DNA from: a virus
Virus record (IMG/VR): IMGVR_UViG_3300025418_000694
Location: 1 to 64,000 of that record
Length of the DNA stretch: 64,000 nucleotides
Strand: one strand, 5' to 3'
The position numbers and the translations under genes were made by a program. How positions within the stretch are numbered: the stretch's first letter is position 1; each line of letters begins with the position of its first letter. Under the pieces are notes generated by a model. The model saw only the letters and a list, made by a program, of their open reading frames with translations, was not told where the DNA came from and did not search any database. Positions 1-64,000 of the stretch are shown piece by piece.

Positions 1-1091
1 CCCGCAAAGGAAGGGCTAGAGCCATTGTAATTTACTGTTTTACCAGCACCGCCATTACCAGTTGAACTGCCTGCAGTACCAGCACTAAAAGCACCACCAC
101 CACCGCCACCTCTACTCTGTACTCCACGAGCACCATCATTACCTTGTCCTGATGTACCTAAACCAGCAGAATTGCCTGGATTGCTACTACCACCGCCTGA
201 ACCACCATTGCCACCATTATCACTTACATAAGGACTTCCACCTCTACCACCATATATTGCTGTTAATCCAAACAAGGTTGAACTGCCACCTTGACCATTA
301 TTACCACCAGCGCCGCCAATTGTGATGTTGTATTGGATTCCAGGGGTAACAGATGTTGAAGAGTTAAGTAACCCACCCGCACCACCACCGCCACCTGTTG
401 CTCTAGATACACCATCAGTTTGTCCTCCACCGCCACCGCCAGCAACGAGAAGGTAATTAACTGTTGTAGGACCACTGTAAAATGAACTTGTAACAGAGTT
501 ACTTGACCCAGATGCGGCAGAGGTTCCATTAGCATTAATGGCTTGAACCGTGTAGGTGTAAGTTCCAGCAACAGTTTCATTAACTGTAATTGGGCTTGAA
601 GACCCTGTTGCAGTAACACCAGAAGAAGAAATTACTAAATAAGATGTAATAGACTTGCCACCTGTAGCACCCGCTGTAAATGGGACTGAAACTACTCCCG
701 ATGTTCCACCAGAGGCTGTACCAATAGTTGGCGCCTGTGGAACTGTAGTAGCAGTAATAGCACCAGTTGCTGTAGTAGCAGGAGAATTGCCCGAAGTGTT
801 TGTTGCTTGTGCGGTAAAAGTATAAGAGGTAGCAGATTGAAGACCAGTTACTGTTACTGGAGAAGTACCAGAGGCTGTAAATGAGCCAGGACTAGATGTT
901 ACTGTGTAACCCGTTGTTGGGCCGCCTGTTACTGCTGGGGCAGAAATTGTCACTGTAGCAGCGCCATTATTATAGGCCCTTGAAGTTCCTACATCTGTAG
1001 CAGTACCAATAGTAGGAGTATCAGGAATATCAAAGATTACCCGTGAAGGGTCACTAATAGAAGCACCACGTAGGTACTTGTAATTGGCCAT
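1..1091 (-). CDS. Fibronectin-III plus glycine-rich virion/adhesin protein (3' end runs off the window)
   Basis: Not in the ORF track. ATG at 1091 with upstream AAAGGA. Reads MANYKYLRG...PDTPTIGTATD...VTGLQSATSYTFTAQATN (FN3-like) then YLLVAGGGGGG...GGGGGAGG, open to position 1. Confidence 0.85.
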   Translation of the reverse strand, partial: MANYKYLRGASISDPSRVIFDIPDTPTIGTATDVGTSRAYNNGAATVTISAPAVTGGPTTGYTVTSSPGSFTASGTSPVTVTGLQSATSYTFTAQATNTSGNSPATTATGAITATTVPQAPTIGTASGGTSGVVSVPFTAGATGGKSITSYLVISSSGVTATGSSSPITVNETVAGTYTYTVQAINANGTSAASGSSNSVTSSFYSGPTTVNYLLVAGGGGGGQTDGVSRATGGGGGAGGLLNSSTSVTPGIQYNITIGGAGGNNGQGGSSTLFGLTAIYGGRGGSPYVSDNGGNGGSGGGSSNPGNSAGLGTSGQGNDGARGVQSRGGGGGGAFSAGTAGSSTGNGGAGKTVNYNGSSPSFA

Positions 1092-1151
1092 TAGTTATCC
1101 TTTCTTAATAAGGAAATCTTTAGATGTATTGCTGACTAACTCTCAGTCAAG

Positions 1152-1289
1152 TTAGCCCTGTGGTTGAGCCTGAGCCGCTTGTTGCTCGTCATAAGCACTC
1201 TTCAAACCTGACCAACCCGAACCGTCTTCATATTCAATTGTAACAATTTCAATACCTTCAAAAGTTGTTGAATTAGTTATTTTTGGCAT
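1152..1289 (-). CDS. 45-aa protein, putative tail-fibre assembly chaperone
   Basis: Own translation MPKITNSTTFEGIEIVTIEYEDGSGWSGLKSAYDEQQAAQAQPQG; TAATG coupling to the upstream fibre gene. Confidence 0.65.
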   Translation of the reverse strand: MPKITNSTTFEGIEIVTIEYEDGSGWSGLKSAYDEQQAAQAQPQG

Positions 1290-2326
1290 TACAACTCACA
1301 TCCTGTAAATAAAAGTGACGCAGCGGCGTTAACTGATGAAAATTGAACTGGCAAATTGGCTGAAATAGTTGGAGAACCAGCCGATATATCCACACCAATC
1401 GTACAACTGTTTACACCAGCAAAAACAAAACTTATAGCGGTTGGAGTGCCGCTTCCAAATGTTGGATTTGATAAACCAAAATGAGAAAGACTTGAATAAG
1501 TTGTGCCTGTTGGAGCAACTCTTGGAGTAACTGAAAAACCTATGTTTATTCTTGTATTTGCCGTGTTTGCTGACACACCTAACACTTGATTGCTAGTACC
1601 ATTCCACGCTGGCAAGTACCTCTGACACAAGGCTAACTCTCCTTGGAGTGTGCCTGATGCGGTGGTAAATGGTGTGGCGACTGAACCTGCTTCTAACTGC
1701 CAACCCCAAGTGCTAAAAGTAAATGTTGTATTGACTGGCATCCAAATACGCAAACCTACCCAATCGCCTGTACCGTTAGGTGATAAGCCTGAATAAGTTG
1801 GCATAGTAAAGGTATAAGAATACTTAGCCCATGAGGTTCCAACTGAAACTGATGAAGCAATTACACCGAAAAAGTAGTTGTTGCCAGCAATGTCATATTC
1901 CATATCAACTTGTGGCAAAGTCAAAGATGATGCTGCCTTAGCCCAAAATGAAAATGTAACCGTTTGTCCTGCAAGAATTGCGCCTTCGATTCTTTGCTCT
2001 ATAAGATTATAACTACCGCCTGAACCTGCAACCGATTGAGCAATTTGCATATAACGGTTGTAGCCACCGCTTATGGCGTTGGTTGGGTTACCAGCAGTGT
2101 TTGGTGTGAATGTTTGTTGAGTAACTGTTCTGGTTGCACCTGTTCCATCGTATCCATGTAGAAAACGGTCAGCACTATACTGGTTATTTGAAGTAATTGA
2201 AATAGATGTACCGCGCTGCCAGATACTAAAGTCACCGTTAATGATTTTGTTCTTACCAGCAAGAAACGGGCTGGCCGCACCTGCTGAGTTTTGTTCTACT
2301 GTTGAAGTTAATTGTGCGCGACTCAT
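1289..2326 (-). CDS. Tail fibre / carbohydrate-binding-module virion protein
   Basis: KNKIINGDFSIWQRGTS, QLEAGSVATPF...ELALCQRY motifs typical of phage fibre modules. Confidence 0.8.
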   Translation of the reverse strand: MSRAQLTSTVEQNSAGAASPFLAGKNKIINGDFSIWQRGTSISITSNNQYSADRFLHGYDGTGATRTVTQQTFTPNTAGNPTNAISGGYNRYMQIAQSVAGSGGSYNLIEQRIEGAILAGQTVTFSFWAKAASSLTLPQVDMEYDIAGNNYFFGVIASSVSVGTSWAKYSYTFTMPTYSGLSPNGTGDWVGLRIWMPVNTTFTFSTWGWQLEAGSVATPFTTASGTLQGELALCQRYLPAWNGTSNQVLGVSANTANTRINIGFSVTPRVAPTGTTYSSLSHFGLSNPTFGSGTPTAISFVFAGVNSCTIGVDISAGSPTISANLPVQFSSVNAAASLLFTGCEL

Positions 2327-2478
2327 TAGTTACCTGCCTGTGGTGTAGAAGAGTTGGATACAAGTGTGTCGTAAATAGCCTTTGGCATAGAAGTAAACTC
2401 GCCATTGCCTCGGTCTATAATAATATGTTGTGTTACAACACCCATATATTCAGTTTCAATAATGTTTATGTTATCCAT
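2326..2478 (-). CDS. 50-aa protein, putative tail-fibre assembly chaperone
   Basis: Own translation MDNINIIETEYMGVVTQHIIIDRGNGEFTSMPKAIYDTLVSNSSTPQAGN; TAATG coupling at both ends. Confidence 0.65.
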   Translation of the reverse strand: MDNINIIETEYMGVVTQHIIIDRGNGEFTSMPKAIYDTLVSNSSTPQAGN

Positions 2479-3899
2479 TAAAGTTCTGCTCCTAATCCTA
2501 AATATCCAGACAAACTGCCATTTGCTCCCATTGAATAAAATCTTTGAGAGGTTAAACCAGATGCAACTGTTGCAGCCAATACAGGTAAATCGGCAGAATA
2601 AAACGAAGTATTTATTGTGAGTGCGGTGATGGCATATCCTGCTGATTCGTCTGACAATCTCAAAGTTGAGTAGTCAATTGTGGTTGGATAAGTTCGCATA
2701 GTTGTAGGGCATTTGACTTGTATTTGAGCCGAAGTTGCCGAACCACTCTGACCAGCACCAAAGTTTGTGTATAGAGCCAAAGCAGTTTCTCTAAAGTAAT
2801 ACCTCTGACAAGCGGCTAACTCCCCCTGAAGTGTGCCACCGCTTCTGCGGAAGGCAGGAGCAGTTGCAGCGGTGTAAGTTCCAAGGTCAATCTGTACGCC
2901 TGTTATTTGATAATAGTCATTAGTGCCAGCAGTACCCGTTGGGGTAAATCCAAAAGTAGGAGCCATCTCGGTAGCGTTTGATGGAATAGTTCCTGTAAAA
3001 ACAAAACGCTGCCAAGTAGTTGTAAGTGTTGCCGTTCCGCTTATAGGGTTGCTTCCACCCGTATAACCTGCCCAAGAATTTTGGTCGGTTCCTGTGCCAG
3101 TAGAAATATAAGCAGACAAAGCGTTTGAAACGGCCGAGTAATTAGAACCAGAGCGAGCATAGAAACTAAAAGTTACGGCTTTTCCAGCAAAAGGAATTGC
3201 ATTAGCGGTTTCAACATTTTGCACCAAATAAAGCGCACTAGTTCCAGTTTGACCAGAGTTGCGTTGAAAACTCAAGCAATACTGAATATTTGGAAGGTTG
3301 GTTGTGTCACCTGTTGCCTGACGAGATATGGTTGTAGCCTGATTTGCATTTGTTTGAGTCTGCCAACGGTCTGCCGTAAATCCTGATGTGTAAGCGGTTG
3401 AAGCGGCAAGGCTGAAGTTTGTGCTTCTTTGCCAGATGTCAAACCCGCCGTTGATAACTGGATTAACAAGGCTGGCTACTGGGGTTGCCCAAGATACGCC
3501 CGTAGAGGCGGAAGAGTTTGCCACGAGTGTTGTACCGTCAGCTCCGACTGGGAGGTTAGTGACTGACGAAGGGTTATTAGCAACAATTAAATCACCTTTA
3601 GAGCTTACTACAGAAGAGGCAATTGCTGTAGGTATGGCAAATGAAGAAAATGTAACAATCTCTATTACATCTCCCGCAACTAGTGCATTAACAAGTACTA
3701 CAGATGTGCCGTTAGAGGCTGTGTAGTCTGCAGTTCTAACAAGGAGAACTCCGTTAACATAGACTTCTTCTTTACCTACTAGATATGAAATTGTTGCGCC
3801 ATTTGAATCTGTGCCAGATATAGTTGTTTCTCCACCTGTAGCGTTATACGTGTATCTGTTTACGGTTCCAGCGCCACCGTTTACACTTGAGATGGTCAT
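2478..3899 (-). CDS. Tail fibre / CBM-like virion protein
   Basis: Likely start MTISSVNGG at 3899; VYVNGVLL..DYTASNGT, INGGFDIWQR, ELAACQRY motifs; paralogous to 1289..2326. Confidence 0.8.
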   Translation of the reverse strand: MTISSVNGGAGTVNRYTYNATGGETTISGTDSNGATISYLVGKEEVYVNGVLLVRTADYTASNGTSVVLVNALVAGDVIEIVTFSSFAIPTAIASSVVSSKGDLIVANNPSSVTNLPVGADGTTLVANSSASTGVSWATPVASLVNPVINGGFDIWQRSTNFSLAASTAYTSGFTADRWQTQTNANQATTISRQATGDTTNLPNIQYCLSFQRNSGQTGTSALYLVQNVETANAIPFAGKAVTFSFYARSGSNYSAVSNALSAYISTGTGTDQNSWAGYTGGSNPISGTATLTTTWQRFVFTGTIPSNATEMAPTFGFTPTGTAGTNDYYQITGVQIDLGTYTAATAPAFRRSGGTLQGELAACQRYYFRETALALYTNFGAGQSGSATSAQIQVKCPTTMRTYPTTIDYSTLRLSDESAGYAITALTINTSFYSADLPVLAATVASGLTSQRFYSMGANGSLSGYLGLGAEL

Positions 3900-3900
3900 G

Positions 3901-4233
3901 CTATGAAATCTCCGAACCAAAGGCGTTAAATGACAAGTTAGCTGAAGAGGCATAGACGCGAATAGTTGCGCCGTTTTCAAGAGTAAGTCCAAGAGTAAGG
4001 GCGGTTGTATCTGAAGCCGCTACTGTGGCTCCATAGACAATCCAGTTCTTAGCAACTGAAGATGATGTTCCACTTGGCCATACAGCGATGCGGTATGTGG
4101 CAGCAGAGGCTGTTTGATTGCAAATGGTGATAGTTGAGACCACAGCCGCAGCAGTGCCGCTAGGGGTGTATAGAGTTGTCTCTGTTGTTGCTGCTGGGTT
4201 AGATTGACCCAACACCTTGTATGCAGTAGCTAT
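3901..4233 (-). CDS. Small virion structural protein (MATAYKVLGQ type), probable ATA start
   Basis: ATA-GCT-ACT-GCA-TAC-AAG-GTG-TTG-GGT-CAA; AAGGAGA 7 nt upstream of ATA; in-frame TAA at 4246-4248. Confidence 0.75.
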   Translation of the reverse strand: MATAYKVLGQSNPAATTETTLYTPSGTAAAVVSTITICNQTASAATYRIAVWPSGTSSSVAKNWIVYGATVAASDTTALTLGLTLENGATIRVYASSANLSFNAFGSEIS

Positions 4234-4322
4234 TTTGGGTTCTCCTTAAATACGCGTGGTTTAATTATCGCTATAAGGGGGGCGTTTGTAAGGGTAAAAC
4301 CCCTCTGTGATAAACTCTCTCA

Positions 4323-5321
4323 GTGAACCTAGTTGAGCGCGCCGTCTCCAATGGTGGAAAATTAGCGCCCCTAGCAATACCTCAAGGGCTCACCTCAGGA
4401 ACAGGGTTAATGAACCCCTCTGTCTTTATAGATGATGATGGGGACATATTAGTTAATCTGCGCCATGTAAATTACACGCTATATCACTCTGAAAATCAGC
4501 AGAAATTTCCAAGTCGTTGGGGTCCACTTTCTTATCTACATCCAGAGAAAGACCAGCGCTTAATTACTGAAAATTATCTATGCCGTCTTAATACAGATTT
4601 AGAGATTACCGACTATGCAAGAGTAGAGATGCTTGACCTTCACACACCTATATGGGAGTTTGTAGGTCTAGAAGATGCTCGTCTTGTTCAATGGGAAGGT
4701 CAGTATTATCTAATTGGTGTTAGGCGCGATACCACTACAAATGGTGTTGGGCGCATGGAGTACACACGCATTGAAATTAATAAAGATGAGTGGTCTATTA
4801 AAGAAACTAATCGTGTACGCATACCTGCGCCAAATGATAACTCTTCATATTGTGAGAAGAACTGGTACCCAGTATTAGATATGCCATACCATTTTATTAA
4901 GTGGACTATGCCTACAGAGTTAGTTAAGGCAGACCCTAATGAGCCAAAAATAGAACAGATATTTGTTAAAGAAACTCCACCAGCTCCAGCAGACCAACGC
5001 GGTGGCTCTCAAGTAGTTAGATGGGGCAGTATGTATATTGCCATCACTCACGAGGTTAATCTATTTAAGAACTACCTTCAACAGAAAGATGGCATATACC
5101 GTCACCGACTTGTATTGTGGGATGAGCAATTTAACTTTGTAGGTCTATCCAAGGAGTTTGCATTTCTAGATGGGCGCATTGAATTTGCGGTAGGTGCTGC
5201 TGTGTTTGAAGGTGACTTGCTTATCTCTTGGGGGTTTCAAGATAACGCAGCCTTTGTTCTACGTACCCCAAAGATAGTGGTAGAAGAGTTAATTAAAGAG
5301 GCGCTTGCATATGAAAATTAA
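4323..5321 (+). CDS. Five-bladed beta-propeller glycosidase-like protein (GH130/GH43-like)
   Basis: NPSV, GLEDARL, EKNW and RGGSQ motifs. Confidence 0.7.
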   Translation: MNLVERAVSNGGKLAPLAIPQGLTSGTGLMNPSVFIDDDGDILVNLRHVNYTLYHSENQQKFPSRWGPLSYLHPEKDQRLITENYLCRLNTDLEITDYARVEMLDLHTPIWEFVGLEDARLVQWEGQYYLIGVRRDTTTNGVGRMEYTRIEINKDEWSIKETNRVRIPAPNDNSSYCEKNWYPVLDMPYHFIKWTMPTELVKADPNEPKIEQIFVKETPPAPADQRGGSQVVRWGSMYIAITHEVNLFKNYLQQKDGIYRHRLVLWDEQFNFVGLSKEFAFLDGRIEFAVGAAVFEGDLLISWGFQDNAAFVLRTPKIVVEELIKEALAYEN

Positions 5322-5877
5322 TGAGATTATTGAGCGCCTATCTAAAGACCCATTTAATCCAGAGCTTAACTTTGAGGCAGCTTTAGAGTATGAGAGCACT
5401 GGTCAGTCTGCTTCCGCAGTTTCTTTCTATTTAAGGGCTGCTGAGTATGGTTACGATACCCATCAAACTATTGCTTATACCTCGCTACTTAAAGTGGCTA
5501 ACTGCTTTGAAAACCAAAACGACAGAAAGCACACAGTAAGTAACTGCATACTTCAAGCTATTGCCTACCTACCAGAACGCCAAGAGGGTTACTTTCTATT
5601 ATCTAGATTTCACGAGCGCAACGGTGATTGGCAGGAGTGCTATACCTTTGCTCAGGTAGGATTATCAAAGAGGGCCTCTATACCCGCACATTTGCCAGCG
5701 GATGTTCAGTACCCAGGTAGATTTGGACTTTTATATGAAAAAGCAATTAGTGGTTGGTGGTTAGGCCGCGCTAAAGAGTCTGAGGACTTATTTAAAGACC
5801 TACTATGCCAAGTAATATCTGACGAGTACAGATTATCTATTGAAGACAACTTAAGGAGAATAGGTGCTCCTATTTGA
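5311..5877 (+). CDS. TPR-repeat protein
   Basis: Helical TPR pattern (SAVSFYLRAAE, AIAYLPERQEGYFLLS). Confidence 0.75.
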   Translation: MKINEIIERLSKDPFNPELNFEAALEYESTGQSASAVSFYLRAAEYGYDTHQTIAYTSLLKVANCFENQNDRKHTVSNCILQAIAYLPERQEGYFLLSRFHERNGDWQECYTFAQVGLSKRASIPAHLPADVQYPGRFGLLYEKAISGWWLGRAKESEDLFKDLLCQVISDEYRLSIEDNLRRIGAPI

Positions 5878-6535
5878 TATTGGTGCTAATCGTGGCGATG
5901 CAACATTAATTGGTTTACAAAAGGGATATAAAGTAATTGCTCTTGAACCAGCGCCTAAAATCTATAAAGAGCTTGTATCTAACTTTATATATAATCCAAA
6001 TGTAGTCCCACTTAAGCTAGCAGTCTCCAACACAAACAATGAGCGTGTTGAGTTTTATGAGGCTGATGAAGATGGGTTATCTACCCTTAATAAAGAGTGG
6101 TTGACCTCAGAGGCCATGCCTTACGCTAATAAGCCCTTTAGAACCGTTACTGCCACCACTATCACCCTTGACAGACTTGTGGGGCTCTACGGGCAACCTG
6201 AGCTCATTAAGATAGATGTAGAGGGTGCTGAATGGAATGTGTTTAAGGGTATGACCAAGAAGTATGGAACTATAGCCTTTGAATGGACTGAGGTGACTTT
6301 AGATGAGCATGCCAAGCAGTTAGAGTATTTGCAAAACTTCGGCTATGAAGAGTTCTCTATTAGGTTTATAGAAGAGCACTTAAAGGAACCTGCGTCAGAT
6401 GATTGGCTTCCATTAGACTTTGCCCACATACTTAAAGACCACGTAGATGCCCGTAAAGATAAATGGGAATCAGGTGGGTGGCAAGAGGCAAATCTAAGGC
6501 CTACAGGTGATGTAGGAATGCTTTGGGTTAGATAA
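5864..6535 (+). CDS. FkbM-family SAM-dependent methyltransferase
   Basis: FDIGANRG, ALEP and IKIDVEGAE motifs. Confidence 0.9.
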   Translation: MLLFDIGANRGDATLIGLQKGYKVIALEPAPKIYKELVSNFIYNPNVVPLKLAVSNTNNERVEFYEADEDGLSTLNKEWLTSEAMPYANKPFRTVTATTITLDRLVGLYGQPELIKIDVEGAEWNVFKGMTKKYGTIAFEWTEVTLDEHAKQLEYLQNFGYEEFSIRFIEEHLKEPASDDWLPLDFAHILKDHVDARKDKWESGGWQEANLRPTGDVGMLWVR

Positions 6536-6826
6536 TTACATTCCGCCTAATAGAAAGCCAGTAGTGGTTGAGTCCACAGCAGCTGTACCAGAACCTGTTG
6601 CGCTTGCATAAGCAAGACTGTTCCAACTAGTAACTCCGTCACCAAACTTAAAGAAACGAGTATCTGTTTCAATACCAATTTGGCCAGCAGCTAGGACTGG
6701 GTTTCCCAAAGTCCATAAAACAGCAGGGTTTCTCTGCTGTTGCATAGTCGCATTAAGCGTTCCTAGTACGTTAAGTGACGATACTTCTAGCGGCTCCGTA
6801 TAGTTAAAGGTGTCTCTGTTTAGCAT
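6536..6826 (-). CDS. Mtd-N / hyaluronidase-N-like small fibre protein
   Basis: NPVLAAGQIGIETDTRFFKFGDGVTSWNSLAY motif. Confidence 0.75.
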   Translation of the reverse strand: MLNRDTFNYTEPLEVSSLNVLGTLNATMQQQRNPAVLWTLGNPVLAAGQIGIETDTRFFKFGDGVTSWNSLAYASATGSGTAAVDSTTTGFLLGGM

Positions 6827-6838
6827 GACCCTCCTTAA

Positions 6839-9800
6839 TTATGCTTGAGCTTCAGTCCAGGAAATACGTCCAAGTACAGATGCTGTACTTGTGCTTACGT
6901 TGGTTACAACGATTGTAAGAGTATCTGGTCCATCTGGATAAACACCTGTATTTGATACAGCGGTACCTCCGCCAAGTACGGCGTTACCCAAGTCGCGAAC
7001 CTGAGAGATATCTGAAGTACCTGTTGAAGATACAAAGAACCCACCTGTTACTTCACCGCCCTGTACTGAGTAGCTGTTACCAGCGTAGTCAGCAATCTGA
7101 GCAAGGGATGAGTTAGGGGTGTTAGCAGCGTTTCTTACAGAGTTTGTCCAAGAAGTTGAACCTGGCGCCAAGAATACAAGCGGTACAGAAGATAGCGTTA
7201 GAGAGTTGCTTACAGTAATAGATGATTGAGAAGCAACTGCAGTTACTGTAGTACCTGCTGTAACACCAGCTCCTTGAACCGACATACCAACAGCCACAGT
7301 TCCAGTGTTACCTGTAAGGGTTACTGTTGTAGAAGCAGAAGCCGAACCTGTTGCAGTAGCGTTGTTTCCTACATAGTTGTAAGGTGTACCGTTCAAGTAA
7401 GCCTGTACTAGCACGTTACCTGTAGTTGTATTCAATAGTGAGATATCAAGGGCTTTAGTCTGAAGCTGCATCTTGTTTAGAAGTTCACGCAAACCAAAGG
7501 CTGCTGAGAAACCGTTATCTACAGAAGGGGCGATACGAATTGAGAATAGCGCCTTAGATGTAGCACCGCTAAATGAGTAGTTACCAGTAAGAGTAGCCGT
7601 TGTAGCTTGAGACAAGGTTACAGTCGTTCCAGATATTGCTACTACATAAGTTCCGTTTGGAATACCTGTTCCTGTTACTTGTTGTCCAGGAACAATACCT
7701 GTTGCAGCACCAGCAGTTGCTACTACAGAACCAGTTGTTGCCTGTACTAGAGTAGTTGATACCGCTGTGGTTCCACCAAGTGATGTAGGTGTTGTCTGAC
7801 CATACGTAAACAAAAGGGACTTGTCATCATCAAAACGGCCATCCATGATGACCGAAGTTCCCCAGTGTGAGATAGATGGGCCAAATGTTGGGAAGGCCTG
7901 CTCTACTGCAGTTGGGTTAGTTGATGAGTATGTAAACGCTTGACCAGCAGTAACCGCAGTACCTGAAGTTGTTCCTAGGGTACCTGTTGTATAACCCATT
8001 GCTGGGAACCAGATTGTTGGGTTAGCCACTGTTGGTGAGCTTGAAAGTATAAGTGTTGTTGTTCCAGAGATGAACTCAATCTTTGTTCCATCTGCAAGAT
8101 ATGGGCTAATTGCGCGCATACCAACTTGTAAACCTGCTGTAGAGCCTACAGTGGCTACGTTAGAACCTACAGCCATTGTGGTTGTAACAGCAGAGGCACC
8201 AGCTTGACCACGAGTAACACCCGTAAGAGTGTTAGAGGTAAGACCTGTGTAGTTAATGTACTCCCATGTATTAGATGAACCAGTTCCACGAATAACTGCG
8301 GTTCCTGGATATGACTGGAATGTAATTGTTGCAGAAACGGCTCCACCATTGTTTACAGATAGTGTAACTGTAAGTGTAGATGCGTTAACCGCTGTTACTA
8401 CTGCTCCTGCACCAAGGTTAGTACCTGTTGCAAACATTCCTGAAACAATTCCAGTTGTTGAAGTTACTACAAGAGTGTTTGCTCCGCTTGAACCTGTTGC
8501 GCTTGTGCTAACAGATGTTGGTGCGTAGAAACCAGTTGTATTGGCTACGTTAATAGTTGTATCAGATGCGCCTACAGAGGCTGTTAACTGAGTTGATGCT
8601 GGCTGTGTAACAGATTCATAGCGGCCAGATAGGTTACCTGAGCGCATATATGCTGTAGCGTTCTGGTTATTGTTAGCTTGCTTGTGGACATATACAATGT
8701 TTCCCTTAGGTCCACGGAAGCCCCAACGAACTGCTCCAGCGCCATACCATGAGTAATCCATGTAGAACATCTGCATCTTTGTAAGGTCAATGTTGTAACC
8801 AGAAGGGCCTGTTCCATCGACTCGGTCAATGTTCCAAGCAGATTGTGGGATTTTTGTATCGATTGTCTTTGAGACAATTACGTTAGTAGCTGTTGTTCCA
8901 CGGTATGAAGGTTGAATAGTAAGCGAGGTATCGCTTGCAATATCGATAACGCGGTAAGACTGACCACGAAGAACAATATAATCTCCAGGTACCAACTGCT
9001 TGCTAAATGTTGTTGGATAGTTAGTTGTTGTCTGAGAGACTGTAGATGAACCGTTTGTTACCGTTACACGGCCTGCTGTTTGGAAGATAGATGAACGGCG
9101 AACCGCATAAAGGGTAGTTCCGTCATATTCAAAGAAAACACCGTTTTGTTGGTCAAATAGACCAAGGCGGTTTGATGCACCATTCCAGTTAGATACTGAG
9201 GCATAGTAGTTACCTGATGCTGTAGTTACTGTTGGTGCGGTTGTTGGCACATAAGTAAAGGAGGTAAGACCTGTTACAGAGGCTACTGGGAATGTTCCGT
9301 TATAACCGTTTTCATTAGCGCCATAAATAGCAATTGAGTAGCCTGGCTGTAGGCCATGAGGCTCTTTAGTCTGAACTGTTACATATGGGCTTGAGTACGA
9401 GATTGAGTCAATTCCATAGGTAGGCTTAAGAATTGTTCCAGAAGAAATTTGAATACCCTTACCAGATTGATAACGGAAATAACGGCGTGTCTGACGCACT
9501 TGAGCAGTGTTATTTGAGGTGCCGTTAGTTGAGAAGAACACTCCACCATCAAATGCACGGTGCTTAACCTGAGCCTGTGAGCGCACAAAGATAGACGCGT
9601 TAAAGGTAATAGAAGTTGTTGTAAGAGCGGTAGTAACAGCCTGGCTTAGACCAATAGCTGTTCCCTGTACATAGGTAACAAATGTTCCTGCTGCAATACC
9701 AGCTGCTGTTACTGTCATACCAGGAACAATGCTGGTAGCAGAGGCTACTGTAACAAAGGTACTTCCAACCGCGCCTGTAGCAGTAGTTGCTGTAGGGCTT

Positions 9801-11194
9801 ACTGCTGGTGTGGCAGAAGGTGCAGTTCCTGTGTAGTAAGAAAATACCAATGGTGATGTAACAGTTGCTACATATGCGTTACCATTTGGGGCAGTTCCTG
9901 AGGCTACTGTTGAACCAATAACAGCTATTTCATTACCAATATGTAAACCGTGTGGTTGGGTTGAAGGCATTGTTACTGTAACCATATTTGAAGAATAGGC
10001 AAAAGACGCAGGTGTTAAAGCAGCGTCTTTATAAACCGTTCCAAGAGCTACTAGAGTTTTGTTAGTATCAAAAATTGTTGTAGATGCCCAACCTGTTGGC
10101 GTAGAGCCTTTTGCTGAAAAGGTAAATGAGGATTCACTTGGTCGAGTTTCAATTGTATAGTTACCTGGAACTGATGGTGAGAAAGTATCAGCAATGTAGA
10201 TTGGCACACCGATTGCAGGGGCAACACCAGCTGTTACTGTTCCAGAACCAGATGATGCTGTATTTGCTGTAGTTGAGTTAGCAATAGTAAATGTAGTTGT
10301 TGTTGGGGTTGCAAGAATAATTGCAGGCTGTCCAGAAGTTGTATTGTAGTTAGTTGTAAAACCAGTAATTGTTACAAGTTGTCCAACTGTAAAGTTATGG
10401 GCTGCAGAAGTTGTATAGGTAGCAAGAGTTCCGTTACCAATTGCACTTGATGCAGTTGCTGTGGTGGTTGTAAGAGAAACAGTAATTGTCTTAGTTCCAG
10501 CAGCACCAGTTTGAATATCAGATACTGCTAGGGCGTTAAAGTTGAAGTTATATGCAAATGGGCGGTTATTAATAAGACTTAGATTTTCCCACTTAGATAC
10601 TTGTGGTCCATATTCAAAGTCTGTGTCAATAAGCGCCTGTGGGCTAGATGTACGGAACTTACCTACTGGGTCAGTTAGCTCTTCTGATGGTTCAAACTTT
10701 TCAGCAAATTGGTCGATAGTAATCTGCAACTTATCCGTTGCAGCCATGACTCCTGCAGTATTGTAGTTAAGAACAAGTGTTGTGTTTTCTGAAACAGACG
10801 CTAATCCACCTGATACCCATGTGCCAGTAACTGTGCTTGCTACTGTAAATGTGGTTGAGTTTGCAGATGTAATTGTTGCTGAAATGTTAAATGCTGTTGG
10901 AGTAGCACCTGTAATGGTTACAAATTGACCAGGAGAGAAAGTATTAGCTGCTGTGAATGTAACAGCAGAACCTGTTGTAGCAATAGCTGTGATTGGAGCT
11001 GTAAGGGCGTTTTCACCATACGCTGCATAAGAAGTTGCTAGAAGAGAAGCATCAGAAAAGTTATAGATAACCTTATTCTTGGTAACGTTGGTAATAAGTA
11101 CCAAGCGCTCTTGTGGGATGATGCGGGGAATGACAATAGTTTTTGAGGCTGGGGTAAAGACATATCCTGTCTCTAATAGAATCTTTCTTGCCAT
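6839..11194 (-). CDS. Large Thr/Ser-rich virion structural/fibre protein (1451 aa)
   Basis: LVLITNVTKNKVIYNF N-terminus; ALIDTDFEYG, RQTRRYFRYQSGKG, YSWYGAG motifs; repeated HGxxxGQxVTIxG beta modules. Confidence 0.8.
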   Translation of the reverse strand: MARKILLETGYVFTPASKTIVIPRIIPQERLVLITNVTKNKVIYNFSDASLLATSYAAYGENALTAPITAIATTGSAVTFTAANTFSPGQFVTITGATPTAFNISATITSANSTTFTVASTVTGTWVSGGLASVSENTTLVLNYNTAGVMAATDKLQITIDQFAEKFEPSEELTDPVGKFRTSSPQALIDTDFEYGPQVSKWENLSLINNRPFAYNFNFNALAVSDIQTGAAGTKTITVSLTTTTATASSAIGNGTLATYTTSAAHNFTVGQLVTITGFTTNYNTTSGQPAIILATPTTTTFTIANSTTANTASSGSGTVTAGVAPAIGVPIYIADTFSPSVPGNYTIETRPSESSFTFSAKGSTPTGWASTTIFDTNKTLVALGTVYKDAALTPASFAYSSNMVTVTMPSTQPHGLHIGNEIAVIGSTVASGTAPNGNAYVATVTSPLVFSYYTGTAPSATPAVSPTATTATGAVGSTFVTVASATSIVPGMTVTAAGIAAGTFVTYVQGTAIGLSQAVTTALTTTSITFNASIFVRSQAQVKHRAFDGGVFFSTNGTSNNTAQVRQTRRYFRYQSGKGIQISSGTILKPTYGIDSISYSSPYVTVQTKEPHGLQPGYSIAIYGANENGYNGTFPVASVTGLTSFTYVPTTAPTVTTASGNYYASVSNWNGASNRLGLFDQQNGVFFEYDGTTLYAVRRSSIFQTAGRVTVTNGSSTVSQTTTNYPTTFSKQLVPGDYIVLRGQSYRVIDIASDTSLTIQPSYRGTTATNVIVSKTIDTKIPQSAWNIDRVDGTGPSGYNIDLTKMQMFYMDYSWYGAGAVRWGFRGPKGNIVYVHKQANNNQNATAYMRSGNLSGRYESVTQPASTQLTASVGASDTTINVANTTGFYAPTSVSTSATGSSGANTLVVTSTTGIVSGMFATGTNLGAGAVVTAVNASTLTVTLSVNNGGAVSATITFQSYPGTAVIRGTGSSNTWEYINYTGLTSNTLTGVTRGQAGASAVTTTMAVGSNVATVGSTAGLQVGMRAISPYLADGTKIEFISGTTTLILSSSPTVANPTIWFPAMGYTTGTLGTTSGTAVTAGQAFTYSSTNPTAVEQAFPTFGPSISHWGTSVIMDGRFDDDKSLLFTYGQTTPTSLGGTTAVSTTLVQATTGSVVATAGAATGIVPGQQVTGTGIPNGTYVVAISGTTVTLSQATTATLTGNYSFSGATSKALFSIRIAPSVDNGFSAAFGLRELLNKMQLQTKALDISLLNTTTGNVLVQAYLNGTPYNYVGNNATATGSASASTTVTLTGNTGTVAVGMSVQGAGVTAGTTVTAVASQSSITVSNSLTLSSVPLVFLAPGSTSWTNSVRNAANTPNSSLAQIADYAGNSYSVQGGEVTGGFFVSSTGTSDISQVRDLGNAVLGGGTAVSNTGVYPDGPDTLTIVVTNVSTSTASVLGRISWTEAQA

Positions 11195-11197
11195 GCT

Positions 11198-14100
11198 CTA
11201 AAACGCTCCTAACAATAAATCCGTTGGGGAGAACGGATAAGTTGTGGTTACTGTTGGTGTATCTGTTCCCGCCATAATTCTTCCGCTGAACTGTGAACCT
11301 GCTGGAACTGATTCAGAGAAAGCAATATAACCATCATCATCTACCCTAAAACCATCCCAAGGTAGTGGGGAGTCCCACACTACTGAGGAATAATTTACTG
11401 TTTGAACTATACCATTTATAGTGACTAAAAGTCTCAATGGATTGGTAATAGTTTGTTTGGCACCTTGATAGGTGGGTATAAATCGGTTTTCGACTCCATC
11501 AAAGCTATATTGAAGGTTGTCTAATGGGGTGACTTGTGTCGTGCTGGTATCTAATGAGCCATCGCCTTTAACAAATTGGGAAGACGTTCCTCCAGAAGTA
11601 ATATAAGAAGTAGCCGTTAAGTTACCCCTAGAGTCAATTTTTGCTAATGGCGTACCGCTTGAGTTTTGCCATTCAGTAAGGTTGGCAGTTTGGGAAGCAT
11701 TTGCTTGAACCACTATTGGGGTAATAGCGGCAGTTGGGGCAACGACAGAAACAACTGCTGATATTTGAGCGGTTCCGCCAGTACCAGCAACGTTGGTAAA
11801 TCCTGAACCTACTACGGTAAAGGTGGTAGATGTTGCGGCAGTCACTATCCAAGTACCATTGTAAGTACCGCCAGTAACACCAGCGATAGTTACTTTTTGC
11901 CCGACTTGAATTAACGATGTTCCGCCATAGGTAAAGACGGCAACTGTGGCAGAGGTATAAGCAGCGGATGAAATAGCAGTTGTAATAGAACCAACTACTG
12001 CTGTTGTGTTACCAGCAAATAATTGACCCGCTGCGTTAAATCCTGAAATGACTGTACCAGAACCGTTTTGGTTTTGAAGCATATCTCCGCTTTGGGCAGA
12101 ACTTGACCTAAGCGCCATAATTATACTTGTTGAACCGTTTGGACCAAAATTATTTCTTGCACCATAAGGCGCAGTAGTTCCGCCGTAAATTCCATAAAGA
12201 GTTTTTAAGATACCAAACTGGTCAACAGTTAATGCGTAAGAAGTTCCTGCTTGCGTAAAGGAAGCCATATTTGCATTAGAGCCATTTGGTATAGTTGCAG
12301 TTAATGGCACTACTCCAGTAGCGGTAGGGGCTATTGTGTTACCTGCTGTAAAGGTATTCGTTGTAGCCAATTCAGGCACAACGGTTGTATCTACAATCAG
12401 GTTACTTGCTGAAGTAGTAAGCCCTGTGCCAACATTGAGTGCAATTGTTGACACACCATCGTATGTAATTGGGGCTGTTGCTGTTGCTATACCAGTCGTA
12501 CCAATTGTGCCTTGGTTACCTTGTATTCCCTGTGTGCCTTGAAGCCCCTGAAGACCTTGTGTACCTTGGTTTCCTTGAGTACCTTGAATACCTTGTGTAC
12601 CTTGCGGCCCTTGAATACCCTGCGTACCTTGAGTACCTTGTACTTGTATTCCTTGCGTACCTTGAACGCCTTGCGTTCCTTGTAAACCTTGTAATCCCTG
12701 AGTACCTTGAGTACCAGTAGTTCCTTGTGAACCTGTAAATCCTTGTAAACCAATAAGTCCCTGTAGACCTACAAAACCTTGGGTACCAGTAGCGCCTTGA
12801 ATTCCTGTAAGTCCTTGAGAACCAGTTGTACCTTGAGCACCATTAGCTCCATTAGTACCTGCAGTTCCCTGTGTACCTGTAAAACCTTGTAGTCCAGTTG
12901 TTCCTTGGTTGCCTTGAAGACCTTGTAAACCAGTAAGGCCCTGTAAACCATTTGTTCCTTGAGTTCCTTGAATACCTGTAGAACCTGTAATTCCTTGCGC
13001 GCCTGTCGTTCCCTGCGCTCCTGTAGAACCTGTTGTTCCAATTGCGCCCTGAGTTCCAACTGCACCTTGAATTCCTGTAGTGCCTTGGATTCCTTGTGCG
13101 CCCGTAGCTCCTGTTGAGCCTTGTGTTCCTTGTGGACCGATACCACCAGTTTGAGCAAAGGTAATAGCATCTGTACCAATGATAATCCAGCCGTTAGATT
13201 GGCTACCTACTGAGTTTTCAATCCAGTTAGTACTTGATTGCGTTGTACCAGCAACTACATAAAGAAAATCGCCGTACTCGACTTCGCCATTAACAGAGTT
13301 GTTGTAATCTGATGCGCGAGTGAGGATATAGGGAGTTGGACCTGAACCTTGTTGAGTAATTACATAAATACCATTTTGTGTTGTAGTAGTTTGATTCTTA
13401 ACAAGTACGCGGTCATTAGTAGTAAATGAAACACCATCAACTGAACCACGACCATTGCTAGTAGCAGTAAGAGTTGCGCCTACGCCATAACCACCATCAG
13501 CACCTAAAGTACCTGCGGTGTAAGTAGCAGCAAGATTGGCAGTTGTAGCCATACGAGCAGAAGCGTGTGCGTTGTTAGAAGCTAATGGGCCGACTAATCC
13601 CTGAACGCCTTGTGTACCTTGAACGCCAAAAGAGCCTTGTATTCCTGTATTTCCTTGAATACCCTGAGTGCCTGTACCAGTAATTCCTTGAATACCAGTA
13701 GTTCCTTGGGTACCTTGGACGCCTTGCGTTCCCTGATTTCCCTGCAGACCTTGTAGACCTATTAATCCTTGTAAACCTGTTGTTCCTTGATTACCTTGAA
13801 TCCCTTGTAAACCTGTTGTTCCTTGATTACCTTGAATCCCTTGGTTACCTTGAACTCCTTGAGTACCTTGGATACCTTGCGTCCCCTGTAATCCAACAAG
13901 ACCTTGCGTACCAGTCGCACCCTGCATACCTGTAGTGCCTTGTGTACCAGTGCTTCCTTGTAAACCTAAGAATCCTTGAGTACCCTGCGCGCCCTGTATA
14001 CCAGTTGTTCCTTGAGGACCCTGAACTCCTTGTACTCCCTGCAGACCTTGAATACCCTGGGTACCTTGTGGACCTTGAATGCCCTGAGTTCCCTGAGGTC

Positions 14101-15586
14101 CTTGAACTCCTTGCGTACCTTGCAAACCACTTACGTTAAATGTCCAAGCAGCAAATGTTCCAGAACCACCAGTTCCAGTTACGTTTACAGTAATGCTTGA
14201 ATCAGTTGTTAAGGCGGTAATCTGACCAAACATAAAGTTAGTTGGCGTGCCTGTGTTAGTAACAACAACATATTGACCAACTGTATAAGCGCCAGAATTT
14301 GTAACAGTAAATGCTTTAGAGCCAGTACCAATTAAAAATGATGTAGCAGAAGTTACTCCAATAAATGAACGGCCTTGGATACCCTGAGTTCCTTGAACTC
14401 CTTGAATACCCTGCGTACCTTGTGGTCCTTGGATACCTTGTATACCTGTAGTGCCTTGAGGCCCTTGAATACCTTGTGTACCTTGCACTCCTTGAAGTCC
14501 TTGAATGCCTTGAATACCTTGAGTTCCTTGCGGTCCTTGAATTCCTTGAGTTCCCTGTGGACCTTGTAAGCCTTGAACACCAGCAGTTGAGAATGTCCAT
14601 TGTGAGTAAGTACCAGAACCACCAGTAAGAATAGAGTTAACAGTAATACTGGAATCTAATGTTATTGCGGTGATAATGCCTTCAACCCAGTTTGAAAGCC
14701 CTGGGGTGTTAGAGACACGTACTGTTTGACCTAAACCAAAAGCGCCTGAATTAGTTACGTTAAATGTTAGAGAGCCAGTTGTAACCGCGTTAGGTGTAGG
14801 TGAAGTTACTCCTAGATATGAACGGCCTTGAATGCCCTGTGTGCCTTGCACACCTTGTGTTCCCTGTGTTCCTTGAACACCTTGCAGCCCTTGAGTACCT
14901 TGGGTTCCCTGTGGTCCCTGAACGCCCTGTATACCCTGCGTACCTTGTGGTCCCTGTAAACCTTGCGTGCCCTGAGTTCCCTGTAAACCCTGAGTTCCTT
15001 GCACACCTTGTAGCCCTTGTGTGCCTTGCGTACCTTGTGGACCTTGGATAATTCCAACGTTAACCCAAGCTCCACCTTCCCATACATACAGGTATGGGTC
15101 AACAATATAACCATCACCATTATTACCTGTTGGATGCGCAGCAACTAAAGCGGCATACGTTGGGTATGAACCAAGGATTACTACAGATGTACCAGCGTTA
15201 CCTTGTATTGAAAGTCCCTGCGTACCTTGTGTACCAGTCTTTCCCTGCGCACCCGTATAACCCTGAACACCATTATGTCCAGAAGAACCTTGTAGGCCAT
15301 AAAAACCTTGGATACCTTGTAAGCCTTGAGTACCTTGTGCTTGGTTAAAACCGCCGCCCTGTAAACCTTGAGAACCTTGTACACCTTGACCTGCGTATTG
15401 TCCATGAATACCTTGGGTGCCTTGACCGCCCTGAACACCCTGTACTCCCTGTATTCCTTGCGTGCTAAATCCAGGAAGTCCGCCTGTTTGTGTTGAAGGG
15501 ATTACGTTAACAACTACTGGGGCAGGAGTGACTACTTGGATAGCGCATTGGCATGGCCAGTTATTACAAGAGTGACAGTAACTCAA
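11198..15586 (-). CDS. Collagen-like tail fibre/whisker protein (1462 aa)
   Basis: Long (G-X-Q)n tracts interrupted by globular domains; DRVLVKNQT..QNGIY fibre motif. Confidence 0.85.
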   Translation of the reverse strand: MSYCHSCNNWPCQCAIQVVTPAPVVVNVIPSTQTGGLPGFSTQGIQGVQGVQGGQGTQGIHGQYAGQGVQGSQGLQGGGFNQAQGTQGLQGIQGFYGLQGSSGHNGVQGYTGAQGKTGTQGTQGLSIQGNAGTSVVILGSYPTYAALVAAHPTGNNGDGYIVDPYLYVWEGGAWVNVGIIQGPQGTQGTQGLQGVQGTQGLQGTQGTQGLQGPQGTQGIQGVQGPQGTQGTQGLQGVQGTQGTQGVQGTQGIQGRSYLGVTSPTPNAVTTGSLTFNVTNSGAFGLGQTVRVSNTPGLSNWVEGIITAITLDSSITVNSILTGGSGTYSQWTFSTAGVQGLQGPQGTQGIQGPQGTQGIQGIQGLQGVQGTQGIQGPQGTTGIQGIQGPQGTQGIQGVQGTQGIQGRSFIGVTSATSFLIGTGSKAFTVTNSGAYTVGQYVVVTNTGTPTNFMFGQITALTTDSSITVNVTGTGGSGTFAAWTFNVSGLQGTQGVQGPQGTQGIQGPQGTQGIQGLQGVQGVQGPQGTTGIQGAQGTQGFLGLQGSTGTQGTTGMQGATGTQGLVGLQGTQGIQGTQGVQGNQGIQGNQGTTGLQGIQGNQGTTGLQGLIGLQGLQGNQGTQGVQGTQGTTGIQGITGTGTQGIQGNTGIQGSFGVQGTQGVQGLVGPLASNNAHASARMATTANLAATYTAGTLGADGGYGVGATLTATSNGRGSVDGVSFTTNDRVLVKNQTTTTQNGIYVITQQGSGPTPYILTRASDYNNSVNGEVEYGDFLYVVAGTTQSSTNWIENSVGSQSNGWIIIGTDAITFAQTGGIGPQGTQGSTGATGAQGIQGTTGIQGAVGTQGAIGTTGSTGAQGTTGAQGITGSTGIQGTQGTNGLQGLTGLQGLQGNQGTTGLQGFTGTQGTAGTNGANGAQGTTGSQGLTGIQGATGTQGFVGLQGLIGLQGFTGSQGTTGTQGTQGLQGLQGTQGVQGTQGIQVQGTQGTQGIQGPQGTQGIQGTQGNQGTQGLQGLQGTQGIQGNQGTIGTTGIATATAPITYDGVSTIALNVGTGLTTSASNLIVDTTVVPELATTNTFTAGNTIAPTATGVVPLTATIPNGSNANMASFTQAGTSYALTVDQFGILKTLYGIYGGTTAPYGARNNFGPNGSTSIIMALRSSSAQSGDMLQNQNGSGTVISGFNAAGQLFAGNTTAVVGSITTAISSAAYTSATVAVFTYGGTSLIQVGQKVTIAGVTGGTYNGTWIVTAATSTTFTVVGSGFTNVAGTGGTAQISAVVSVVAPTAAITPIVVQANASQTANLTEWQNSSGTPLAKIDSRGNLTATSYITSGGTSSQFVKGDGSLDTSTTQVTPLDNLQYSFDGVENRFIPTYQGAKQTITNPLRLLVTINGIVQTVNYSSVVWDSPLPWDGFRVDDDGYIAFSESVPAGSQFSGRIMAGTDTPTVTTTYPFSPTDLLLGAF
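12500..15460 (-). repeat. Coding 9-bp-period collagen repeats (G-X-Q)
   Basis: (ccttg/ccctg)N4 tandem pattern on the plus strand, in several blocks. Confidence 0.9.
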
Positions 15587-15589
15587 TTG

Positions 15590-16678
15590 TTACCAGCTTC
15601 CGTTTAGCGCACCTGAAGAGTTAGTTACAGCTTGGGTAACAAAGGTTTGACCCTTAACGTAAGTAACGGCTACTTCGGTGTTTGCAATCTCTGTTGCTAG
15701 TAGGTCCCAGAATCCACGTACAGGCAGGTACTGAGTGCCATCAACATTAAGCGATAGCTGTACCTTACTGAGTGTTGAAGATGTAGATAGGAGGGTAACT
15801 GTAAAATTAGCGTATACGGAAGGTGCATTTGGATAGGTACGAATCTGCGCAGCCCAGGTAAACAAAGAAGCATCAAATGGGAAATCAAACTCTACAGAGA
15901 AGCTGTTTCCTTGGGTAATAACTAAATCGTAGTTTTGAGCTGTTGAAGGCAATGGGCTACGTCCAGTCAAGTTATTGGTTATGTAAACTCTTTCTGGCTT
16001 ACGGGCATCGTCAACCTCTTGAGTTACATAGACAGGTACGTACTTATTAGTTGTACGTGAAGTACGGATAAGCGTACCCATTTCAATCTTCCATAGACCA
16101 ACGTTAAGCTGGGCACAGAGGGTCTTATATTGCTCCCAACGCTGTTGAATAATAGATGTGAGCTGGCGGTAACGCTCAGAGCGAGGAATATTTACTCCAT
16201 CTGGCGCCTGAATATCGATATCAAAAGCAGAGTCTGTGGCAAGAGCCCATAGAGCCTCAATGGTTGCAAGGATAGCAACTGGATACTCTTCTACAGGAGG
16301 GATACTGGCAATAGTAACTAGAGACCCGTAAGAATCAACGCGGTTATAGGTATGCTGGTTTACAGCATCGTTAATAAAGTTACAGAGTTCAGAGTCTAGG
16401 AAATAACGGTCTTGAAGACCTGTTACTGCAATAGTAGAGCCGCTAACAGGGGCGGTTGCAAAGGTAATAATGCCTGTGTCTTCTTCAACTGTATAGCCGT
16501 AAGGGTACCCAATAGGATTGCTGTTAATTGTTACATAGAGGTTAGCGGTCTCGATAGGCTTAATCCCAGTGGGAAATACGGTGGTAGTTCCGTCACCAGC
16601 AGTAGTAAAACTAAAATTCTTTTGTAAATCGCCTAGTTCTAGACGGACTCTAGAGAGTATGTCAGACAGAACGGCCAC
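15590..16678 (-). CDS. Virion structural protein, probable head-tail adaptor
   Basis: Lies downstream of the capsid gene; LSRVRLELGD N-terminus and a BppU-like C-terminal region (YDLVITQGNSF). Confidence 0.6.
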   Translation of the reverse strand: MAVLSDILSRVRLELGDLQKNFSFTTAGDGTTTVFPTGIKPIETANLYVTINSNPIGYPYGYTVEEDTGIITFATAPVSGSTIAVTGLQDRYFLDSELCNFINDAVNQHTYNRVDSYGSLVTIASIPPVEEYPVAILATIEALWALATDSAFDIDIQAPDGVNIPRSERYRQLTSIIQQRWEQYKTLCAQLNVGLWKIEMGTLIRTSRTTNKYVPVYVTQEVDDARKPERVYITNNLTGRSPLPSTAQNYDLVITQGNSFSVEFDFPFDASLFTWAAQIRTYPNAPSVYANFTVTLLSTSSTLSKVQLSLNVDGTQYLPVRGFWDLLATEIANTEVAVTYVKGQTFVTQAVTNSSGALNGSW

Positions 16679-16785
16679 AGAAACTCCCTACACTTGATAA
16701 ATCTAATGATGGCGTATTACTTCTTAAAAATCTCTACAAACGAAGAAGGCGCCCCGAAAGGCGCCCACTTCTAACAGGTAATCTT

Positions 16786-17154
16786 TTAGATAACGCCTGC
16801 TAAGTAACCCTTTTCCTTAAGGTGTTCAGCTACATGCTTAGTAACTTTGTATTTAACTCCAGCTTTAAAGCTGTAGTTATTTCCCTTACCAAGAGTCATG
16901 TTGTCAATATCTTGAACTACACGGATCTCTACAGTAGAGTCATCAGTGCTTCCGACCGTTACAGGGTCATCTACAATAACTGTCTGACGACTAGGCTTAG
17001 TAGCGTCAATTACATTTGTCTCTAGGTCAACTCTTGCTTGAGCTGTTGCCATAGACATTTGATTAGCGGCATCCTGCTGAGCTTCAATAGCTTGTTCTTG
17101 TAGCTGCTCGCGGACACGACCTGTTACATCAGTGGGCTTTGACTTTGTTGCCAT
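16786..17154 (-). CDS. Conserved hypothetical, capsid-associated
   Basis: GGAGAA RBS; directly after the major capsid gene. Confidence 0.7.
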   Translation of the reverse strand: MATKSKPTDVTGRVREQLQEQAIEAQQDAANQMSMATAQARVDLETNVIDATKPSRQTVIVDDPVTVGSTDDSTVEIRVVQDIDNMTLGKGNNYSFKAGVKYKVTKHVAEHLKEKGYLAGVI

Positions 17155-17182
17155 TAGTATTCTCCAATTTAATATCTCGTTA

Positions 17183-17210
17183 GAATAAGGCGGGAGCCGA
17201 AACTCCCGCC
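17183..17210 (-). terminator. Hairpin after the major capsid gene
   Basis: GGCGGGAG/CTCCCGCC stem with a T-rich tail on the minus strand. Confidence 0.6.
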
Positions 17211-17231
17211 CTTTAAGCTATTTAGTTTTTA

Positions 17232-18305
17232 TTAGTTGGTCTCGAGGATAACAACAGATTGGTCTGTGATTAGGCCAAGTCCGAAGATTGAGTACCAAGC
17301 AAGTGCATGCTCACGACCGAAGTCTAGAATACCGCCATCGCGGAGTTCGACTGGAAGAGAGATAGCGTGACCGAATGCGTTATCACCGATCATGATACCT
17401 GCATAACGATCTGAAGCACCGTTACCTGTGTAGGTAGCTGGTGTTGTGTATCCTCCACCAGGTACTACAACTGGTGAAGCTACTGCTGTGTCGGTTGTGT
17501 AACCTGAACCAGCACCACCAGTGACCTTAAGGACCTGTGTGGTTTCGATGAAGACTACATCGTACAAACGTCCGATTTCACCGAGCATGAAGTTTCCTGG
17601 AGCAGCATACTTTGTGACTTCAATGAATTCTGGGTTGTCACGTAGTGTACGGCTTTGGTGTGGGTGAACGAAGCAGACGTAGGTCTCGCCCAACCTTGGG
17701 ATGTTCTTGGTTGCGAGGGTCTCTACAGTGTCCTTGATAACGTGTGGTGTTAGGTATGAAGAACCTGTCATAGACGCACGTGATGTTGCGAAGGTTCCAT
17801 ATCCGTACCAGTTGTTAACTGCTGAAGAGACAGATGAGCGGTCTTCACCATAAAGAGTAGAAGAAGCTGCGTATAGTGTGTCGCGTGAAAGCTGATCTAG
17901 GTAGATAGCCATGTTACGACCGAGAAGACGTGAGGCTGAAGCCATTACGTCATCGAATGAAGCGTTCAATAGAAGCTCAGAAACAGCAAGAGCATAACCA
18001 TGCTCTGTTACTGTGATTGAGAACTGTTGAGCTGTAAGTGCGTTAGTTTGCATACGGACACCTTCAACAAGAGGTGAAGCGAATCCGAGGTTGTTGTAAC
18101 GCATGAAGTTGATTTGTAGTCCTGGTGCAACACCTAGTTCAGTCTTCTTGACTGCAAATTGCTCAAAGCGAAGGATAGGCATAGCCTGGAACAAGATTTC
18201 CTTGGACCAGATTGTCTGAATCGCTTGAGTCAATTGGGTGTTTGTACCAGAGTACGCTGTTGGGGCTGCGGCTAGATTGCCTGTACCTGTGATACCTGAT
18301 GCCAT
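17232..18305 (-). CDS. Major capsid protein (N4-gp56 family, HK97 fold)
   Basis: PLVEGV, YVCFVHPHQSRTLR, GEIGRLYDVVFIET motifs; follows scaffold and portal; strong AAGGAG. Confidence 0.9.
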   Translation of the reverse strand: MASGITGTGNLAAAPTAYSGTNTQLTQAIQTIWSKEILFQAMPILRFEQFAVKKTELGVAPGLQINFMRYNNLGFASPLVEGVRMQTNALTAQQFSITVTEHGYALAVSELLLNASFDDVMASASRLLGRNMAIYLDQLSRDTLYAASSTLYGEDRSSVSSAVNNWYGYGTFATSRASMTGSSYLTPHVIKDTVETLATKNIPRLGETYVCFVHPHQSRTLRDNPEFIEVTKYAAPGNFMLGEIGRLYDVVFIETTQVLKVTGGAGSGYTTDTAVASPVVVPGGGYTTPATYTGNGASDRYAGIMIGDNAFGHAISLPVELRDGGILDFGREHALAWYSIFGLGLITDQSVVILETN

Positions 18306-18346
18306 TTGGCTTTGACTCCTTGATAGTAGTTTTTAGTTATTAAGTT

Positions 18347-19135
18347 TTATCCCAGAATTCCGCTGGTCTTGCCCTGAGCTTTAGCGCTCAAGATTTGACT
18401 GCGGACTTTTGCGTATTCATTCATCGGCATTGCTGCAATATCTGCAGCAGTAAACTGACGTGATTCCGAATTGATCTCCATTGGTCCAACGCCTGGCAAG
18501 GTTGCCCTAACGCCTGGCATATCTCTGCGCTGTTGCTGTAAAGCAGACTGCGCATCTGACAAAATACTGTTAGATCGCTCAACCAAACTCGCAACACTTT
18601 CATTGATTTCTTCAGCAGTATTTCCCTGAACATAATCAATTAATTGCGGAATGATATTTTCGCGGTTCTGTTCAACAGCTTGTTGACGGTAAGCCTGCAA
18701 ATCTGCAAACTTTCTTTCTTGCTCCAGAAGAGCGAAGGCCGCTTCGCGTTCTTGACGCTCACGAGCCAACTGCTCTCGCAACTCTTCAGCTGTAGCTTTT
18801 GCGAAGTCCTTGGCGTCCAAGTTCTCCTCTTGCTTAGCTTTTTCTTCAGCTGCTCTGGCTTCCGCCTCGGCTGCTTCACGAGTTGCTTTTTCTTCTCGTT
18901 CCTTTTTGATAACAGATAGTTCTTCCTTCAATCTTTCGATTTCTGGATACAACTTATCCTTCTCTTGCGAACGAACTTTTGCTAGATCATCTTCAGTATA
19001 AAACTTAGATGACTTAGCTGAGTCATTCGCACCAGGAGTAACAGTAGGCGCGTCAACGCCCGACACATTTACAACTGGAGCTGTATTAGCTTCTGCTTCA
19101 AAAGCAGATGCCATTTGTTCTGCAGTATCTGACAT
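18347..19135 (-). CDS. Capsid scaffolding protein
   Basis: E/K/A-rich coiled coil between portal and capsid; C-terminal DIAAMPMNEYAKVR. Confidence 0.8.
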   Translation of the reverse strand: MSDTAEQMASAFEAEANTAPVVNVSGVDAPTVTPGANDSAKSSKFYTEDDLAKVRSQEKDKLYPEIERLKEELSVIKKEREEKATREAAEAEARAAEEKAKQEENLDAKDFAKATAEELREQLARERQEREAAFALLEQERKFADLQAYRQQAVEQNRENIIPQLIDYVQGNTAEEINESVASLVERSNSILSDAQSALQQQRRDMPGVRATLPGVGPMEINSESRQFTAADIAAMPMNEYAKVRSQILSAKAQGKTSGILG

Positions 19136-19261
19136 GCTTATATCCTTTGATTCTAGGGGTCGTTTTCCAAATGAGCCGAAGCCCGTATCACATGTGACCT
19201 AACGGTTGTATTGCAGTATTTATTTTGACAATAGATTGCTCAATTGTCTGTATAAATCACT

Positions 19262-20974
19262 TTATTTTTGGTAGTCCTCTGGAACTCTGCGTTGAGGCAG
19301 TTGTGTTCCGTAGGCTTCCGTTACTAGACGAGTACGGACCTTTTGATCGCCAACTTGGGCGGCAACGGTTGCATCATCTAGCAATACTGGTTCTGTAGGT
19401 GCTGGAGCCATCTGATCTATAGGCTTTCCTGGAGTTGAAGTTCCTCCTGGGCCTTGCTCTACAGGGGTAGTTCCTGTAAGCGCCATGATGTCTTGCTCGA
19501 TTTGAGTTTGAATAAGTTTGAGGGCTCCATCTGCCATAGCTTCATCTTGAAGTTCTTGACGGATTTCTGTGAGCTTTTCCTGTGGGAATTCTTCGCCCAA
19601 TATACGCAAAGCTCCTTCTTTGGACTCAAGTCCAAGAGAAAGCATGGATTGAACTTCGTTGATGGCAATTAGCTTGTCAAGAGGAAGTGGCATTGGGAAG
19701 TGGATATATGAACGGAAAGTCAATGGGTCATTAAGGTCTAGTTCAGATACTTGTCCTGGCTTTAGCGGAACTGTGCTTGCGTTAGGGTCCCACTTAAATG
19801 TCTCTGGCTCTTTAAGGGCTAGGTTAAGAAGAACTAATTCATTAACGCGCTGTAGTCCATAAGCGTACTGAACAATCTTTTGGTGGTAACGGTTCATCAA
19901 AGGCTGGAATTGAATAGAGAGAGCAACGCCTGATGTGTTAGAGATAGGCTGTGCTTGTCCCAAAGCAGTTTCTGGAACACCGATCATTTCGTGCATTGAC
20001 TTCTTCATCATTGCAAGGAACTCCATAGCTCCTTTAAGACCTTGTGCTCCGCCTTCTAGATTCTCTACTCGTGCGTCTTTTGGAAGCCCACCCCAGACTT
20101 TGTTAGCGCCCTTTTCAAGCTGAGAAGCTTTTGCACCGATGATAACTGTGACTGGGGCGGCGTGATAGTTAACAATGTCAGCAATATCCGTAGCGGTTTC
20201 GTTGTAAGCGCGGTTAATATTGATAATGTCATTGCAATCAGAAAGACCCCAAGGGCTACCACTAATACGAACGTTTGGTATGTGTACCACAGGAATAGTG
20301 CCAAGCGGGTTTGGGCGCGAGTCAATGAGTTCGTCATTGATGTACTCCTCAATAATGTCGTCGGTAAGGATTTCTGTATAAGTAAATACCTGACGAGTAC
20401 CTTCTAGTGATGTGCCCCAGAAACGATACTTAAGCTTGAAACGGATAAGACGTTCGCGGTCATGTGGATGGAACTCAGGAAAAGCAAAAGAAGAATTGAG
20501 AGGAAGTATACGAACGCGTCCTGGATGTAAACGGCCTGCTGGATCTGTATAGGCCTCTTCGTAAGCAACTTTGATAAAGCAGTCACCAGATACAGTTCCT
20601 TGTTGACCTATTTCCCAAAGTACAGTTGCTTTGTTGTTATCTACTTCCCACACTCGCTCTAAGAGGTCTGGGACAATAGCCTCAGTCTCTTTAGGGCTAC
20701 GAAAGTTAACGCCTTTACCAAATGTAAAGTTAATAATAAAATCTGAGAAAGCACGGTAATAGTTAAGTACCATTTGGGTTTCGCCTGTTTGACGGCGATA
20801 AGACCAGTGATGGCCTAGATACATTGCCCAGTTAAGTGAGTAACGGTTTAGTCTTGGACCGTGTACTTCGAATTCTTCATCAGCTAGCTCAACAAGTCCC
20901 AGTGGGGAAATGGAGATGGTTAGGTCAGATGAGGCTGCACGATAACTCGGTGGGGAGAAATCCATACCGCTCAC
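19262..20974 (-). CDS. Portal protein (SPP1 gp6-like)
   Basis: 570 aa; GTIPVVHIPN...GLSD, NTSGVALSIQF motifs; synteny. Confidence 0.88.
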   Translation of the reverse strand: MSGMDFSPPSYRAASSDLTISISPLGLVELADEEFEVHGPRLNRYSLNWAMYLGHHWSYRRQTGETQMVLNYYRAFSDFIINFTFGKGVNFRSPKETEAIVPDLLERVWEVDNNKATVLWEIGQQGTVSGDCFIKVAYEEAYTDPAGRLHPGRVRILPLNSSFAFPEFHPHDRERLIRFKLKYRFWGTSLEGTRQVFTYTEILTDDIIEEYINDELIDSRPNPLGTIPVVHIPNVRISGSPWGLSDCNDIININRAYNETATDIADIVNYHAAPVTVIIGAKASQLEKGANKVWGGLPKDARVENLEGGAQGLKGAMEFLAMMKKSMHEMIGVPETALGQAQPISNTSGVALSIQFQPLMNRYHQKIVQYAYGLQRVNELVLLNLALKEPETFKWDPNASTVPLKPGQVSELDLNDPLTFRSYIHFPMPLPLDKLIAINEVQSMLSLGLESKEGALRILGEEFPQEKLTEIRQELQDEAMADGALKLIQTQIEQDIMALTGTTPVEQGPGGTSTPGKPIDQMAPAPTEPVLLDDATVAAQVGDQKVRTRLVTEAYGTQLPQRRVPEDYQK

Positions 20975-21037
20975 AAATCACCTCTTTCAAATCTGGACAA
21001 TCTTAGCATAAATGTCAATAAAGGTATAAATCGACAA

Positions 21038-21346
21038 TTAGCGGAAACGTTCACCTCGGATGAGGTTAGGGCCTACTGACTTGGTAACTTTTTTCTTTTG
21101 AGCTTCTTCTTTTTTCTTTTGAGCTTCAGCGGCATAATCACGGAAACGTGGGTCTACTTCTTTTTCAGAAGTTACGAACTTTCCACCCAATTGAACGTAT
21201 CTAGAGTGGACCCAGTGGGCAGCAGCAGGGGAAGGATATGTGCGAAATTTTGAACGTGCTTGAGTTGTAAGCATGTTCCAAAGCTTTTGATTAGCAGGGA
21301 TTTGCTTAGGACCCTTTTTTACTTCTTTGCCTGTGATTAGCGCCAT
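21038..21346 (-). CDS. Basic hypothetical protein
   Basis: ARSKFRTYPSPAA..WV...Y...GG motif; RBS present. Confidence 0.7.
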   Translation of the reverse strand: MALITGKEVKKGPKQIPANQKLWNMLTTQARSKFRTYPSPAAAHWVHSRYVQLGGKFVTSEKEVDPRFRDYAAEAQKKKEEAQKKKVTKSVGPNLIRGERFR

Positions 21347-21412
21347 TGTAATTTCCTATAGGAAAGCGCCCCTGCTAGCACGTGGATAGCAGGGACGAAT
21401 TAACCTATTTAA

Positions 21413-21811
21413 TTAGTCGTGGACTACTGAAGGGTTAGCGGCTTTTTGTGGAGCACCGTTACGTGTAACTTCTTCGATACGGTTATCTCCATGATCAGCA
21501 AAACCACCTGCAGAGAATTCCTTTAGGTGATCTGGTGCTTCTACCCAAGCTGCAGAACCAACGTGTGCGCGTTCACGCATTGTCTCTTCTGGAAGCTTTT
21601 CAAATACGTTCACGTTACGGTTTGGACGACCTGCTGCAGGTGTGTAACCTTGCATAGCGCCCTTTGTGAACTCTTGTGGGACGTCTGTATCTGTAGCAAT
21701 ACCTTCTTCAAAACGAAGTGGGCCACGTTGGCCAGGAGTTGCTGGAGATACCTTACGATCATAAACAGTTCCTGATTTTTCTGGGAACTTTGGGTCTGGT
21801 GCAATTGCCAT
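21413..21811 (-). CDS. Hypothetical virion-associated protein
   Basis: ORF with AGGAG RBS and a downstream hairpin. Confidence 0.7.
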   Translation of the reverse strand: MAIAPDPKFPEKSGTVYDRKVSPATPGQRGPLRFEEGIATDTDVPQEFTKGAMQGYTPAAGRPNRNVNVFEKLPEETMRERAHVGSAAWVEAPDHLKEFSAGGFADHGDNRIEEVTRNGAPQKAANPSVVHD

Positions 21812-21886
21812 TGTTTTACTCCTATATTAGGTTGAGGACCTCAGTAAAAGTGTGCTACAGAAAGGCGTTACAGTCAGCCTAAAGTC

Positions 21887-23473
21887 TTAACGGAAAAATG
21901 GAGAGGACGACACTTCTATCTGAGGCATGGTTAGTTCTAGCGTTAGAGAGCATGCTATGGCTAGAGAGTCTGCATAGTCATCGTGGGCATGAGCCTCATC
22001 AGGGGCTTTGGCTAAAAAGTTTGGCCCAGTAAACTTGGTTTCCAAATCTTCTAACTGTTGCCTAAAACGACGATAACTACGAAGCTTTCTAGTTTTAGCG
22101 TGGGCAGGCCAGCTAATTAACTCTCTGTCAATAAGAGCCTTTAAGTGCTTCCAACGTTTAGATTGTTCAGGCTGACTGCTTCCTACAGCAATAACTTCTG
22201 CTCTAGGGATAAGAAGCTTTAAGCGCTGGGCAACTGCGTCACCCACACCATTAGCGTCTACCCCAACATACATAACGTTATAGTTTTCAAGGAACTTAGT
22301 GATTTGGAAGTACTGGTCTTCCCAGTCATCTCCTTGAAGCTCCAACCAATTAAGAACTCTGTGGTCGTAGTAACCAAACTCATCTGGACGGTCCCAGTCT
22401 ACCCACACCACAGTTACTACAGTTGAGTCAATCTTACGTGCTGGGTCAATCCCTACAACTACAGGGGTTCTATGCCAAGCACGAACAATTTCCATAGAGG
22501 TATCGCCCAGCTTATCCATTGCAGTAGAGGTTACAAACATTCCTCTTTCTAGCAACCATTTGCAGTTATACGACATTTGGAACTCGTCTGAGTCTTCTCC
22601 AATGCGTAGCTTTTCACGCTTGATATGCTTCTCATAGTTAGCGTTAACTTTAATAACGTCACGCCAAGTCCACTCAAAGTGATTTTGTCGCCTGCTCTTA
22701 CTAGTCTGACGTCGTTTATTTAGTTGAATGCTGTTGTAAAAGTTATTTTTGTGTGTTGTTGGAGTCCCTGTTTTAACCATAGTTCCAGCGTAGTAAGCCA
22801 ACATAGGAGCAATAGATTTAGATACTACAAAGTCATCTGCCTCTTGGCACTCATCAATAACAATAAGATGGAAGGACTTAGATTCAATTTTAGCTCTAGG
22901 GTTAGCTGTCATCATCATTAGAGATGAGCCAGAATTCTTTAATTTAATTTGACGGGTTACTCCCGCAACTCTGCCTACGCTGTCATCAATCTCAGGGTCA
23001 CCAAGGATTTCAAGTGCTCGCTCGCTAGTAAGGCGGTTTACTGTACGACCAAATAGGGTTTCTACCTGACCTTCAACTGGAGCAAACATACCGATCATAA
23101 TGCCATCTTTAAATTTACCGAGAAGGTCTGGGTACATCTTTGCTAAACGTGGTAGTAGAACCATCAAAGTTGCAATGGTATTAGCAATAGTCTCTGACTT
23201 ACCCGACTGACGGGCTGCCAGAGCTGTTATCTCTTCACTATCGTTAATAATTATAGACTCAATAATGCGTCTAGCCAAAGGCATTTGATATGGGTGAAGT
23301 TCGTGACCTACAAGAGCGGTTTGAAATTCTACGCAACGGTCTACTAGATTTTTGACAAACTCCTTGGAGAGTTCATCCAGCCCGTCGTCGTCTTCGCCTT
23401 CTTCAATTTCAGGCTCTTCGTCCTCAAGTTCATCTGGATAGAACTCGTCTTCTTCGTCGATTAATTGTTCCAT
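21887..23473 (-). CDS. terL: Terminase large subunit
   Basis: Walker A ARQSGKS, Walker B IVIDE, TGTP motif III, GIDPAR, DANGVG and HDDYADS nuclease motifs. Confidence 0.93.
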   Translation of the reverse strand: MEQLIDEEDEFYPDELEDEEPEIEEGEDDDGLDELSKEFVKNLVDRCVEFQTALVGHELHPYQMPLARRIIESIIINDSEEITALAARQSGKSETIANTIATLMVLLPRLAKMYPDLLGKFKDGIMIGMFAPVEGQVETLFGRTVNRLTSERALEILGDPEIDDSVGRVAGVTRQIKLKNSGSSLMMMTANPRAKIESKSFHLIVIDECQEADDFVVSKSIAPMLAYYAGTMVKTGTPTTHKNNFYNSIQLNKRRQTSKSRRQNHFEWTWRDVIKVNANYEKHIKREKLRIGEDSDEFQMSYNCKWLLERGMFVTSTAMDKLGDTSMEIVRAWHRTPVVVGIDPARKIDSTVVTVVWVDWDRPDEFGYYDHRVLNWLELQGDDWEDQYFQITKFLENYNVMYVGVDANGVGDAVAQRLKLLIPRAEVIAVGSSQPEQSKRWKHLKALIDRELISWPAHAKTRKLRSYRRFRQQLEDLETKFTGPNFLAKAPDEAHAHDDYADSLAIACSLTLELTMPQIEVSSSPFFR

Positions 23474-23491
23474 ATACGCCTAGTCTATTTT

Positions 23492-23562
23492 AAAAAAAAG
23501 AGCCTAAGTAGTTAAACCTAGGCTCTTATGCCATCTACGGGGAGAGGAAGAGAGGCGTAGAC
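23492..23562 (-). ncRNA. Candidate ~70-nt sRNA with a CU-rich loop and intrinsic terminator
   Basis: Minus strand GTCTACG-CCTCTCTTCCTCTCCC-CGTAGAT then AAGAGCCTAGG/CTTAGGCTCTT-T6. Confidence 0.45.
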
Positions 23563-23563
23563 A

Positions 23564-23593
23564 ATTCTAGCAGAAATGTCTATTTATCGACAA
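23564..23593 (-). promoter_or_regulatory. SigA-type promoter TTGTCG-N18-TAGAAT with extended -10 TGn
   Basis: Read directly on the minus strand. Confidence 0.55.
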
Positions 23594-23596
23594 ATC

Positions 23597-23860
23597 CTAA
23601 GAACGTCTTGGAGTTCTGTTTCTAAGAGAGTCGAGCATTGCATGGGCGGCCTCTGAGCCCAGTAAAGCTTCATCTAAATACATGTCGTCTCTAGTCCTTT
23701 GGTACATAGATAAACATCTACCAATTTCATAAAGTGATTGATCTACCCAGCTTTCAATCTCAGCTGTTTGCAGTCTAGATACTCGTTTAGCCACCTTTTC
23801 AGAGAAAGGTTTGTCCCACGGCTTTTTATTCTTGGAAAAAAGCTTCATCAAATAATCCAT
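23597..23860 (-). CDS. Hypothetical protein
   Basis: Coupled ORF in the operon. Confidence 0.6.
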   Translation of the reverse strand: MDYLMKLFSKNKKPWDKPFSEKVAKRVSRLQTAEIESWVDQSLYEIGRCLSMYQRTRDDMYLDEALLGSEAAHAMLDSLRNRTPRRS

Positions 23861-24125
23861 CTTGTGGTCTCCAGGCGTCTCTGCCTTTCATTGCTCGGTA
23901 TAGAAGTGCATCTATTGAGTCTTCATCATCTAAATCTATATTAGGCTTTTTAAACCATAAACCAAAGTAAAAGCCTGGGTGGGTAAAGGGAATGCGGAGT
24001 ACTAGGCACTTACCTAATCTGTAAGGAGACTCTGTCTCTTGGGTAGTGCCGATCTCTACAATAGGCAATAGGTCTCTATGCCAATACTGTAGTTTTCCGC
24101 CGTATAGTGGTCCGTATGATTTCAT
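23826..24125 (-). CDS. Hypothetical protein
   Basis: Coupled ORF (TGATG overlap). Confidence 0.65.
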   Translation of the reverse strand: MKSYGPLYGGKLQYWHRDLLPIVEIGTTQETESPYRLGKCLVLRIPFTHPGFYFGLWFKKPNIDLDDEDSIDALLYRAMKGRDAWRPQDGLFDEAFFQE

Positions 24126-24568
24126 CAGTCAAATAGTACACTAATTTCCTGAGGGAACTGATTCTTGCCTACTTTCCTGTACCCAGCAGAGTCTAGCCCA
24201 GAGTCCTTCATATACTTACCAGTAGAGTCGGTAACCTTTAAGTCCTGCCAGATTTCAATAGGGATATTAGAGTATTCGCAAATGGTCTTATCTCTAAACT
24301 GGACTAGAAGAGTCTCAGTATCCTTCATGTAAGCCAGATTTAAAGCCCTAGGCCTTGCTGCGTTAGTGGTAGGTGCGGCTCTACGCTCAACAGGTTGGGC
24401 AAACTCAATTCCATATTTATCTTCAACGCTCTTATATTTATCCTCTAAATAGGTTGAATTAGTCTTGTCAGCCATGCCAAATACAAGGTTAGTTTTTATA
24501 TCACCTTCGCGCTCTACTTGCTTTTGGCGCTGTTGGTAGTAGTGAAACCCTCTTTGTCTGCCAGCCAT
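24125..24568 (-). CDS. KTSC-domain protein
   Basis: LAY..ETLLVQFRD..CEYSNIP..W..L...STGKY. Confidence 0.7.
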   Translation of the reverse strand: MAGRQRGFHYYQQRQKQVEREGDIKTNLVFGMADKTNSTYLEDKYKSVEDKYGIEFAQPVERRAAPTTNAARPRALNLAYMKDTETLLVQFRDKTICEYSNIPIEIWQDLKVTDSTGKYMKDSGLDSAGYRKVGKNQFPQEISVLFD

Positions 24569-24831
24569 TATTCCTCACAAACGTGAAGCTCAGTCTCTGT
24601 CTCTAATACTCTTGCCAAACAGACTTTGCATCTTAAATACTTAGGCGGTCTAAAATTATTCTGAGCAGTAGCGCCTGGCAAGAAGTCTGCGCCATCCTCT
24701 GATAAAGCAGGAGTGTAGTCATAGATAATTTCAGGGTCTTGAAGAACCTCTGGTGGGAAAGGCCCCAAGGTCATAACTTCGTGATCAGGAACTGGATGAG
24801 CTTGAATAGCTCTTTTATTTACTATCTTCAC
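24568..24831 (-). CDS. Hypothetical protein with C-terminal Zn site (CxxC...HxC)
   Basis: Coupled ORF. Confidence 0.6.
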   Translation of the reverse strand: MKIVNKRAIQAHPVPDHEVMTLGPFPPEVLQDPEIIYDYTPALSEDGADFLPGATAQNNFRPPKYLRCKVCLARVLETETELHVCEE

Positions 24832-25087
24832 TCTTAGTCGTCTCTGTTGTAGGTACAGCAGTCGACTTCACAGAAGTTTTCTTCTTTGCAAGTTTGTTTA
24901 CTTCTTCTTTAACCGCTTCAACAGTAGCCTCTGTCTCTTTAGCAATAGGTGCCATTAGAGGGAAGTGACCAGCGTTAGCTCTGTCATGTAACCAATGAGG
25001 GAGGCACTTTGTGCAATAGTTAGCAGGGTTAACTCCTGGGTCAGCATGTGTGTAAGACGCTTCGTTAGAACAATTATCGCACTTCAT
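24815..25087 (-). CDS. Zn-finger hypothetical protein
   Basis: MKCDNC...YCTKC; AGGAGG RBS before 25087. Confidence 0.65.
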   Translation of the reverse strand: MKCDNCSNEASYTHADPGVNPANYCTKCLPHWLHDRANAGHFPLMAPIAKETEATVEAVKEEVNKLAKKKTSVKSTAVPTTETTKSEDSK

Positions 25088-25157
25088 AAGTCCTCCTAGA
25101 TAATGCCCTAGTATAGCAAAAAGGGCGCCCAATAGAGCGCCCTTAGTGTTTTAATAC

Positions 25158-25337
25158 TTACTTAGCTGGCTTTGAAGCGTGGTCAATAGCGCCCTTAAGG
25201 ACTGGACCAAGGACACCAACAAGAGCAGCCCATGCAACCTTCTTAAGGTCGTGGTTTCCTGTTTGCCAGATTGCTACGCCTGCAGCAGCAGTTGCGTACA
25301 CATAGTGCTCGACAAGAGACTTTGTCTTTGCATTCAT
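25158..25337 (-). CDS. Small 2-TM holin-like protein (59 aa)
   Basis: Own translation MNAKTKSLVEHYVYATAAAGVAIWQTGNHDLKKVAWAALVGVLGPVLKGAIDHASKPAK; GAGGAG RBS. Confidence 0.6.
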   Translation of the reverse strand: MNAKTKSLVEHYVYATAAAGVAIWQTGNHDLKKVAWAALVGVLGPVLKGAIDHASKPAK

Positions 25338-25340
25338 TTA

Positions 25341-25568
25341 TTACTCCTCTATATTGTTAACATATGGGGTTACGATATGAGAATCTGCCTGAACGTTTGG
25401 TTTAGATGAATCCTCACTGTGAGATGCTACACCCGCTACGGCAGCAGCCGCAACTGCAGCAAGATGCTTAGGATCAGTAGAGTAACCCGTAGCAGCCCAG
25501 GTCCCCATAGCGGCTGTACCTGAAATAGCTACGTGTACTGGATTGGTGACGTTAAGCTTTATTCCCAC
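25341..25568 (-). CDS. Small membrane/holin-like protein
   Basis: Two Ala-rich hydrophobic segments, in the lysis cassette. Confidence 0.55.
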   Translation of the reverse strand: MGIKLNVTNPVHVAISGTAAMGTWAATGYSTDPKHLAAVAAAAVAGVASHSEDSSKPNVQADSHIVTPYVNNIEE

Positions 25569-25878
25569 GTATATGCTCCAAAATCTCTTTTATATGGCGC
25601 CTAACCTCTTCAATGTGGTTATGGGTCTCTTGGTCCAATTTAAGGTCTTTAGTAATAATACGCCTGTCCTCATTGCCTGAACGGTTAGTTGCGTTTAAAA
25701 GTAGACCAGAAAGCAAGATGGACTCTAGTGAAACAGTAAGGGTTAGAAGATTAAATGGGTATGGGTCAAAGATAGCAAAAGCCATCCAAAGAGACCAGAA
25801 AATAATATGTATGATTAAGAACCAAGGGGAGCCAAAAGCAGTAGATGCCCAGTCAGACATCTTTTGAAAGTACTTCAC
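25552..25878 (-). CDS. DUF1003-like membrane protein
   Basis: FGSPWF..H..FW..W...FDPYPFNLLTL.VSLE motif. Confidence 0.8.
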   Translation of the reverse strand: MKYFQKMSDWASTAFGSPWFLIIHIIFWSLWMAFAIFDPYPFNLLTLTVSLESILLSGLLLNATNRSGNEDRRIITKDLKLDQETHNHIEEVRRHIKEILEHIRGNKA

Positions 25879-26732
25879 TTACCAGCCTCTTTAATCATAG
25901 AAGAGTAGGTTGCAGCATCTAAACCTTTTGCTCCCTTAATCTTAAACTTATTTTGGTAAACAGGAACTAGCGCCAAGTCTTCAGCGGTTAATGTGCCCGT
26001 AACTAGTTGGCTTGGTAGAAGTCCAGCTTTTTCTAGAGCCCTTTCTACAATCATGGCTGCTTGATTCTTATAGCCAGCTTTAAATGCAGATGTTCCAGGA
26101 AAAGGTGGAGCAACAATTACTGTAGGTGGCTTTGTTTGTGTTGGGCCTGAGTTATTGTGGAGAACAGCGGCTCCGCCACCTGTAAGGGCTGTAGCACCCG
26201 CAACACCTGTTGCAAGTGTTTTATTTGTTCCTACGGATTTAGCAGGAGTAGAACTGCCAGAGTAATTAGGACGGCATATAGCCATTACGTATAGATATGG
26301 TCTGTGCCTTAGGTAAACACCGTTACCGTTTGCTTGAGAGGCAGTTAGAGCATGGTCAGGGCTAGTATTACCGCCAATAGTTGTTATGCCGTCTTTAGAG
26401 GCACCAACAATAATCTCAACATGGTCAGGTTGACCATGGCCAGCAAAACTGTAAAAGACTATATCTCCTGGTAGACCGTCATATTTACCTACCACTTGTT
26501 TATTTTTTTGAAACCAAGCTAGACCATCTGGGCAGTAAGAAAAACCTTTTTGTGTTTGAGCTGCAACAAGGTGGGCAGCGTTAGCTTGGGCAAAACACCA
26601 GGAAACGAACATGGCGCAGTAAGGCTGGTTGTTTACCCCGTACCAAGCCCCGTATATGTTGTCGTTGTTAGGGCCTTCAACAAAACCTACTTGCTTTTGG
26701 GCAATGTTTACAATATCTAATCCTGCTGTCAC
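25875..26732 (-). CDS. Endolysin, CHAP domain plus peptidoglycan-binding-like C-terminus
   Basis: QPYCAMFVSW, PGDIVFY, DHVEI, GGNTS catalytic motifs. Confidence 0.88.
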   Translation of the reverse strand: MTAGLDIVNIAQKQVGFVEGPNNDNIYGAWYGVNNQPYCAMFVSWCFAQANAAHLVAAQTQKGFSYCPDGLAWFQKNKQVVGKYDGLPGDIVFYSFAGHGQPDHVEIIVGASKDGITTIGGNTSPDHALTASQANGNGVYLRHRPYLYVMAICRPNYSGSSTPAKSVGTNKTLATGVAGATALTGGGAAVLHNNSGPTQTKPPTVIVAPPFPGTSAFKAGYKNQAAMIVERALEKAGLLPSQLVTGTLTAEDLALVPVYQNKFKIKGAKGLDAATYSSMIKEAGK

Positions 26733-27208
26733 TGGTAAATAAGCCTCTCAGCTAAATCTCCTGGAACTACTAGGTAGTCGGGTTTATCTACCAAAGTCAC
26801 TCCTGCTTTAAGGTAACAGGCTTGAACTAGTTCAGAGCATATAAATCCATCTTTAGCTGCAATCCTCTTTAGCAGTGGCAGGTTAGCCAGTATCTTTAGC
26901 CCAAGTATACGAAAGGTTAGAAGGGCTATAGTAAAAAACCCGTAGTGCTCACCAATAGCGTCTACAGCAGAATTAACAATAGTTTCTCTTTGTTTTTCAG
27001 TTAGCCGCTCATGCTTGTTCCAAGCAATATCTTTATAGTTAGCTGTTGGGCTTGGTTTTACTCCAGTAGGATCGGCACCAATAATAAAGTCTTTATCTAT
27101 ATAAATAAAGCAGTGATTCCAACGAGAGAAGGTGCCTAAGCGTATTAGAAAGCCAAAGAAGCCATTGGTCTTAACTACCCCATAATCTCCTGGTCTAGGC
27201 TTATACAT
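26729..27208 (-). CDS. Permuted papain-like NlpC/P60 (YiiX/YebB-like) enzyme
   Basis: RPGD, SRWNH, ICSELV permuted His...Cys order. Confidence 0.8.
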   Translation of the reverse strand: MYKPRPGDYGVVKTNGFFGFLIRLGTFSRWNHCFIYIDKDFIIGADPTGVKPSPTANYKDIAWNKHERLTEKQRETIVNSAVDAIGEHYGFFTIALLTFRILGLKILANLPLLKRIAAKDGFICSELVQACYLKAGVTLVDKPDYLVVPGDLAERLIYQ

Positions 27209-27212
27209 ACTC

Positions 27213-27554
27213 TTATTGGCGCTCTTCAATATGAGATTGAACTCTTCCCTCTAATCTAGAAAGGTCTTTAACAATCTCAATTTGATTGACGCGTAACTCC
27301 TTTACATCTGTCTTGACTTCGCTGACGTCCTCTTTTAACTCTTTGACAATAGGAAGAATCTGCAGTTTAATAGCGTCGTTAATTGAACTGCCGTGATTAG
27401 GGCGAAGCTCTTCTAAGCTTGGGCGAATCTCATCCAGGTATTCTTTAAGAGCTTCTGTTGAATGCTGCTTTACATACCATCTAGCGATACCTGTTAGGGC
27501 ACCTGCTATAAAAAGGGAGGAAGATATCGTTGCAGTGATTGTGGCTAAATCCAT
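27213..27554 (-). CDS. Single-TM coiled-coil lysis-associated protein
   Basis: N-terminal TM; ELRPNHGSSINDAI motif common near actinophage lysins. Confidence 0.7.
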   Translation of the reverse strand: MDLATITATISSSLFIAGALTGIARWYVKQHSTEALKEYLDEIRPSLEELRPNHGSSINDAIKLQILPIVKELKEDVSEVKTDVKELRVNQIEIVKDLSRLEGRVQSHIEERQ

Positions 27555-27770
27555 TAGGAATCCAGTTCTTTATAGTAGATTAGACTAGATGCACGAATGT
27601 TGTCCAGAGAATTTGCACAAAAATGAACGATTTGTATAGTTTTACATATAAATACATAAATTTCTGCCTCAAACACACCCTCTTAACTTGACATGGCCTG
27701 TATCTCTGGTGTTTTATAGAGTATGAGAGAACCAGTAATGGTTCTTTTTTGTTTACTGAGAGGAGCAGCA

Positions 27771-28280
27771 ATGCTTAATATCAGAATCAATATGGCAATT
27801 GATTTGAAGAAAGTCGCAGTAGTAGTGACAAGCTGGTTCATCGTTTTTGGACAATTGTTCACCCCAGCTCAAGCGCTACCTGCAGCAAAAGAAAAGGTAG
27901 TAAAAGTTGCGCTTACGTACTTGACCGTGATTACTACTAAAACTGAAGCCAAGGAGGCTTTAAATAGCAAGTACGCAAAATACTTTGACCCAGAATCCTT
28001 AGCGTTCCTCACGTTGTACGCTAAAGGGGTTCCAATGGCCGAATGGAAGTGTTTAAGAGCTCTATGGCAGAGTGAGTCCCACTTTAACCCTAAAGCCCTT
28101 AATATGAGCTCCAAGGCCTTTGGAATAGCCCAATTCTTGCCTTCTACGTGGGATAACTATAAGGTCACAAAAACACCTAACGCCCTACTACAGATTAAGT
28201 ATGGGTTGCGTTATATTAAAGTTAGATACGGAACTGCTTGCCAAGCACAGGCCTTTCATATGGCTCACGGCTGGTATTAA
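27771..28280 (+). CDS. Secreted lytic transglycosylase (SLT, Rpf-like)
   Basis: LWQSESHFNPKA, AFGIAQFL, QIKYGLRYIKVRYG..C.A..H..GWY; signal/TM; AGGAG RBS; TTGACA at 27688. Confidence 0.88.
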   Translation: MLNIRINMAIDLKKVAVVVTSWFIVFGQLFTPAQALPAAKEKVVKVALTYLTVITTKTEAKEALNSKYAKYFDPESLAFLTLYAKGVPMAEWKCLRALWQSESHFNPKALNMSSKAFGIAQFLPSTWDNYKVTKTPNALLQIKYGLRYIKVRYGTACQAQAFHMAHGWY

Positions 28281-28288
28281 AGAGTAAT

Positions 28289-28320
28289 AAAAAAGCCCCC
28301 GAGTGATCGGGGGCTTCTTT
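28289..28320. terminator. Bidirectional intrinsic terminator
   Basis: A-tract, AAGCCCCCGA/TCGGGGGCTT stem, T-tract, between convergent genes. Confidence 0.85.
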
Positions 28321-28329
28321 ATTTGGTAA

Positions 28330-29709
28330 TTAGTATACGTATGTGAATGTTCCGTCTTGAGTTCCTGGGTTTTCACCAGTTGGAAGCTTGTATAGAACCA
28401 AGTTAACTGAGGAACCTACTGTTTGAGTTCCAGTTAAGCTCTGGCTGTAAACTGTTCCTGCATTGTCTACAGTAGCTCCTGTTGTGCGGTATGTGGTTGT
28501 TCCTGTGTCAAAATCAGCATTTCCAAGTAGGCGATCGGCCTCACGGTAAGTCTTTCCAGTGACTGTTGGAACTGTTGCTGTTGAAGCGGATGCTGCAATT
28601 GTCACTACTGCGTTTCCTGCAACACCTGTAAGTGCTGAGTCTGTAGCAGCATTTGTAACTGTGAACTGAGTAGCAGTTGCAGAAGCAATTGTTACAGCAG
28701 ACAAGTTAAATGCTGAAGCAGTTGTGTAGGTCTTTGCGTAGTACTGAGTACCAATTGGTTGAGATGAACCAGCTGATACATAGTTGTAAAGACCTGTGAT
28801 TGTCACAGTCTGTCCTGATGTAAATGCGTTGTTAGCTGTGTATGTAACAGTTGTGCCGTCAGATGAAACAGCAGTTACTGTTGCATATAGCTTTGTTGCT
28901 GGGTTGAATCCACCGTTAGCTGTGTTTTGTGGGAAAGCGTCCCAGCCATTGATAGCACGAACGTGGTTATCAGAAGGAACTGTTAGGCTTACTTGGCCAA
29001 CTGCTTGTGTGATATCCGCAGTAGCGATTGTATAGCTAGAGTAGTCTGTAGTTGTTCCCCATGCGTAGTCCGCACCAATTCCTGGAATAACTTCTAGGTT
29101 AACAGATGCCTTACCTGTAGCGCTTGATACAGCACGATCTTGGGTAGAGCTTGTAACTGTGAAGTTTGAAGAAGTTGCAGATGCAATTGCAACAGAGCTC
29201 TTGTTGTATGCAGATGTGTAAGTACCTGTAGCAGTTGAGGTTGAACCTGTAGCTGCTGAAGTTACTGTGAAGTTGGTGTTAGTTGTAACTGCCAAGATTG
29301 TCTTGCTTCCGTTAAATCCAGCAGCAGATGCGCCACTGATAACGATTGTTTGGCCAGCTGAAAGGCCTGTTGTTGAAGCTGTTGCATAAGTTACTACGCC
29401 AGCGTTTGCTGTGATACCTGTGATAGTTACTGTGCTTGATAGACCAGTAACTGTTACTAGCTCACCAGCAAGAAAGTTATTAGCTGATGTGTAGGTAATA
29501 GTTGTTCCGTCACCAGAAGCTGCTGTTACTACAGCAGTATCGATGTCAGATCCCGCAGAACCTGTAGTTCCGCCTGTTGCATTGTAGGTAACTGGTGATG
29601 TACCAGAACGGTCGTCGTTTGTTTGAATAGGCATATTGCCCCAAACAAAGTCAACAGCTACGTTACCTGAAGGGGCTTGCTTATAGCCCGAGTCACGAAT
29701 GACTGCCAT
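28330..29709 (-). CDS. Thr/Ala-rich virion protein with C-terminal PASTA-like domain
   Basis: VDFVWGNMP N-terminus; repeated YTA.N.F..GQ.VTITGL modules; TVPTVTG...GTVYSQS. Confidence 0.75.
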   Translation of the reverse strand: MAVIRDSGYKQAPSGNVAVDFVWGNMPIQTNDDRSGTSPVTYNATGGTTGSAGSDIDTAVVTAASGDGTTITYTSANNFLAGELVTVTGLSSTVTITGITANAGVVTYATASTTGLSAGQTIVISGASAAGFNGSKTILAVTTNTNFTVTSAATGSTSTATGTYTSAYNKSSVAIASATSSNFTVTSSTQDRAVSSATGKASVNLEVIPGIGADYAWGTTTDYSSYTIATADITQAVGQVSLTVPSDNHVRAINGWDAFPQNTANGGFNPATKLYATVTAVSSDGTTVTYTANNAFTSGQTVTITGLYNYVSAGSSQPIGTQYYAKTYTTASAFNLSAVTIASATATQFTVTNAATDSALTGVAGNAVVTIAASASTATVPTVTGKTYREADRLLGNADFDTGTTTYRTTGATVDNAGTVYSQSLTGTQTVGSSVNLVLYKLPTGENPGTQDGTFTYVY

Positions 29710-29816
29710 TTGATTTCCTATCTATAGATGGGTTTAACGTCCCATGCGCCTGGGACCTTATAAGTCTATCTATCAAACCCAAACATGTCGGGCTTTAATC
29801 AGAGAGGATTTGGTCT

Positions 29817-30296
29817 TTAGGCGCCCATAAAAAGAAAAATGTCTTGAAGACCAGCTGAAGTAGAAGACACGTTAGAGCCGTTGAAGTTACCGTTGTTATC
29901 AACATAACTAACTGTAGTTCCTGCTGAGTTTTTCCACTCTTGAAGGTTTGCTGTCTGTCCGCTTGTTGCTTGAATAACAAGACCTTTTACAGAAGCAGAA
30001 GATGGCGTAATTACGTTTGCGCTATCCCCAGTTTTACGAAGGTATTGAGTATGAGAATCTGCAACAACGCCTTTTTCAATATTAGCAAGGCGAGAAGTTA
30101 CTGTTAGGTAGTCAGTTGCTGTGTTTGCCCAACCAGAAGCAGAAGCCGCTGTAGCAAGAGAGGGACTAACTCCTAAAGTGTTTTCAATAGCAACTACTTC
30201 ATCTTGAATGGCATTTGGATGCCCTGCATCTATGATTTCGGTTACGTTTACGTGGGTAGTAAAAGTCTTTACTGAACTTGGATATGTAGCTGCCAT
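29817..30296 (-). CDS. Small virion/fibre protein
   Basis: Shares QTANLxEW.NS.GT with the collagen fibre; ends IFLFMGA. Confidence 0.7.
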   Translation of the reverse strand: MAATYPSSVKTFTTHVNVTEIIDAGHPNAIQDEVVAIENTLGVSPSLATAASASGWANTATDYLTVTSRLANIEKGVVADSHTQYLRKTGDSANVITPSSASVKGLVIQATSGQTANLQEWKNSAGTTVSYVDNNGNFNGSNVSSTSAGLQDIFLFMGA

Positions 30297-31077
30297 GTCA
30301 AGCCTTTCATTGGAAGTATAACTATGATACTTCCTGTTTGATTAGTTTTGGTGCTCTCCGTTAGGTCCTTTTCCAGGAGTGGAATAGGTTGCAATACTTG
30401 GGCGTTCTTGTGGGTTTAGATATGTGCGTCGTAGTCCAAAACGAGAATCACGAATAGTAGCTAGTTGAGCTTTTGGTTGTTTAAATTCTTTTTTTCTGTT
30501 CATGGTGTCCAGCGATTTTGCTGTTTAGCCTGTGTGTCTTTTCCTTTAATAACTGGGTTAACTACCCCTACTCGAGTGATACCTTCTCTAAATTGACGTG
30601 AAGCCCCTACTTTAATAGCAGCTTTAATAGGAGAGGTTGTCTCTGATTTTATCTCAGACTTAATGACAGACTTGTTATTTTTCATCTAACTTTTTAATCT
30701 TTCCAATTGACATTCCTGGAAGAGATGGCTGAGTATAGCGAGGCTTTCTTTCAGAAATAACTCCTGGCTTAGGAGCAGATTCTGTAACAGGCTTTGAAGT
30801 CTCTGTCTTATTTACTGAAGCCTTAGGCTTAGTTGTTTTAGTAGGTGCGCCAAACTGACGTCCCTTGTTTTTAGCAGGGGCTTTACCGCGCTTTAGAGAA
30901 CCTTTAACAATATTTCCAATAGCGGATGCCGCTTCAAGGTCAATAGAGCGTTTATTTATCATGTTCTGATTCTAGGTGTTTTTCTTCGCACGAGCGTGCT
31001 AAAGACGGAACCACCCATTTTTTGCCACATATAGTGCACCGATAGTTAGTGTCTAGGGGTTTACCCACACTATCTCC

Positions 31078-31278
31078 TTAGTGCAGTAGGTTGAACTCGC
31101 CTTCAGGGTCATAAACCTCTACGGCTTTTTTAACTAAGTCAGATCCCGCTTTACGGGCATGGTGTCCACAGAATAGAAGTTCACCGTTAATAAATGTAGC
31201 AATAACTCTGGCGGCAGCTCCGCAAGAATCGCAGCGGTCTTGAAGCGTAAGTTCTCTACGAGCAACTGTAGTTGGCAC
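31078..31278 (-). CDS. Small actinobacterial-type Zn-binding protein (DUF7455-like)
   Basis: LTLQDRCDSCGA.A...GELLFCGHH. Confidence 0.7.
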   Translation of the reverse strand: MPTTVARRELTLQDRCDSCGAAARVIATFINGELLFCGHHARKAGSDLVKKAVEVYDPEGEFNLLH

Positions 31279-32033
31279 TATTACTCCTTAGAAAGGGGCT
31301 TTACCGTCAGTAGGAATGAAAGGTTTTTTCTCATTACCTGAAGCGGTTAATTTTTTATGCTCTTCCTCTGCATGCTTATCAAACTCAACCCAGTCTTCAT
31401 TTGTCATTGTTGTGAATGGGTCTGGAAAACCTTGGTCACTATCGCGTTTCATGCTACACCGCTTCCGCCTGCTGTTGGAGCTGCACCTGCAGCAGCACCG
31501 CTTCCTGAATTCATACTAGCACCTTCGGCGCTTTCTTGTGCAGCAGTCTCTCCAACTTCTGACATTGGAGATTCACCTTTTTCTGACATAGGTGATTCAG
31601 CGCCAAAATTACCAACAATACCGCTTCCACCAATAGTTAAATAAGAAGGATTAATAGTAGATGTGCTTGGATCCCAAAAACCTCTTGCAGGGTATTGTTC
31701 ATGGTAACGAGTGCGCTTAGAGTATTTCATTACTTATTCTCGTCTAAAATCTCTTTTAAATTCGGTACGCCTGTTCTTGTTTCTTTAGGCTTCTTATCTG
31801 CATTTAGAATGTCCACAAGGCTAGGAATAGCTTTAGGAAATTGTGTCTCATCAGTATTCACTACATACCTCCTAGGTATTTTTTACGTCGTTCAGAAAAA
31901 GCTGCTTGGTTCTTAACCGCTTCTACAATATCAGGCGCTGCAGTCTTTAACGCTTCTGGAGATTGCTTAGCAGTCTGCACTTGCCAGTCAAACTCTTCTT
32001 GGCGCTTAGATTGAGCATCTTGTTGGCGGTTAA

Positions 32034-32324
32034 TCACTTCTCATTCTCTTTCTTACCTGCACGACGTTTATTTTCTTTAGCAGTATTCTTGCCGTGCTTT
32101 AGGGCTCTTAAGTTACCTTTGCTGTCATTGCTGTGATTGTTGTCTTTATGATCAACGTCTACATTGCGAGGTAGCTTACCGTTCTTTCCCTCATAGTCAG
32201 CGCGAGCTTTATTTTTAGAAGTAGTAACCCACTTATCGCCTACTTTTTTCTTGTAGACGTAAATAGGGCGTCCGCCATTAGCGGCAGAGCCTTTATAAGG
32301 CCCAAACTTCTTTGTCTCAGCCAT
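32034..32324 (-). CDS. HNH-motif protein
   Basis: DVDHKDNNHSNDSKGNLRAL..GKN. Confidence 0.75.
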   Translation of the reverse strand: MAETKKFGPYKGSAANGGRPIYVYKKKVGDKWVTTSKNKARADYEGKNGKLPRNVDVDHKDNNHSNDSKGNLRALKHGKNTAKENKRRAGKKENEK

Positions 32325-32480
32325 TTTTCTTTTTCTTCTTAGCCATAGCCATGTTGTCAATCAGGTTTGGATAAGGACGACCAGCAGCTTTAGCGCGTGC
32401 CTTTGCTGCAGCCTTCTTCTTTGGCGTTAAAGCCTTAGACTTCTTCTTTGGATCTGGGGTGTCCCATACTTCTTTAGCCA

Positions 32481-32741
32481 TTAGCAATCCCACTTTCTTA
32501 ATGCAAGCGCTTTACGAGTTGGCTTGCCGTTGTCCCCAATCATAGGGCCTGGCATGCCTCCCATACGGGCGCAAAATGATTTACGGCGTGAAGCAGCCTT
32601 TGGAGACTTTCGTGCCTCCTTAGCCGATACAGGGGGCTTTAAATGATGTCCCTCACGGGCAGCAGAAGCTCTACCTTTAGCGTTTAGTCCGCCTTTTGGG
32701 TTTTGTCCTTCTTTACGAGTCCAAGCAGGTGATTTAGCCAT
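32481..32741 (-). CDS. DUF6321-like small basic phage protein
   Basis: AWTRKEGQNPKGGLNAKGRAS...RRKSFCARM...ALRKWDC. Confidence 0.75.
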   Translation of the reverse strand: MAKSPAWTRKEGQNPKGGLNAKGRASAAREGHHLKPPVSAKEARKSPKAASRRKSFCARMGGMPGPMIGDNGKPTRKALALRKWDC

Positions 32742-33216
32742 TTACTTATCTCCATGTTTATGTGATGCTTTACGGTGCCAGTCTTTAACTGCCTGCTCAC
32801 CCTCTTCTACAGAGTGAACGCCAGCCTTCTTAGTAAGGTCAATTTTGTCCCACTTAGGGTCATTCTTACCAGCGTGGTCAACAATAACGTCTCCACCCTT
32901 TTCATATACAGTGTGCATTGTTCCGCCTGCAACTACTTTTGCAACACGGCGCTTATCGTGGGCTCTATCTTTAGCCATTAGTACTCCTTGTTCATTGTAC
33001 GTTTTGATCGATTAAGAATGTCTGCAGATTGCTCTGATACGTTATAGCGTCCATATGAGGCGCGTGGGCCGTCATATTGACCGACATGTACTACGCGAAA
33101 CTCATTTAGACGAGAGCGCTTTTGTTTCATCTCTTTATTCTTCTTATCGCCCTCTTTCTTAGGTCCAAATTCACCTAGAGCTCTTTGAGCGCGTGTACGA
33201 CCTAGTGCTGGGTCTT

Positions 33217-33603
33217 TCATGCGCGCTTTCTCCATTCATCGTGTTCTACAGGAACAAGAATGTTAGGGTCAATATCAGCAGCGGCTGCAACACGATGGTG
33301 CCCTTCATTCAGCTGATACCCCTTTGGGTGAAATACGCTAGAATCAAAGTTACGAATAAGTTCTACTGGTTTTTTAACACCTTCTCGTTTAATAGAATCA
33401 TATAAAGAAGCTCCCTTACGTACGCGTGTAGGTTGGTAGCGTGCGTTACGAATTGCGCCTGTCTTTGCTTCTCGTAATTTGTAATTCCACAAATTCTCCA
33501 TGTCACCACCGCCTGGGTCTGCAGAGGTATTTACTTTAGACTTAATCTCACCAGCCCTCATAAACATAGGAAGCTGCTCCCACTGACCTTCAGAGCGGTT
33601 CAT
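33217..33603 (-). CDS. ParB/Srx-like N-terminal domain protein
   Basis: SIKREGVKKPV...LNEGHHRVAAA. Confidence 0.7.
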   Translation of the reverse strand: MNRSEGQWEQLPMFMRAGEIKSKVNTSADPGGGDMENLWNYKLREAKTGAIRNARYQPTRVRKGASLYDSIKREGVKKPVELIRNFDSSVFHPKGYQLNEGHHRVAAAADIDPNILVPVEHDEWRKRA

Positions 33604-34377
33604 TTACCCATCTCCTCTAAGTACTCTAAATAAGCTAGCATAAGCATATTTATTAAGCGATCTTTCTTCTCTTTGTGCTTTTCATCAAAGTGGCGCACCC
33701 AGTCCTGGCCTGAGAATCGCACGCTTGCACATCCATTGTTGACATCTGCCCAGCAAAGTTTGGCAATTTCAGATATGTTACTAGGAACGTCCATCTGTTC
33801 CCATAACCAAGTTGAGAAGTGCATATTAACGCGGTGGAAGTCCGCGACGCTTTCTTACTGCTTCATTGCGCACATTTCTCATACTCTTCATATTCCAGAT
33901 TGCGTCTTCTCCGCGCTCAATCATCTTATCTTCTGCGCGTTTTTTCTGAGCGTAACCTGTAGATAGATCAATTTGTACGCCCTTAGCTTTGCTCTTCTTA
34001 CTGCTGCTATCAACCCAAGAGCCCATCATGGCTTTTTTATCTTTAGTCTCATGCTTAAGGCGATTAAAGTGCATAGAGAATTGACGAGGCGTAAGCGTAG
34101 TCTGTCCTGGGGCATACTCAGTGTTAACAGGCATACCAGTTCTTTGGGACTTCTCTTTACCAACAATGTGCATCTTCTCGCCTGGTTGGGCTAGCTTCAT
34201 TGAGTTAAGGTTGATGGAGGCGCCCCCAAAATCCCTTGTGCTATTAATAAAATCTTGCGCAGCCTGAGGTTGCTCAGCAAGGGTACGGACTTCGCGTTTA
34301 GAGCGCTCGTGGTCACTTAAGTCGCCATATAACATGCTAGTATTCTCTCGTAAAAGGTCGAGAGAAAAAGGTTAAAG

Positions 34378-34554
34378 ATGGCCGTAGATATTGTGGCAGT
34401 AGATGTCGATCCTACCGTTTGGCAAGCTTATTGCGAAGAGTGCGATAAGTATGTCAGCGATTCGACCGCGGATATTCAGTACGCCGAAAAGAAAGGGTTA
34501 GTACACCTGGCCAGCACTCATATAGACCACAGTAGTGTGGAGATACTCAAATAA
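34378..34554 (+). CDS. 58-aa hypothetical Zn-binding protein
   Basis: Own translation MAVDIVAVDVDPTVWQAYCEEC...HLASTH. Confidence 0.45.
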   Translation: MAVDIVAVDVDPTVWQAYCEECDKYVSDSTADIQYAEKKGLVHLASTHIDHSSVEILK

Positions 34555-35375
34555 CTATCTGCAGTCCATGCAGTAGTTCATAACTCTTAATTCGCTCTCA
34601 GGAAGTTCTATCTTCCGCGAGCAGTGTGCACACCTAGTGTTATCTCTTAGAGCTCTGAGGTTGCGCTCTCTATTAAAGGTCATTTCATGGGTATAGAACA
34701 ATTTAGCTGCGTAGGCGCCTAATAGCGCGGTTATGATTGAGTTCATTTTCCACCTGTATCCATAAGGTAAGCATGACGTAGAGCTGATTGTGGGGTTAAT
34801 TCCTTCTCAATGGCTTTGATGGTATGGCAAGGGTATTCAACTGGTTCCCATTCAGAACTATCATAAATGCAGTATTCACCCTTTTCATCTGGCTTATGTA
34901 ATTCTACTACCGCACGAAGGGCTTTTCGTAAAGCGTATTCGTAGTCGTGTTTCCCTTCAATCAATCTTAACAGCAAGTTAACGTGTTTCATTTAATGCTC
35001 TCTTTCTCCCACTCTTCATATGCTAAAGCAAAGTCCACTATATCTAACCCATCTTGGGCGTTATAGTTCTCTTCTTCTAGGTACTCAAAGAAGTCTTCAT
35101 CTACAACTACTACTGGTAGATCCAACCCTTTTAGTCGATGGCCATCAAGTGAGGCCACCATCTCAAACTCTTTCATTAGTTGACCTTACAGTATCTGCAT
35201 TGGCAAAGTCCATTTACGCACGGACACTCTTCATCTGATTGCAATAAACCCGTACCGTAGCACCAGTAACAGGCAGATATCTCTCTATCCATTACTCGTC
35301 CCCGTTCTGATAACCGCACTTAATGCAGACCCAGTTATCCTCATCCTCATCAAAGACAAAGTGATGCTCACACAT
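34555..35375 (-). other. Operon of five small ORFs (35292-35375, 35176-35292, 34988-35176, 34743-34991, 34555-34746), four Cys-rich
   Basis: TAATG/ATGA couplings; leaderless-type TGA-TAGGAT-N6-ATG at 35375. Confidence 0.6.
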
Positions 35376-35499
35376 GGACCAATCCTATCATAAGCGCGAT
35401 GATCCTCACCTTGGGCTACTGCCTAACAAACTTAGGTCATACCTGTGGATTTCACCTGGCAGCCATGTCTATTTGTCGACAATTTAACCCTAGGGGGGT

Positions 35500-35574
35500 C
35501 TGAGAATAGTCTGAGAATAGTCTGAGAATAGGCTGTGAATAATGGGCGGGAATAAATAGGTGATAGGTTTGGTT
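35500..35574 (+). promoter_or_regulatory. P1: four 11-bp-phased CTGAGA/CTGTGA boxes plus GGGAAT-N17-GGTT promoter of the sigma gene
   Basis: Boxes at 35500, 35511, 35522, 35533; GGGAAT at 35548; GGTT at 35571. Confidence 0.8.
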
Positions 35575-35616
35575 CACTAAGCAAGTGAGCAAGGGGCTCA
35601 CTGATAGGGGTACAAA

Positions 35617-36111
35617 ATGGACAAGGCACAACTAAGCAAGGACATACTAAACTATCAAGGGATGCTTTATGGTTACGCCATGAAACTAACTAATGGCAAT
35701 TCACATGACTCTCTCGATTTGGTACAGGATACTTTCGAGAAAGCGCTCGCTAATAGTGAGAAGTTTGACGGGGCTAATCTTCAAGCGTGGCTTCACACTA
35801 TCCTCCGCAATCAATTCATCAACGTTTACCGCAAGCAGTCTCGCATGGTAGTGGCTGATGAAACCGCGCTAGTGGAATTAGAAACAGAAACCGCGCCTAG
35901 CGCAGAGTACCGCGCAATTTTCAATCACTTTTCGCCTAAAGTCTCTCAAGCCTTACAGGCTCTAGGGGATGACTTTCTAAAGGTTGTCTACCTAGTAGAC
36001 ATAGAGGGTTTCACTTATGAGGAAACCGCTAATCAACTAGGCGTTAAAACCGCCACAGTAGGCACACGCCTAAACCGCGCACATAAGGTTCTAAGGGAGG
36101 CTCTAGCATGA
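35617..36111 (+). CDS. ECF sigma factor, SigH/SigR-like
   Basis: Region 2 DLVQDTFEKA, NLQAWLHTILRNQFINVYRK; region 4 DIEGFTYEETANQLGVKTATVGTRLNRA. Confidence 0.92.
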   Translation: MDKAQLSKDILNYQGMLYGYAMKLTNGNSHDSLDLVQDTFEKALANSEKFDGANLQAWLHTILRNQFINVYRKQSRMVVADETALVELETETAPSAEYRAIFNHFSPKVSQALQALGDDFLKVVYLVDIEGFTYEETANQLGVKTATVGTRLNRAHKVLREALA

Positions 36112-36200
36112 ACCCACTCACAAGCGGACTCCCAATCACAATTCTGTGGTTGGGGGCGAGCATAAGTTTCTACCTACTGATTAGGGACTTAACGAAATAA
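36108..36200 (+). CDS. 30-aa single-TM peptide coupled to the sigma gene
   Basis: ATGA overlap, GGGAGG RBS; MNPLTSGLPITILWLGASISFYLLIRDLTK. Confidence 0.55.
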   Translation: MNPLTSGLPITILWLGASISFYLLIRDLTK

Positions 36201-36202
36201 GA

Positions 36203-36230
36203 AGGGGCGCGGGAAACCGCGCCTCTCTCT
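36203..36230 (+). terminator. Hairpin closing the sigma transcript
   Basis: AGGGGCGCGG-GAAA-CCGCGCCTCT. Confidence 0.65.
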
Positions 36231-36332
36231 CGATTCCCCGTAGGGGTATGGGGAGGGTGGGCCAACACAAACAATTGGCATTGGGAGCAAGGCATTAGGG
36301 AAGTGTTTACAATTCCCTAAAAGTGTTTATTC

Positions 36333-36396
36333 CTGAGAGATTCCTGAGAATTATCTGGAAATTACCTTAGGGAATAATAACCAACCCTAACCCGTT
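36333..36396 (+). promoter_or_regulatory. P2: three phased boxes plus GGGAAT-N17-CGTT
   Basis: CTGAGA at 36333 and 36344, CTGGAA at 36355; GGGAAT at 36370; CGTT at 36393. Confidence 0.82.
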
Positions 36397-36437
36397 ATAC
36401 AGGTACAAGGTCGGAAACGCCGACAAAAGGGGAAAAA

Positions 36438-37227
36438 ATGAACCACTTATACAAAAGCAATTATTCAAGCCTTACTGATGTAGATGTACAGATGGATGTA
36501 CGCGACAGCACCAACGGGGATGTCATGTTCGAGATGAACATGTCTAGTTGGCATGATAATAATACCTATCATGTCATGGAGCAATTCATCCTTACAGAGG
36601 CGCAGGCGCGCTCACTAAAAGAAGCACTAGAGACTTATCTAGAGGCTAAGTATGATGAGCGTGAAGCAGTTGCCCTAGCGCAATTTGACGCAGTACGTGA
36701 CGACCTATTTGAAGTGGAGGCAGAATAGTGGAAACACTATCAGCACTAGCAATTAAGAAAGATTCGGTGACTAGAGAAATGCTAGCCAGCGAGTTAGATG
36801 AAATGAACGCAGATTCACGCGCCTATTGTCTAATGCAGGTAATCGGACACCTAGAGTTAGACAAGGCACAAGGTCAAGAGTTATTCCCACTCTGGACAGC
36901 GTGGGTTACTGCTCGCAGTATTAACAATGACGCTTACGGATTGAGGGACTAATGGGACATAATTTCGCACAAGAATTGGCTAGCGGGGAGTTAACACTCC
37001 CCCTAGAGGAGGCTATAGCGATTCACCTAAGAAGTAATCACTATCCACCCGTACCGCTTTCTATGGTAACCCCCTGTATAGAAGCCATAGATAAATGCAA
37101 CGAGGGTGATTCTGGCGCGCTAATAGACTTACCCGATCCAATTAAATGGAAAGGCGCAAGCCAAGCACCAGCGTATGCAGTAATAGAAGGTCATCACTTA
37201 GAACCATGGGTTCAATGGGATGACTAA
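36438..37227 (+). other. Three small early ORFs (36438-36728, 36728-36952, 36952-37227)
   Basis: Coupled ORFs with RBSs, under P2. Confidence 0.7.
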
Positions 37228-37228
37228 C

Positions 37229-37363
37229 CCCAGATAGGGAGGCTACCCCCTAGCCTCCCTAATTTGAAATGCTTGCCAAAAGCAAGGCGTGTTATGCCGC
37301 AGCCATAACCGAGGACTCACTCGAACTGGGATTAAAGCCACCAAATCGGTGGCTTTACTATTT
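37229..37363 (+). ncRNA. Candidate multibranch RNA followed by a terminator
   Basis: CCCAG/CTGGG closes four hairpins; TAAAGCCACC/GGTGGCTTTA terminator at 37333-37357. Confidence 0.35.
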
Positions 37364-37445
37364 AACTCCCTGACGGCATTGGGTTAGGCATTGACCAACA
37401 CAAACATTAGGCTTTCGGGTATTGGCGCAAACTCCCCAAACAAAA

Positions 37446-37519
37446 CTGAGAGATTTCTGAGAATTGGCTGAGAATTGCCTGGAAATAGCGGCGGGAATAA
37501 ATTGGGGTTATGAGCCGTT
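37446..37519 (+). promoter_or_regulatory. P3: four phased boxes plus GGGAAT-N17-CGTT
   Basis: CTGAGA at 37446, 37457, 37468, CTGGAA at 37479; GGGAAT at 37493; CGTT at 37516. Confidence 0.85.
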
Positions 37520-37563
37520 ATACAGATGAATAGCCACACGGGTTATTCGGGAAAGGTAATCAA

Positions 37564-38082
37564 ATGCTAACTGATACACAATCTCGCGAGATTAACCATC
37601 TCGTATTGCAATTATCTGCTGATTTAACAGTAGCGCCCGACTTTATAGTTGAGGCTATCCGCGAGGATGAAAGCGTAAACGCGCTAGTCTATCGCTGGCT
37701 CACACGTGGGGGAGTGGAATACCGCTCAATCCTAGACCTACTCAATGGGATGTTCTAATGATTAAATTCCCACACACAATTAAATTGGTTGCTGAATTAG
37801 ATGAAAATAATCCAAGCACCAAGGCGCTCCAAGCGCTACCAGAATACCTACAGCATAAATTGCTTGAAGAAGCGTTTATTGGAGCACTAAATAGATTAAG
37901 CGTGTTTGATACCATAAATGAGGGCTCAACATGGGGAATAGTTAAGGTGGATACCAATGGATGAACAAGCCGAGCGTATCAAGGAGCGCATGTCCGAGGA
38001 GTTAGATGACATCCTAGCCAATGGAGACCTGCAAGCGTTCGAGGAATTATTCGAGGATCGAGACCCGTTCGAATTCCTATAA
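37564..38082 (+). other. Three small early ORFs (37564-37758, 37758-37964, acidic 37957-38082)
   Basis: Coupled ORFs; the last reads MDEQAERIKERMSEELDDILANGDLQAFEELFEDRDPFEFL. Confidence 0.65.
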
Positions 38083-38094
38083 CAAAAGTGGGGC

Positions 38095-38121
38095 GGGAAT
38101 AAAAAGCCCGCCCCAATCGTT
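38095..38121 (+). promoter_or_regulatory. P4: GGGAAT-N17-CGTT embedded in a GC-rich inverted repeat
   Basis: GGGAAT at 38095, CGTT at 38118; TGGGGCGGG/CCCGCCCCA arms. Confidence 0.75.
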
Positions 38122-38143
38122 ACAGCAACAGAAGGGAGGAAAC

Positions 38144-38476
38144 ATGGAAAATGAAGTAGATGTGCTGCTTAAGCGCCTAAAAGAATTGGGCGTAGAGGCT
38201 AAGCCCGTTCGTGTCAATGAGCGCCAAAAGGCTACGCTACAAAAAATTGTAGAGGCTGATGTCGCTATTAAAGAAGCGCGGGAAACTATCAAGCAGGCTA
38301 CAGAAAATTGGCGCGTATCTAGGGAAACACTAGACCGCCTATTAGTAGAAGCCCGTAAGATGAAAGTAACCCAAGCAGAAATTGGCAAAGCCCTTGGTAT
38401 TAGCAATGGCTCTGTATCAAGTAGGACAATTACGGCACGCCGTAGAGTCCGTAAAAGAAACCGCACCAAGAAATAA
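38144..38476 (+). CDS. Coiled-coil plus helix-turn-helix DNA-binding protein
   Basis: GGAGG RBS before ATG at 38144; VTQAEIGKALGISNGSVSSR HTH. Confidence 0.75.
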   Translation: MENEVDVLLKRLKELGVEAKPVRVNERQKATLQKIVEADVAIKEARETIKQATENWRVSRETLDRLLVEARKMKVTQAEIGKALGISNGSVSSRTITARRRVRKRNRTKK

Positions 38477-38595
38477 CCGATAAATTTCTGAGGCTATCCG
38501 TCGCCAATCGAAGCCGTAATTGCCTCAGTTCCCCAAAGTAGGTGGTTGGTTCCCACCTGCTAGAGCGCGGGTATACCTTCCCCCCGCGCTCACCC

Positions 38596-38771
38596 CTAAA
38601 ATGTTTGTGTTGAACCCGCCCGCCCACATGCCTGAAGGGAATAAGCCAATTGGACAATTGTTAAACAATTGTCCAACACAAACATTCCTAGCCCAAAGTG
38701 AACATTAGGTGAACATTACCTGAGAGAAACCTGTGAATAGAGATGGGAATAATGAGAGGGTAGTATCCGTT
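38596..38771 (+). repeat. Regulatory module copy A (inverted CAACACAAACA, palindrome, phased boxes, promoter P5)
   Basis: Aligns with 39751-39937; boxes at 38698, 38709, 38720, 38731; GGGAAT at 38745; CGTT at 38768. Confidence 0.85.
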
Positions 38772-38819
38772 CTACTATTGAAAGCGAAACCAACCAAGCG
38801 CTTTCAGAATAGGACAAAA

Positions 38820-39656
38820 ATGAACACAACTGACACTCTTACAGTATCAAACGAGTTTACTGTAGGCGAACTATGGGAAGCAGTCTGGGGCTGTGACGGA
38901 GCGGGCATGGTCTATTGGTGCTCTAAAATCCGCACTCCAGAAGGCAAGGACATCTATCTTTTCCTCAACAAAGGTGATGAATTTGTCCCCAACCCTCAAC
39001 CTGTCAAAATTTATGACACGACAGGCGTTACTCCTAAAACCTACGTGGTAACTGTCGAGGATTTGCGCCGAGGCTACGAACTAGCACTCAAAGCAGGTCA
39101 GACACATTGCGGAGGTTATCCTCTAGAAATTGACGACGCCGACTCCTGTTTCGGTGACATGGTTATACAGTACGCAATCTTTAACGAATTAGTCTACGGA
39201 TAGGAAGGGAAAACATGAGCGAAGTAGTATGGCAGAGCCAAATCACAGAGGACATGGTTCAAGATGTAAGCGCCCGTTCGTTCTTATTTGAGGAATTGGA
39301 CGACGCGGTAATGCGAATTTGTCAGGAATACGGGGTAAAATCCCTATGAGCCGTAGACACTTTCGCGCCCTAGCCGAAGCCCTAAAGGACTCAGGCGCTA
39401 GTTATCAGACTGTGGCTGCTATTGCTAGAGTCTGTGCCAATGAAAACCCAAGATTTGACTCCTCTAAGTTCTTTGAGGCGTGTGGCGTATGACTACCTAT
39501 AACACAGTAGTGCGCTTATACGCCTCAATAGAGGCAGAAACAGAGGAACAAGCAGAGTCAAGACTCCATGACTACATGAATAGCGTGGGTCTAGTTCCTA
39601 GTAATTGCGTTGTAGTCGCCGATTATGACGTAACAGACTTCGACAAGGAGGATTGA
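38820..39656 (+). other. Four small early ORFs (38820-39203, 39215-39349, 39346-39492, 39489-39656)
   Basis: RBSs and ATGA overlaps; the last three read by hand. Confidence 0.65.
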
Positions 39657-39750
39657 CGGAGACTAGCCGAGCCTGTCCTAGCCGTAATTGTATCCGTCAA
39701 GGGCGGTGGGAAGTAAAAAGCCCACCGCTATACAAAAAGCGCGGAAATGT

Positions 39751-39937
39751 CTAAATTGTTTGTGTTGACCCACCCACCCACGTACCTAAATACGACATCT
39801 TATTCCGCAATAAGCGGAATAAGCATTTGGGCTAATTGTTTAACAATTAGCCCAACACAAACATTCCCGCCCCAAGATGAACATTAGATGAACATTAACT
39901 GAGAGATTGCTGAGAGATTACTGAGAGAAGGCTGAGA
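39751..39937 (+). repeat. Regulatory module copy B with six phased boxes
   Basis: ATGAAC at 39877 and 39888; CTGAGA at 39899, 39910, 39921, 39932. Confidence 0.85.
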
Positions 39938-40089
39938 GCCAATCTATAGTAGAGTGAGAGTCTGCTATAGATTAAAAATGGACACGCCTTCGGCTACTGT
40001 CTAAAGAACGAAGTGAGAGTGTAGCGATACGTCCAGATTATTGCTATATGTCCGATTTGTCTTATATGATAACAATCTCTGCGATTACT

Positions 40090-40152
40090 GTTCACCTTCC
40101 GTTCACCTTCCGTTCATCTACTTAGGGGAATATATATCTACTCTATTCCGTT
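40090..40152 (+). promoter_or_regulatory. P6: three PHO-box-like GTTCAY units plus GGGAAT-N17-CGTT
   Basis: GTTCACC at 40090 and 40101, GTTCATC at 40112; GGGAAT at 40126; CGTT at 40149. Confidence 0.82.
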
Positions 40153-40211
40153 CTATCCATGTACGACAAACACTAACCGCGCCAATGGCGCACTATTAGA
40201 AGGAAGGCAGT

Positions 40212-41591
40212 ATGACACTAGCAGTATTGGTGGAGACCTTAGAGGGCGAAGCGCGCTCACAGACTCTCCTATTCCCTCACAAGGGAGAAGTGCGGATTTA
40301 TCACCGCCTCTCAACAGGTCAGGCAGGACGTGGACAGACATGGTCTCACCTATCTGATATAGAGGATTTGCCCGACACTCTCCTATCCAAGAAACCCGTA
40401 GCCGTTGTCCTCACCGAGCGCGATACTGCTCTCGTTGATACAGGACTCGTTACCAATATCGGTGCTAAGGCTCTCTATGCCTATGAAAGTGCCGACCCTG
40501 TTACCGCGCCAATCTCACACAGAGATAGCGTTCTAGACCTTAAAACTCGATTCGAGTCAGGAGACAACTCTCTCTCTGATTTGATTACCGATAAACGTCG
40601 TAATCAGGGTGTAATTCTAACCCCGTTGAGCGCGACCCCGAACGTGACCTTTATTAAGCAAAGTGAGCCTATCAAGCAAGAAGTAACAATAGGCGCACAC
40701 GAAAGCACACGTCTCGCCTATGAAAATATGATTACTGTTCCCGACCAAAAGTGGTCACGTGATTATATAAACCGCTACTTTGAGGACGGCAAGTCCGACT
40801 TCGAGATTTATGACTACGCAGATTCTAACGATATAAACGTTCTAATCGAAGGTGGCGCTGGTTCAGGCAAGACCATGAGTGTAATCGCCTATGCCTCTGC
40901 TAGACAGAAGCGTTATTTCAACGTCTCCTCTAATGCTGGTATTGACCCTAGCCAACTATTCGGGCGCTGGATTCCTAGAGAGGACGGACATGGTTATCGC
41001 TGGCAGGACGGCGCAGTCACTCTCCTAGTTCGACATGGCGGAGTTCTACTCCTCAATGAAGTGAACTTCATGCCCGAACGTATTATGACAGTTCTCTATT
41101 CCTTACTAGATGACCGACGTGAGATTCAATTATTGGATAACGGCGGTGAGGTTATTAAGGCTCACAAAGACCTGCTAATCGTGGCAGACATGAACGCTGG
41201 TTATCGTGGCACTCACGAACTATCACAGGCTAACAATGACAGGTGGAAAATTAAACTAGAGTTTCCTTACGATAAGAAAATCGAAAGCAAACTAATCAAG
41301 TCTAAGGCTCTGCTGGAATTGGCTCAAAAGTTACGTGACCGATTCGACCTAGATGAACTCACAACTCCAATCTCGACACGTGGTCTAGTAGCACTACAAA
41401 ATAACGTGACGGGTCTAGGCTTGAACTTCGCAATTACTTCTTACGTCAATGGATTCGACAAAGATGAACGCGTGGCAGTTCGTCAGGTAATCGAAACAAT
41501 GAAGTGGAATATCGCAACCGACTTCGGTGTAAAGGTTGAAGTCGAACCTACAGATTCAATCGTAACCGAGACAGTAAAGGTGGATAACTAA
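40212..41591 (+). CDS. MoxR/CbbQ/CobS-like AAA+ ATPase
   Basis: Walker A GGAGSGKT, WQDGAVT, LLLNEVN, MNAGYRGT..LSQA..DRW, ISTRGL. Confidence 0.9.
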   Translation: MTLAVLVETLEGEARSQTLLFPHKGEVRIYHRLSTGQAGRGQTWSHLSDIEDLPDTLLSKKPVAVVLTERDTALVDTGLVTNIGAKALYAYESADPVTAPISHRDSVLDLKTRFESGDNSLSDLITDKRRNQGVILTPLSATPNVTFIKQSEPIKQEVTIGAHESTRLAYENMITVPDQKWSRDYINRYFEDGKSDFEIYDYADSNDINVLIEGGAGSGKTMSVIAYASARQKRYFNVSSNAGIDPSQLFGRWIPREDGHGYRWQDGAVTLLVRHGGVLLLNEVNFMPERIMTVLYSLLDDRREIQLLDNGGEVIKAHKDLLIVADMNAGYRGTHELSQANNDRWKIKLEFPYDKKIESKLIKSKALLELAQKLRDRFDLDELTTPISTRGLVALQNNVTGLGLNFAITSYVNGFDKDERVAVRQVIETMKWNIATDFGVKVEVEPTDSIVTETVKVDN

Positions 41592-41592
41592 T

Positions 41593-43551
41593 ATGGGTCG
41601 CCGTCGCCGTCGCAATAATGGACTAATCTCTGAATTGGATTCCCTATCCACAGGACGTGGACTCCATGAACGTATCAACGATAACAATGAGTGGGAACTC
41701 TATGATGAGGAAAGCGGTTTAGCAGTAACCCATGCCGAACTAGTCGCAAAATACACAGAGCGCGCTAACCGACTCAATGCGGTGGCACAGGTGTACGAAC
41801 GTGTAGATAGGATTCTCACCAATGAGGATATTACTGTTCGTGTAATCAACGATAAGAATATGGATACCAATGCCCGTTCCAATGGAAAGGATATTGAACT
41901 CAATGCCAATCTAATTGAGGATTTATCTGACGAAAGTATTATGAGCCTTCATGGTCTGAACTATCACGAACTAGCGCACGTGGAGTTCTCTCCCCGTCAG
42001 GGTTCAGACTTAGGAATATACGTTCGCGATAATAAACTGTTTAAGGCAATCGCAATTCTAGAGGAAGGTCGCGCTGAACAATTACTGCTCAAAAAGTATC
42101 CTTCAATTCGACCTTACCTAGAAGCAAGTGTTTATACCTACGTGTTAGCAGACCAGCCTAGTGATTGGGGAACTAAGTTTCATCTAATCACAGGTCGCAC
42201 CTACTTACCACTAGAAATTAGGCAATCTATTCTAGACAAAGCAATCGTTCAATACGGATATGAAATTGTCTCCAACGTTCACTCGATTATCCATGCCTAT
42301 CGTGACTTAGTGTTCCCTGCTGATTTCGATAAGGCTAAAGAACTCGCACACAGACTCGCCAATATACTCGGACATGATGAGGATTCTAATAATTCAGGTT
42401 CAAGTTCTAGTGAAGGTTCAGAGGAGTCTAAGGACTCAAAAGGTATCACAGGTGTAGGCGGTGGGTGCGGTCTGCCTAGTAAGGGCAGACCAGCAAGCGG
42501 AAAGGAGCAGGCTAAGTATCAAAGCCAGCCCTCTAATGATAAATTAGAAAGCCTCAACACAAACAGGTCGCAAAGCGATAGCGGTTCAGGTAGCGAAATT
42601 GAAACTCAATCGGTCAATGATTCAGATTCAGAAATTACTGCCAAAGATGTTGAAGTGGCTCATGCTCTCAATGAGCGCATGAACCAACTAAAGCAGGACT
42701 CTCGCGTTAAGCGCGAAGTCAAGGACACTCGAAATGCGATTCTCGGTTCAGGTGAGGCTAAGGCTGATATTCCAACAGGTGACACTATGGAAATCGCACC
42801 TTCTATGGGAGCAATCTCAATGGCAAAGCGATTCAGCACAGAGTTAGAACGCATAGTGCGAAACAATGACCCTGCTTGGGTAGGTCGCACTAGAAGTGGT
42901 CGCCTGAATATCTCTCGCACCATGAACCCTGATGTCAATGCTATCTCTGAAATGTTCGACCAATGGGATATTGGTAATGAAGCCACCGATATAGAAGCGG
43001 TTATCCTTACCGATAATTCAGGTTCAATGGGCGGTTCAATGAAAGCAGTATGCGAGAACACTTGGATTCTAAAGCGCGCTATCGAAAGCATAGAAGGTTC
43101 AGTAACCGCCTTCTCCTTCGATTCTGATACTGAACTGCTCTACTCTAAAGATGATAAGGCTAAGTCTAGAGTAATGAAGTTCGTGGGTTCACGTGGAAGC
43201 ACTAACCCACTACGCGGAATTATCGAAGCAGACCGCATATTGACCTCATCTAAAAAGTCAATCAAGATTCTATTTATAGTTACTGACGGGGATTGGGAGC
43301 GCCAAGAACAATGCGACGACCTAATCAAGTCTATGAACAATAAGGGATTCCTGACGTGCGTAGTGTTCTTAGGTGATTTCAAGTCCTATCAGAACCTAAT
43401 CGAGCAGTCTGCTAGAGGTGATGACCGCGCTACTAATTACTTAAAGGCAATACGTCACCACGCCAAAGTGTTCCACGCTGTTACCAACACCGCAGATATT
43501 CTCAAAGTGGCAAGTATGCTAGTCAAATCAACTCTAAAGAAGGTGGCTTAG
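41593..43551 (+). CDS. CobT-like vWA protein with N-terminal HExxH motif
   Basis: HELAH, LEEGRAE, SGRLN, MIDAS DNSGSM, GST, VTDG. Confidence 0.88.
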   Translation: MGRRRRRNNGLISELDSLSTGRGLHERINDNNEWELYDEESGLAVTHAELVAKYTERANRLNAVAQVYERVDRILTNEDITVRVINDKNMDTNARSNGKDIELNANLIEDLSDESIMSLHGLNYHELAHVEFSPRQGSDLGIYVRDNKLFKAIAILEEGRAEQLLLKKYPSIRPYLEASVYTYVLADQPSDWGTKFHLITGRTYLPLEIRQSILDKAIVQYGYEIVSNVHSIIHAYRDLVFPADFDKAKELAHRLANILGHDEDSNNSGSSSSEGSEESKDSKGITGVGGGCGLPSKGRPASGKEQAKYQSQPSNDKLESLNTNRSQSDSGSGSEIETQSVNDSDSEITAKDVEVAHALNERMNQLKQDSRVKREVKDTRNAILGSGEAKADIPTGDTMEIAPSMGAISMAKRFSTELERIVRNNDPAWVGRTRSGRLNISRTMNPDVNAISEMFDQWDIGNEATDIEAVILTDNSGSMGGSMKAVCENTWILKRAIESIEGSVTAFSFDSDTELLYSKDDKAKSRVMKFVGSRGSTNPLRGIIEADRILTSSKKSIKILFIVTDGDWERQEQCDDLIKSMNNKGFLTCVVFLGDFKSYQNLIEQSARGDDRATNYLKAIRHHAKVFHAVTNTADILKVASMLVKSTLKKVA

Positions 43552-43664
43552 GTGTTCTTTATAGTATCTATGGGGCTAATTCTAGTAATAGCGTTAGCCC
43601 TAATCATAACTGAAGTAGATGATTCACTGAAGGACGAGTGGGAAGCGTGGGAAAGGAAACAGAA

Positions 43665-44438
43665 ATGGTAATTCAATTCGGAACTAGCGCGGATAATCTA
43701 GATTATGCCGTACTACAGAAGGAAACGCTGAACCAATTAAAGGGCGCACTACTAGCAGAGCAGACTCGCAACGAGTATCTAATCAACTTAGTGGACACCG
43801 CTATTGACTACTCGTTCTATTTAACAGATGAAAGGATTAAATAAATGAGCGAACACCACTTTGTAATCAAGTTCAACACAAACAATGGGCGGTTCGATTG
43901 GGATTCAGATACCGAGTCGGCTCGATTCCCCGAAGGCGCTATCTATCTTTCAGAGGTCAATAAATGGGTGGATTCCTCATATAACGATTCTCTGAACCAA
44001 ATAGACACACAAGCAGGTGAGGCGCTTAGTCAAACCCTAAACGTATTAAACCTGATGTACGAACAAGCAGGAAACAAGGAATAAAAGTAAAGAGTCAAAT
44101 GTTATATAGAGATATAAAGAGAGGAATAAATAATGCCACACCCACTAAGCGGTCTAACGCCCGACGAAAAGCGTAAGTTATTCAAGATGTTCGAGATTAT
44201 GTCTGAACCTAGTGATACTTCACATGAGGACATGATGTACGTCGTGAATAACGTTAGTCCTATGGTCGAGATACTAAAGAAAACTATCAGCAATCGCATG
44301 ATAGATAGCGGTATCAGCGCAGAGGAAACAGACGCTCTATTAAGTACGTTGATAGGAGTATCTAATATGGCTGGCGGTGTTAGTTTCGCCGACTTCGCCC
44401 ACACAGAAAGCATGGCAGAGGATTTATCAGATAACTAG
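43665..44438 (+). other. Small early ORFs (43665-43844, 43845-44084, 44133-44438)
   Basis: ORFs with RBSs. Confidence 0.65.
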
Positions 44439-44441
44439 AGT

Positions 44442-44619
44442 TGGATAGACACTTGGATAAGATAGACCTAATCTAACTACCAACAGACTTCAAGTTAGTC
44501 ACATGAACAGTTTAATTACTTAGTAATAAGACTCCGAGTAAGTTGAGGTATCAGGGTCGCAAAGACGAAAGGACTTGCGAAGGAGTTAGTTCCTAAACGT
44601 TGTACCTAGTGTCTATCTA
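44442..44619 (+). ncRNA. Candidate ~180-nt structured RNA
   Basis: 12-bp closing stem TGGATAGACACT/AGTGTCTATCTA; inner stems CTAACT/AGTTAG, GACT/AGTC, TCGCAA/TTGCGA with cGAAAg. Confidence 0.55.
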
Positions 44620-44647
44620 CGCAATCTAATCGAAAGAAGGTAAGTAA

Positions 44648-44938
44648 ATGGGAATAGTAAGTCCCGAACTCGCTCACAGATACGAGCGTGAGTTAGTAGG
44701 CTCTACTCTAATTAACGAGTATGGCGACACTATCGTTAAGGCTAAACACCTTAAAGATAATACGTTTCTAGTCATAGCGGTAAGACCCGTAAAGACTAAT
44801 CCGTACCAAGTATCAAAGGTAATCTATATTTCAGAGGACTTCTTAAACCCCTACAACGAAACAGGGGCAGAGACTTTGGAAGAAGCAGAAATTATATTTA
44901 ATGAAAGGATTGAAAGTGGCAAAATACTCAATAGTTAA
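44648..44938 (+). CDS. Hypothetical protein, paralogue of 45095..45412
   Basis: YERELVG..L.N...KAKHL...LVIAVR...TLEEAE. Confidence 0.7.
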   Translation: MGIVSPELAHRYERELVGSTLINEYGDTIVKAKHLKDNTFLVIAVRPVKTNPYQVSKVIYISEDFLNPYNETGAETLEEAEIIFNERIESGKILNS

Positions 44939-45095
44939 AACTGTTACTTACGATTTGGAAGCCGTAATCTATTCTGATTTATCAGAGGACGAACTAAAGC
45001 AGAGTCTAAAGCATGATGATTCAGATGTTGAGTACGAACAAATAGAGGGTAATGATGTTCAGTTCTATCTAGATTTATTAGAGGACGACGAGTAA
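44916..45095 (+). CDS. Small acidic protein
   Basis: GTG start with AAGGA RBS; D/E-rich. Confidence 0.6.
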   Translation: MAKYSIVKTVTYDLEAVIYSDLSEDELKQSLKHDDSDVEYEQIEGNDVQFYLDLLEDDE

Positions 45096-45412
45096 TGTCT
45101 AATAAACTTACAGACCTGTACGAAAAAGAAATGGTAGGCGCTGAACTTACGAATAAAGCGGTGGTAATCAAATCTAAACACCTAGAGGGCAGTAAGTATA
45201 TTGTCCTTGCCGTTCGTAAAGTTCCAGCAGAACCTCTCTATGATGAGCGAGATGTTGAGAAAACAACTCCTATTTATCACCGCCCATATATTGTATGGCA
45301 GGTGGATAAAAAGACTATGCGACCTATGAGTGGAGAGTATGCTCTGACACTAGAGGAAGCAGAGGAAGTCTATGAAATATATGGGAATAAAAAGAAGTTC
45401 TTAATCGTTTAA
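45095..45412 (+). CDS. Hypothetical protein, paralogue of 44648..44938
   Basis: YEKEMVG..L.N...KSKHL...IVLAVR...TLEEAE. Confidence 0.7.
   Translation: MSNKLTDLYEKEMVGAELTNKAVVIKSKHLEGSKYIVLAVRKVPAEPLYDERDVEKTTPIYHRPYIVWQVDKKTMRPMSGEYALTLEEAEEVYEIYGNKKKFLIV
45383..45409 (+). promoter_or_regulatory. P7: GGGAAT-N17-CGTT inside the 3' end of a CDS
   Basis: GGGAAT at 45383, CGTT at 45406, 30 nt before ATG 45439. Confidence 0.75.
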
Positions 45413-45438
45413 TAACTAATCGAAGGGAGTTGCCTACA

Positions 45439-45921
45439 ATGGGCATGGACGTATATGGAAAGAACGCTACGGACGAACGTGGCGAGTACTTTAGAAACAA
45501 TGTATGGTGGTGGAGACCACTATGGGACTACTGCGAGCAGGTCTATCCACCTTGTCGTGAGATAGACGGACACTCAAATAGCGGTGCTGGCTTTGATGTA
45601 GAAGGCGCACACGCACTACGCGACGCACTTATTAAAGAGATTAGTAGTGGTCGCACCTATGAATATGAGAAAGAACGCCAAGAGTTCTTAGATTCTATTC
45701 CTGATGAGACTTGTACCTTATGTGAAGGCATGGGAATAGTTCAAGTTAAAGAGGGCTGGTTCGATTACGTAGAGGGAGAAGTTACCTTCCGCGACCCATG
45801 TAATGCCTGTAATGGAACTAAGGTCAAGAGACCTTTCGAGTGTAATTATGGATTCAGCGTAGAGAACGTAAAAGAGTTCTGCCAATTCCTAACTACCTGC
45901 GGTGGATTCGAGATTTGCTAA
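45439..45921 (+). CDS. Phage protein with DnaJ-type Zn finger insert
   Basis: GEYFRNNVWWWRPLW; CTLCEGMG and CNACNGTK. Confidence 0.75.
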   Translation: MGMDVYGKNATDERGEYFRNNVWWWRPLWDYCEQVYPPCREIDGHSNSGAGFDVEGAHALRDALIKEISSGRTYEYEKERQEFLDSIPDETCTLCEGMGIVQVKEGWFDYVEGEVTFRDPCNACNGTKVKRPFECNYGFSVENVKEFCQFLTTCGGFEIC

Positions 45922-46930
45922 TGAATAACGAGACCTTATCAGAGAGCGTTTCTACGCATGGCAATCTTTCAAGGGGATTAGCCGACACACTTTCAGAAAT
46001 TATGGGCAGACCTGTCACACACTTAGCAGTTATCTCTGCCTTATCTATTGAAGGAATAAAGTTAGATATAGATACAGAAGGAATATCCTCTATTGCTATG
46101 GAATACGGAACTCATCTCCTTCACAAAAGTAGAAGTGAGGAAGATGAATAATGAGCCTGTGTAATTGGTGCGGAGATGAAATGAAAGAAGGATTATGGGA
46201 ATCCCATATCTGTATAGACTCTGAAAGTGAAAGTAAATAATGGATAGATGTATAAATTGTGGTTATGAAATAGATGAAGCAGTAAGCGACCCAACAGGTA
46301 TGTGTCAGACCTGTTGGTGGGCTTATGACAAGGGCTATCAAAAAGCAAAACAGGAAGCGAGCGAATAATGATTAAAGAATTAGATACAGACGAAGTTCTG
46401 TTGGCTATGAAGCACTACAAGCCTGTGAACTATATGGAAGCCCTTAGAAAACAAGCGCCCAATGGCACTAGCCTATTAACGGGAGAGAACAACGCTATAT
46501 TCGTTCAGTTCCCTGCCTTCATGGAGTTGCCTGACCTAATGATTAGTTTATTAGAACAAGACACTCACACTTGGAAATGGATTAGTTTGGGCAATAATCA
46601 AGAGTATGAAGGCGTAATAAAGTTTAAGGGCGGTAGTGAGAAGCCTAGTGATGAGGAGTTCTACGAGATGTCCGAGTATCTAGCCCTAAACTTTTGGAAG
46701 CAAGCAAGGAAGCAAATGAGGTTCAAGTAATGTCTAATATAAAGAGAGCAATCGAATCTATTATAGAGTGCGAGTCCTGTAGTGGTCAGGGCTGGCATTT
46801 CTACGGAGACGACGAAATGTGGGACGTGGAGTCCTGTGATTGTAACCCTCACTCTATTGACATAGAGGAGATTGAGGACTATAAATTACGTATGGGCATG
46901 GACGCGTACCGCAATTTAATGGAAGAATAA
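45921..46930 (+). other. Small early ORFs (45921-46151, 46368-46730, 46730-46930 and Cys-containing micro-ORFs between them)
   Basis: TAATG couplings. Confidence 0.6.
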
Positions 46931-47006
46931 ACCTTCGCTATGGGTTGATGAAACCTTAGGGATTAAGTAGTCAGCACCATAGCGAAATCTATTAAGGAGT
47001 AATTTA

Positions 47007-47414
47007 ATTCAGACTTTCTTGCCCGCTCCTGATTTCAAGGAGTGCGCCCGTATTCTTGATTACCGCAGGTTAGGTAAGCAGAGAGTTGAGGCATATCAAA
47101 TACTAAATACCCTACGTGGGGAGAGTCTTGGCTGGCGCAATCATCCTGCCGTAAAGATGTGGGCTGGTTACGAGCCAGCACTTAAACAATACGGGAGAGA
47201 GATGTGCCTAGAGTGGAGAGCGCGTGGGTACAAGGACAATATGCTCGAAAGGTTTGTGTTGGACGCGCCCGTCGTGTTGCCAACATGGTTAGGGGATAGT
47301 AGGCTTCATATATCCCACCAATCAAATCTAATAAGGAAAGACCCCGAATACTACAAAGACAAGTTTCCAAATGTACCCGCAGACCTGCCGTACTTTTGGA
47401 TTACGAAAGGATAA
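47007..47414 (+). CDS. Pyrimidine-dimer DNA glycosylase (DenV / MSMEG_6728 family), probable ATT start
   Basis: (I)QTFLP..F..CA..LD.RRLGKQRVEAYQIL, W.NHPAVKMW.GY, H.SHQSNL.RKDP. Confidence 0.88.
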   Translation: MQTFLPAPDFKECARILDYRRLGKQRVEAYQILNTLRGESLGWRNHPAVKMWAGYEPALKQYGREMCLEWRARGYKDNMLERFVLDAPVVLPTWLGDSRLHISHQSNLIRKDPEYYKDKFPNVPADLPYFWITKG

Positions 47415-47417
47415 TAA

Positions 47418-47693
47418 ATGGCTAAACCAATGGAAACAATGAAAGCAACTCTAATCAAGAATACGAGTAAAGGTGGAGCATGGCTTCTCAATTACCAGTT
47501 TATTCTTGATGGAACTGTGCGCCACGATACTACGCAGGCTTGGGCTAACCCTTCCGCAGCAAAGCGCGCTCTAAAAGAAATCGTATTGAGAGAAACACCT
47601 CGCAAGTCGATTAAAATGATTGCTAACAGGCAAGATGAGAACGACAAGCCAATCTCCTTTATTGGAGAGATTAACTATCGACCACTAAATTAG
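47418..47693 (+). CDS. Hypothetical basic protein
   Basis: GAAAGGA RBS. Confidence 0.65.
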   Translation: MAKPMETMKATLIKNTSKGGAWLLNYQFILDGTVRHDTTQAWANPSAAKRALKEIVLRETPRKSIKMIANRQDENDKPISFIGEINYRPLN

Positions 47694-47713
47694 GGAGAGA
47701 GAGAAAGAGAGAA

Positions 47714-47836
47714 ATGGTTGATGACGACCCTTTTGATGAAGATATAGATATTGAAGAAGATTGGATTGAGGAAGATGACGAAGAAGAAGTCGAGTGGGAA
47801 GATGAAGAAGATTTCGGAGAGTATATTGGAGAGTAA
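47714..47836 (+). CDS. Hyper-acidic 40-aa peptide
   Basis: MVDDDPFDEDIDIEEDWIEEDDEEEVEWEDEEDFGEYIGE; purine-rich leader. Confidence 0.55.
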   Translation: MVDDDPFDEDIDIEEDWIEEDDEEEVEWEDEEDFGEYIGE

Positions 47837-48002
47837 TCCCAATTACGTTACAGTAGAGGAGTTTACTCAAAGATACGCCAATGCTCTTGGCGGTTATCTA
47901 GCAGGGTCTTTTCCTAATGGAGAGACTCACGTAGTAGATTTAATGGTAAGCGCTTCCTGTTTTGCTGAAGCGTCGTTCTATTTGTTTGATAACTTCTTTT
48001 AG
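47802..48002 (+). CDS. Hypothetical protein
   Basis: Likely start MKKISESIL; last ORF of the plus-strand block. Confidence 0.55.
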   Translation: MKKISESILESNPNYVTVEEFTQRYANALGGYLAGSFPNGETHVVDLMVSASCFAEASFYLFDNFF

Positions 48003-48009
48003 TAGAAAC

Positions 48010-48127
48010 CACAGAAGGGCGTTAAAGCGCTTTCCTGCCTTTCCACGCTAAGGGCGGTCATGACCTTGTAATTGTTTTTTATCATATTTTGGGCAATTAC
48101 AGGCGAGCCGTACCTGCGCCTTATGTG
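48010..48127 (+). ncRNA. Candidate three-way-junction RNA with kink-turn and pyrimidine loop
   Basis: P1, P2 and P3 stems and tandem G.A/A.G pairs after a 3-nt bulge, read by hand. Confidence 0.6.
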
Positions 48128-48129
48128 AG

Positions 48130-48159
48130 AAACCCCCCGATTCGTTCACGGGGGGTTTT
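48130..48159. terminator. Bidirectional terminator between the early block and nrdJ
   Basis: AAACCCCCCG/CGGGGGGTTTT. Confidence 0.85.
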
Positions 48160-48164
48160 ACTAT

Positions 48165-50201
48165 TTACTGATTGTCTTTAATCAGTTTAACTTCACACGC
48201 GTCTGTCGTACAGTAAGCCTCTCCAACTGCGTCATAAGCCATGCCAGCGTACACGCCAGCAAAGTCTATTGGAAAGAGAGTCATACGATAATTCTCATAA
48301 TCATCTTCAGTAATTTGAGTGTAAGGCATTTGGTTATAGACCATGTTTCCTGAAGGTAAGAAAGAGATAGTCTTTAATTGACCGTCATACAAATGTAGAA
48401 CAGTTCCAACATCTTTAGATTCCGACTCTGGATTAAAAGAGACAGTTACAGAGACAGAATTGTCACTCCAATAACGTTGAGCTGTGGCAGCTAGAGCTAC
48501 CTTTTCATAGATAGAGACATCTTTCTCAGAGCGTTTAGCATTAGATTTGACTGGAAAGTAGACTACAGAGGTAGTATCAGGAGATTCCATAGCAGGTTCT
48601 ACTTTATATTGAGCCATCTTAAAGAGAGGAAGCATTGGATCATTGTTTCCAAAGCGGATGGCACGTAGGAAGTATTCTCCACCAACAGACCAATGAACTC
48701 CTGGACTCTCACCTGCCAAGATAGAGACAGTTCCCGAAGGCTTTACAGTTGTAGTCTTAATTGACTCACGGATACCAAGCCACTCTGAATAGCCCTTGTC
48801 ATAACTTTGGATAGTGCCGTAGCCCTCATCCATCCATTGACGCAAGGCTGGTAGCCCTTTGTTATCTGCGAAGTTAGCCACACCTGACATGGAAGTTCCA
48901 ATACGGCGATTGCGTTGCATGATTGCGTTAGTCTCTTCCCAGTGAGTAGGCAGGAGAGTGACTGTCTTGGCATAGAGATAGGCAAACTTAAGAGTTCGCT
49001 TAAAGTCATCTAAAGAGTCATGGCGGTTGAGATAAGTCTCAACGAGCGTACAACACTCATAGGATTCAAGAGACTGTTCGGCACATGGGTTATATCCAGA
49101 AGCGCGCCAGTCTTTATTGTTGATTGGGTCAGCCAAGCGACCATACTTACGAGTGACATCCATCCAGATAACCCCAGGCTCACCATTGAGGGCAATGCCA
49201 TCAATAATAGAATCCAAGTTATCGCCAACATTTACCTCTACGGAGTTGTTAGACATCCAAGCCCAGCCAGGCTTATCAGCATCGTAGGAGTTTCTTTTTG
49301 GGAATACTTTAGGGTTCTTTAGATTTAAGAAGGTTTGATCATCCAGTCTACCCATTAGAAGCTCAGCTGAGCGGCGGACGTTACCAGAGACCACGCATAC
49401 TCCGATTAGGTTACCCAAATCAGCAATGTCTACTCTAGAAAGCTTCTCTCCAGCCTTATTCTTGAATATAGAACGGATGTGCTTGTGTAATCTTTCAAGA
49501 GGCTCTGGGCCTGCAGCTGTGCCGCCAAATGTTTTGATTGGAACGCCTGCTGGACGTACTAAACTGTAATCAAACTTATACTTAGGCTGGTCTGGCTTTA
49601 GATACGAGTTGATTAGCAAAGCAACAGACTCAACCCATCCCTCACGGGTATCAGCTACCTGGTATACCGCCTCCTCATCAGTTGGCTGGTAAATAGTAAA
49701 GTCTTTATCAGCACCCTTGTCATCAAAGCCAACACCCACACCTAGCATTGAGGCTTCCATTAGGAAGGCAAATGGCTTGGCTGGATCGTTCTTTGTCATA
49801 GACGCAGTTGATACAAAAGAACAGTTTTGGAGAGCTGCTGAATTGCGCTGCTCATTTACAAGGGGAGTTCCCATTACCCATAGACCGCGTCCTGGTGGAG
49901 TCCACTTTAGAGTAAACAAGCGGTCAAAGGCTTCTTTAGCAGAAGCTTGAGCTTTAGAATCATTCCAAGGAAGACGGTTGGTTTTGCAATGGTCTTTCTG
50001 TAGAGAATACATACCGTTGATGACTCTCTCACAGACATCTACCCAAGTCTCTTTTGTGCCGTCCTCTTTAAGTCTAGAGTAGGTTCTAAGGAAGGTAATC
50101 TCACCGACTGAGTTTCCAGCGGCATCTTGATAGCCCCAAGGGACTTTCTTAGACCGATAACCTGAGACGAATTCCTCTGCTAGACGAAAGGACAATGCCA
50201 T
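48165..50201 (-). CDS. nrdJ: Class II (adenosylcobalamin) ribonucleoside-triphosphate reductase
   Basis: TPPGRGLW, LQNC, GNVRRSA, NPCAEQ.L...ECCTL, KPSGTVS, C-terminal CTTDAC. Confidence 0.95.
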   Translation of the reverse strand: MALSFRLAEEFVSGYRSKKVPWGYQDAAGNSVGEITFLRTYSRLKEDGTKETWVDVCERVINGMYSLQKDHCKTNRLPWNDSKAQASAKEAFDRLFTLKWTPPGRGLWVMGTPLVNEQRNSAALQNCSFVSTASMTKNDPAKPFAFLMEASMLGVGVGFDDKGADKDFTIYQPTDEEAVYQVADTREGWVESVALLINSYLKPDQPKYKFDYSLVRPAGVPIKTFGGTAAGPEPLERLHKHIRSIFKNKAGEKLSRVDIADLGNLIGVCVVSGNVRRSAELLMGRLDDQTFLNLKNPKVFPKRNSYDADKPGWAWMSNNSVEVNVGDNLDSIIDGIALNGEPGVIWMDVTRKYGRLADPINNKDWRASGYNPCAEQSLESYECCTLVETYLNRHDSLDDFKRTLKFAYLYAKTVTLLPTHWEETNAIMQRNRRIGTSMSGVANFADNKGLPALRQWMDEGYGTIQSYDKGYSEWLGIRESIKTTTVKPSGTVSILAGESPGVHWSVGGEYFLRAIRFGNNDPMLPLFKMAQYKVEPAMESPDTTSVVYFPVKSNAKRSEKDVSIYEKVALAATAQRYWSDNSVSVTVSFNPESESKDVGTVLHLYDGQLKTISFLPSGNMVYNQMPYTQITEDDYENYRMTLFPIDFAGVYAGMAYDAVGEAYCTTDACEVKLIKDNQ

Positions 50202-50307
50202 CGAAACACCCCGTATTCTGTAGTAAGTTTTATAGTTTAAGTGGAAAATTTCTGTAGTTCAGCGGGAAGGTACTTTCCAACTCTGGTAGTACCAAGTTAT
50301 ATGATAA

Positions 50308-51762
50308 CTAGCCGTCCGTCAGACCTTTGATTACTTCGTCAGTTTCGGCCTGATTGAGACCCTGATTAGGTAATTCTTTAAGGACATTTGCCCTATCTCC
50401 GAAGATAGAACTGAGCACTCCTGCCCCGCCTTGGCGCTCTACTGTCATGCGGATAAACTCTCTTGAGTCATCTAATTCTTTAGTCGTTTTAATCAATTTG
50501 AATAGGCGGTCAATCTCTTTAGAAACATTGGGATCGGCGTATCCACCGTTCATTTCTTCAGAAAAACGCATAAAAGCAACCCTTTGCCCCTGCATTTCAA
50601 TGATTGCATTGATGAGTGATTTGAGTTGTTCTTTGGTCTTTACCTCTACTGGAAGCTTGAAAGCACATACTGATTGAGGCTTAAAAGCAGGGCAGTTAGA
50701 GGCTACAAAGCAGGTATCACATACACGTAAACTCGATTGTTGTGAGTGTACGGTGGACACTTCTTTAATAGTTCCATCTGGGTCAATTACCTGTTCTGAA
50801 GCGTATCCAAAGACGGGTAAATTGCCCATTTCTTCTGGATTACGTGGCAAAAGTTTTCCTACTTCTAAGGGCTTCTTATCAATAGTTGAGGGGGTAGTTT
50901 CTCCATTTTCTGGAGTCGCTGGTATGTCCTTATTATCATATAACTTCTCTGGTTCTTCTGGTGACATACCGTTTAACCTCGCTTCAAATTGAAGGTAAGA
51001 CCATACCGCTAAACGGCAGACTTCCTTATCGTCGTCTTCTAAAATCTTCTCTACGTCCAACCCAGCCTTGTTATAGGCGTTCCTATACCTAGGGCGAGCT
51101 TGGTCTTTCATACGGGCTGGGTAGCGGTTTAACTTAGTTCCGTCCCAGACAATGGTCTCTCCATTACGCATAGGGCTGAGCCATGACATAGTGCTGGCAG
51201 TCTCACAGGTGATCTGGCGCAGTATCTCGGGCTTGGCTGAGCCTAGCACATGAAACCTTGTACCTTGAGTACGAACAAGTGTTCTGGTCACTGTTAACAG
51301 CTGTGAGCTGTTCTCTAGGGATTCTCCAGGAATTGCTATGTCTAAGTACCTATCTCCGAGTAGATTAAGCTCAGCAAATCCAGAATCGAAGTGCCAAGTA
51401 GGCAGGAACTTACCTGGTGGCACCTGAGCCCACACAGTGCGGCGCTGTTCCTCTACAAAGTCGGGGTTATCTACAGTTATCTCGCTGAACATATTGATAC
51501 GGTCAATGTTGTTAGCAATAAAATCCTCATACTCAGCTGCAAAGATCTCTAGCTCAAGCTGGTCTAACTCCGTATCCTTGGGTACTCCTGGGTATACATA
51601 AATGTAGAAATGGTCTTTGAAGTAATTCTTCAATAGATATGTTTTTTGAGGCAGCCCCCGCTTCTGAAGGCCCCAGAAGCTAACGCCAACGTGGGTAGCT
51701 GAGGTACTTTCTAGTAAAGTGCGGTTGCTAGGAATCTCTGCTCCTAAGTAAACGAACTTCAT
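50308..51762 (-). CDS. TGT/DpdA-like barrel protein (catalytic Asp positions appear degenerate) with Cys4 cluster
   Basis: FLPTWH, YLDIAIPG, RFHVLG, ASTMSWL pattern; CDTC...CP.F...C. Confidence 0.5.
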   Translation of the reverse strand: MKFVYLGAEIPSNRTLLESTSATHVGVSFWGLQKRGLPQKTYLLKNYFKDHFYIYVYPGVPKDTELDQLELEIFAAEYEDFIANNIDRINMFSEITVDNPDFVEEQRRTVWAQVPPGKFLPTWHFDSGFAELNLLGDRYLDIAIPGESLENSSQLLTVTRTLVRTQGTRFHVLGSAKPEILRQITCETASTMSWLSPMRNGETIVWDGTKLNRYPARMKDQARPRYRNAYNKAGLDVEKILEDDDKEVCRLAVWSYLQFEARLNGMSPEEPEKLYDNKDIPATPENGETTPSTIDKKPLEVGKLLPRNPEEMGNLPVFGYASEQVIDPDGTIKEVSTVHSQQSSLRVCDTCFVASNCPAFKPQSVCAFKLPVEVKTKEQLKSLINAIIEMQGQRVAFMRFSEEMNGGYADPNVSKEIDRLFKLIKTTKELDDSREFIRMTVERQGGAGVLSSIFGDRANVLKELPNQGLNQAETDEVIKGLTDG

Positions 51763-52220
51763 TGGACTCTAGTGTCTTCTAGGAAAGCTTCCTGTTGTTT
51801 AACAATCTCGCCTTTAATTTTGTCCCAAGACTTAACGCCCTGACGGCCATCTGGACGGAACTTCTCTGTTAAATAGACTGGGTGTAGAAACATTAAAGTG
51901 GTGACCCCAATCTCTAGAAGTCGTGCTGCTAACTCAGGGTCCGATGTTATTACAAGATCGACCTGCCCTTGACCGCGGCAGTATTCCACTTGGCGTAACT
52001 CTAAGAAGTCAGCACCTATGGCTACATCTGGCCCAACAATGTCATCAATAAAATTGGCTTTGTTCTCTCTTAACCAACGGTCTCCTAGCGCTTTATTAGG
52101 GCATAGAAGAAGCACACGGCCTTTGTCTTTTAAGGTACGGAACAAGGACATGCCTTGAGGGATTGGGGCGTTAGTTACTGTGTTACGCAATACGCCGTCG
52201 ATAAAAATAAGTGTTGCCAC
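51759..52220 (-). CDS. HAD-fold protein (motif I degenerate)
   Basis: LIFIDGVLR, DRWL. Confidence 0.55.
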   Translation of the reverse strand: MATLIFIDGVLRNTVTNAPIPQGMSLFRTLKDKGRVLLLCPNKALGDRWLRENKANFIDDIVGPDVAIGADFLELRQVEYCRGQGQVDLVITSDPELAARLLEIGVTTLMFLHPVYLTEKFRPDGRQGVKSWDKIKGEIVKQQEAFLEDTRVQ

Positions 52221-52263
52221 GAGTTGTACCCTACTACTAATTACAGATTGTTGTTAAATTGTT

Positions 52264-53193
52264 TTATCTTCCACCGATTGCTCGGCGGATTAAGGTATCA
52301 ACATTAGGCAGTTCCATGCCGTATGTTTGCTCCTCAAATACTTTCTTTCCTTTTGCGGATATATCCTTAAGCTTCTTAAGTGCTTGAATCGTACCCGTTT
52401 CTTTACCTGCTTGCCAGCGATAGTTAGCTGGATCCATATATCCTAGCCCAGATTCACTGAAAGCATATCTGCGACCTTTGTGGATATCTTCAAAAAGGGC
52501 TACTCCCTGATCTATAGCTAACTTCAATGCGGCTTCAGCATTACGGCGAGCTGTATCTGTAGGGGCGCTTCCTATAGATGTTAAGGCTGCTGAGTACCGT
52601 GAAAGGATATCACTTGTTAATGATGTATCTTTCTGCACTTTCTGCTCTAGCATCTTATTTTTAGGAGCTGCTTTAGTTTCTGGCTGAACAGTCCAATCGT
52701 CATTAGTAAGTGAATAAGCGGCATAGGGCTTAATCTGTCTAATATCAGACTTTACATTTACATAGAAGGTAAGTTCAAATGCGCCCAAGAAATTAGAAGT
52801 TAATGGATGCAGGTCATTTCTGAAGTCTTCATTGAACATAGCTGCAATTTGCTTATCGCTCAAAGCTTTGTACTCTGGATTAGATTGGCGGAACATTAGG
52901 TAATTTATACCAATTAAACAGTCTAAATCTGCTGGTGTTCTTGAAGCTGTCCATTGATAGCTTACTCCAGAGCCAGCTAACCAAACAGTTGTGTAAGCCT
53001 CTGGGTTGTAATAGTGCATGCTTAGATGCTCAAATAGGACTCTAATAATGGCAGAGCGTACAGAGGGAACAATCTTCCCATCTCTGAATAAACGTGGATC
53101 TAGACCTGCGCCTGGAGCGCTGAAATATGAGGTCTCAGATGGCTGTAACGAAACAGGCTCTGCTTGTTGCGCTAATGTCTCGTACAAATCCAT
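52264..53193 (-). CDS. Pol-beta-superfamily nucleotidyltransferase
   Basis: LAGSGVSYQW...ADLDCLI, FELTFYV, AAYSL..DDW. Confidence 0.75.
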   Translation of the reverse strand: MDLYETLAQQAEPVSLQPSETSYFSAPGAGLDPRLFRDGKIVPSVRSAIIRVLFEHLSMHYYNPEAYTTVWLAGSGVSYQWTASRTPADLDCLIGINYLMFRQSNPEYKALSDKQIAAMFNEDFRNDLHPLTSNFLGAFELTFYVNVKSDIRQIKPYAAYSLTNDDWTVQPETKAAPKNKMLEQKVQKDTSLTSDILSRYSAALTSIGSAPTDTARRNAEAALKLAIDQGVALFEDIHKGRRYAFSESGLGYMDPANYRWQAGKETGTIQALKKLKDISAKGKKVFEEQTYGMELPNVDTLIRRAIGGR

Positions 53194-53200
53194 TTAGATA

Positions 53201-53410
53201 TTATAGTTCGTTTTTACGTTGTTCTTTGTGGGTAATGTCGTAGCGCTTGGTTTTTTCTTCAACCTCTTCTTTAACTTTAGACACAAAACCGCAATCTTGG
53301 TGGGCATTGACAAATCGCTGACCCCAGACTAGGCCTATGGTTTCGTTTTCTAGCGAGTCTACTTGAAGCGTAGCTCCACAGTTACAAGACATTTCTACGA
53401 ACATAGCCAA
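53201..53410 (-). CDS. Small Zn-binding hypothetical
   Basis: CNCG...HQDC. Confidence 0.6.
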   Translation of the reverse strand: MAMFVEMSCNCGATLQVDSLENETIGLVWGQRFVNAHQDCGFVSKVKEEVEEKTKRYDITHKEQRKNEL

Positions 53411-53475
53411 CCACCTTTATCTATTAGTGTAAATACAGTATACCTGTTTTATACATCAGTAAAAAGGGTTAAAGG

Positions 53476-54021
53476 TTACTTGTACAAACCCTTTTCTTTG
53501 TAGGCTTTTTGTTGAACCATCATCTTGTAAGGGCAGAAATCACAAAGAAATACTTTAATTGTAGACTTTCCTAAACCTTCTGCTTTACGCTCTTTATCGG
53601 TACCAGCGTTTAGTAGTTTTTTATCGGTTTTGTAATCAGAACAGTCTGTAGTTTTATTGTGCGCTTGCCAACATGCCATGGCGTCTTGGCTGTATGTATC
53701 TTTAGTCTCGTAAAAGTTAGTTCCAAATGCGTCTAAACCAGCAGTTAAAGGACTTCCTTTACCTGTGAATTGCTCTTTAATTTGGGAAATGATTGAGGCT
53801 TTTATCTTTGGAGTCATCCAATAGACAAAATTAACATCAGTAAGCATGCCCATGTGACCGCCACGCTCATGTGGGGAAACGGCTGCTTCTAAAAAGGGAT
53901 TTTCTGATTGATCGTATTTGCCATCACCTAGATACTTACCATTCTTAGCGTAAGGTAGCTCTTCAATGGTTTTACAGGTCTTGCATACGAGTAGGTTGAC
54001 GCGCTCTTCATCTAGTTCCAT
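53476..54021 (-). CDS. Cys-rich conserved hypothetical protein
   Basis: CKTC, CW..H...C, CDFC; leaderless-type start. Confidence 0.7.
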   Translation of the reverse strand: MELDEERVNLLVCKTCKTIEELPYAKNGKYLGDGKYDQSENPFLEAAVSPHERGGHMGMLTDVNFVYWMTPKIKASIISQIKEQFTGKGSPLTAGLDAFGTNFYETKDTYSQDAMACWQAHNKTTDCSDYKTDKKLLNAGTDKERKAEGLGKSTIKVFLCDFCPYKMMVQQKAYKEKGLYK

Positions 54022-54067
54022 GTGGTGATCCTATCATATGTTCCGATTAGCGCCTAAAGGCGCAGTA

Positions 54068-56503
54068 TTACTTCTTTCTAGCGGCTAATTTGGCTCTTGC
54101 TGCAGCCATAGCTTTTTCTTTAGCATACTTATTTGTAGCAGTATTGGCTGCTTGAACTTTTAACTTCTCTTTATGCTCTGCTTCTTCTGTGGTTACAGCT
54201 ACTGCCCGAGCAACAGGCTCTTCACTCTTAATTTTTTGAGGGGCAGTTTCTTGTTGAACTGCTTGAATCTGACGTGTAGGTTCAATAGGTTTAGAGACAG
54301 GGGTAGTGCCGCCAAAACGATCTATTACAGAAGGCCTAGTTCCTGTTGAAGGACGACCCATTAGTATTTATCATACTCGTTAGGTACGTGACGTACGTGG
54401 CCTTCTCCAGGAAGAAAACTTTCTTGTTTACCTGTTAGGTCGTGGGAAACAGAATAATGTGGCATCCCATGTGAATCTTTTACGTTATTGCGTTCCCAAC
54501 CAGAAGCTTTACCAAGTGCGCCCATCATTTTTTCATGTGAGCCTACAGAACGACGAGTATCTCTTGCACGGTCTTTAGCCATTAGTTACCCCAATTTTTT
54601 GAACGCATATTAGGCGTTGTTACAGATTTAAGATGGGAAGCTGCGGAATTAAATTTTTCAGTTGAATCTTCTCCAGGCAGTCTTTCTATACGCGTCATAG
54701 CTTTTAGCACATTGCTATGTGCTTTTGCATATTTTTGCTGTTTAGCCATCTTTCCCATAATTAGTTACCTGCTGGGTTTACTTTGTTGGTCTCTTCTGAG
54801 TTTACAAAACCGTAGTTAAAATATGGATGTAGCCCTGAACGGTTTTTGACTACTAATTCATCGCCCATAGCAGGTGCGACCTCTGTGTTTGGACGGCGCT
54901 TACGATACTTGCCGTCAGTAGCACCCTCAGATAGGGATGCGTTCTCGGAACGTAGTTTACGTACGGTCATGCCATGCGGCCTTTCACTAATGAGCTCTGC
55001 TTCCGTCTATTGCAAGATGGGCATAGCTCTTGGTTCATCAACGATTGTACAGGGTCAATACGCATGCCACAGGCTTTGCAGGGTCTATCGCCTACGTAAT
55101 TGGTCTTGCTTAAATCTTTTTGGGTCTGAAGGCTAACATCTTCTGCCCCAGCCATGCCATCGCCAGTTGAATCCGTAAATAGTCCTGGGTCATTGCTCAT
55201 TAGTAATCGCCTATTTCTGCATCAGCAGCTTGTGTATGTGCATGGTCTGCTGCTAAATCTCTACTATAAACACCGTGTGGGTCGTAATCATTGTTAGATT
55301 CGGTTTCTTTTTTCATATTAGCTTTTGCCCCTGTAATTTTTTTATACCCATGAGCTTCTGCTATAAAATCTGCAATATTGCGTCCCATTAGATTGTTCCT
55401 CCTAGTGAGTTAGTGCTTGTGGATTCTTGAGTATTAGGGGTCTGGCTGAAGTCAGATTCTACACGCTGAGTTGTGGCAACTTTACGAGGCATTTGTGCAA
55501 TATCTTCAATAGTAATTTCATCTTCAGTATAGCCAAAGCGAGGGGGGAATAATTTAATTTGTGGCATTGGGGGGCGTACGTATGTTTGCAATTCGTCACG
55601 TCCCATTGTCCATGAGGCTAATGATTGACTCAATAGACGCTCTTGATTGGATTGGAACGGCCCGACGTATTCTTGCGGAGGATATGCAGCCTCGGGTGGT
55701 GCTACCCACGGTCTACGTCCGTAGACTCCATCAGCAAATTTTGTCATTGGTTTCCCATATTTTTAATGTCGCTAAAAATGCCGACCATTGATCCAGCCTT
55801 ACCTTTACCTGAAAGACGATTTGCTCCAGGTAGGGTTACATGCTCTCCATCATGGTGCATAACATTTGTTTCTTTAGAGGCGCTTACTGTTGCATCTGGG
55901 CGAGTAAATTTAAGTACATCAGTCTTTTTAATTATTTGACTAGGCATTTGTGGCTTATCTATATTCATGCTATCTCCATGCTGGGCGCATACGCGCTACT
56001 TGGTCAACACGACGCTTGTCTAATGCCATAGGCGATGTGCTTCTGATATTAGCTTTACCATCATTTGGTAAGTGAGGTGCTGGAGCTGCATACGCATCTT
56101 CTACTCCACGCTTTACACGAATAACATTACCGTCCCTAACGCCTTTCATTTGGCGCCGAATTCCTCGCATAGCATCGAGTCCTTCTGGGTAGTAATAATC
56201 TTGTACATCAATGCGTTCACCTCTGTGAACACCACGTTGGTATGAACGCTGTCCTACACGTACCTTAAGTGCGTTAAGAACATTGTCTGAGGTGTCACGG
56301 CCACGGTCATCTCTGCGTGTACGAATAGTTCCTAGATAACCATCTGGATATTCTGCTTGAGGGGCGCGACCAACACCGATACGAAGGTAATCCAACTCAT
56401 TGCGAGCAACAGGAACACCGCCACCACCATAGACAGTGTTAGTTCCATACATGCCACCTGCGCCCAGATTCTGGACGTTTTGATGCGGGGATGGATTAGC
56501 CAT
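54068..56503 (-). other. Operon of nine small, mostly basic or disordered ORFs
   Basis: Track ORFs 54068, 54361, 54761, 54967, 55200, 55388, 55744, 55970 plus 54582-54758 read by hand. Confidence 0.65.
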
Positions 56504-56526
56504 GTATTAAGAATACGCCTAATTAA

Positions 56527-57546
56527 CTACAGACTGGACTTAAACTCTTTACCCTCGTAAACAGCCCATTTGTCCATGATATGAATAGGTTGCAAGGTGA
56601 AATGACCATCGTCATGTACCCAACCAATCATGATTCCCTGTTGCCAATCTTCCCAATGCTTAACAGGGCGCCCGTTATCATTAAGACCAGAACCATAAGA
56701 TGGAACAGCTCCGTCTACACGGCATAGGCATCCAGGACTAGCAGAAACAGACCTGATAGGACCATCACCATTAGCAACGGTTTTATATTGTAGTTCTTGT
56801 CTGTGTGCGTGCCCAAATACTGTTGATACATGAGGGTTCTTATTTACGTATGCGCTGGCGGTAGAACCATTGCTACGTACAGTAGTTCCGTGAATAGCGC
56901 GAAGGTGTGGAGTAATCCAGTACTCACCAGCAGGATAGGCGCCTACATAATTAACACCTAGTTCTTCTAATCTTAATAGATATTGAACAGACATTACTGG
57001 CCACTCATCAGGGGTAGCGTTAGCGCGCTTAATTCCCTTAGATGCCATGGCATTCATGACTACATACTTTTGCATACGGCAGTCATGATTACCTTCTAAT
57101 AGGGTGATCTTTGCACTAGGGCAGGTAGCACGTTGCTTAGCCAATAGTGCATGGCCGTAATCAAGAGCAGGTTGAACTGTGTGTGCAAACATTTCTTCTT
57201 GTGCATATTTACCCATGGTTGGTAGGTCTAGATAATCACCTAGGTGAACAATCTCATCTACGCCATAGCGCTCTTCTAGATAGGCTAACAATTGGAAATG
57301 AACATCAATTGCTGCTTCATCGTGGAAAGGGTCTAAGGTTCCGTCTTCATACTTGCGGTAACCAATTTGAGGATCAGGAACAAATACAAATAGTTTGAAT
57401 CCATTTTTACTAGCTTGGCGTTCTTTATATTCTGCTGGCTTAATTACTGTTGGTTTAGCTTGTTGGATTGGAGGCCATGACCAATCTGTAGGACGGCTTT
57501 CAATAAGGTCTTCTAGTGTTTCTAGCAGTGTTTCTTTTACCGACAT
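56527..57546 (-). CDS. Calcineurin-like metallophosphoesterase
   Basis: PDPQ, GDYLD, GNHD, IHG, FGHAHR. Confidence 0.88.
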   Translation of the reverse strand: MSVKETLLETLEDLIESRPTDWSWPPIQQAKPTVIKPAEYKERQASKNGFKLFVFVPDPQIGYRKYEDGTLDPFHDEAAIDVHFQLLAYLEERYGVDEIVHLGDYLDLPTMGKYAQEEMFAHTVQPALDYGHALLAKQRATCPSAKITLLEGNHDCRMQKYVVMNAMASKGIKRANATPDEWPVMSVQYLLRLEELGVNYVGAYPAGEYWITPHLRAIHGTTVRSNGSTASAYVNKNPHVSTVFGHAHRQELQYKTVANGDGPIRSVSASPGCLCRVDGAVPSYGSGLNDNGRPVKHWEDWQQGIMIGWVHDDGHFTLQPIHIMDKWAVYEGKEFKSSL

Positions 57547-57767
57547 GTGCAATATCCCCTTAGGTGTGAGCGGAAGGCAGTTAGTTTAAATGGAAGGTCT
57601 AGATTTTTACTCAGATCTGCATATAGCTGGGCTACTTTTATAGTTGAGCTTTTTTCTTTGATTAGTTCGAATACTTTTTGTTCATCTTTACTTAGAGTAT
57701 TTATCCAGCGGGCTGCGGCGCATCCTGTTGGGGCGTTTTCTAAGTGCTTGTTTAACACATCTAGCAT
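57537..57767 (-). CDS. Hypothetical protein
   Basis: GC....W...H.RG.C.C; GAGGGAG RBS. Confidence 0.65.
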   Translation of the reverse strand: MLDVLNKHLENAPTGCAAARWINTLSKDEQKVFELIKEKSSTIKVAQLYADLSKNLDLPFKLTAFRSHLRGYCTCR

Positions 57768-57824
57768 GACTCTCCCTCGTGTTCGTCAAGTTACGACGTG
57801 ATAAGACTAGCACATTGTTACCCT

Positions 57825-57860
57825 AAAAAAAGCAAAACCCCGCCTAACGGCGGGGCTTTG
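57825..57860 (-). terminator. Terminator after hsp20
   Basis: CCCCGCC/GGCGGGG stem with T-tract. Confidence 0.8.
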
Positions 57861-57876
57861 GACGGTAGCGAACCTG

Positions 57877-58320
57877 TCACTTAATTTTAATGGTTCGCGG
57901 CTTCATTTCCTCGGGCAACTCACGGTCTAATTTAATGGTAAGTATTCCGTCTTCCATCTCAGCCGAAGTCACATTAACGTAGTCAGCTAATGGGAAGGTT
58001 TGAGTGAAGTTACGAGTGGCGATACCTTTGTGGAAGTAGGCATCGGTAGACTCTTCTTCTTTGTCTCCTGTAACAGTTAGTACTCCGTTTGAGTAGGTCA
58101 CACGAATGTCGGATTTCTTAAACCCAGCTACCGCAAATCTAATCTCATACTTGTTTTCTTCAATAGAAAGTATGTCATAGGGTGGGTATTTAGCGGGGGA
58201 ACCAGCGTTTAGAATTTCTTCAAAGAACTTGAACTGGTTATGAAACCCAACTCCCCGATTAATAAGGGAATTTGTTAGGGTTGAGTGATCGAATGTTGCA
58301 ATATAGGCGTTAGCCATCAT
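57877..58320 (-). CDS. hsp20: Small heat-shock protein Hsp20 (IbpA-like)
   Basis: YPPYD, AVAGF, HKGIATRNF..F.LA, DGILTI. Confidence 0.95.
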   Translation of the reverse strand: MMANAYIATFDHSTLTNSLINRGVGFHNQFKFFEEILNAGSPAKYPPYDILSIEENKYEIRFAVAGFKKSDIRVTYSNGVLTVTGDKEEESTDAYFHKGIATRNFTQTFPLADYVNVTSAEMEDGILTIKLDRELPEEMKPRTIKIK

Positions 58321-58385
58321 TTTATATCTCCTTAGACGATATATGTTTAGTAGGTCCCGTTTGGCGACCTGTATTAATTATAGCA
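58321..58385 (-). promoter_or_regulatory. hsp20 promoter (TGC-TATAAT) and two-hairpin 5' UTR
   Basis: GGTCGCC/GGGACC hairpin; TATATC/GATATA stem enclosing AAGGAG. Confidence 0.55.
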
Positions 58386-58447
58386 ATAAAAAACCCCCCA
58401 GGGAAGGGGATCCTGGGGGGCCGTATTCCTTTGGTGGAAAGGAATCT

Positions 58448-58780
58448 TTATGCGTGATCTTCCATGCCTGCACCAAAGTTCTGAGACTGGCGCTTGATTG
58501 CTGAAGGAAGTAGACGTCCGTTAGCTAGTGTAGAACCAGCTTCTGGAGCCTCTGACTTTTGAAACTTAACGCGAACACCATAACGTGCTCCGCCTGTTGC
58601 TTTTACATGTGAGCGTGATGGCTTAGCCATCTTGGTTGGGTCGCCAGCTTGTGCACCCTTCTTCTTCATTAACTTAGTGTTAGCTGAAGGTGCTGCAGAA
58701 GCATTTTCTACTTTCATGCTTGAAACTGCTGCACTTGTTGGTGCAAGTGGTGCTGGGTTCTTCTTAGATGATTCTTTCAT
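58448..58780 (-). CDS. Basic low-complexity protein
   Basis: AAAGGA RBS; terminator at 58388-58420. Confidence 0.65.
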   Translation of the reverse strand: MKESSKKNPAPLAPTSAAVSSMKVENASAAPSANTKLMKKKGAQAGDPTKMAKPSRSHVKATGGARYGVRVKFQKSEAPEAGSTLANGRLLPSAIKRQSQNFGAGMEDHA

Positions 58781-58839
58781 GTTTATCCTTTGGCCGAAGG
58801 TTTTAATAACTGTACGGTATTTACCATTTAAATACAGGC

Positions 58840-59115
58840 TTAATTAGCAATTACTTGAAATACGATGGCGCTGATATCCCCGTCATGGCTCTTGATGCTG
58901 GCAAAGCCTGGGATACAGACTAGGTTCAAGCCTCTTGGAGCCGTGTATCCACGGGCAATAGCGATGGCTTTAACGGCTTGATTGACTGCCCCTGCGCCTA
59001 CAGCGCGAATATGTACCTGACGCTTCTCGTAGATAGCGTGGGCTACAGCCGAGGCTACAGACTGTGGGTTAGACCCTGCAGAAACGCGCAGGATGTTCTC
59101 TTCTTGTTCTGACAA
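58840..59115 (-). CDS. spoVS: SpoVS-family protein
   Basis: LRVSAGSNPQSVA.A.A...AVGAGAVNQAVKAIAIARG...L.CIPGF. Confidence 0.9.
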   Translation of the reverse strand: MSEQEENILRVSAGSNPQSVASAVAHAIYEKRQVHIRAVGAGAVNQAVKAIAIARGYTAPRGLNLVCIPGFASIKSHDGDISAIVFQVIAN

Positions 59116-59188
59116 TTTATGCTCCTTGGGTTACGAATTATTTTTCCCCGTGGCATAAAGTATGAGGCCTAACTTAGACAAAATAAGG

Positions 59189-59398
59189 TTAAAAGTCTCG
59201 TTTCCAATGCAGATAAGAACGAACATAGGTGGCTGCGTAGGCTAAAGATGCAAATATAAAACCGTATTGGTGGGTTGTTATTGCATAGGTCATCCAGAGG
59301 CACTCATTAAAACCAAGTACAAACCAGCCCCACATTGATTTTTGACCTACAAAGTAAATACCAGTAACGCCAATTATGGCTAGCACCCATGACCACAT
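59189..59398 (-). CDS. Small 3-TM PnuC-like membrane protein
   Basis: WSW.L..IG..G....G.K..WG......W..Y......GF. Confidence 0.55.
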   Translation of the reverse strand: MWSWVLAIIGVTGIYFVGQKSMWGWFVLGFNECLWMTYAITTHQYGFIFASLAYAATYVRSYLHWKRDF

Positions 59399-59821
59399 TA
59401 GGGTCTATCCAATGGTGTAGGAGCCTTTGCATAAGTCCCACAGGAGGCGCACTCCATGTCTAAGAAATATGTTGACATTTCATAATCATCAAAGCAGGCT
59501 TTTATATTCCATACAAATGATTTACAAACTGGGCAAATGTGGTGGACCTCATTGGCATGGTCCATCGTGCCTGTGTAATCAGGCTTTAGCTGTCGGATAG
59601 GCCTGCTCATGAAGCTTGTCCAATGCTGCTCGTTGTTCGGCCATCATCTTTTCAATTTGTTCTATTTCATCTGGAGCCAGAGTATCTTTTTGATCTTGAT
59701 ACATCTTTACGCCGATCTCAAAGTTCTGCTCTAAAATTTGTAGCTGAACTCTACGGCGCTCTGCTACAAAGTTTTCTGCTTCTGCTAAACGTTCAGCTCT
59801 TTTATCCTGTGTCTTACTCAT
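59398..59821 (-). other. Zn-ribbon ORF (59398-59610) and coiled-coil ORF (59579-59821)
   Basis: CPVC...CASC; helical ORF. Confidence 0.6.
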
Positions 59822-59899
59822 GTTAACCCCAAATACTTAGTACAGCAGATAATAAATCAGCAAGACTTCCGTATAACAGTGCTAAGAATTTTAACGCAT

Positions 59900-60067
59900 T
59901 CATTGTCCACCCCATCCACCGCCCTTAAAATGAGCTGGTATGGCAGACCATACACGAGACATAGTAGATTGGCAAGGCGAGCATGTAGGACTGCTTTCTT
60001 CATCAAAGGATCTTGTTACCTCTATAGTAGAACCGCACTTGTCGCATTTATAATCGTAAGTAGGCAT
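59900..60067 (-). CDS. FmdB-family zinc-ribbon protein (55 aa)
   Basis: Own translation MPTYDYKCDKCG...CSPC...M.RVWS....FKGGGW. Confidence 0.85.
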   Translation of the reverse strand: MPTYDYKCDKCGSTIEVTRSFDEESSPTCSPCQSTMSRVWSAIPAHFKGGGWGGQ

Positions 60068-60616
60068 TTAGTATTTGTGCTGCTCTATCTCAATAAACGG
60101 GCCTGAGGTATAAACGTCTAGTGAAGCTGCAATCTCTAGGGCTTCTCCAATAGAAGCGCCAGCGTGAAGGGCGCCTAGCGCATAGGATGAACCATTCCCT
60201 ACCCCATAAAAACCTGTGTCTGTTCTACATACAGATAGGTCGTCTGCAACATCAAATACTTCTCCGTTGACTGCTATAAGGAAATGAAACCTAGGACCGT
60301 CATCTCCTTCTTTGCGCTCTTCGTCAAAGTTGTAGCCGTTAGACTTCAAGCATTCTCTAAGTGAGGGCATGGCTTTTGCAATCATAAAGTGGTAAATGTC
60401 TTTTTTGTCCGATGCTGTAAGTGAGGGTGGCTTCCAAAGGTGCTGGGCAATGTCACATGGCTGCACCTCACCACTACCACCAATTAAGAAAGATCCTCGC
60501 TCACTAATCTTTTCCATGTTGGGGTGCCTAAAGATACGGCCTGAGCCGTCTGTGACTTGGTTATCTGCCCCTAAGACGCATCGATCGGGGTACTGAACAG
60601 CTACTATGGTTGTCAA
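60068..60616 (-). CDS. HslV / proteasome-beta-like Ntn threonine peptidase
   Basis: N-terminal (M)TTI, GAD.QVT, KI, GVGNGS.YALGAL, DVYTSG. Confidence 0.85.
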   Translation of the reverse strand: MTTIVAVQYPDRCVLGADNQVTDGSGRIFRHPNMEKISERGSFLIGGSGEVQPCDIAQHLWKPPSLTASDKKDIYHFMIAKAMPSLRECLKSNGYNFDEERKEGDDGPRFHFLIAVNGEVFDVADDLSVCRTDTGFYGVGNGSSYALGALHAGASIGEALEIAASLDVYTSGPFIEIEQHKY

Positions 60617-60624
60617 AGGGTGCC

Positions 60625-61164
60625 CTATCGCTCTCTGAACTTCGGATCTTGAAGTTTAACATAGACATCCCTCTCGTATGTACGTGAATGCGACCCTGAG
60701 ACAAGGTGAGCTAGTACGTAGGAGTCAGCAGCGTTGTCATCTGAGAATTCCGCCCCAAAGTTTTTGTACACACTGAGCATTATCTGGCTCTTAGAGACCC
60801 CTGAGGCCTTGCCACAGGCATATTTCTTGAGATTGGTAGGGGGGACAATAAGGGGATAGATTCCAAAGTCGTATAGGGTCAATTTAACCATGCCCCCAAG
60901 CTCCCCTAGCATGTTAGCCATCTGGGAACCAAAGGCGTAGCCCTCCATAGCCACGTCCTCAATCTTGTCAAACTTGTGCAGCCAGTTCATTACGTGGGCT
61001 TGGATGTCAGACAGCCTGGCTATACCTCTTTGGTCAGACTTGTAGACCTCCGTATAATAACTGCCCTGTTGATAGGCTGTTACGGCAAACCCGCTGTAAG
61101 ACTGGTCTATACCTAGATACACGGGGTTCTCTGGGATTACCAGACCTCCGTGGAATACTTTCAT
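60625..61164 (-). CDS. ruvC: RuvC-like Holliday junction resolvase
   Basis: LGIDQS, VAMEG, LKKYACG, DDNAADS. Confidence 0.88.
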   Translation of the reverse strand: MKVFHGGLVIPENPVYLGIDQSYSGFAVTAYQQGSYYTEVYKSDQRGIARLSDIQAHVMNWLHKFDKIEDVAMEGYAFGSQMANMLGELGGMVKLTLYDFGIYPLIVPPTNLKKYACGKASGVSKSQIMLSVYKNFGAEFSDDNAADSYVLAHLVSGSHSRTYERDVYVKLQDPKFRER

Positions 61165-61640
61165 TAGTAACCGCGTGCCTTTAGAACAGATGTTCGACGG
61201 GTAAGTTCACGGCTAGTTAGTTGATAGTACCGCTCTAGGTTGTCCATAGTGGTCTTCAGTAACTTGTGATAAGCCTGTGCCCTGAGCAAATTGTTAGCTA
61301 GGTCTTTCATAATTGGATCAGTAATAATCATGGCTTTTACTGTGGTGGCTTTGACCTTTGGGTCAGAAGACTTGGATAAAAGCATCTCTGCCTCAGTAGT
61401 GTCGTAAAGGTTATCGGCTTCTGTCACAGCCAGTTCGGCGCAAGCAACCTGAGTTAACATGAAGTTATAGTTTTCCATATAACAACGGGCTAGCTCCATT
61501 AGCTCTTGGTCATCTACCGACGTGATGTCATTAGGGAAAGGAATGATATCAAGGTTGAGATTGCGCCTTACTGGAAGGCCTTGTGCTTCTAAAACACCGA
61601 TAATGTCTTCACTGATACCAGTGGTAACTATGCTAATCAT
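61164..61640 (-). CDS. Coiled-coil protein, possible recombination mediator
   Basis: Likely start MISIVTTG; ends SRELTRR. Confidence 0.6.
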   Translation of the reverse strand: MISIVTTGISEDIIGVLEAQGLPVRRNLNLDIIPFPNDITSVDDQELMELARCYMENYNFMLTQVACAELAVTEADNLYDTTEAEMLLSKSSDPKVKATTVKAMIITDPIMKDLANNLLRAQAYHKLLKTTMDNLERYYQLTSRELTRRTSVLKARGY

Positions 61641-62469
61641 TGTACCCCTTACATTTAGCGCACCCGTCTGACGATATATTACAGGCAGGTGGAGTATTGT
61701 TTTTAACCGACTCAACAATCATAGCAGCAGCTTCAAAGATATGGGTAATCCCGAAGTCACTCTTAGGAACTACAAACTCTTTAGCCTCTTGATTAGACTT
61801 GTTCTCATAAATAATGACTGCCTCTTTTGGATAGTCTTCGTAGTTAAGAAGTTCAGCCAACTTCATGTAAATCTGCACTTGCATTATGTGCTTCATAAAG
61901 GGCGCGCTAATAGCCTTCCAAGTTTTATCAAAGTCATTGTTATTCTCAGCCAGTAACTCTGGGCACTCAAAGCGCAGTGTTCCCATGCCAACAGATTTAA
62001 TCTCTAGCATTAGGGCATCTCCCAAGCCGACTAACCAACCATCTGCATGACCAGAAATGCGCAATGGTTCGTAAAATAGAGGGACTTCACAGTATTCAAG
62101 AGGACCGTTATGGCAGTCTGCACCGCCCCAAAAGAACTCTTCACATTCTATGCAATACCACTTGCCGTATAGAACACCCATCTGATGTAACCAACTTTGC
62201 CACTTGGCGTGGATAGCGTGTCCTTCAGCAAAAACTGAAGCGAGGCGTAAAGTGTTAGTACGATTACTTATAGGCTCTTCGCCTTGTAATTGAAAGTAAG
62301 AAGCTCTGTGGCACCAGTCTGCGGCAACCATCTCAGAGGGATGTAGAACATCTGTTCGACGTGATTTATCTTTAGGTTTGGACATTAGATAACGTTCTAA
62401 TGAACCGAGTACGCGGGTCTCTTTTTTACCCACGTCTACAAATTTCTTTAACTGACTTCCCATTTTCAT
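61633..62469 (-). CDS. Cas4-like PD-(D/E)XK exonuclease
   Basis: HPSE...CHR, GHADG, LEIKS, QVQIYM, C-terminal C...C..C. Confidence 0.85.
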   Translation of the reverse strand: MKMGSQLKKFVDVGKKETRVLGSLERYLMSKPKDKSRRTDVLHPSEMVAADWCHRASYFQLQGEEPISNRTNTLRLASVFAEGHAIHAKWQSWLHQMGVLYGKWYCIECEEFFWGGADCHNGPLEYCEVPLFYEPLRISGHADGWLVGLGDALMLEIKSVGMGTLRFECPELLAENNNDFDKTWKAISAPFMKHIMQVQIYMKLAELLNYEDYPKEAVIIYENKSNQEAKEFVVPKSDFGITHIFEAAAMIVESVKNNTPPACNISSDGCAKCKGYND

Positions 62470-62481
62470 GGGAGTAACCTA

Positions 62482-62799
62482 TCACGACTCTTTGGTTAAT
62501 ACCCACTCCTTTAGTGTCATACCTGCGCGTGTCGCCTTACGCTTAAGGGCATTACGCTCACGGTGACTCATGCCACCCCAAATTCCGTGCGTGTCTTCCA
62601 TCTCCTCCGCATACAGTAAGCACTGCTTACGTACGGGGCATTCAGGAAGACCGTCTTTACCGTAGCAAATAGCTTTTGCTCGGTCAGCAATATCTTTATA
62701 TTGGTCTTTATCTCTTGGCGGGTACCAAGTATTAGTGTCTATTCCTCGACACTTGGCTTTGTATCTCCAAGGTTCTGGTCCGAGATCTTCGTCGTACAA
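62482..62799 (-). CDS. whiB: WhiB-family transcription factor
   Basis: W...AKC, AKAIC, CPVRKQC, GIWGG..ER. Confidence 0.93.
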   Translation of the reverse strand: MYDEDLGPEPWRYKAKCRGIDTNTWYPPRDKDQYKDIADRAKAICYGKDGLPECPVRKQCLLYAEEMEDTHGIWGGMSHRERNALKRKATRAGMTLKEWVLTKES

Positions 62800-63119
62800 G
62801 TTTTATGCTCCTGGAAGCTCAGGCGCAATTCTAGATAATCATCTTCTGTTAACAATACGTAGTTCTCATCGTTAAGACTTATGCCTAATGCAGGCATCCG
62901 ACTTTCAAGTATTGCTTCTTTAATGATCTTCTCCAGAACCGCGGCTTTAACGGTAAAGGAGGCTTTGCCCGTCCACTTATGTTCTATTAGAACATCCTTA
63001 GCGCGAACATCACCTTTACGACTCCAGAAAGCTCCGCTTCCAGCGTTACGTTTCCCGTTAAGAGCTTTTGCAAGTCGTGCCTCGTGCTTCTGAGATTCTC
63101 TTTGACCCTTACTCTTCAT
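62739..63119 (-). CDS. PD-(D/E)XK nuclease, Hjc-like resolvase
   Basis: E.RLA...G....SGA...KGDV....IEHK. Confidence 0.75.
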   Translation of the reverse strand: MKSKGQRESQKHEARLAKALNGKRNAGSGAFWSRKGDVRAKDVLIEHKWTGKASFTVKAAVLEKIIKEAILESRMPALGISLNDENYVLLTEDDYLELRLSFQEHKTCTTKISDQNLGDTKPSVEE

Positions 63120-64000
63120 GAGCGTGTTTAGAGCCTGCTTTAATAGAATCTAACACGTCACGTTCAAGGGTCTCTTGAAGATCAATTTCTTCCCGTATGG
63201 ACGCTAGCATAGCATCACTACCTTGCCATTGTCTATCCGCGTATCTGTAATAGGCACCTGCACGTGTGATGACTTTATTCAGCATTCCAATAGACAAAAT
63301 CTCTTTAGCAAAGTCAAACTGACCTGCAGGGATATCACCACCATCTGCAAAGTAGAAATCAACTATTGCTACTTGTCCAGGGGCAGCTGACTTGTTCTTT
63401 ATGATTCTAATCTTGATTGACTGGCCTACCTTGCGCTTTTCCTGCCCTGTGCCAGCCTCAATCCACTCATCACGACGGACTTCCATGCGAGTAAAGAAGG
63501 CGTAATCCTTGCCCAACCCTCCTGGGGTAGTGCGTGGGTCTCCGTACATAACACCAATCTTTGATCTCCACTGGTTAATGATTAGTCCAATGAATGGACG
63601 CTCTGGGCGGATAAGTGAGCGCTTAGACGCCTTACCAACCTTGCGGAAGAACTTATTTGTTAGAAGAGCTCCTCGTCCAACTGTTGATTCTTCCATTTCT
63701 TTGTCGTCTTCTGCGCTAGGAACCAGAGCAGGAAGACTGTCAATAACAATGCAATCGATAGCTTTGCTTTCGACAATTTGAATGACGGCTTCATATGCCT
63801 CCTCCATTATATTAGTTGCTACTACATATACGCGTGAAGTATCCACGCCACACATCTCTGCATAACCTGCTACCCACTCTTCAGCAGCTACCCACACAGT
63901 TGTAAACTCTGGGTCACGCTTTTGATTTGCAGCGATAGTTTTAAGGGCTAGTGCAGTTTTTCCATTGCTGGCTTCACCAACGAGTTCATGCCATTGATTA
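63109..64000 (-). CDS. recA: RecA-like recombinase (5' end outside the window)
   Basis: Frame open to the window end: GEASNGKT Walker A, VIDS, INQWR.KIGVMYGDP.TTPGG, KNK. Confidence 0.95.
   Translation of the reverse strand, partial: NQWHELVGEASNGKTALALKTIAANQKRDPEFTTVWVAAEEWVAGYAEMCGVDTSRVYVVATNIMEEAYEAVIQIVESKAIDCIVIDSLPALVPSAEDDKEMEESTVGRGALLTNKFFRKVGKASKRSLIRPERPFIGLIINQWRSKIGVMYGDPRTTPGGLGKDYAFFTRMEVRRDEWIEAGTGQEKRKVGQSIKIRIIKNKSAAPGQVAIVDFYFADGGDIPAGQFDFAKEILSIGMLNKVITRAGAYYRYADRQWQGSDAMLASIREEIDLQETLERDVLDSIKAGSKHAHEE

Follow-up and report, generated by a model that had tools for sequence, protein, structure and literature searches.

In actinobacteria, the MprAB envelope-stress regulon includes mprA-mprB-pepD, sigB, and sigE, and the MprA box is an 11-bp direct repeat of TCTCAG/CTGAGA. 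Direct repeats one turn apart are also bound by phage proteins, as is the case for lambda CII and P2 Cox. Host two-component control of phage genes is already documented for phosphate in cyanophages, in which Pho boxes of P-SSM2 pstS and of S-PM2d genes are controlled by host PhoBR (PMC10976474); the authors who tested these boxes found box prediction in phage genomes to be unreliable (PMC10976474). The PHO direct repeat unit of S. coelicolor consists of GTTCACC and four less conserved bases, every 11 nt (PMC4415409, PMC2275107), and repeats of CCTGTGAA form the PhoR site of C. glutamicum (PMC3353115). The literature searched yielded no case of phage genes placed under an envelope-stress regulator of the host.

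The window analyzed here, i.e., the whole stretch of DNA under study (64 kb), belongs to an uncultured phage (G000) with a whole genome of 95.8 kb. It contains CTGAGA arrays that we predict, with a probability of roughly 0.6, to serve as operators bound by an MprA-type (envelope-stress) response regulator of the host, a member of the OmpR family. As in the cyanophages, sites for a host OmpR-family regulator, here predicted ones, would be located on phage promoters, and the genes would follow a host two-component signal. Unlike the cyanophage boxes, they would answer to an envelope-stress rather than a phosphate regulator, in another host phylum, and they form long, helically phased arrays at many promoters of one block that also encodes an ECF sigma factor.

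Box arrays and adjoining promoters

A previous sequence-only reading described six arrays with an exact 11-bp period. All six were indeed present, between 35500 and 40122, and all were intergenic:

35500-35543, forward strand: array 1, CTGAGA at 35500/11/22 and CTGTGA at 35533 (unit CTGAGAATAGT three times, then CTGTGAATAAT), preceding the phage sigma gene promoter
36333-36365, forward strand: array 2, CTGAGA at 36333/44 and CTGGAA at 36355
37446-37489, forward strand: array 3, CTGAGA at 37446/57/68 and CTGGAA at 37479
38698-38741, forward strand: array 4, GTGAAC (inverted GTTCAC) at 38698/709, CTGAGA at 38720, and CTGTGA at 38731
39877-39942, forward strand: array 5, ATGAAC at 39877/88 and CTGAGA at 39899/910/921/932
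40090-40122, forward strand: array 6, GTTCAC at 40090/101 and GTTCAT at 40112 (unit GTTCACCTTCC twice, then GTTCATCTACT), PHO-box-like

The period-11 repeats detected in the window by Tandem Repeats Finder all lay within 35498-40116. CTGAGA-N5-CTGAGA was observed 8 times in the window versus 0.00 expected (100 shuffles), and GTTCAY-N5-GTTCAY 4 times versus 0.03 expected. Over the whole 95.8-kb genome, the CTGAGA pair gave 8 forward matches versus 0 for the reversed control; the 13 CTGAGA boxes in exact 11-bp register correspond to these 8 adjacent pairs. Overall, the arrays far exceed chance expectation, and all of them lie between the genes of a single block. The two box types were said to share a register in two arrays, which is true of arrays 4 and 5, but the minus strand carries the GTTCAY boxes at 38698 and 39877, which are thus inverted relative to those of the 40090 array.

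In five arrays, the last box had been reported to start 14-15 bp before GGGAAT. The distances measured from the start of the last box were 15, 15, 14, 14, and 14 bp (35533 to 35548, 36355 to 36370, 37479 to 37493, 38731 to 38745, and 40112 to 40126, respectively); no GGGAAT was found downstream of array 5. The following promoters were identified:

35548-35579, forward strand: P1, sigmaH type, GGGAATA-N17-GGTTCAC, driving the sigma gene
36370-36401, forward strand: P2, GGGAATAA-N14-CCGTTATAC
37493-37524, forward strand: P3, GGGAATAA-N14-CCGTTATAC
38095-38126, forward strand: array-less promoter of sigmaH type, upstream of the HTH gene
38745-38776, forward strand: P4, GGGAATAA-N14-CCGTTCTAC
40126-40157, forward strand: P6, GGGGAATA-N-CCGTTCTAT, driving the MoxR-like AAA and VWA operon (40212-43551)

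The array-linked promoters are of the sigmaH/SigR type (gGGAATa-N17-cGTT). The corresponding pattern (-35 GGAAT and -10 GTT, 18-19 nt apart) was matched 11 times versus 1.9 expected, with eight matches on the forward strand between 35549 and 45384. Boxes adjoin the -35 element at five promoters of this phage and at two promoters of its closest relative, G001, where the 14-15 bp interval, the loss of which had been named as evidence against regulation by the host, is kept.

Two genes of the block encode proteins with sigma-factor domains:

35617-36111, forward strand: SigH-like ECF sigma factor (Pfam Sigma70_r2 at 1.5e-15, r4_2, and Sigma70_ECF)
38144-38476, forward strand: small protein with a sigma-70 region-4-like HTH (Pfam Sigma70_r4 at 5.5e-7)

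The best NCBIfam match of the sigma factor was TIGR02947 SigH_actino (2.8e-31, below its cut-off). The phage carries both the -35/-10 pattern and an ECF sigma of the cognate type, and its sigmaH-type promoters are predicted to be served by this protein, which appears to be autoregulated since the sigmaH-type P1 drives its own gene. As with actinobacterial SigH/SigR, gGGAATa-N17/18-cGTT corresponds to the published sigmaH consensus (gGGAAta / GTT; PMC10012870) and the sigma gene is preceded by a promoter of the kind that its product should recognize. The phage system differs in that the sigma is phage-encoded, is only 164 aa long with scores under the family cut-offs, and has a 30-aa membrane ORF downstream of its gene in place of an RshA-type anti-sigma gene.

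Several boxes are one position off GGGAATA (as in GAGAATA), the -10 element of P1 is itself GTTCAC, and A/T-rich spacers recur in helical phase. These features would fit degenerate promoter elements bound by sigma region 4, or curved or UP-like DNA raising the local polymerase concentration. Such an origin is highly improbable, because the invariant positions are those of CTGAGA and not of the GGAAT core, and because relatives without the sigma carry CTGAGAG arrays before sigmaA-type promoters (TTGACN-N17-TAGNNT).

Host signature and related phages

The WhiB family is a marker of an actinobacterial host, and one member was identified above its cut-off:

62482-62799, reverse strand: WhiB-family gene (PF02467 at 5.4e-18)

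WhiB genes (PF02467) were present in this phage as well as in G001 and G002, and the host is thus very likely an actinobacterium. Moreover, the major capsid protein and the large terminase were, respectively, 72% and 53% identical to those of Streptomyces phages, and the best NCBIfam match of the phage sigma, given above, is an actinobacterial SigH. The GC content of 44% and the result of the tRNA search (no gene found in the genome) fit poorly with a typical high-GC actinobacterial host, which argues against Mycobacterium or Streptomyces being the actual host.

Six relatives (G001, G002, G088, G093, G094, and G104) have kept arrays, which in every case follow a CAACACAAACA element and precede a promoter. 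Neither the sigma nor the region-4 HTH was found in G088 (a complete genome), G093, or G094, all of which carry arrays. The homologue of array 5 in the relatives also precedes a sigmaA-type promoter, and since both promoter types are found next to arrays, these are not tied to GGGAAT promoters as such. The sequence-only reading had noted that no response regulator is encoded in the window; we can extend this to the entire genome and to seven relatives, in all of which no OmpR-type protein (Trans_reg_C) was found. The same reading had named binding by the HTH protein at 38144 as an outcome that would contradict it. We rejected this protein as the box binder because it is missing from G094 and from the complete genome of G088.

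Another phage-encoded protein might bind the boxes cooperatively, in the manner of lambda CII or P2 Cox, and act as the switch of the block. The arrays share with those systems helically spaced direct repeats next to or across the -35 element of phage promoters, and most early-block proteins of this phage have no known function. Unlike in those systems, the boxes are not accompanied by any recognizable cognate protein of the phage, as the candidates of this kind are missing from array-bearing relatives. Moreover, the early block of every relative encodes a MoxR-like AAA protein and a VWA protein, and the other shared proteins are small and bear no DNA-binding signature; a search among the shared proteins for a conserved DNA-binding candidate gave none. 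As array-bearing relatives lack the sigma and the HTH, and the phages lack an OmpR-type protein, a regulator of the host MprA family is the best candidate binder.

CTGAGA boxes in bacterial genomes

In a Mycobacterium sp. genome (6.7 Mb), 10 box pairs were found versus 0 for the reversed control, and such pairs precede genes of mprA-like (regulator), pepD-like (a trypsin+PDZ protease located after a kinase gene), and sigB-like (a group-2 sigma) type. The sigB-like gene has a GGGAAC-N17-CGTT promoter downstream of its boxes, which lie about 50 bp before the -35 element. The 81 sampled Actinomycetes genomes yielded 61 box pairs versus 3 for the reversed control. Across bacterial genomes, at least 120 loci with CTGAGA triplets were found, and among the matches listed, 7 preceded a gene for an OmpR-type regulator at a distance of at most 500 bp. 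These regulators shared 44-56% identity with the MprA-like protein of Mycobacterium, and their recognition helix and wing were nearly identical to its own. In Chloroflexota, triplets occurred upstream of MprA-like regulator-kinase operons, which suggests that the pairing of box and regulator predates the Actinobacteria and extends beyond them. The earlier assignment of the 11-bp CTGAGA/TCTCAG boxes to the MprA type is borne out by these locations.

Phage and MprAB-regulon boxes share the hexamer, the 11-bp direct-repeat period, similar flank preferences, and an association with ECF-type promoters, as at the sigB-like gene. Phage and bacterial boxes alike favour a purine at +7 and A/T at +8, and they have one 13-mer in common. 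The phage arrays differ in being phage-borne, in having 3-6 units (some odd numbers) instead of 2, in abutting the -35 element, and in being mixed in register with other types. They also read mostly in the opposite orientation: phage CTGAGA reads along transcription, contrary to the mycobacterial mprA, pepD, and sigB sites, but as at the regulator operons of Chloroflexota and Kitasatospora. G was found at +7 in 31 of 43 phage boxes versus 9 of 33 bacterial boxes, a stronger preference that could mean a different binder.

Two alternatives draw on how the boxes are distributed. The phage has 8 pairs in 96 kb, confined to its regulatory regions, versus 10 in the 6.7-Mb Mycobacterium genome, and its extended CTGAGAG(T/A)T conservation exceeds that of bacterial boxes, as would be expected for a phage-encoded binder. 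We nonetheless regard such a binder as unlikely, since a bacterial regulon uses exactly this hexamer at exactly this period. The box density, about 50-fold that of the bacterial genome, would also suit a sink that titrates the phosphorylated MprA-type regulator of the host and blunts the envelope-stress response rather than activating phage genes; array 5, whose four to six boxes are not next to a GGGAAT promoter, would agree with this role. We give a sink little chance as the main function, because five of the six arrays are at a fixed 14-15 bp from the -35 element, as also seen in G001, a geometry that a sink would not need, and because the arrays of relatives always precede a promoter.

Since the repeats match MprA boxes and sit before its promoters, the phage probably ties its genes to the stress state of the host through an MprA-type regulator. 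Binding by this regulator, activation rather than repression, and the order of events are steps that we infer. The phosphorylated regulator would bind head-to-tail on one DNA face, with one protomer per 11-bp unit, and the promoter-proximal protomer, directly against the -35 element, would help to recruit RNA polymerase. A sigmaH-like factor of the host could start the sigmaH/SigR-type phage promoters, and the phage sigma, whose own gene has the same promoter type and an array, could then amplify expression. The rightward block at 35.5-47 kb would thereby be coupled to host stress signalling, like a host promoter of the sigB type. If host MprA drives these promoters, stress from adsorption and injection would be a cue for the phage programme, coupled to stress-sigma-type promoters and to the phage's own sigma. 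The block would then offer a testable example of a virus copying a host stress-promoter layout (MprA boxes and an ECF promoter, as at the sigB-like gene), and would allow sequence-based prediction of hosts and regulatory inputs in a large uncultured clade of freshwater- or soil-type actinophages.

Phosphate-type boxes and exchange of box types

The GTTCACC-type boxes (the 40090 array and the inverted pairs at 38698 and 39877) could be bound by a host PhoP/PhoR-type regulator, providing a second, phosphate input that would be compatible with MprA control; we consider this a tentative possibility. The resemblance of 11-nt GTTCACC repeats to the Streptomyces PHO box was confirmed in the literature (PMC4415409). 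With two GTTCACC units and one GTTCATC at 11-nt spacing beside the -35 element, array 6 contains the two or more GTTCACC-core units (>=2) that define a PHO box. Moreover, the optimum of C. glutamicum PhoR, CCTGTGAAaatCCTGTGAA (PMC3353115), is matched by CCTGTGAA and GCTGTGAA, the boxes proximal to the promoter, and the GTTCAY pattern is in excess (4 versus 0.03, as above). Against this, GTTCAC is also similar to the promoter's own -10 element, and the downstream MoxR-like AAA and VWA genes have no evident phosphate link. Unlike the Streptomyces PHO box, the array was found in this phage only, before a MoxR/VWA operon, and Streptomyces is an unlikely host in view of the GC content and lack of tRNA genes; in G002, G094, and G088, CTGAGAG or CGTTAT boxes take the place of the array in the homologous region before MoxR. 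Thus, of the earlier proposal that operons are wired to two host regulators, the envelope-stress arm is probable, with boxes identical to those of the MprA regulon, but the phosphate arm, limited to one unconserved array, is not supported.

More speculatively, this clade of uncultured actinobacterial phages (80-100 kb) might place interchangeable rows of boxes for host response regulators, helically phased and used as "plug-in" elements, before early promoters. Box type (MprA-type CTGAGA, PhoP-type GTTCACC, or CGTTAT/ATAACG) and number would be exchanged between operons and phages, and a captured SigH-like sigma would provide positive feedback in some of them. Several host two-component signals might then be read at once, including envelope stress caused by the infection; we hold this broader scheme to be possible but doubtful. 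The CGTTAT/ATAACG box type resembles the corynebacterial MtrA site.

Arrays and promoters at the start of the rightward block

The phage genome (G000; 95,817 bp, rated complete by CheckV, the window being its first 64 kb) has a GC content of about 44% and carries nearly all of its genes on the minus strand, except for a rightward block at about 35.6-47 kb, at the start of which the arrays are located. Inspection of positions 35400-40300 confirmed six arrays of direct repeats, all of them intergenic and with a period of exactly 11 bp (arrays 1 to 6, starting at 35500, 36333, 37446, 38698, 39877 and 40090), as described in the sequence-only reading, and every period-11 repeat found in the window by Tandem Repeats Finder fell inside 35498-40116. 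The pair CTGAGA-N5-CTGAGA was observed 8 times versus 0.00 in shuffles, with 8 matches in the whole genome versus none for a reversed control; GTTCAY-N5-GTTCAY was observed 4 times versus 0.03. The final box started 14-15 bp 5' of GGGAAT at five arrays, again as previously described, and no GGGAAT was present downstream of the array at 39877-39942. The presence of GTTCAY boxes was likewise upheld, with one correction: those of the 38698 and 39877 arrays are opposite in strand to those at 40090. An Rfam search of 35000-40400 gave no matches.

The open reading frame (ORF) at 35617-36111 (+) encodes an ECF sigma factor (Pfam r2, r4_2 and Sigma70_ECF), whose best NCBIfam match was actinobacterial SigH, with a score under the cut-off. 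The promoter pattern GGAAT-N18-GTT was observed 11 times versus 1.9 expected. Eight matches were on the plus strand, three of them without an array:

35549 (+), adjoining array 1
36371 (+), adjoining array 2
37494 (+), adjoining array 3
38096 (+), without array
38746 (+), adjoining array 4
40127 (+), adjoining array 6
44078 (+), without array
45384 (+), without array

The extended form, gGGAATa...cGTT, is the consensus of Corynebacterium glutamicum sigmaH, sigmaE requiring GGAAC (PMC10012870); the GGGAAT -35 elements therefore belong to sigmaH/SigR-type promoters, one of which precedes the phage sigma gene itself. A sigma-70 consensus scan of the array region gave a count not above that of shuffles. 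A 30-aa ORF, MNPLTSGLPITILWLGASISFYLLIRDLTK, at 36108-36200 (+) overlaps the sigma stop codon (ATGA) and is kept 3' of the sigma gene in the related phage G001 and in G001 variants; it may encode a membrane-anchored partner or a mini anti-sigma for the ECF sigma.

Other elements were observed around the arrays. The motif CAACACAAACA, present at 36263, 37396, 38674 and 39853 (+) and at 38602 and 39757 (-), sits 45-75 bp 5' of arrays 2-5. Its reverse complement accompanies it in two intergenic regions, about 70-95 bp farther 5', the pair flanking a perfect palindrome; the motif may serve another factor as operator or, in read-through RNA, form a long terminator-like hairpin. Within the approximately 150 unassigned bp between arrays 5 and 6 (39943-40089) are found an inverted repeat, TCTATAG...CTATAGA, and the motif GAGTGAGAGT, which in relatives lies immediately 5' of the -10 in sigmaA-type promoters; this stretch may represent a small RNA, or else a sigmaA promoter in relic or variant form.

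CTGAGA boxes in bacterial genomes

We assigned the CTGAGA boxes to the MprA type by our own genome comparison, and not on the basis of a published consensus. When 185,579 species genomes were scanned for CTGAGA triplets spaced at 11 bp, at least 120 loci were found, versus about 17 expected from uniform composition. Among the matches listed, Actinomycetota predominated, about 11 loci were from Chloroflexota, many arrays at orthologous loci differed in their spacers, and in 7 of 120 loci an OmpR-family regulator gene lay no more than 500 bp 3' of the array; two listed Anaerolineae had the array in front of a regulator-kinase operon.

One Mycobacterium genome contained 10 box pairs versus 0 for the reversed control. 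The proposal that the boxes are of MprA type was supported there by TCTCAG-N5-TCTCAG closely preceding mprA-like, pepD-like and sigB-like genes:

target 1, regulator gene, product starting VRILVVDDDRAVRESL
target 2, trypsin+PDZ protease gene, 3' of a kinase gene
target 3, group-2 sigma gene

These mprA-like, pepD-like and sigB-like genes correspond to the mprA-mprB-pepD and sigB set; the reference list of a review has MprAB directly regulating sigB and sigE. A GGGAAC-N17-CGTT promoter follows the boxes at the sigB-like gene, an arrangement that is the host-side equivalent of the phage layout.

Across 81 sampled Actinomycetes genomes, 61 box pairs were found versus 3 for the control, a tally that takes in the array-selected genome (10 matches) and the unpublished genomes G011, G019, G036 and G040 (5 matches); without these genomes, it was 46 versus 3. 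Further pairs lay 2.3-2.5 kb apart. Flanking preferences were common to phage and bacterial boxes, with one 13-mer identical in both. All regulator matches in an NCBIfam search, a collection without an MprA model, were under the cut-off.

In Chloroflexota MAGs, arrays of three CTGAGA boxes were observed directly 5' of MprA-like regulator genes:

L181, 3199-5556, array and regulator-kinase operon
L186, 620-2917, array and regulator-kinase operon
L174, 5812-7083, array and regulator gene
L193, array and regulator gene

At L181 and L186, one inverted TCTCAG adjoins a TATACT/TATAAT -10. The array-adjoining regulators of Chloroflexota exhibited 47-56% identity to the Mycobacterium MprA-like protein, with a nearly identical recognition helix and wing. 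The box-regulator pair therefore extends beyond Actinobacteria. Streptomyces triplets flank a DAGK/PspC-domain gene (L178, 560-2491) and a lysyl-phosphatidylglycerol-synthase-type gene (L187, 835-1833), neighbours that fit an envelope-stress regulon there as well.

Host and related phages

A cyanobacterial or Firmicute host, the first idea given 44% GC and strong Shine-Dalgarno sites, was dropped because of WhiB genes, over the Pfam cut-off, in G000 (62482-62799) and its relatives G001 and G002. The capsid protein and terminase are 72% and 53% identical, respectively, to those of BRock-group Streptomyces phages, the closest matches of the AAA protein are from Gordonia and Brevibacterium phages, and cellular relatives of the phage sigma are mostly actinobacterial. 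Together with the WhiB genes, these affinities make an actinobacterial host very likely; 44% GC without tRNA genes, none of which were found in G000, argues against Mycobacterium or Streptomyces proper. BRock-like phages, which have the capsid and terminase in common, were absent from the sigma matches in phage records.

A nucleotide search of phage records with G000 and a single-protein search of viral contigs with the phage sigma both gave no matches, and a profile search with the sigma recovered the G001 group as the sole array-bearing one. A loose pattern scan of viral contigs returned mostly noise, from which co-occurrence with CAACACAAACA singled out two true relatives. A homologue search with the WhiB protein returned only metagenomic proteins, hundreds of them, with many located on 80-100-kb contigs, and led to phages G088, G093, G094 and G104. 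The phage clade defined by WhiB comprises at least 583 viral contigs. In these four phages, as well as in G001 and G002, CAACACAAACA is kept 5-70 bp 5' of the first CTGAGA box.

Phage G001 (87.6 kb) is syntenic with G000, encodes a sigma whose identity to that of G000 varies from 32 to 40% with the alignment used, and retains CTGAGAG/CTGATAG boxes and a GGGAATAA-N14-CCGTTATAC promoter. The box-to-promoter spacing proved to be conserved in this relative, the final box lying 14-15 bp from the -35 at two G001 promoters. Its sigma promoter has two extra inverted TCTCAGGGAA boxes, the second overlapping the -35. In G093, G094 and G104, CTGAGAG arrays precede sigmaA-type promoters (TTGACN-N17-TAGNNT), with GTTATAA boxes in between in G094 and G104. 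In G088, the arrays are followed by (T)CGTTAT boxes spaced at 11 bp and then by a GGAAT-N18-GTTA promoter. The arrays thus seem able to combine with more than one promoter type. Neither the sigma nor the region-4 HTH was found in G088 (complete), G093 or G094. Since these phages retain the arrays, the arrays must predate, and be independent of, both proteins.

The (T)CGTTAT boxes constitute a third type, which recurs with an 11-bp period in the interval from the CTGAGAG boxes to the -35 and has inverted ATAACG upstream:

L398 (G088), about 3032, 4026 and 6328, reverse strand
L132 (G002), 400-470, reverse strand

The related GTTATAA boxes of G104 are 12 bp apart. As a lead only, these CGTTAT/ATAACG boxes are similar to RTAACAAT, the MtrA site of the corynebacterium C. 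glutamicum (PMC3353115).

Candidate regulators of the arrays

Our best reading, to which we give a probability of about 0.58, is binding of the arrays by a host MprA-family regulator, which would activate the adjacent phage promoters; in this phage, its input would be joined with sigmaH-type promoters and an autoregulated phage sigma. Consistent with the view that the phage supplies no response regulator, a Trans_reg_C domain was found in 0 of 8 phage records. An unrecognised phage protein as box binder is rather unlikely: the early-block proteins common to relatives (MoxR-like AAA, VWA and a few small proteins) exhibited no DNA-binding signature. The HTH protein at 38144 was rejected as binder, being missing from array-bearing relatives, one of them a complete genome. 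Arrays acting as a sink for the regulator are less probable still, and boxes as pseudo-promoter elements or curved DNA very improbable; a role as pseudo -35 sites recognised by the phage sigma was rejected, since sigma-less relatives retain arrays on sigmaA-type promoters.

The proposed second, phosphate input stood only in part and is doubtful, weaker than the MprA arm. The GTTCACC units agree with the Streptomyces PHO box (PMC4415409, PMC2275107), as CCTGTGAA does with the PhoR site of C. glutamicum (PMC3353115), but array 6 is not kept at the homologous promoter of G002, G094 and G088. The box types that differ among phages at this position suggest exchangeable modules.

Phage genes under a host two-component regulator are already known from cyanophage Pho boxes, with the authors' warning that predicted Pho boxes in phage genomes often fail on testing (PMC10976474). 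What is new is that an actinophage carries arrays of MprA type, that these take a helical multi-unit form abutting the -35, and that they are paired with a SigH-like sigma of the phage's own.

A further motif, GGCTACTGCC / GGCTACTGTC, recurs in regulatory regions of G000, G001, G002 and G094:

window, 35412
L130, about 4225
L132, about 293, reverse strand
L399, reverse strand

The whole of G000 contains 104 GATC sites versus about 374 expected from length, a strong under-representation, and no occurrence of GCGATCGC. Long 9-, 18-, 27- and 36-bp repeats yielding collagen-like Gly-X-Y runs occur in a pair of very large ORFs (1451 and 1462 aa; 6839-15586, minus strand), which are presumably tail fibres.

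Follow-up and report, generated by a model that had tools for sequence, protein, structure and literature searches.

A phage-encoded ECF sigma factor accompanied by seven candidate promoters of the SigH/SigR type

Bacillus phages reportedly carry SigF/SigG-like genes, homologs of host alternative sigma factors, whose products act on host sporulation genes. SigH of Mycobacterium tuberculosis and Corynebacterium glutamicum and SigR of Streptomyces coelicolor are ECF12-type sigma factors of the thiol and heat stress response, and each is paired with a ZAS anti-sigma factor, RshA or RsrA. The published SigH/SigR-type promoter consensus is GGAAT-N18-GTT, as a sequence-only reading of the DNA studied here had correctly stated, and is given as GGAAYA/GTT for M. 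tuberculosis and as gGGAAta and t/cGTT, or GGAATA-N17-GTT, for C. glutamicum (PMC6411747, PMC10012870). ECF-like sigma factors with promoters of their own are also known from phages, namely phiEco32 (gp36), Kuravirus and Salmonella phage 7-11 (PMC7881722).

The phage locus described here has points in common with all of these systems and is identical to none. With SigH and SigR it shares the promoter consensus, in motif and in spacing, most of the residues that contact bases in SigH, and the presence of such a promoter ahead of the gene for the sigma factor; it differs from them in that its sigma factor is phage-encoded and would drive small genes of the phage and not genes of the thiol-stress response. 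As with phiEco32 gp36 and its kind, a small phage ECF sigma factor is predicted to redirect the core polymerase of the host to a promoter that recurs in the phage genome, but there is no detectable sequence relation between them, the gp36-type proteins being absent among the tblastn matches reported below. Moreover, the gp36-type sigma factors are outliers with a promoter type of their own, whereas here the promoter type is that of a host stress sigma factor, and, unlike in the gp36-type systems, a sister phage has the promoter type without the sigma factor. The specificity would overlap that of a host alternative sigma factor, as is the case for the SigF/SigG-like proteins of Bacillus phages, but the targets here would be the phage's own genes.

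The DNA analysed is a window of 64,000 nucleotides (the 64-kb window) from a virus record of 95,817 bp. The sequence-only reading had listed seven GGGAAT-N17-(C/G)GTT sites with fixed spacing on the plus strand, and a pattern scan of the window recovered exactly these seven, at 35548, 36370, 37493, 38095, 38745, 40126 and 45383 (P1 to P7), all of them on the plus strand and between 35548 and 45409; dinucleotide-shuffled sequences, which give the chance expectation, contained 0.15 matches on average and never more than 1. The same reading had expected the motif to be confined to this block, and so it is: the strict form occurs nowhere else in the 95.8 kb of the whole record (7 matches forward, the identical sites, and 0 reverse), and a backwards control pattern gave 0 matches over the same 95,817 bp. 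Genome-wide, the looser GGAAT-N18-GTT has 9 forward and 2 reverse matches, and the block holds 8 of the 9 forward ones. Scored with a position weight matrix derived from them, the seven sites reach 30-34 bits, and no other site anywhere exceeds 11.6; because the matrix includes the spacer, this gap is somewhat inflated. The extended consensus is GGGAATAA-N15-(C/T)(C/G)GTT, in which the spacer is fixed in length and unconserved in sequence, T-31 and A-30 are invariant, and the base at -12 is G in P1 and in all promoters of the sister phage, here called G004, and C in P2-P7. Each of the seven sites is followed, after 22-59 nt, by a start codon that has a ribosome-binding site. The distances from GTT are 42, 41, 44, 22, 48, 59 and 29 nt for P1 to P7; the range of 30-60 nt that had been proposed was thus roughly right, with P4 and P7 falling below it.

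The block at 35.5-48.2 kb on the plus strand appears to be made up of short transcription units, each of which would be headed by one of these promoters. P1 (35548-35574), which has TTGGTT as its -10 element and, unlike P2-P7, G at -12, is abutted by four phased 11-bp repeats (GTCTGAGAATA, 35498-35541) that are probably binding sites for some regulator, and it precedes, as had been noticed earlier, the gene for a 164-aa sigma factor (35617-36111), which has matches to Pfam, TIGR02937 and PDB entries. The stop codon of this gene is overlapped (ATGA) by the ATG of a 30-aa hydrophobic ORF (36108-36200), and a GC-rich hairpin (36204-36225) marks the end of the sigma transcription unit. P2 (36370-36396) lies upstream of three small genes (36438-37227) that are followed by a hairpin (37236-37261), and P3 (37493-37519) upstream of three others (37564-38082). 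P4 (38095-38121) stands before the gene for a 110-aa helix-turn-helix protein (38144-38476; hairpin at 38563-38591), and is intergenic only if that gene begins at the ATG at 38144, which follows a strong ribosome-binding site (GGGAGG), and not at 38021. The protein has weak similarity to sigma region 4 and is conserved in G004; it was set aside as an orphan with generic similarity only. P5 (38745-38771) heads the genes at 38820-39656, with a hairpin after them (39703-39728), and P6 (40126-40152), with GTTCACCTTCC repeats upstream of it (40090-40122), heads a MoxR-like AAA+ gene (40212-41591) and a VWA gene (41593-43551). A weak candidate for an eighth promoter, AGGAAT-N17-TGTT (44077-44103), has the same spacing as P1-P7 and a poorer match, and is found upstream of a gene at 44133-44438. 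P7 (45383-45409) overlaps the last codons of the gene upstream and precedes a zinc-finger gene (45439-45921) and the rest of the small genes, after which comes a canonical terminator (48130-48160).

The promoter sites sit in complex, repeat-rich modules that include the 11-bp arrays and palindromes. Scans of IMG/VR with array and box patterns (CTGAGAAT-N3-CTGAGAAT and CCAACACAAACATTCC) gave mostly chance matches, and the ORF-free stretch at 39943-40125 showed no convincing conserved structure. No Rfam family was found in the window, and a search for tRNAs found none.

The product of the gene behind P1 has regions 2 and 4 only (Pfam Sigma70_r2 at residues 12-76 and r4_2 at residues 111-155) and scores 88 bits against TIGR02937, for which the cutoff is 42.9 bits. 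Seven putative cognate promoters of the ECF type, which is marked by an AAC/AAT-type -35 and a CGT/GTT-type -10 element, accompany it (GGGAAT-N17-SGTT), the first of them 42 nt before its own start codon, and as judged from these features it is a two-domain, bona fide ECF (group 4) sigma factor. The earlier description of the protein as SigH/SigR-like stands as far as resemblance goes, M. tuberculosis SigH being the closest solved structure (E 2e-22 in a PDB search) and SigH_actino (TIGR02947) the best NCBIfam model, but it does not extend to orthology. The score against that model, 108.7 bits, is far under its cutoff of 251.55 bits, and the protein is about 35-40% identical to SigH/SigR, while its identity to cellular sigma factors of whatever kind does not exceed about 40%. 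In a phylogenetic tree it falls outside the 20-row actinobacterial SigH/SigR clade (support 100/99), on a long branch (1.11) that groups with long-branch Myxococcota rows and whose exact placement is unsure. In the actinobacterial clade, a ZAS gene follows the sigma gene in most of the members that could be read; in the phage block no ORF with the ZAS signature HxxxCxxC was found, and the ORF downstream of the sigma gene is the 30-aa hydrophobic peptide. Because of the score below cutoff, the placement outside the clade and the lack of a ZAS partner, the phage protein is, on sequence grounds, not a SigH/SigR ortholog and shares resemblance only. A tblastn search of 50,697 phage records with the sigma factor returned 29 matches, the best of them 37% identical and from an unannotated gut phage, and none of the 29 came from Kuravirus or from an actinophage. 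A near-DNA search among phages returned nothing and IMG/VR yielded no relatives, while the matches in JGI metagenomes were on cellular contigs only, at no more than 42% identity and with no intermediate lineage. In identical or near-identical form, the sigma factor belongs to a cluster of 4 sequences that occur on about 23 contigs.

The DNA contacts of SigH (PMC6411747) were transferred to the phage protein through an alignment of the two. The residues that read G-11, T-10 and T-9 are all kept, SigH N92, I91, I85, W81, N88, F72 and N77 corresponding to N69, I68, I62, W58, N65, F50 and N54 in the phage sigma factor. Of the readers of G-34/G-33, R186 is kept as R154 and S182 is conservatively changed to T150. 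Other contacts have changed: T76 is replaced by A, R73 falls in a one-residue gap and is missing, and M181, which sets stringency at -31/-30 in SigH, is Gly in the phage protein, though the phage promoters show no variation at T-31 and A-30. The specificity loop of the phage sigma factor has a one-residue deletion. Most of the kept contact residues are general to related ECF sigma factors and are thus compatible with the reading of GGAAT and GTT without being discriminating.

The phage encodes a WhiB protein and is related to the BRock-like myophages of Streptomyces. Its WhiB gene scores 62 bits, in a family that among the control genomes was matched only in Corynebacterium; it also encodes a PASTA-domain protein, and its capsid and terminase proteins are 72% and 53% identical, respectively, to those of Streptomyces phages. 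On account of the WhiB gene, the PASTA protein and the Streptomyces-phage relatives, the host is probably an actinobacterium, and a cyanobacterial host, which had been suggested by the 44% GC content and by CobS/CobT-like genes, was dropped for the same reasons. At least 598 related contigs are present in IMG/VR, and this group of actinophages is very abundant and uncultured. BRock and LuckySocke have neither the sigma factor nor any enrichment of the motif.

The sister phage G004 is represented by a complete genome with terminal repeats that is syntenic to this phage at 65-75% nucleotide identity. It has three modules in which CTGAGAG arrays are followed by GGAATAG-N16-GGTT, 44-46 nt upstream of start codons. 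One of these three, the promoter that comes first in the block of G004, is the homolog of P1, and both boxes, not the spacer, are conserved between the phages. No ECF sigma factor was detected in G004 with TIGR02937 or with a purpose-built HMM run with --max; ORFs of 165, 163 and 189 aa were tested as cryptic sigma genes and rejected, and hhalign on the sigma-sized ORFs gave at most 1.5%. G004 is the one sigma-less relative found to have this promoter class. Sigma factor and motif are both absent from the MoxR-anchored relatives, which are about 50% identical, and from G005-G008, and in the more distant relatives that were reached through an element shared upstream of P1, the homologous site has lost GTT. 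Since G004 has the promoter type without a sigma factor, a host stress sigma factor probably reads these promoters too. Together with the probable actinobacterial host, this lends indirect support to the priming by a host stress sigma factor that the sequence-only reading had put forward; the computationally testable parts of that reading all held. It had also raised a possible escape of the phage sigma factor from the host's RshA/RsrA.

We suggest, as the reading we consider reasonably probable, that the phage sigma factor reads P1-P7, including its own promoter, that a host SigH/SigR-type sigma factor primes them, and that positive feedback amplifies the response. The 164-aa protein would bind the host core RNA polymerase and direct it to the promoters of the block, and with P1 among those promoters a positive feedback loop would arise. 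A host sigma factor of SigH/SigR specificity would most likely fire P1 first and the others weakly, given a promoter type equal to that of SigH/SigR and a probably actinobacterial host; the phage sigma factor, for which no anti-sigma partner is recognisable, would then amplify the whole block. A possible history, which we offer tentatively and would not presume, is that the actinophage lineage wired the block to a host SigH/SigR-type sigma factor, with stress, whether induced by infection or already existing, as the switch, and that one member added, behind the first of the promoters, an anti-sigma-free sigma factor of the same specificity and so made the block self-sustaining, P1 keeping the host-type GGTT while the other six promoters went to CGTT.

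The use of the same promoter class by G004 without any sigma factor would also be expected if a host SigH/SigE-type sigma factor were the sole reader of the block, the phage protein, which is not a SigH ortholog, being either a decoy for RshA/RsrA that frees the host sigma factor or a reader of other promoters. We regard this as unlikely, given that the residues reading GG and GTT are kept in the phage protein, that an unbiased bipartite-motif scan of the genome, of low power, brought up no further promoter-like set, and that the sigma gene lies directly behind one such promoter, in the usual autoregulatory layout of ECF genes. It is also rather doubtful that the phage sigma factor alone reads the seven promoters, with its first molecules made from an unrecognised housekeeping promoter or by leaky transcription and with G004 using an unrecognisable factor of its own, even though such independence is the standard model for phage sigma factors, phiEco32 gp36 being an example (PMC7881722). 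The motif equals the host-type consensus in sequence and in spacing, no candidate factor was found in G004, and a scan for sigma-70-like sites, which showed no enrichment, found none upstream of the sigma gene within 35377-35617. With their weak -35 elements, the SigA promoters of actinobacteria are readily overlooked in such a scan, and a weak one could have escaped here.

The repeat-rich surroundings of the sites would suit a motif that is not a promoter at all but a repeated binding site of a DNA-binding protein or the remnant of a repeat element. Such an explanation is highly improbable in view of the two-part geometry with its fixed 17-nt unconserved spacer, the strict relation of strand and distance to start codons, the match to the ECF consensus beside an ECF sigma gene, and the conservation in G004 of the boxes and not of the spacer.

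Phage ECF sigma factors with their own promoters are known already, and the core finding adds a further member to them. What is new is the kinship to BRock-like myophages and the existence of a sister phage that has homologous promoter modules but no detectable sigma factor, and it is unusual for a single promoter class, identical to the consensus of a host stress sigma factor, to occur in two sister phages of which only one encodes a sigma factor. The seven compact, insulated promoter/terminator units and the small, orthogonal-looking sigma factor could serve actinobacterial synthetic biology. If host priming followed by amplification through the phage sigma factor is true, the two phages would form a natural before-and-after pair, in which a phage moves from a borrowed to an owned alternative sigma factor, and the expression of phage genes would be tied to redox or heat stress of the host in very abundant, uncultured actinophages.

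Throughout the virus record of 95,817 bp, which is rated 100% complete and of which the window is the initial 64 kb, the pattern GGGAAT-N17-(C/G)GTT occurs only seven times, at 35548, 36370, 37493, 38095, 38745, 40126 and 45383 (P1 to P7), always on the plus strand and within the window, where dinucleotide shuffles give a chance expectation of 0.15; the reverse strand of the record has no match, and a backwards control pattern none either. The seven plus-strand sites of invariant spacing described in the sequence-only reading are thus borne out. The relaxed pattern GGAAT-N18-GTT, expected to be confined to the block (the plus-strand stretch at about 35.5–48.2 kb), is nearly so in its forward copies, 8 of 9 genome-wide lying inside it; the genome also has two reverse copies. 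Aligned, P1 to P7 read GGGAATAA-N15-(C/T)(C/G)GTT, the spacer showing no conservation. The weight matrix derived from these sites gives them 30–34 bits and the runner-up site anywhere at most 11.6 bits, a gap somewhat inflated since the matrix covers the spacer too. From GTT to the start codon, which is preceded by a purine-rich ribosome-binding site, the distances are 42, 41, 44, 22, 48, 59 and 29 nt, so that the proposed range of 30–60 nt is about right, with five sites inside it (41–59 nt) and P4 (22 nt) and P7 (29 nt) below it; P1 does lie ahead of the sigma gene, as claimed, with its GTT 42 nt before the start codon. The base at -12 is G in P1 (TTGGTT) and C in P2 to P7 (CCGTT in four, TCGTT in two). 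A weaker eighth candidate promoter, AGGAAT-N17-TGTT, is found at 44077 (plus strand) ahead of the gene at 44133–44438. Elsewhere, a 1462-aa tail-fibre protein (11198–15586, minus strand) has long collagen-like repeats, which dominate the repeat and motif statistics of the genome and need masking.

The gene directly behind P1 (35617–36111, plus strand) encodes a 164-aa protein with the Pfam domains Sigma70_r2 and Sigma70_r4_2. Classified by HMM, as had been proposed, it clears the cutoff of the ECF superfamily model TIGR02937 (88 bits against 42.9) and stays below that of its top specific model, SigH_actino (TIGR02947; 108.7 bits against 251.55). The best solved structure is M. tuberculosis SigH (E 2e-22, 6e-22), followed by SigE and, lower, by S. 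coelicolor SigR domains. In a tree computed with the 80 top-scoring homologs in species-representative genomes, it forms a long branch (1.11) outside the actinobacterial clade (support 100/99) that includes the Streptomyces and Mycobacteriales rows. Most readable members of that clade have a small downstream gene for an HxxxCxxC zinc anti-sigma factor (ZAS); none was found in the phage block, where an ORF for a 30-aa hydrophobic peptide (36108–36200, plus strand), below the length of a classical anti-sigma domain, overlaps the sigma stop codon (ATGA). Because of the sub-cutoff score, the placement outside the clade and the lack of a ZAS gene, the protein resembles SigH/SigR and is not an ortholog; what stands of the claim of a SigH/SigR-like ECF sigma is the ECF assignment, regions 2 and 4, and SigH as best structure and model. 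Among 5.8 billion proteins no relative above about 44% identity was found beyond its own cluster, none was found in IMG/VR, and those in JGI metagenomes are on cellular contigs only, at 42% identity or less. The base composition of the gene is that of its neighbours, so the gene is no recent arrival.

Published work agrees that GGAAT-N18-GTT is the SigH/SigR consensus. In the M. tuberculosis SigH open complex the -35 element is GGAAYA (-34 to -29) and the -10 element GTT (-11 to -9) (PMC6411747), which together give GGAAT-N18-GTT, the spacing of the phage promoters, and the C. glutamicum SigH consensus is gGGAAta at -35 and t/cGTT at -10, and promoters confirmed in that species take the form GGAATA-N17-GTT (PMC10012870). 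The contact residues of M. tuberculosis SigH were transferred to the phage sigma via a HMMER alignment (numbering by chain index minus 2, checked against the paper's residues). The readers of G-11 (N92 and I91, here N69 and I68) and T-10 (I85, W81 and N88, here I62, W58 and N65) are kept, as are F72 and N77 (F50 and N54) among the readers of T-9, of which T76 is changed to Ala and R73 lacks a counterpart, owing to a one-residue gap. In region 4, R186, which reads G-34, corresponds to R154, S182, which reads G-33, to T150, and M181, the determinant of stringency at -31/-30, to Gly. This residue set appears compatible with reading GG...GTT, in a test that is permissive and does not discriminate, since several of the residues are invariant among the related ECF sigmas aligned.

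Five long genomes of related phages (G004 to G008) were compared in full. The genome of the sister phage G004, which has terminal repeats and is 100% complete at 95,815 bp, shows synteny in inverted orientation, at 65–75% nucleotide identity. In its counterpart of the block, three modules each combine CCTGAGAG repeats (period 11 bp) and CGTTATC repeats with a GGAATAG-N16-GGTT behind them, 44–46 nt upstream of start codons; a fourth, degenerate module lies ahead of the homolog of a 110-aa helix-turn-helix (HTH) gene. The first module is homologous to P1, both left flanks carrying GGGCTACTGCCTA, CCTGGC and TTAACCCTGGGGGG and then CTGAGA, and it precedes a 52-aa ORF instead of a sigma gene. No ECF sigma was detected in G004 or G005 with TIGR02937 (the sole match being the HTH gene at 16.9 bits), and in six-frame translations an HMM from 120 homologs (--max) matched only the sigma described here. 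Sigma-sized ORFs of G004 were rejected as cryptic ECF sigmas, with hhalign probabilities of at most 1.5% against the ECF profile. Neither sigma nor motif was found in G005 to G008, BRock-type phages and more distant MoxR-sharing contigs. As G004 has these promoters and no detectable sigma of its own, they are most simply explained as targets of a host sigma with SigH/SigR/SigE specificity, which could therefore also fire P1; a small detail in keeping with this is the G at -12 in P1 and in every G004 promoter. The sequence-only reading had a host stress sigma prime P1; the sigma-less sister, with its shared promoter class and P1 homolog, supports this indirectly, and from it we infer the priming itself.

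Sigmas of the SigH/SigR/SigE type are native to the actinobacterial phylum, and several features indicate that the host is probably an actinobacterium. The major capsid protein and terminase are 70–72% and about 53% identical, respectively, to those of the Streptomyces myophages BRock, LuckySocke, Alone3, GiJojo and pSt2308; a WhiB-family gene (62545–62769, minus strand; 62 bits against a cutoff of 23.6; 67–87% identity in G004 to G007) represents a family found among 14 control genomes in Corynebacterium only; the phage encodes a PASTA-domain protein; its CHAP endolysin has its closest phage relatives in phages infecting Streptomyces and Actinomyces; and the leftward gene opposite P1 has TATGAT 11 nt ahead of its ATG (35376–35392, minus strand), a near-leaderless arrangement. 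The GGGCTACTGCCTA element is conserved immediately upstream of this leftward gene, also in distant relatives. The whiB gene serves as an actinophage marker, and actinophages are abundant in fresh water (PMC10914622). From the 43.6% GC of the phage, the host is probably a low-GC environmental actinobacterium; BRock has a genome of 52.3% GC and a high-GC host (PMC7453282). The phage group is very abundant: capsids 86–98% identical to that of this phage are encoded on at least 598 IMG/VR contigs.

Four GC-rich hairpins (36204–36225, 37236–37261, 38563–38591 and 39703–39728) and a canonical terminator (48130–48160) split the block into short transcription units coding for small acidic proteins, an HTH protein, a MoxR-like AAA+/VWA pair, zinc-finger proteins and a pyrimidine-dimer-glycosylase-like protein, a content that looks typical of an early or host-takeover set. 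The HTH protein encoded behind P4 (110 aa, 38144–38476) is weakly similar to sigma region 4 and ends in a basic tail, and no relative was found in 5.8 billion proteins except the 27%-identical counterpart in G004. Two small paralogous genes (44648–44938 and 45095–45412) share similar N-terminal halves and enclose a 64-aa acidic ORF; the 209-nt intergenic region upstream of the former (44439–44647) has an inverted GATAGACACT repeat at both flanks, and no ECF-type promoter was found there.

Direct repeats in 11-bp phase lie immediately next to the -35 element of P1 (35498–35541), P2 (36329–36365), P3 (37446–37489), P5 (38698–38741) and P6 (40090–40122), thus at five promoters out of seven, in a constant register to GGGAAT of +3 or +4 and with units of CTGAGAAT type, GTGAACATTAG and GTTCACCTTCC. 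The -35-adjoining repeats are unlike between the two phages, CCTGAGAG and then CGTTATC repeats standing in their place in G004; CTGAGAG repeats are common to both. The phased repeats are probably binding sites of an extra regulator, and the 110-aa HTH protein is a candidate binder. The GTTCACC unit is, we presume, reminiscent of Streptomyces PhoP boxes. Twin modules directly after terminator hairpins (38602–38684 and 39757–39863) each contain TGTTTGTGTTG, a C-rich tract, GGAATAAG, a perfect palindrome and CAACACAAACA; the three modules of G004 have the same architecture with different palindromes, and G005 retains only the TGTTTGTGTTG half. Within 39757–40125, an orphan module with four CTGAGAG repeats and no GGAAT-N18-GTT is followed by about 180 ORF-free nt, patchily conserved in G004 (CTTTCGGCTACT, GGCGATAC); neither a convincing conserved fold nor an Rfam match was found in this stretch.

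We suggest that P1 would be initiated by a host SigH-type holoenzyme, and that the phage sigma would then build up and, as its family and the motif indicate, read P1 to P7 with host core polymerase, so expressing the apparent early or takeover genes, with a putative extra regulator, implied by the 11-bp repeats, acting at the promoters. The host sigma might instead be the sole reader of the promoters, as it may be in G004, with the phage sigma a decoy or directed to other targets; this appears improbable, as an unbiased bipartite-motif scan of the genome, albeit one of low power, found no other promoter-like set. That the phage sigma alone reads the promoters, primed by an unseen housekeeping promoter, is also rather doubtful, since a scan for sigma-70-like sites found no housekeeping promoter ahead of the sigma gene. 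The geometry and placement of the sites make it unlikely that the motif is no promoter whatsoever.

ECF sigmas that come with promoters of their own are already known from phages, gp36 of phiEco32 being one example (PMC7881722). What is new in the arrangement proposed here is the promoter type, which is that of a host stress-sigma consensus, and the existence of a sister phage that has the same type and lacks a detectable sigma.

What the first reader, a model, noticed from the sequence alone, without database searches (positions are those of the whole stretch)
48010..48159. Candidate novel ncRNA: three-way junction with a canonical kink-turn and an anti-Shine-Dalgarno-like loop
Hand-folded from the sequence. 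P1 is CACA..AGGGCGT (48010-22) with GCGCCTT.TGTG (48116-27). P2 is AGCG/CGCT presenting the loop CTTTCCTGCCTTTCCA (two CUUUCC copies). P3 is AGG-GCGGT with GCCGT.CCT, then a CAT bulge, tandem G.A/A.G pairs, C.C and a long stem (CTTGTAATTGTTT/GGGCAATTACAGG), followed by a terminator. The 3-nt bulge plus tandem GA/AG is the textbook K-turn. Inference: the loop is complementary to GGAAAGG-type RBSs (37550, 43651; near-match GGAAGGCAG before the AAA gene). It could silence leadered early or host mRNAs while sparing leaderless ones.
Basis: partly seen in the sequence, partly recalled or inferred. Interest (0 to 1): 0.75.

Follow-up and report, generated by a model that had tools for sequence, protein, structure and literature searches.

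The report
New kink-turn RNA family in actinophages
The hand-drawn fold is real: this about 120-base stretch belongs to an uncatalogued family of small folded RNAs carried by phages of actinobacteria, whose fixed three-armed core displays variable loops that often copy the end of the ribosome's 16S RNA; what the RNA does has not been tested.

Summary
Window 48010-48127 (+) folds as a three-way junction. It has a kink-turn consensus in arm P3 and a CU-rich loop on P2, and a bidirectional terminator follows.

It is one member of a family of at least 69 distinct sequences found here. About 70 are uncultured phage contigs. A few lie in Actinomycetota chromosomes, one of which holds 7 copies. No Rfam 15 family matches, whether AT-rich or GC-rich copies are searched.

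Covariation is strong in two separately collected sets: 95% of cells are paired, and 15 of 21 pairs show compensatory changes. Two U.G wobbles are invariant or nearly so, and they fix the + strand.

The link to nrdJ is only synteny within one clade. Elsewhere the RNA sits in tRNA arrays, replication modules or head modules.

The core is constant, while the P2 and P3b loops vary. In 23 of 36 and 11 of 28 members a loop repeats at least 6 nt of the 16S 3' tail, against about 5 and 3 after shuffling.

Only about 44% of members keep the canonical kink-turn G at position 2n. No L7Ae-type protein was found.

The best reading, still untested, is a stand-alone RNA that displays anti-Shine-Dalgarno-like loops. 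Other 16S-tail-mimic RNAs in actinophages were noted earlier in this scan; whether they are related is unknown.

The parts
48000..48002 (+). Stop codon (TAG, followed by a second TAG) of the last + strand ORF of the early block. The RNA begins 8 nt later.
   Evidence: The ORF's C-terminal part is conserved in L098, L206, L314 and L431.
48010..48022 (+). P1 5' strand: CACA, a GA internal loop, then AGGGCGU. The last two pairs, G48021-C48117 and U48022.G48116, are invariant in the family.
   Evidence: G-C and U.G are kept in 37 of 37 sequences and in all 28 distinct sequences.
48023..48025 (+). J1/2 junction strand UAA. Across the family G-U-(U/C)-A-A is nearly invariant.
48026..48049 (+). P2 hairpin: a 4-bp stem AGCG/CGCU with the 16-nt loop CUUUCCUGCCUUUCCA. 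The loop contains CCUUUC, which is identical to part of the 16S 3' tail.
   Evidence: All 4 pairs covary. Loop analysis.
48050..48050 (+). J2/3, a single conserved A.
48051..48058 (+). P3a 5' strand: AGG, G, CGGU. AGG is invariant and the next five positions pair.
   Evidence: The N:N pair is C-G in 21 sequences, G.U in 20, A-U in 16 and A.C in 9.
48059..48064 (+). Bulged strand of the kink-turn: L1-L3 CAU, then G(1b) A(2b), then C(3b).
   Evidence: Family counts are: L3 is U in 61 of 66; the -1b.-1n pair is U.G in 64 of 66.
48065..48103 (+). P3b, the non-canonical arm: a 13-bp stem (4 G.U pairs) with a 13-nt U-rich loop. The arm varies in length across the family (10-39 nt between the GA motifs).
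48104..48106 (+). Non-bulged strand of the kink-turn: C(3n) G(2n) A(1n).
   Evidence: 2n is G in 29 of 66 sequences and U in 36 of 66.
48107..48115 (+). P3a 3' strand GCCGU-A-CCU, with A48112 bulged. ACCUGC is nearly invariant in the family.
48116..48127 (+). P1 3' strand: GCGCCUU, then A, then UGUG.
48131..48163 (.). Intrinsic terminator: AAACCCCCC, a 9-nt loop, GGGGGGUUU and a T-run. It can be read on both strands and is shared with the convergent nrdJ.
   Evidence: The tool's scan missed it because its loop is longer than 8 nt.
48165..50201 (-). Convergent nrdJ-like ribonucleotide reductase. It is a neighbour by synteny only and is not part of the RNA.

Best explanation
Window 48010-48127 (+) encodes a stand-alone structured RNA of about 118 nt. 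It belongs to a previously uncatalogued family of actinobacterial phages and a few Actinomycetota chromosomes.

Shown:
- A constant three-way-junction core: junction letters G-U|U/C-A-A, A|AGG and ACCU|GC, and two conserved U.G wobbles.
- A kink-turn or kink-turn-like module in P3.
- Two variable hairpin ends (the P2 loop and the P3b loop) that are pyrimidine-rich and often reproduce 6-8 nt of the host-type 16S rRNA 3' tail (CACCUCCUUUCU).

Inferred:
- In this phage the RNA is made as the last element of the + strand early transcript. The nearest promoter-like GGAAT-N18-GTT site is about 2.6 kb upstream. The transcript is ended by the terminator at 48131-48163.
- The rigid core holds the loops single-stranded, so that they pair with purine-rich Shine-Dalgarno/start regions of mRNAs and keep 30S subunits off them.
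- The core may also be a handle for an unknown protein.
For: Family and fold:
- Pattern scans plus covariance models found 36 + 33 matches, which with five bacterial copies make 69 distinct sequences.
- Set A3: 94.7% of cells are paired, 15 of 21 pairs show double changes, and the covariation score is 0.55 against 0.17 after shuffling and at most 0.125 when partners are slid.
- Set A5 was collected with a different junction pattern: 95.6% paired and a score of 0.66 against 0.18.
- A MAFFT-only alignment recovers 19 pairs, 13 of them compensatory.

Strand: the U.G pairs are invariant or nearly so, and the model hits fall on one strand only.

Stand-alone gene:
- It sits flush between tRNAs in phage tRNA arrays.
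- One bacterial genome has 7 copies. Each has its own terminator, and five share about 110 nt of conserved sequence immediately upstream.
- Most copies whose 3' flank was read are followed by a terminator.

Loops:
- 23 of 36 members share at least 6 nt with the 16S tail, against a shuffle mean of 5.4 and a maximum of 13 in 2000 shuffles.
- This was replicated in the second set: 11 of 28, against a mean of 3.1 and a maximum of 9.
- The motif sits in P2 in some members and in P3b in others.
- A carrier genome's 16S ends in GGAUCACCUCCUUUCU.
- Copies within one genome differ in their loops but not in their core.
Against: - No target, transcript or binding has been shown.
- 8 of 36 and 10 of 28 members have no loop match of 5 nt or more.
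- In the window GAAAGG is not enriched, and predicted loop pairing to start regions is only about 2 kcal/mol better than to random windows, with a selection bias in favour of start regions.
- A plain base-pairing RNA would not need about 25 near-invariant core letters, so the core probably does something more.
- Related sequences are not independent, so the shuffle tests overstate significance.
Confidence: 0.4

Rival explanations
1. Protein-binding decoy or RNP. The core (kink-turn plus junction) and the 16S-tail-like loops would mimic the 3' end of 16S rRNA to titrate a factor that recognises it. Candidates are a toxin endoribonuclease that cuts UCCUU-type sites, or a ribosome-maturation or hibernation factor. 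Alternatively, the core is the handle of an unknown effector and the loops act as guides.
For: - There are about 25 near-invariant letters and two conserved U.G wobbles. These are typical of protein or tertiary contacts.
- The design is a constant scaffold with swappable loops.
- The loops are identical to the 16S tail, rather than merely complementary to some one mRNA.
- The RNA sits at many unrelated genome positions, like an independent 'moron'.
- From memory, some actinobacterial MazF toxins cut the anti-SD UCCUU.
Against: - No conserved neighbouring protein gene was found in the contexts compared.
- No L7Ae-family protein was found in the phage or in 4 carrier genomes.
- Many members lack a tail-like loop.
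Confidence: 0.22
2. Catalytic or ligand-sensing RNA. The invariant junction and internal loop would form an active site or binding pocket (a new self-cleaving ribozyme or an orphan aptamer), and the loops would be incidental.
For: - The pattern of an invariant unpaired core with freely varying stems and loops is that of ribozymes and aptamers.
- The scattered intergenic positions in phages, including tRNA arrays, resemble the distribution of small ribozymes.
Against: - No match to any Rfam ribozyme or riboswitch, even at E up to 10.
- The bacterial copies look like separate small genes, each with its own terminator.
- In the window and in two bacterial copies there is no downstream gene to regulate.
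- The loop identity to the 16S tail exceeds what composition gives.
Confidence: 0.12
3. Cis-acting mRNA element: a 3'-end stabiliser or processing signal of the upstream operon, or an RBS-sequestering leader of the next gene.
For: - In many loci it starts within about 0-12 nt of the stop of a same-strand ORF.
- In several loci a same-strand gene follows without a terminator, and a loop could pair with that gene's RBS (L098, L419, L443, L450).
Against: - It occurs between tRNAs.
- In a bacterium it occurs as separate units, some convergent with the next gene.
- In the window it precedes only a terminator.
- No single neighbour is shared across the family.
Confidence: 0.1
4. Not an RNA at all. 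The conserved letters, such as the palindrome GGTCATGACC, would be a DNA site for a protein.
For: GGTCATGACC (48056-48065) is a perfect 10-bp palindrome.
Against: - Compensatory changes keep RNA helices, not DNA words.
- The conserved U.G wobbles would be A-C on the other strand.
- The palindrome is lost in most members, for example GGTCATGATGG.
Confidence: 0.02

Closest known systems
C/U-rich-loop regulatory sRNAs of Gram-positive and actinobacteria (S. aureus RNAIII and RsaE/RoxS type; 6C RNA of actinobacteria). Named from memory; 6C is in Rfam.
   Same: Small stand-alone RNAs, often ended by an intrinsic terminator, that expose pyrimidine-rich hairpin loops able to pair with G/A-rich ribosome-binding sites.
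   Different: - No sequence or structure match to 6C or any other Rfam family.
- This family has an invariant three-way junction and a kink-turn-like module.
- It is mainly phage-borne.
- Its loops copy the 16S tail itself (CCUUUCU, CUCCUUU) rather than being plain C-runs.
Kink-turn-containing junction RNAs (SAM-I, lysine and c-di-GMP-II riboswitch aptamers, T-box stem I; U4 snRNA 5' stem-loop). From memory.
   Same: A kink-turn is placed in one arm of a multi-helix junction. The core is conserved and the peripheral stems vary.
   Different: - No Rfam match.
- It is not in a 5' leader in the window, in tRNA arrays or in the convergent bacterial copies.
- No expression platform overlaps P1.
Box C/D K-turn guide RNAs of archaea and eukaryotes
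   Same: AUGA ... GA type K-turn (CAUGAU in many members), and a constant K-turn scaffold with variable single-stranded segments.
   Different: - No box D CUGA and no second C'/D' motif.
- The hosts are bacteria.
- No L7Ae-family protein in the phage or in carrier genomes.
Other uncatalogued actinophage RNAs with a 16S-tail-mimic loop, noted earlier in this scan (e1-5842652, e1-5921440, e1-5842644)
   Same: Actinobacterial phages; a constant multi-helix core with swappable arms; one loop copies the end of 16S rRNA.
   Different: Those RNAs are described as about 240-310 nt, in Gordonia phages between recE and recT. No shared sequence was found by the index. Whether they are related to this family was not established.

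Membership tests
Kink-turn (structural motif) | A Watson-Crick C stem, then a 3-nt bulge on one strand. | tested here: met
   CGGU/GCCG followed by the bulge CAU. The C stem covaries. The bulge is C-A-N in all 66 parsed members and L3 is U in 61 of 66.
Kink-turn (structural motif) | Tandem sheared G.A (1b.1n) and A.G (2b.2n) pairs opening the NC stem. | tested here: inconclusive
   By sequence the window copy has GA opposite GA. Across the family 1b G, 2b A and 1n A are kept, but 2n is G in only 29 of 66 members and U in 36 of 66. U at 2n covaries with U at 3b. The geometry cannot be seen from sequence.
Kink-turn (structural motif) | The helix axis kinks, either induced by Mg2+, by tertiary contacts or by an L7Ae-family protein. 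| not testable with these tools
   No PF01248 protein was found in the phage or in 4 carrier genomes. Folding was not measured.
Any Rfam 15 family (including cobalamin, SAM-I, T-box, 6C, YrlA, hammerhead, twister, 5S, SRP, tmRNA) | A covariance-model match at or near the family's gathering score. | tested here: not met
   There were 0 hits at gathering score in the whole window. Only 4 chance-level hits (E 1-9), to terminator-like parts, appeared at E up to 10. In GC-rich and tRNA-array copies only tRNAs were found.
tRNA / tmRNA | A cloverleaf or tRNA-like domain detectable by ARAGORN. | tested here: not met
   No tRNA or tmRNA in the window. In tRNA arrays the RNA fills a gap between called tRNAs and is not itself called.
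Anti-SD / C-rich-loop base-pairing sRNA | Exposed loops complementary to Shine-Dalgarno sequences. | tested here: met
   At least 6 nt of identity to the 16S tail in 23 of 36 and 11 of 28 members, above shuffles. The feature is not universal.
Anti-SD / C-rich-loop base-pairing sRNA | Demonstrated pairing with, and repression of, target mRNAs. | not testable with these tools
   Only weak in-silico enrichment. The best candidates are the start regions at 38144 and 40212.
Riboswitch (cis-regulatory aptamer) | It lies in the 5' leader of the gene it controls, with an expression platform overlapping the aptamer. | tested here: not met
   The window copy is followed only by a terminator and a convergent gene. 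Some copies lie between tRNAs. Two bacterial copies are convergent with the next gene.
Box C/D sRNA | Box C RUGAUGA with box D CUGA, plus a host L7Ae/Nop5/fibrillarin system. | tested here: not met
   The 3' strand reads (C)GAG or UAG, not CUGA. No PF01248 protein was found.

The most novel reading that the evidence does not exclude
This would be a phage-borne, programmable 'display scaffold' RNA. An invariant kink-turn/three-way-junction handle, bound by an as yet unknown host or phage factor, would present exchangeable loops that imitate the ribosome's own anti-Shine-Dalgarno tail. The phage could then re-route host translation, for example away from SD-led mRNAs, or disarm a factor or toxin that targets the 16S 3' end. 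It would spread as an independent RNA 'moron' among actinophages and occasionally into host chromosomes.
Probability: 0.15. Interest if true: 0.85.

Novelty: new variant of a known kind. Interest (0 to 1): 0.68.

Why it matters
Well-supported structured RNA families that are absent from Rfam and specific to phages are few. This one has unusually clean covariation, a conserved core of about 25 letters, and a kink-turn in hosts where no L7Ae-type binder was found.

Its loops repeatedly copy the 16S rRNA tail, and it lies among phage tRNA genes. Both features point to the translation apparatus, an area where phage RNA-level takeover in actinobacteria is almost unexplored.

If the loops act on ribosome-binding sites, or decoy a factor that recognises the 16S tail, this would be a compact modular tool of phage-host conflict and a ready scaffold for engineering. 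If the core proves catalytic or ligand-binding, it would be a new ribozyme or aptamer class.

The alignments and models built here (A3, A5, R2) make each of these ideas directly testable.

Tried and rejected
- nrdJ linkage and a B12-riboswitch idea. Only L002 and L066 of 80 nrdJ loci have the RNA. Five complete relatives lack it. In many relatives the operon ends directly in the terminator. No cobalamin model hit.
- BLAST and nhmmer with the window sequence alone found one homologue.
- Mimicry of 16S helix 45. There is a 10-nt identity, UAGCCGUACC, with the actinobacterial 16S. However, that stem covaries freely in the family, and ACCUGC does not match the actinobacterial h45, so I judged it coincidence.
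- L7Ae-type partner: none found.
- Cultured phages. BLAST of a GC-rich member found nothing. Model R2 found nothing in Streptomyces phage Faust, Rhodococcus phage Trina or Mycobacterium phage Phabba.
- Wider bacteria: 4 of 61 genomes in the search of the carrier and its relatives (the carrier itself plus 3 relatives) and 0 of 150 other Actinomycetota sampled have it, under strict filters.
- A sigma-70 promoter next to the RNA: none found.
- GAAAGG enrichment: none.
- Target prediction: weak.
- Literature: no description found.

Full report
**What is in the window.**
The finding lies in a 162-nt gap. On one side is the stop codon (48000-48002) of the last + strand ORF of the early block. On the other is the stop of a convergent ribonucleotide-reductase gene, 48165-50201 on the - strand. 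The 181-nt region is more stable than shuffles, with z = -3.7 and 0 of 200 shuffles as good. The hand-drawn three-way junction costs -34.4 kcal/mol against -36.8 for the MFE. P2 is weak thermodynamically. The hairpin and T-run at 48131-48163 read as a terminator on both strands. There is no tRNA and no Rfam family here, at gathering score or at E up to 10.

**Finding relatives.**
The window sequence alone found one homologue, in L002. That homologue already showed compensatory changes in P2 and a shortened P3b with the kink-turn letters kept.

Exact and gapped DNA patterns then gave ten sequences, aligned as A1. A covariance model built from A1 (R1) found a divergent member it was not trained on, L066 at 52 bits. 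In L066, P2 and P3a are fully re-written yet still paired.

A looser pattern plus nhmmer opened a much wider family. Strict two-gap patterns then returned 29 viral loci with junction GUUAA and 32 with GUCAA. All 32 of the GUCAA loci score 42-76 bits with model R2. In all there are 69 distinct sequences.

**Is the fold real?**
- Set A3 (36 sequences): 94.7% of cells pair, 15 of 21 pairs have changes on both sides, and the covariation score is 0.55. Shuffled partners give 0.17 and slid partners at most 0.125.
- Set A5 (28 distinct sequences, collected with another junction pattern): 95.6% paired and a score of 0.66 against 0.18.
- Both of these alignments are fitted to the model. I therefore also aligned 37 sequences with MAFFT only. 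RNAalifold recovered P1, P2 and P3a, with 13 of 19 pairs compensatory.
- The junction-closing pairs G-C and U.G never vary. The U.G pair next to the bulge is kept in 64 of 66. AGG/CCU at the base of P3 is essentially invariant (36-37 of 37; all).
- The pair after the bulged A runs C-G, G.U, A-U, A.C.
- The wobbles, and the one-strand model hits, fix the RNA on the + strand.

**The kink-turn.**
The window copy has the textbook sequence: C stem, bulge CAU, G.A, A.G, a C.C at 3b.3n, then Watson-Crick pairs. Across the family 1b G, 2b A and 1n A are kept, but 2n is G in 29 of 66 and U in 36 of 66. U at 2n goes with U at 3b, usually with one letter fewer on the non-bulged strand. About half of the family is therefore kink-turn-like rather than canonical. 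Whether these copies kink is not known. No L7Ae-family protein is encoded by this phage or by four carrier bacteria.

**Where it occurs.**
- The first 13 loci share one synteny: pyrimidine-dimer glycosylase, a 91-111-aa protein of unknown function, a small acidic or conserved ORF, the RNA, the terminator, then convergent nrdJ.
- Only 2 of 80 nrdJ loci have the RNA within the 3-kb flanks fetched, and 5 complete relatives lack it. In several relatives the operon runs straight into the terminator. It is therefore an accessory insert and not an nrdJ element.
- Other members lie flush between tRNA genes: L398 between tRNA-Lys and tRNA-Met, and two copies in L421.
- One follows a DnaB-like helicase gene. 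One lies between the minor-capsid and following head genes. Others sit among WhiB, integrase and VWA genes.
- One Actinomycetota MAG (G006) holds 7 copies on four contigs. Each has a terminator and five share about 110 nt of conserved sequence immediately upstream. They lie near housekeeping genes such as trigger factor.
- Three further genomes among the 60 relatives of G006 searched have one copy each, which with G006 gives 4 of 61. None of 150 other Actinomycetota sampled has one, under strict filters.
- Rfam finds nothing in the GC-rich copies either.

**The loops.**
P2 and P3b end in pyrimidine-rich loops; in the first set the P2 loops total U 228, C 189, A 95, G 74. In 23 of 36 members one loop shares at least 6 consecutive letters with GAUCACCUCCUUUCU. 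Shuffled loops give a mean of 5.4 and a maximum of 13 in 2000 shuffles. In the second set it is 11 of 28, against a mean of 3.1 and a maximum of 9.

The matching piece differs between lineages: CCUUUCU, CUCCUUU(C), ACCUCC, UCCUU. It sits in P2 in some members, in P3b in others and in both in a few. A carrier's 16S rRNA ends in exactly this tail. Copies within one genome keep the core and differ in their loops.

Caveats apply. Relatives are not independent, and a quarter to a third of members show no such loop.

**How it most likely works.**
Shown: a conserved, independently occurring structured RNA with a constant core and variable, often anti-SD-like loops.

Inferred: in this phage it is transcribed at the end of the early + strand unit. 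The last GGAAT-N18-GTT promoter-like site is at 45384, and no sigma-70-like site lies nearby. The loops would then pair with purine-rich start regions. In-window support is weak. GAAAGG is not enriched. The best predicted partners are the start regions at 38144 and 40212, at about -15 kcal/mol, which is near the 1st percentile of random windows.

The size and invariance of the core suggest an added role, so protein handle, decoy, catalysis or ligand binding are kept as rivals.

**Novelty.**
No Rfam family and no paper found describes it. Earlier notes of this scan report other actinophage RNAs with 16S-tail-mimic loops. I could not show that they are the same family.

**Limits.**

Noticed in passing
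window 47714-48002: Two overlapping + strand frames. One is a 40-aa highly acidic ORF (47714-47836). The other (47751-48002) has a C-terminal half conserved in L098, L206, L314 and L431, but its N-terminal half is just the lysine-rich alternate frame of the acidic ORF. The true start, or a frameshift joining the two, is unresolved.
   Followed up: partly
L005/L006 5546-5695 (- strand): Close relatives of L066 carry, at the same spot after the last ORF, a different folded element in place of this RNA. Its closing helix is GCGUUGGG/CCCUAACGC, and CU-rich stretches (UUUCUUGCUUC, CGCCUCUAC) lie in its interior, before the terminator. It may be an analogue.
   Followed up: partly
L089 5266-5337 (= L002): A tRNA-Trp gene is inserted between the RNA's terminator and nrdJ, on the nrdJ strand.
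   Followed up: no
G006 copies: L473, L474, L475, L476: In five of the seven copies the repeated unit is longer than the RNA. It includes about 110 nt of conserved upstream sequence, including a small hairpin (CCGCAUACUUGCGG). A box reading AGCGTCGGAGGACTCG(A/G)ATGTGT(T/C)ACAC recurs both upstream and downstream of copies. This may be a promoter or a mobile-repeat structure.
   Followed up: partly
window 48056-48065: GGTCATGACC, the bulged strand of the kink-turn, is a perfect 10-bp palindrome. It is lost in most family members, so it is probably incidental.
   Followed up: yes
L483 (16S of G006), 3' end: The actinobacterial 16S helix-45 5' strand, UAGCCGUACC, is identical to 10 nt of the commonest P3a 3' strand of the family. 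I judged this coincidental because that stem covaries freely.
   Followed up: yes
window, both strands: GGAAT-N16-20-GTT occurs 25 times against 9.8 expected, and 0 of 100 shuffles reach 25. The sites are concentrated on the + strand between 35.5 and 45.4 kb.
   Followed up: partly
L509 5719-5819; L367 and L448: In one GC-rich subgroup the RNA sits inside the head-morphogenesis module. In L509 it follows terminase, portal and the minor capsid protein. L367 and L448 share a conserved pair of large upstream ORFs that I did not annotate. This is far from the early-gene context seen in the window.
   Followed up: partly
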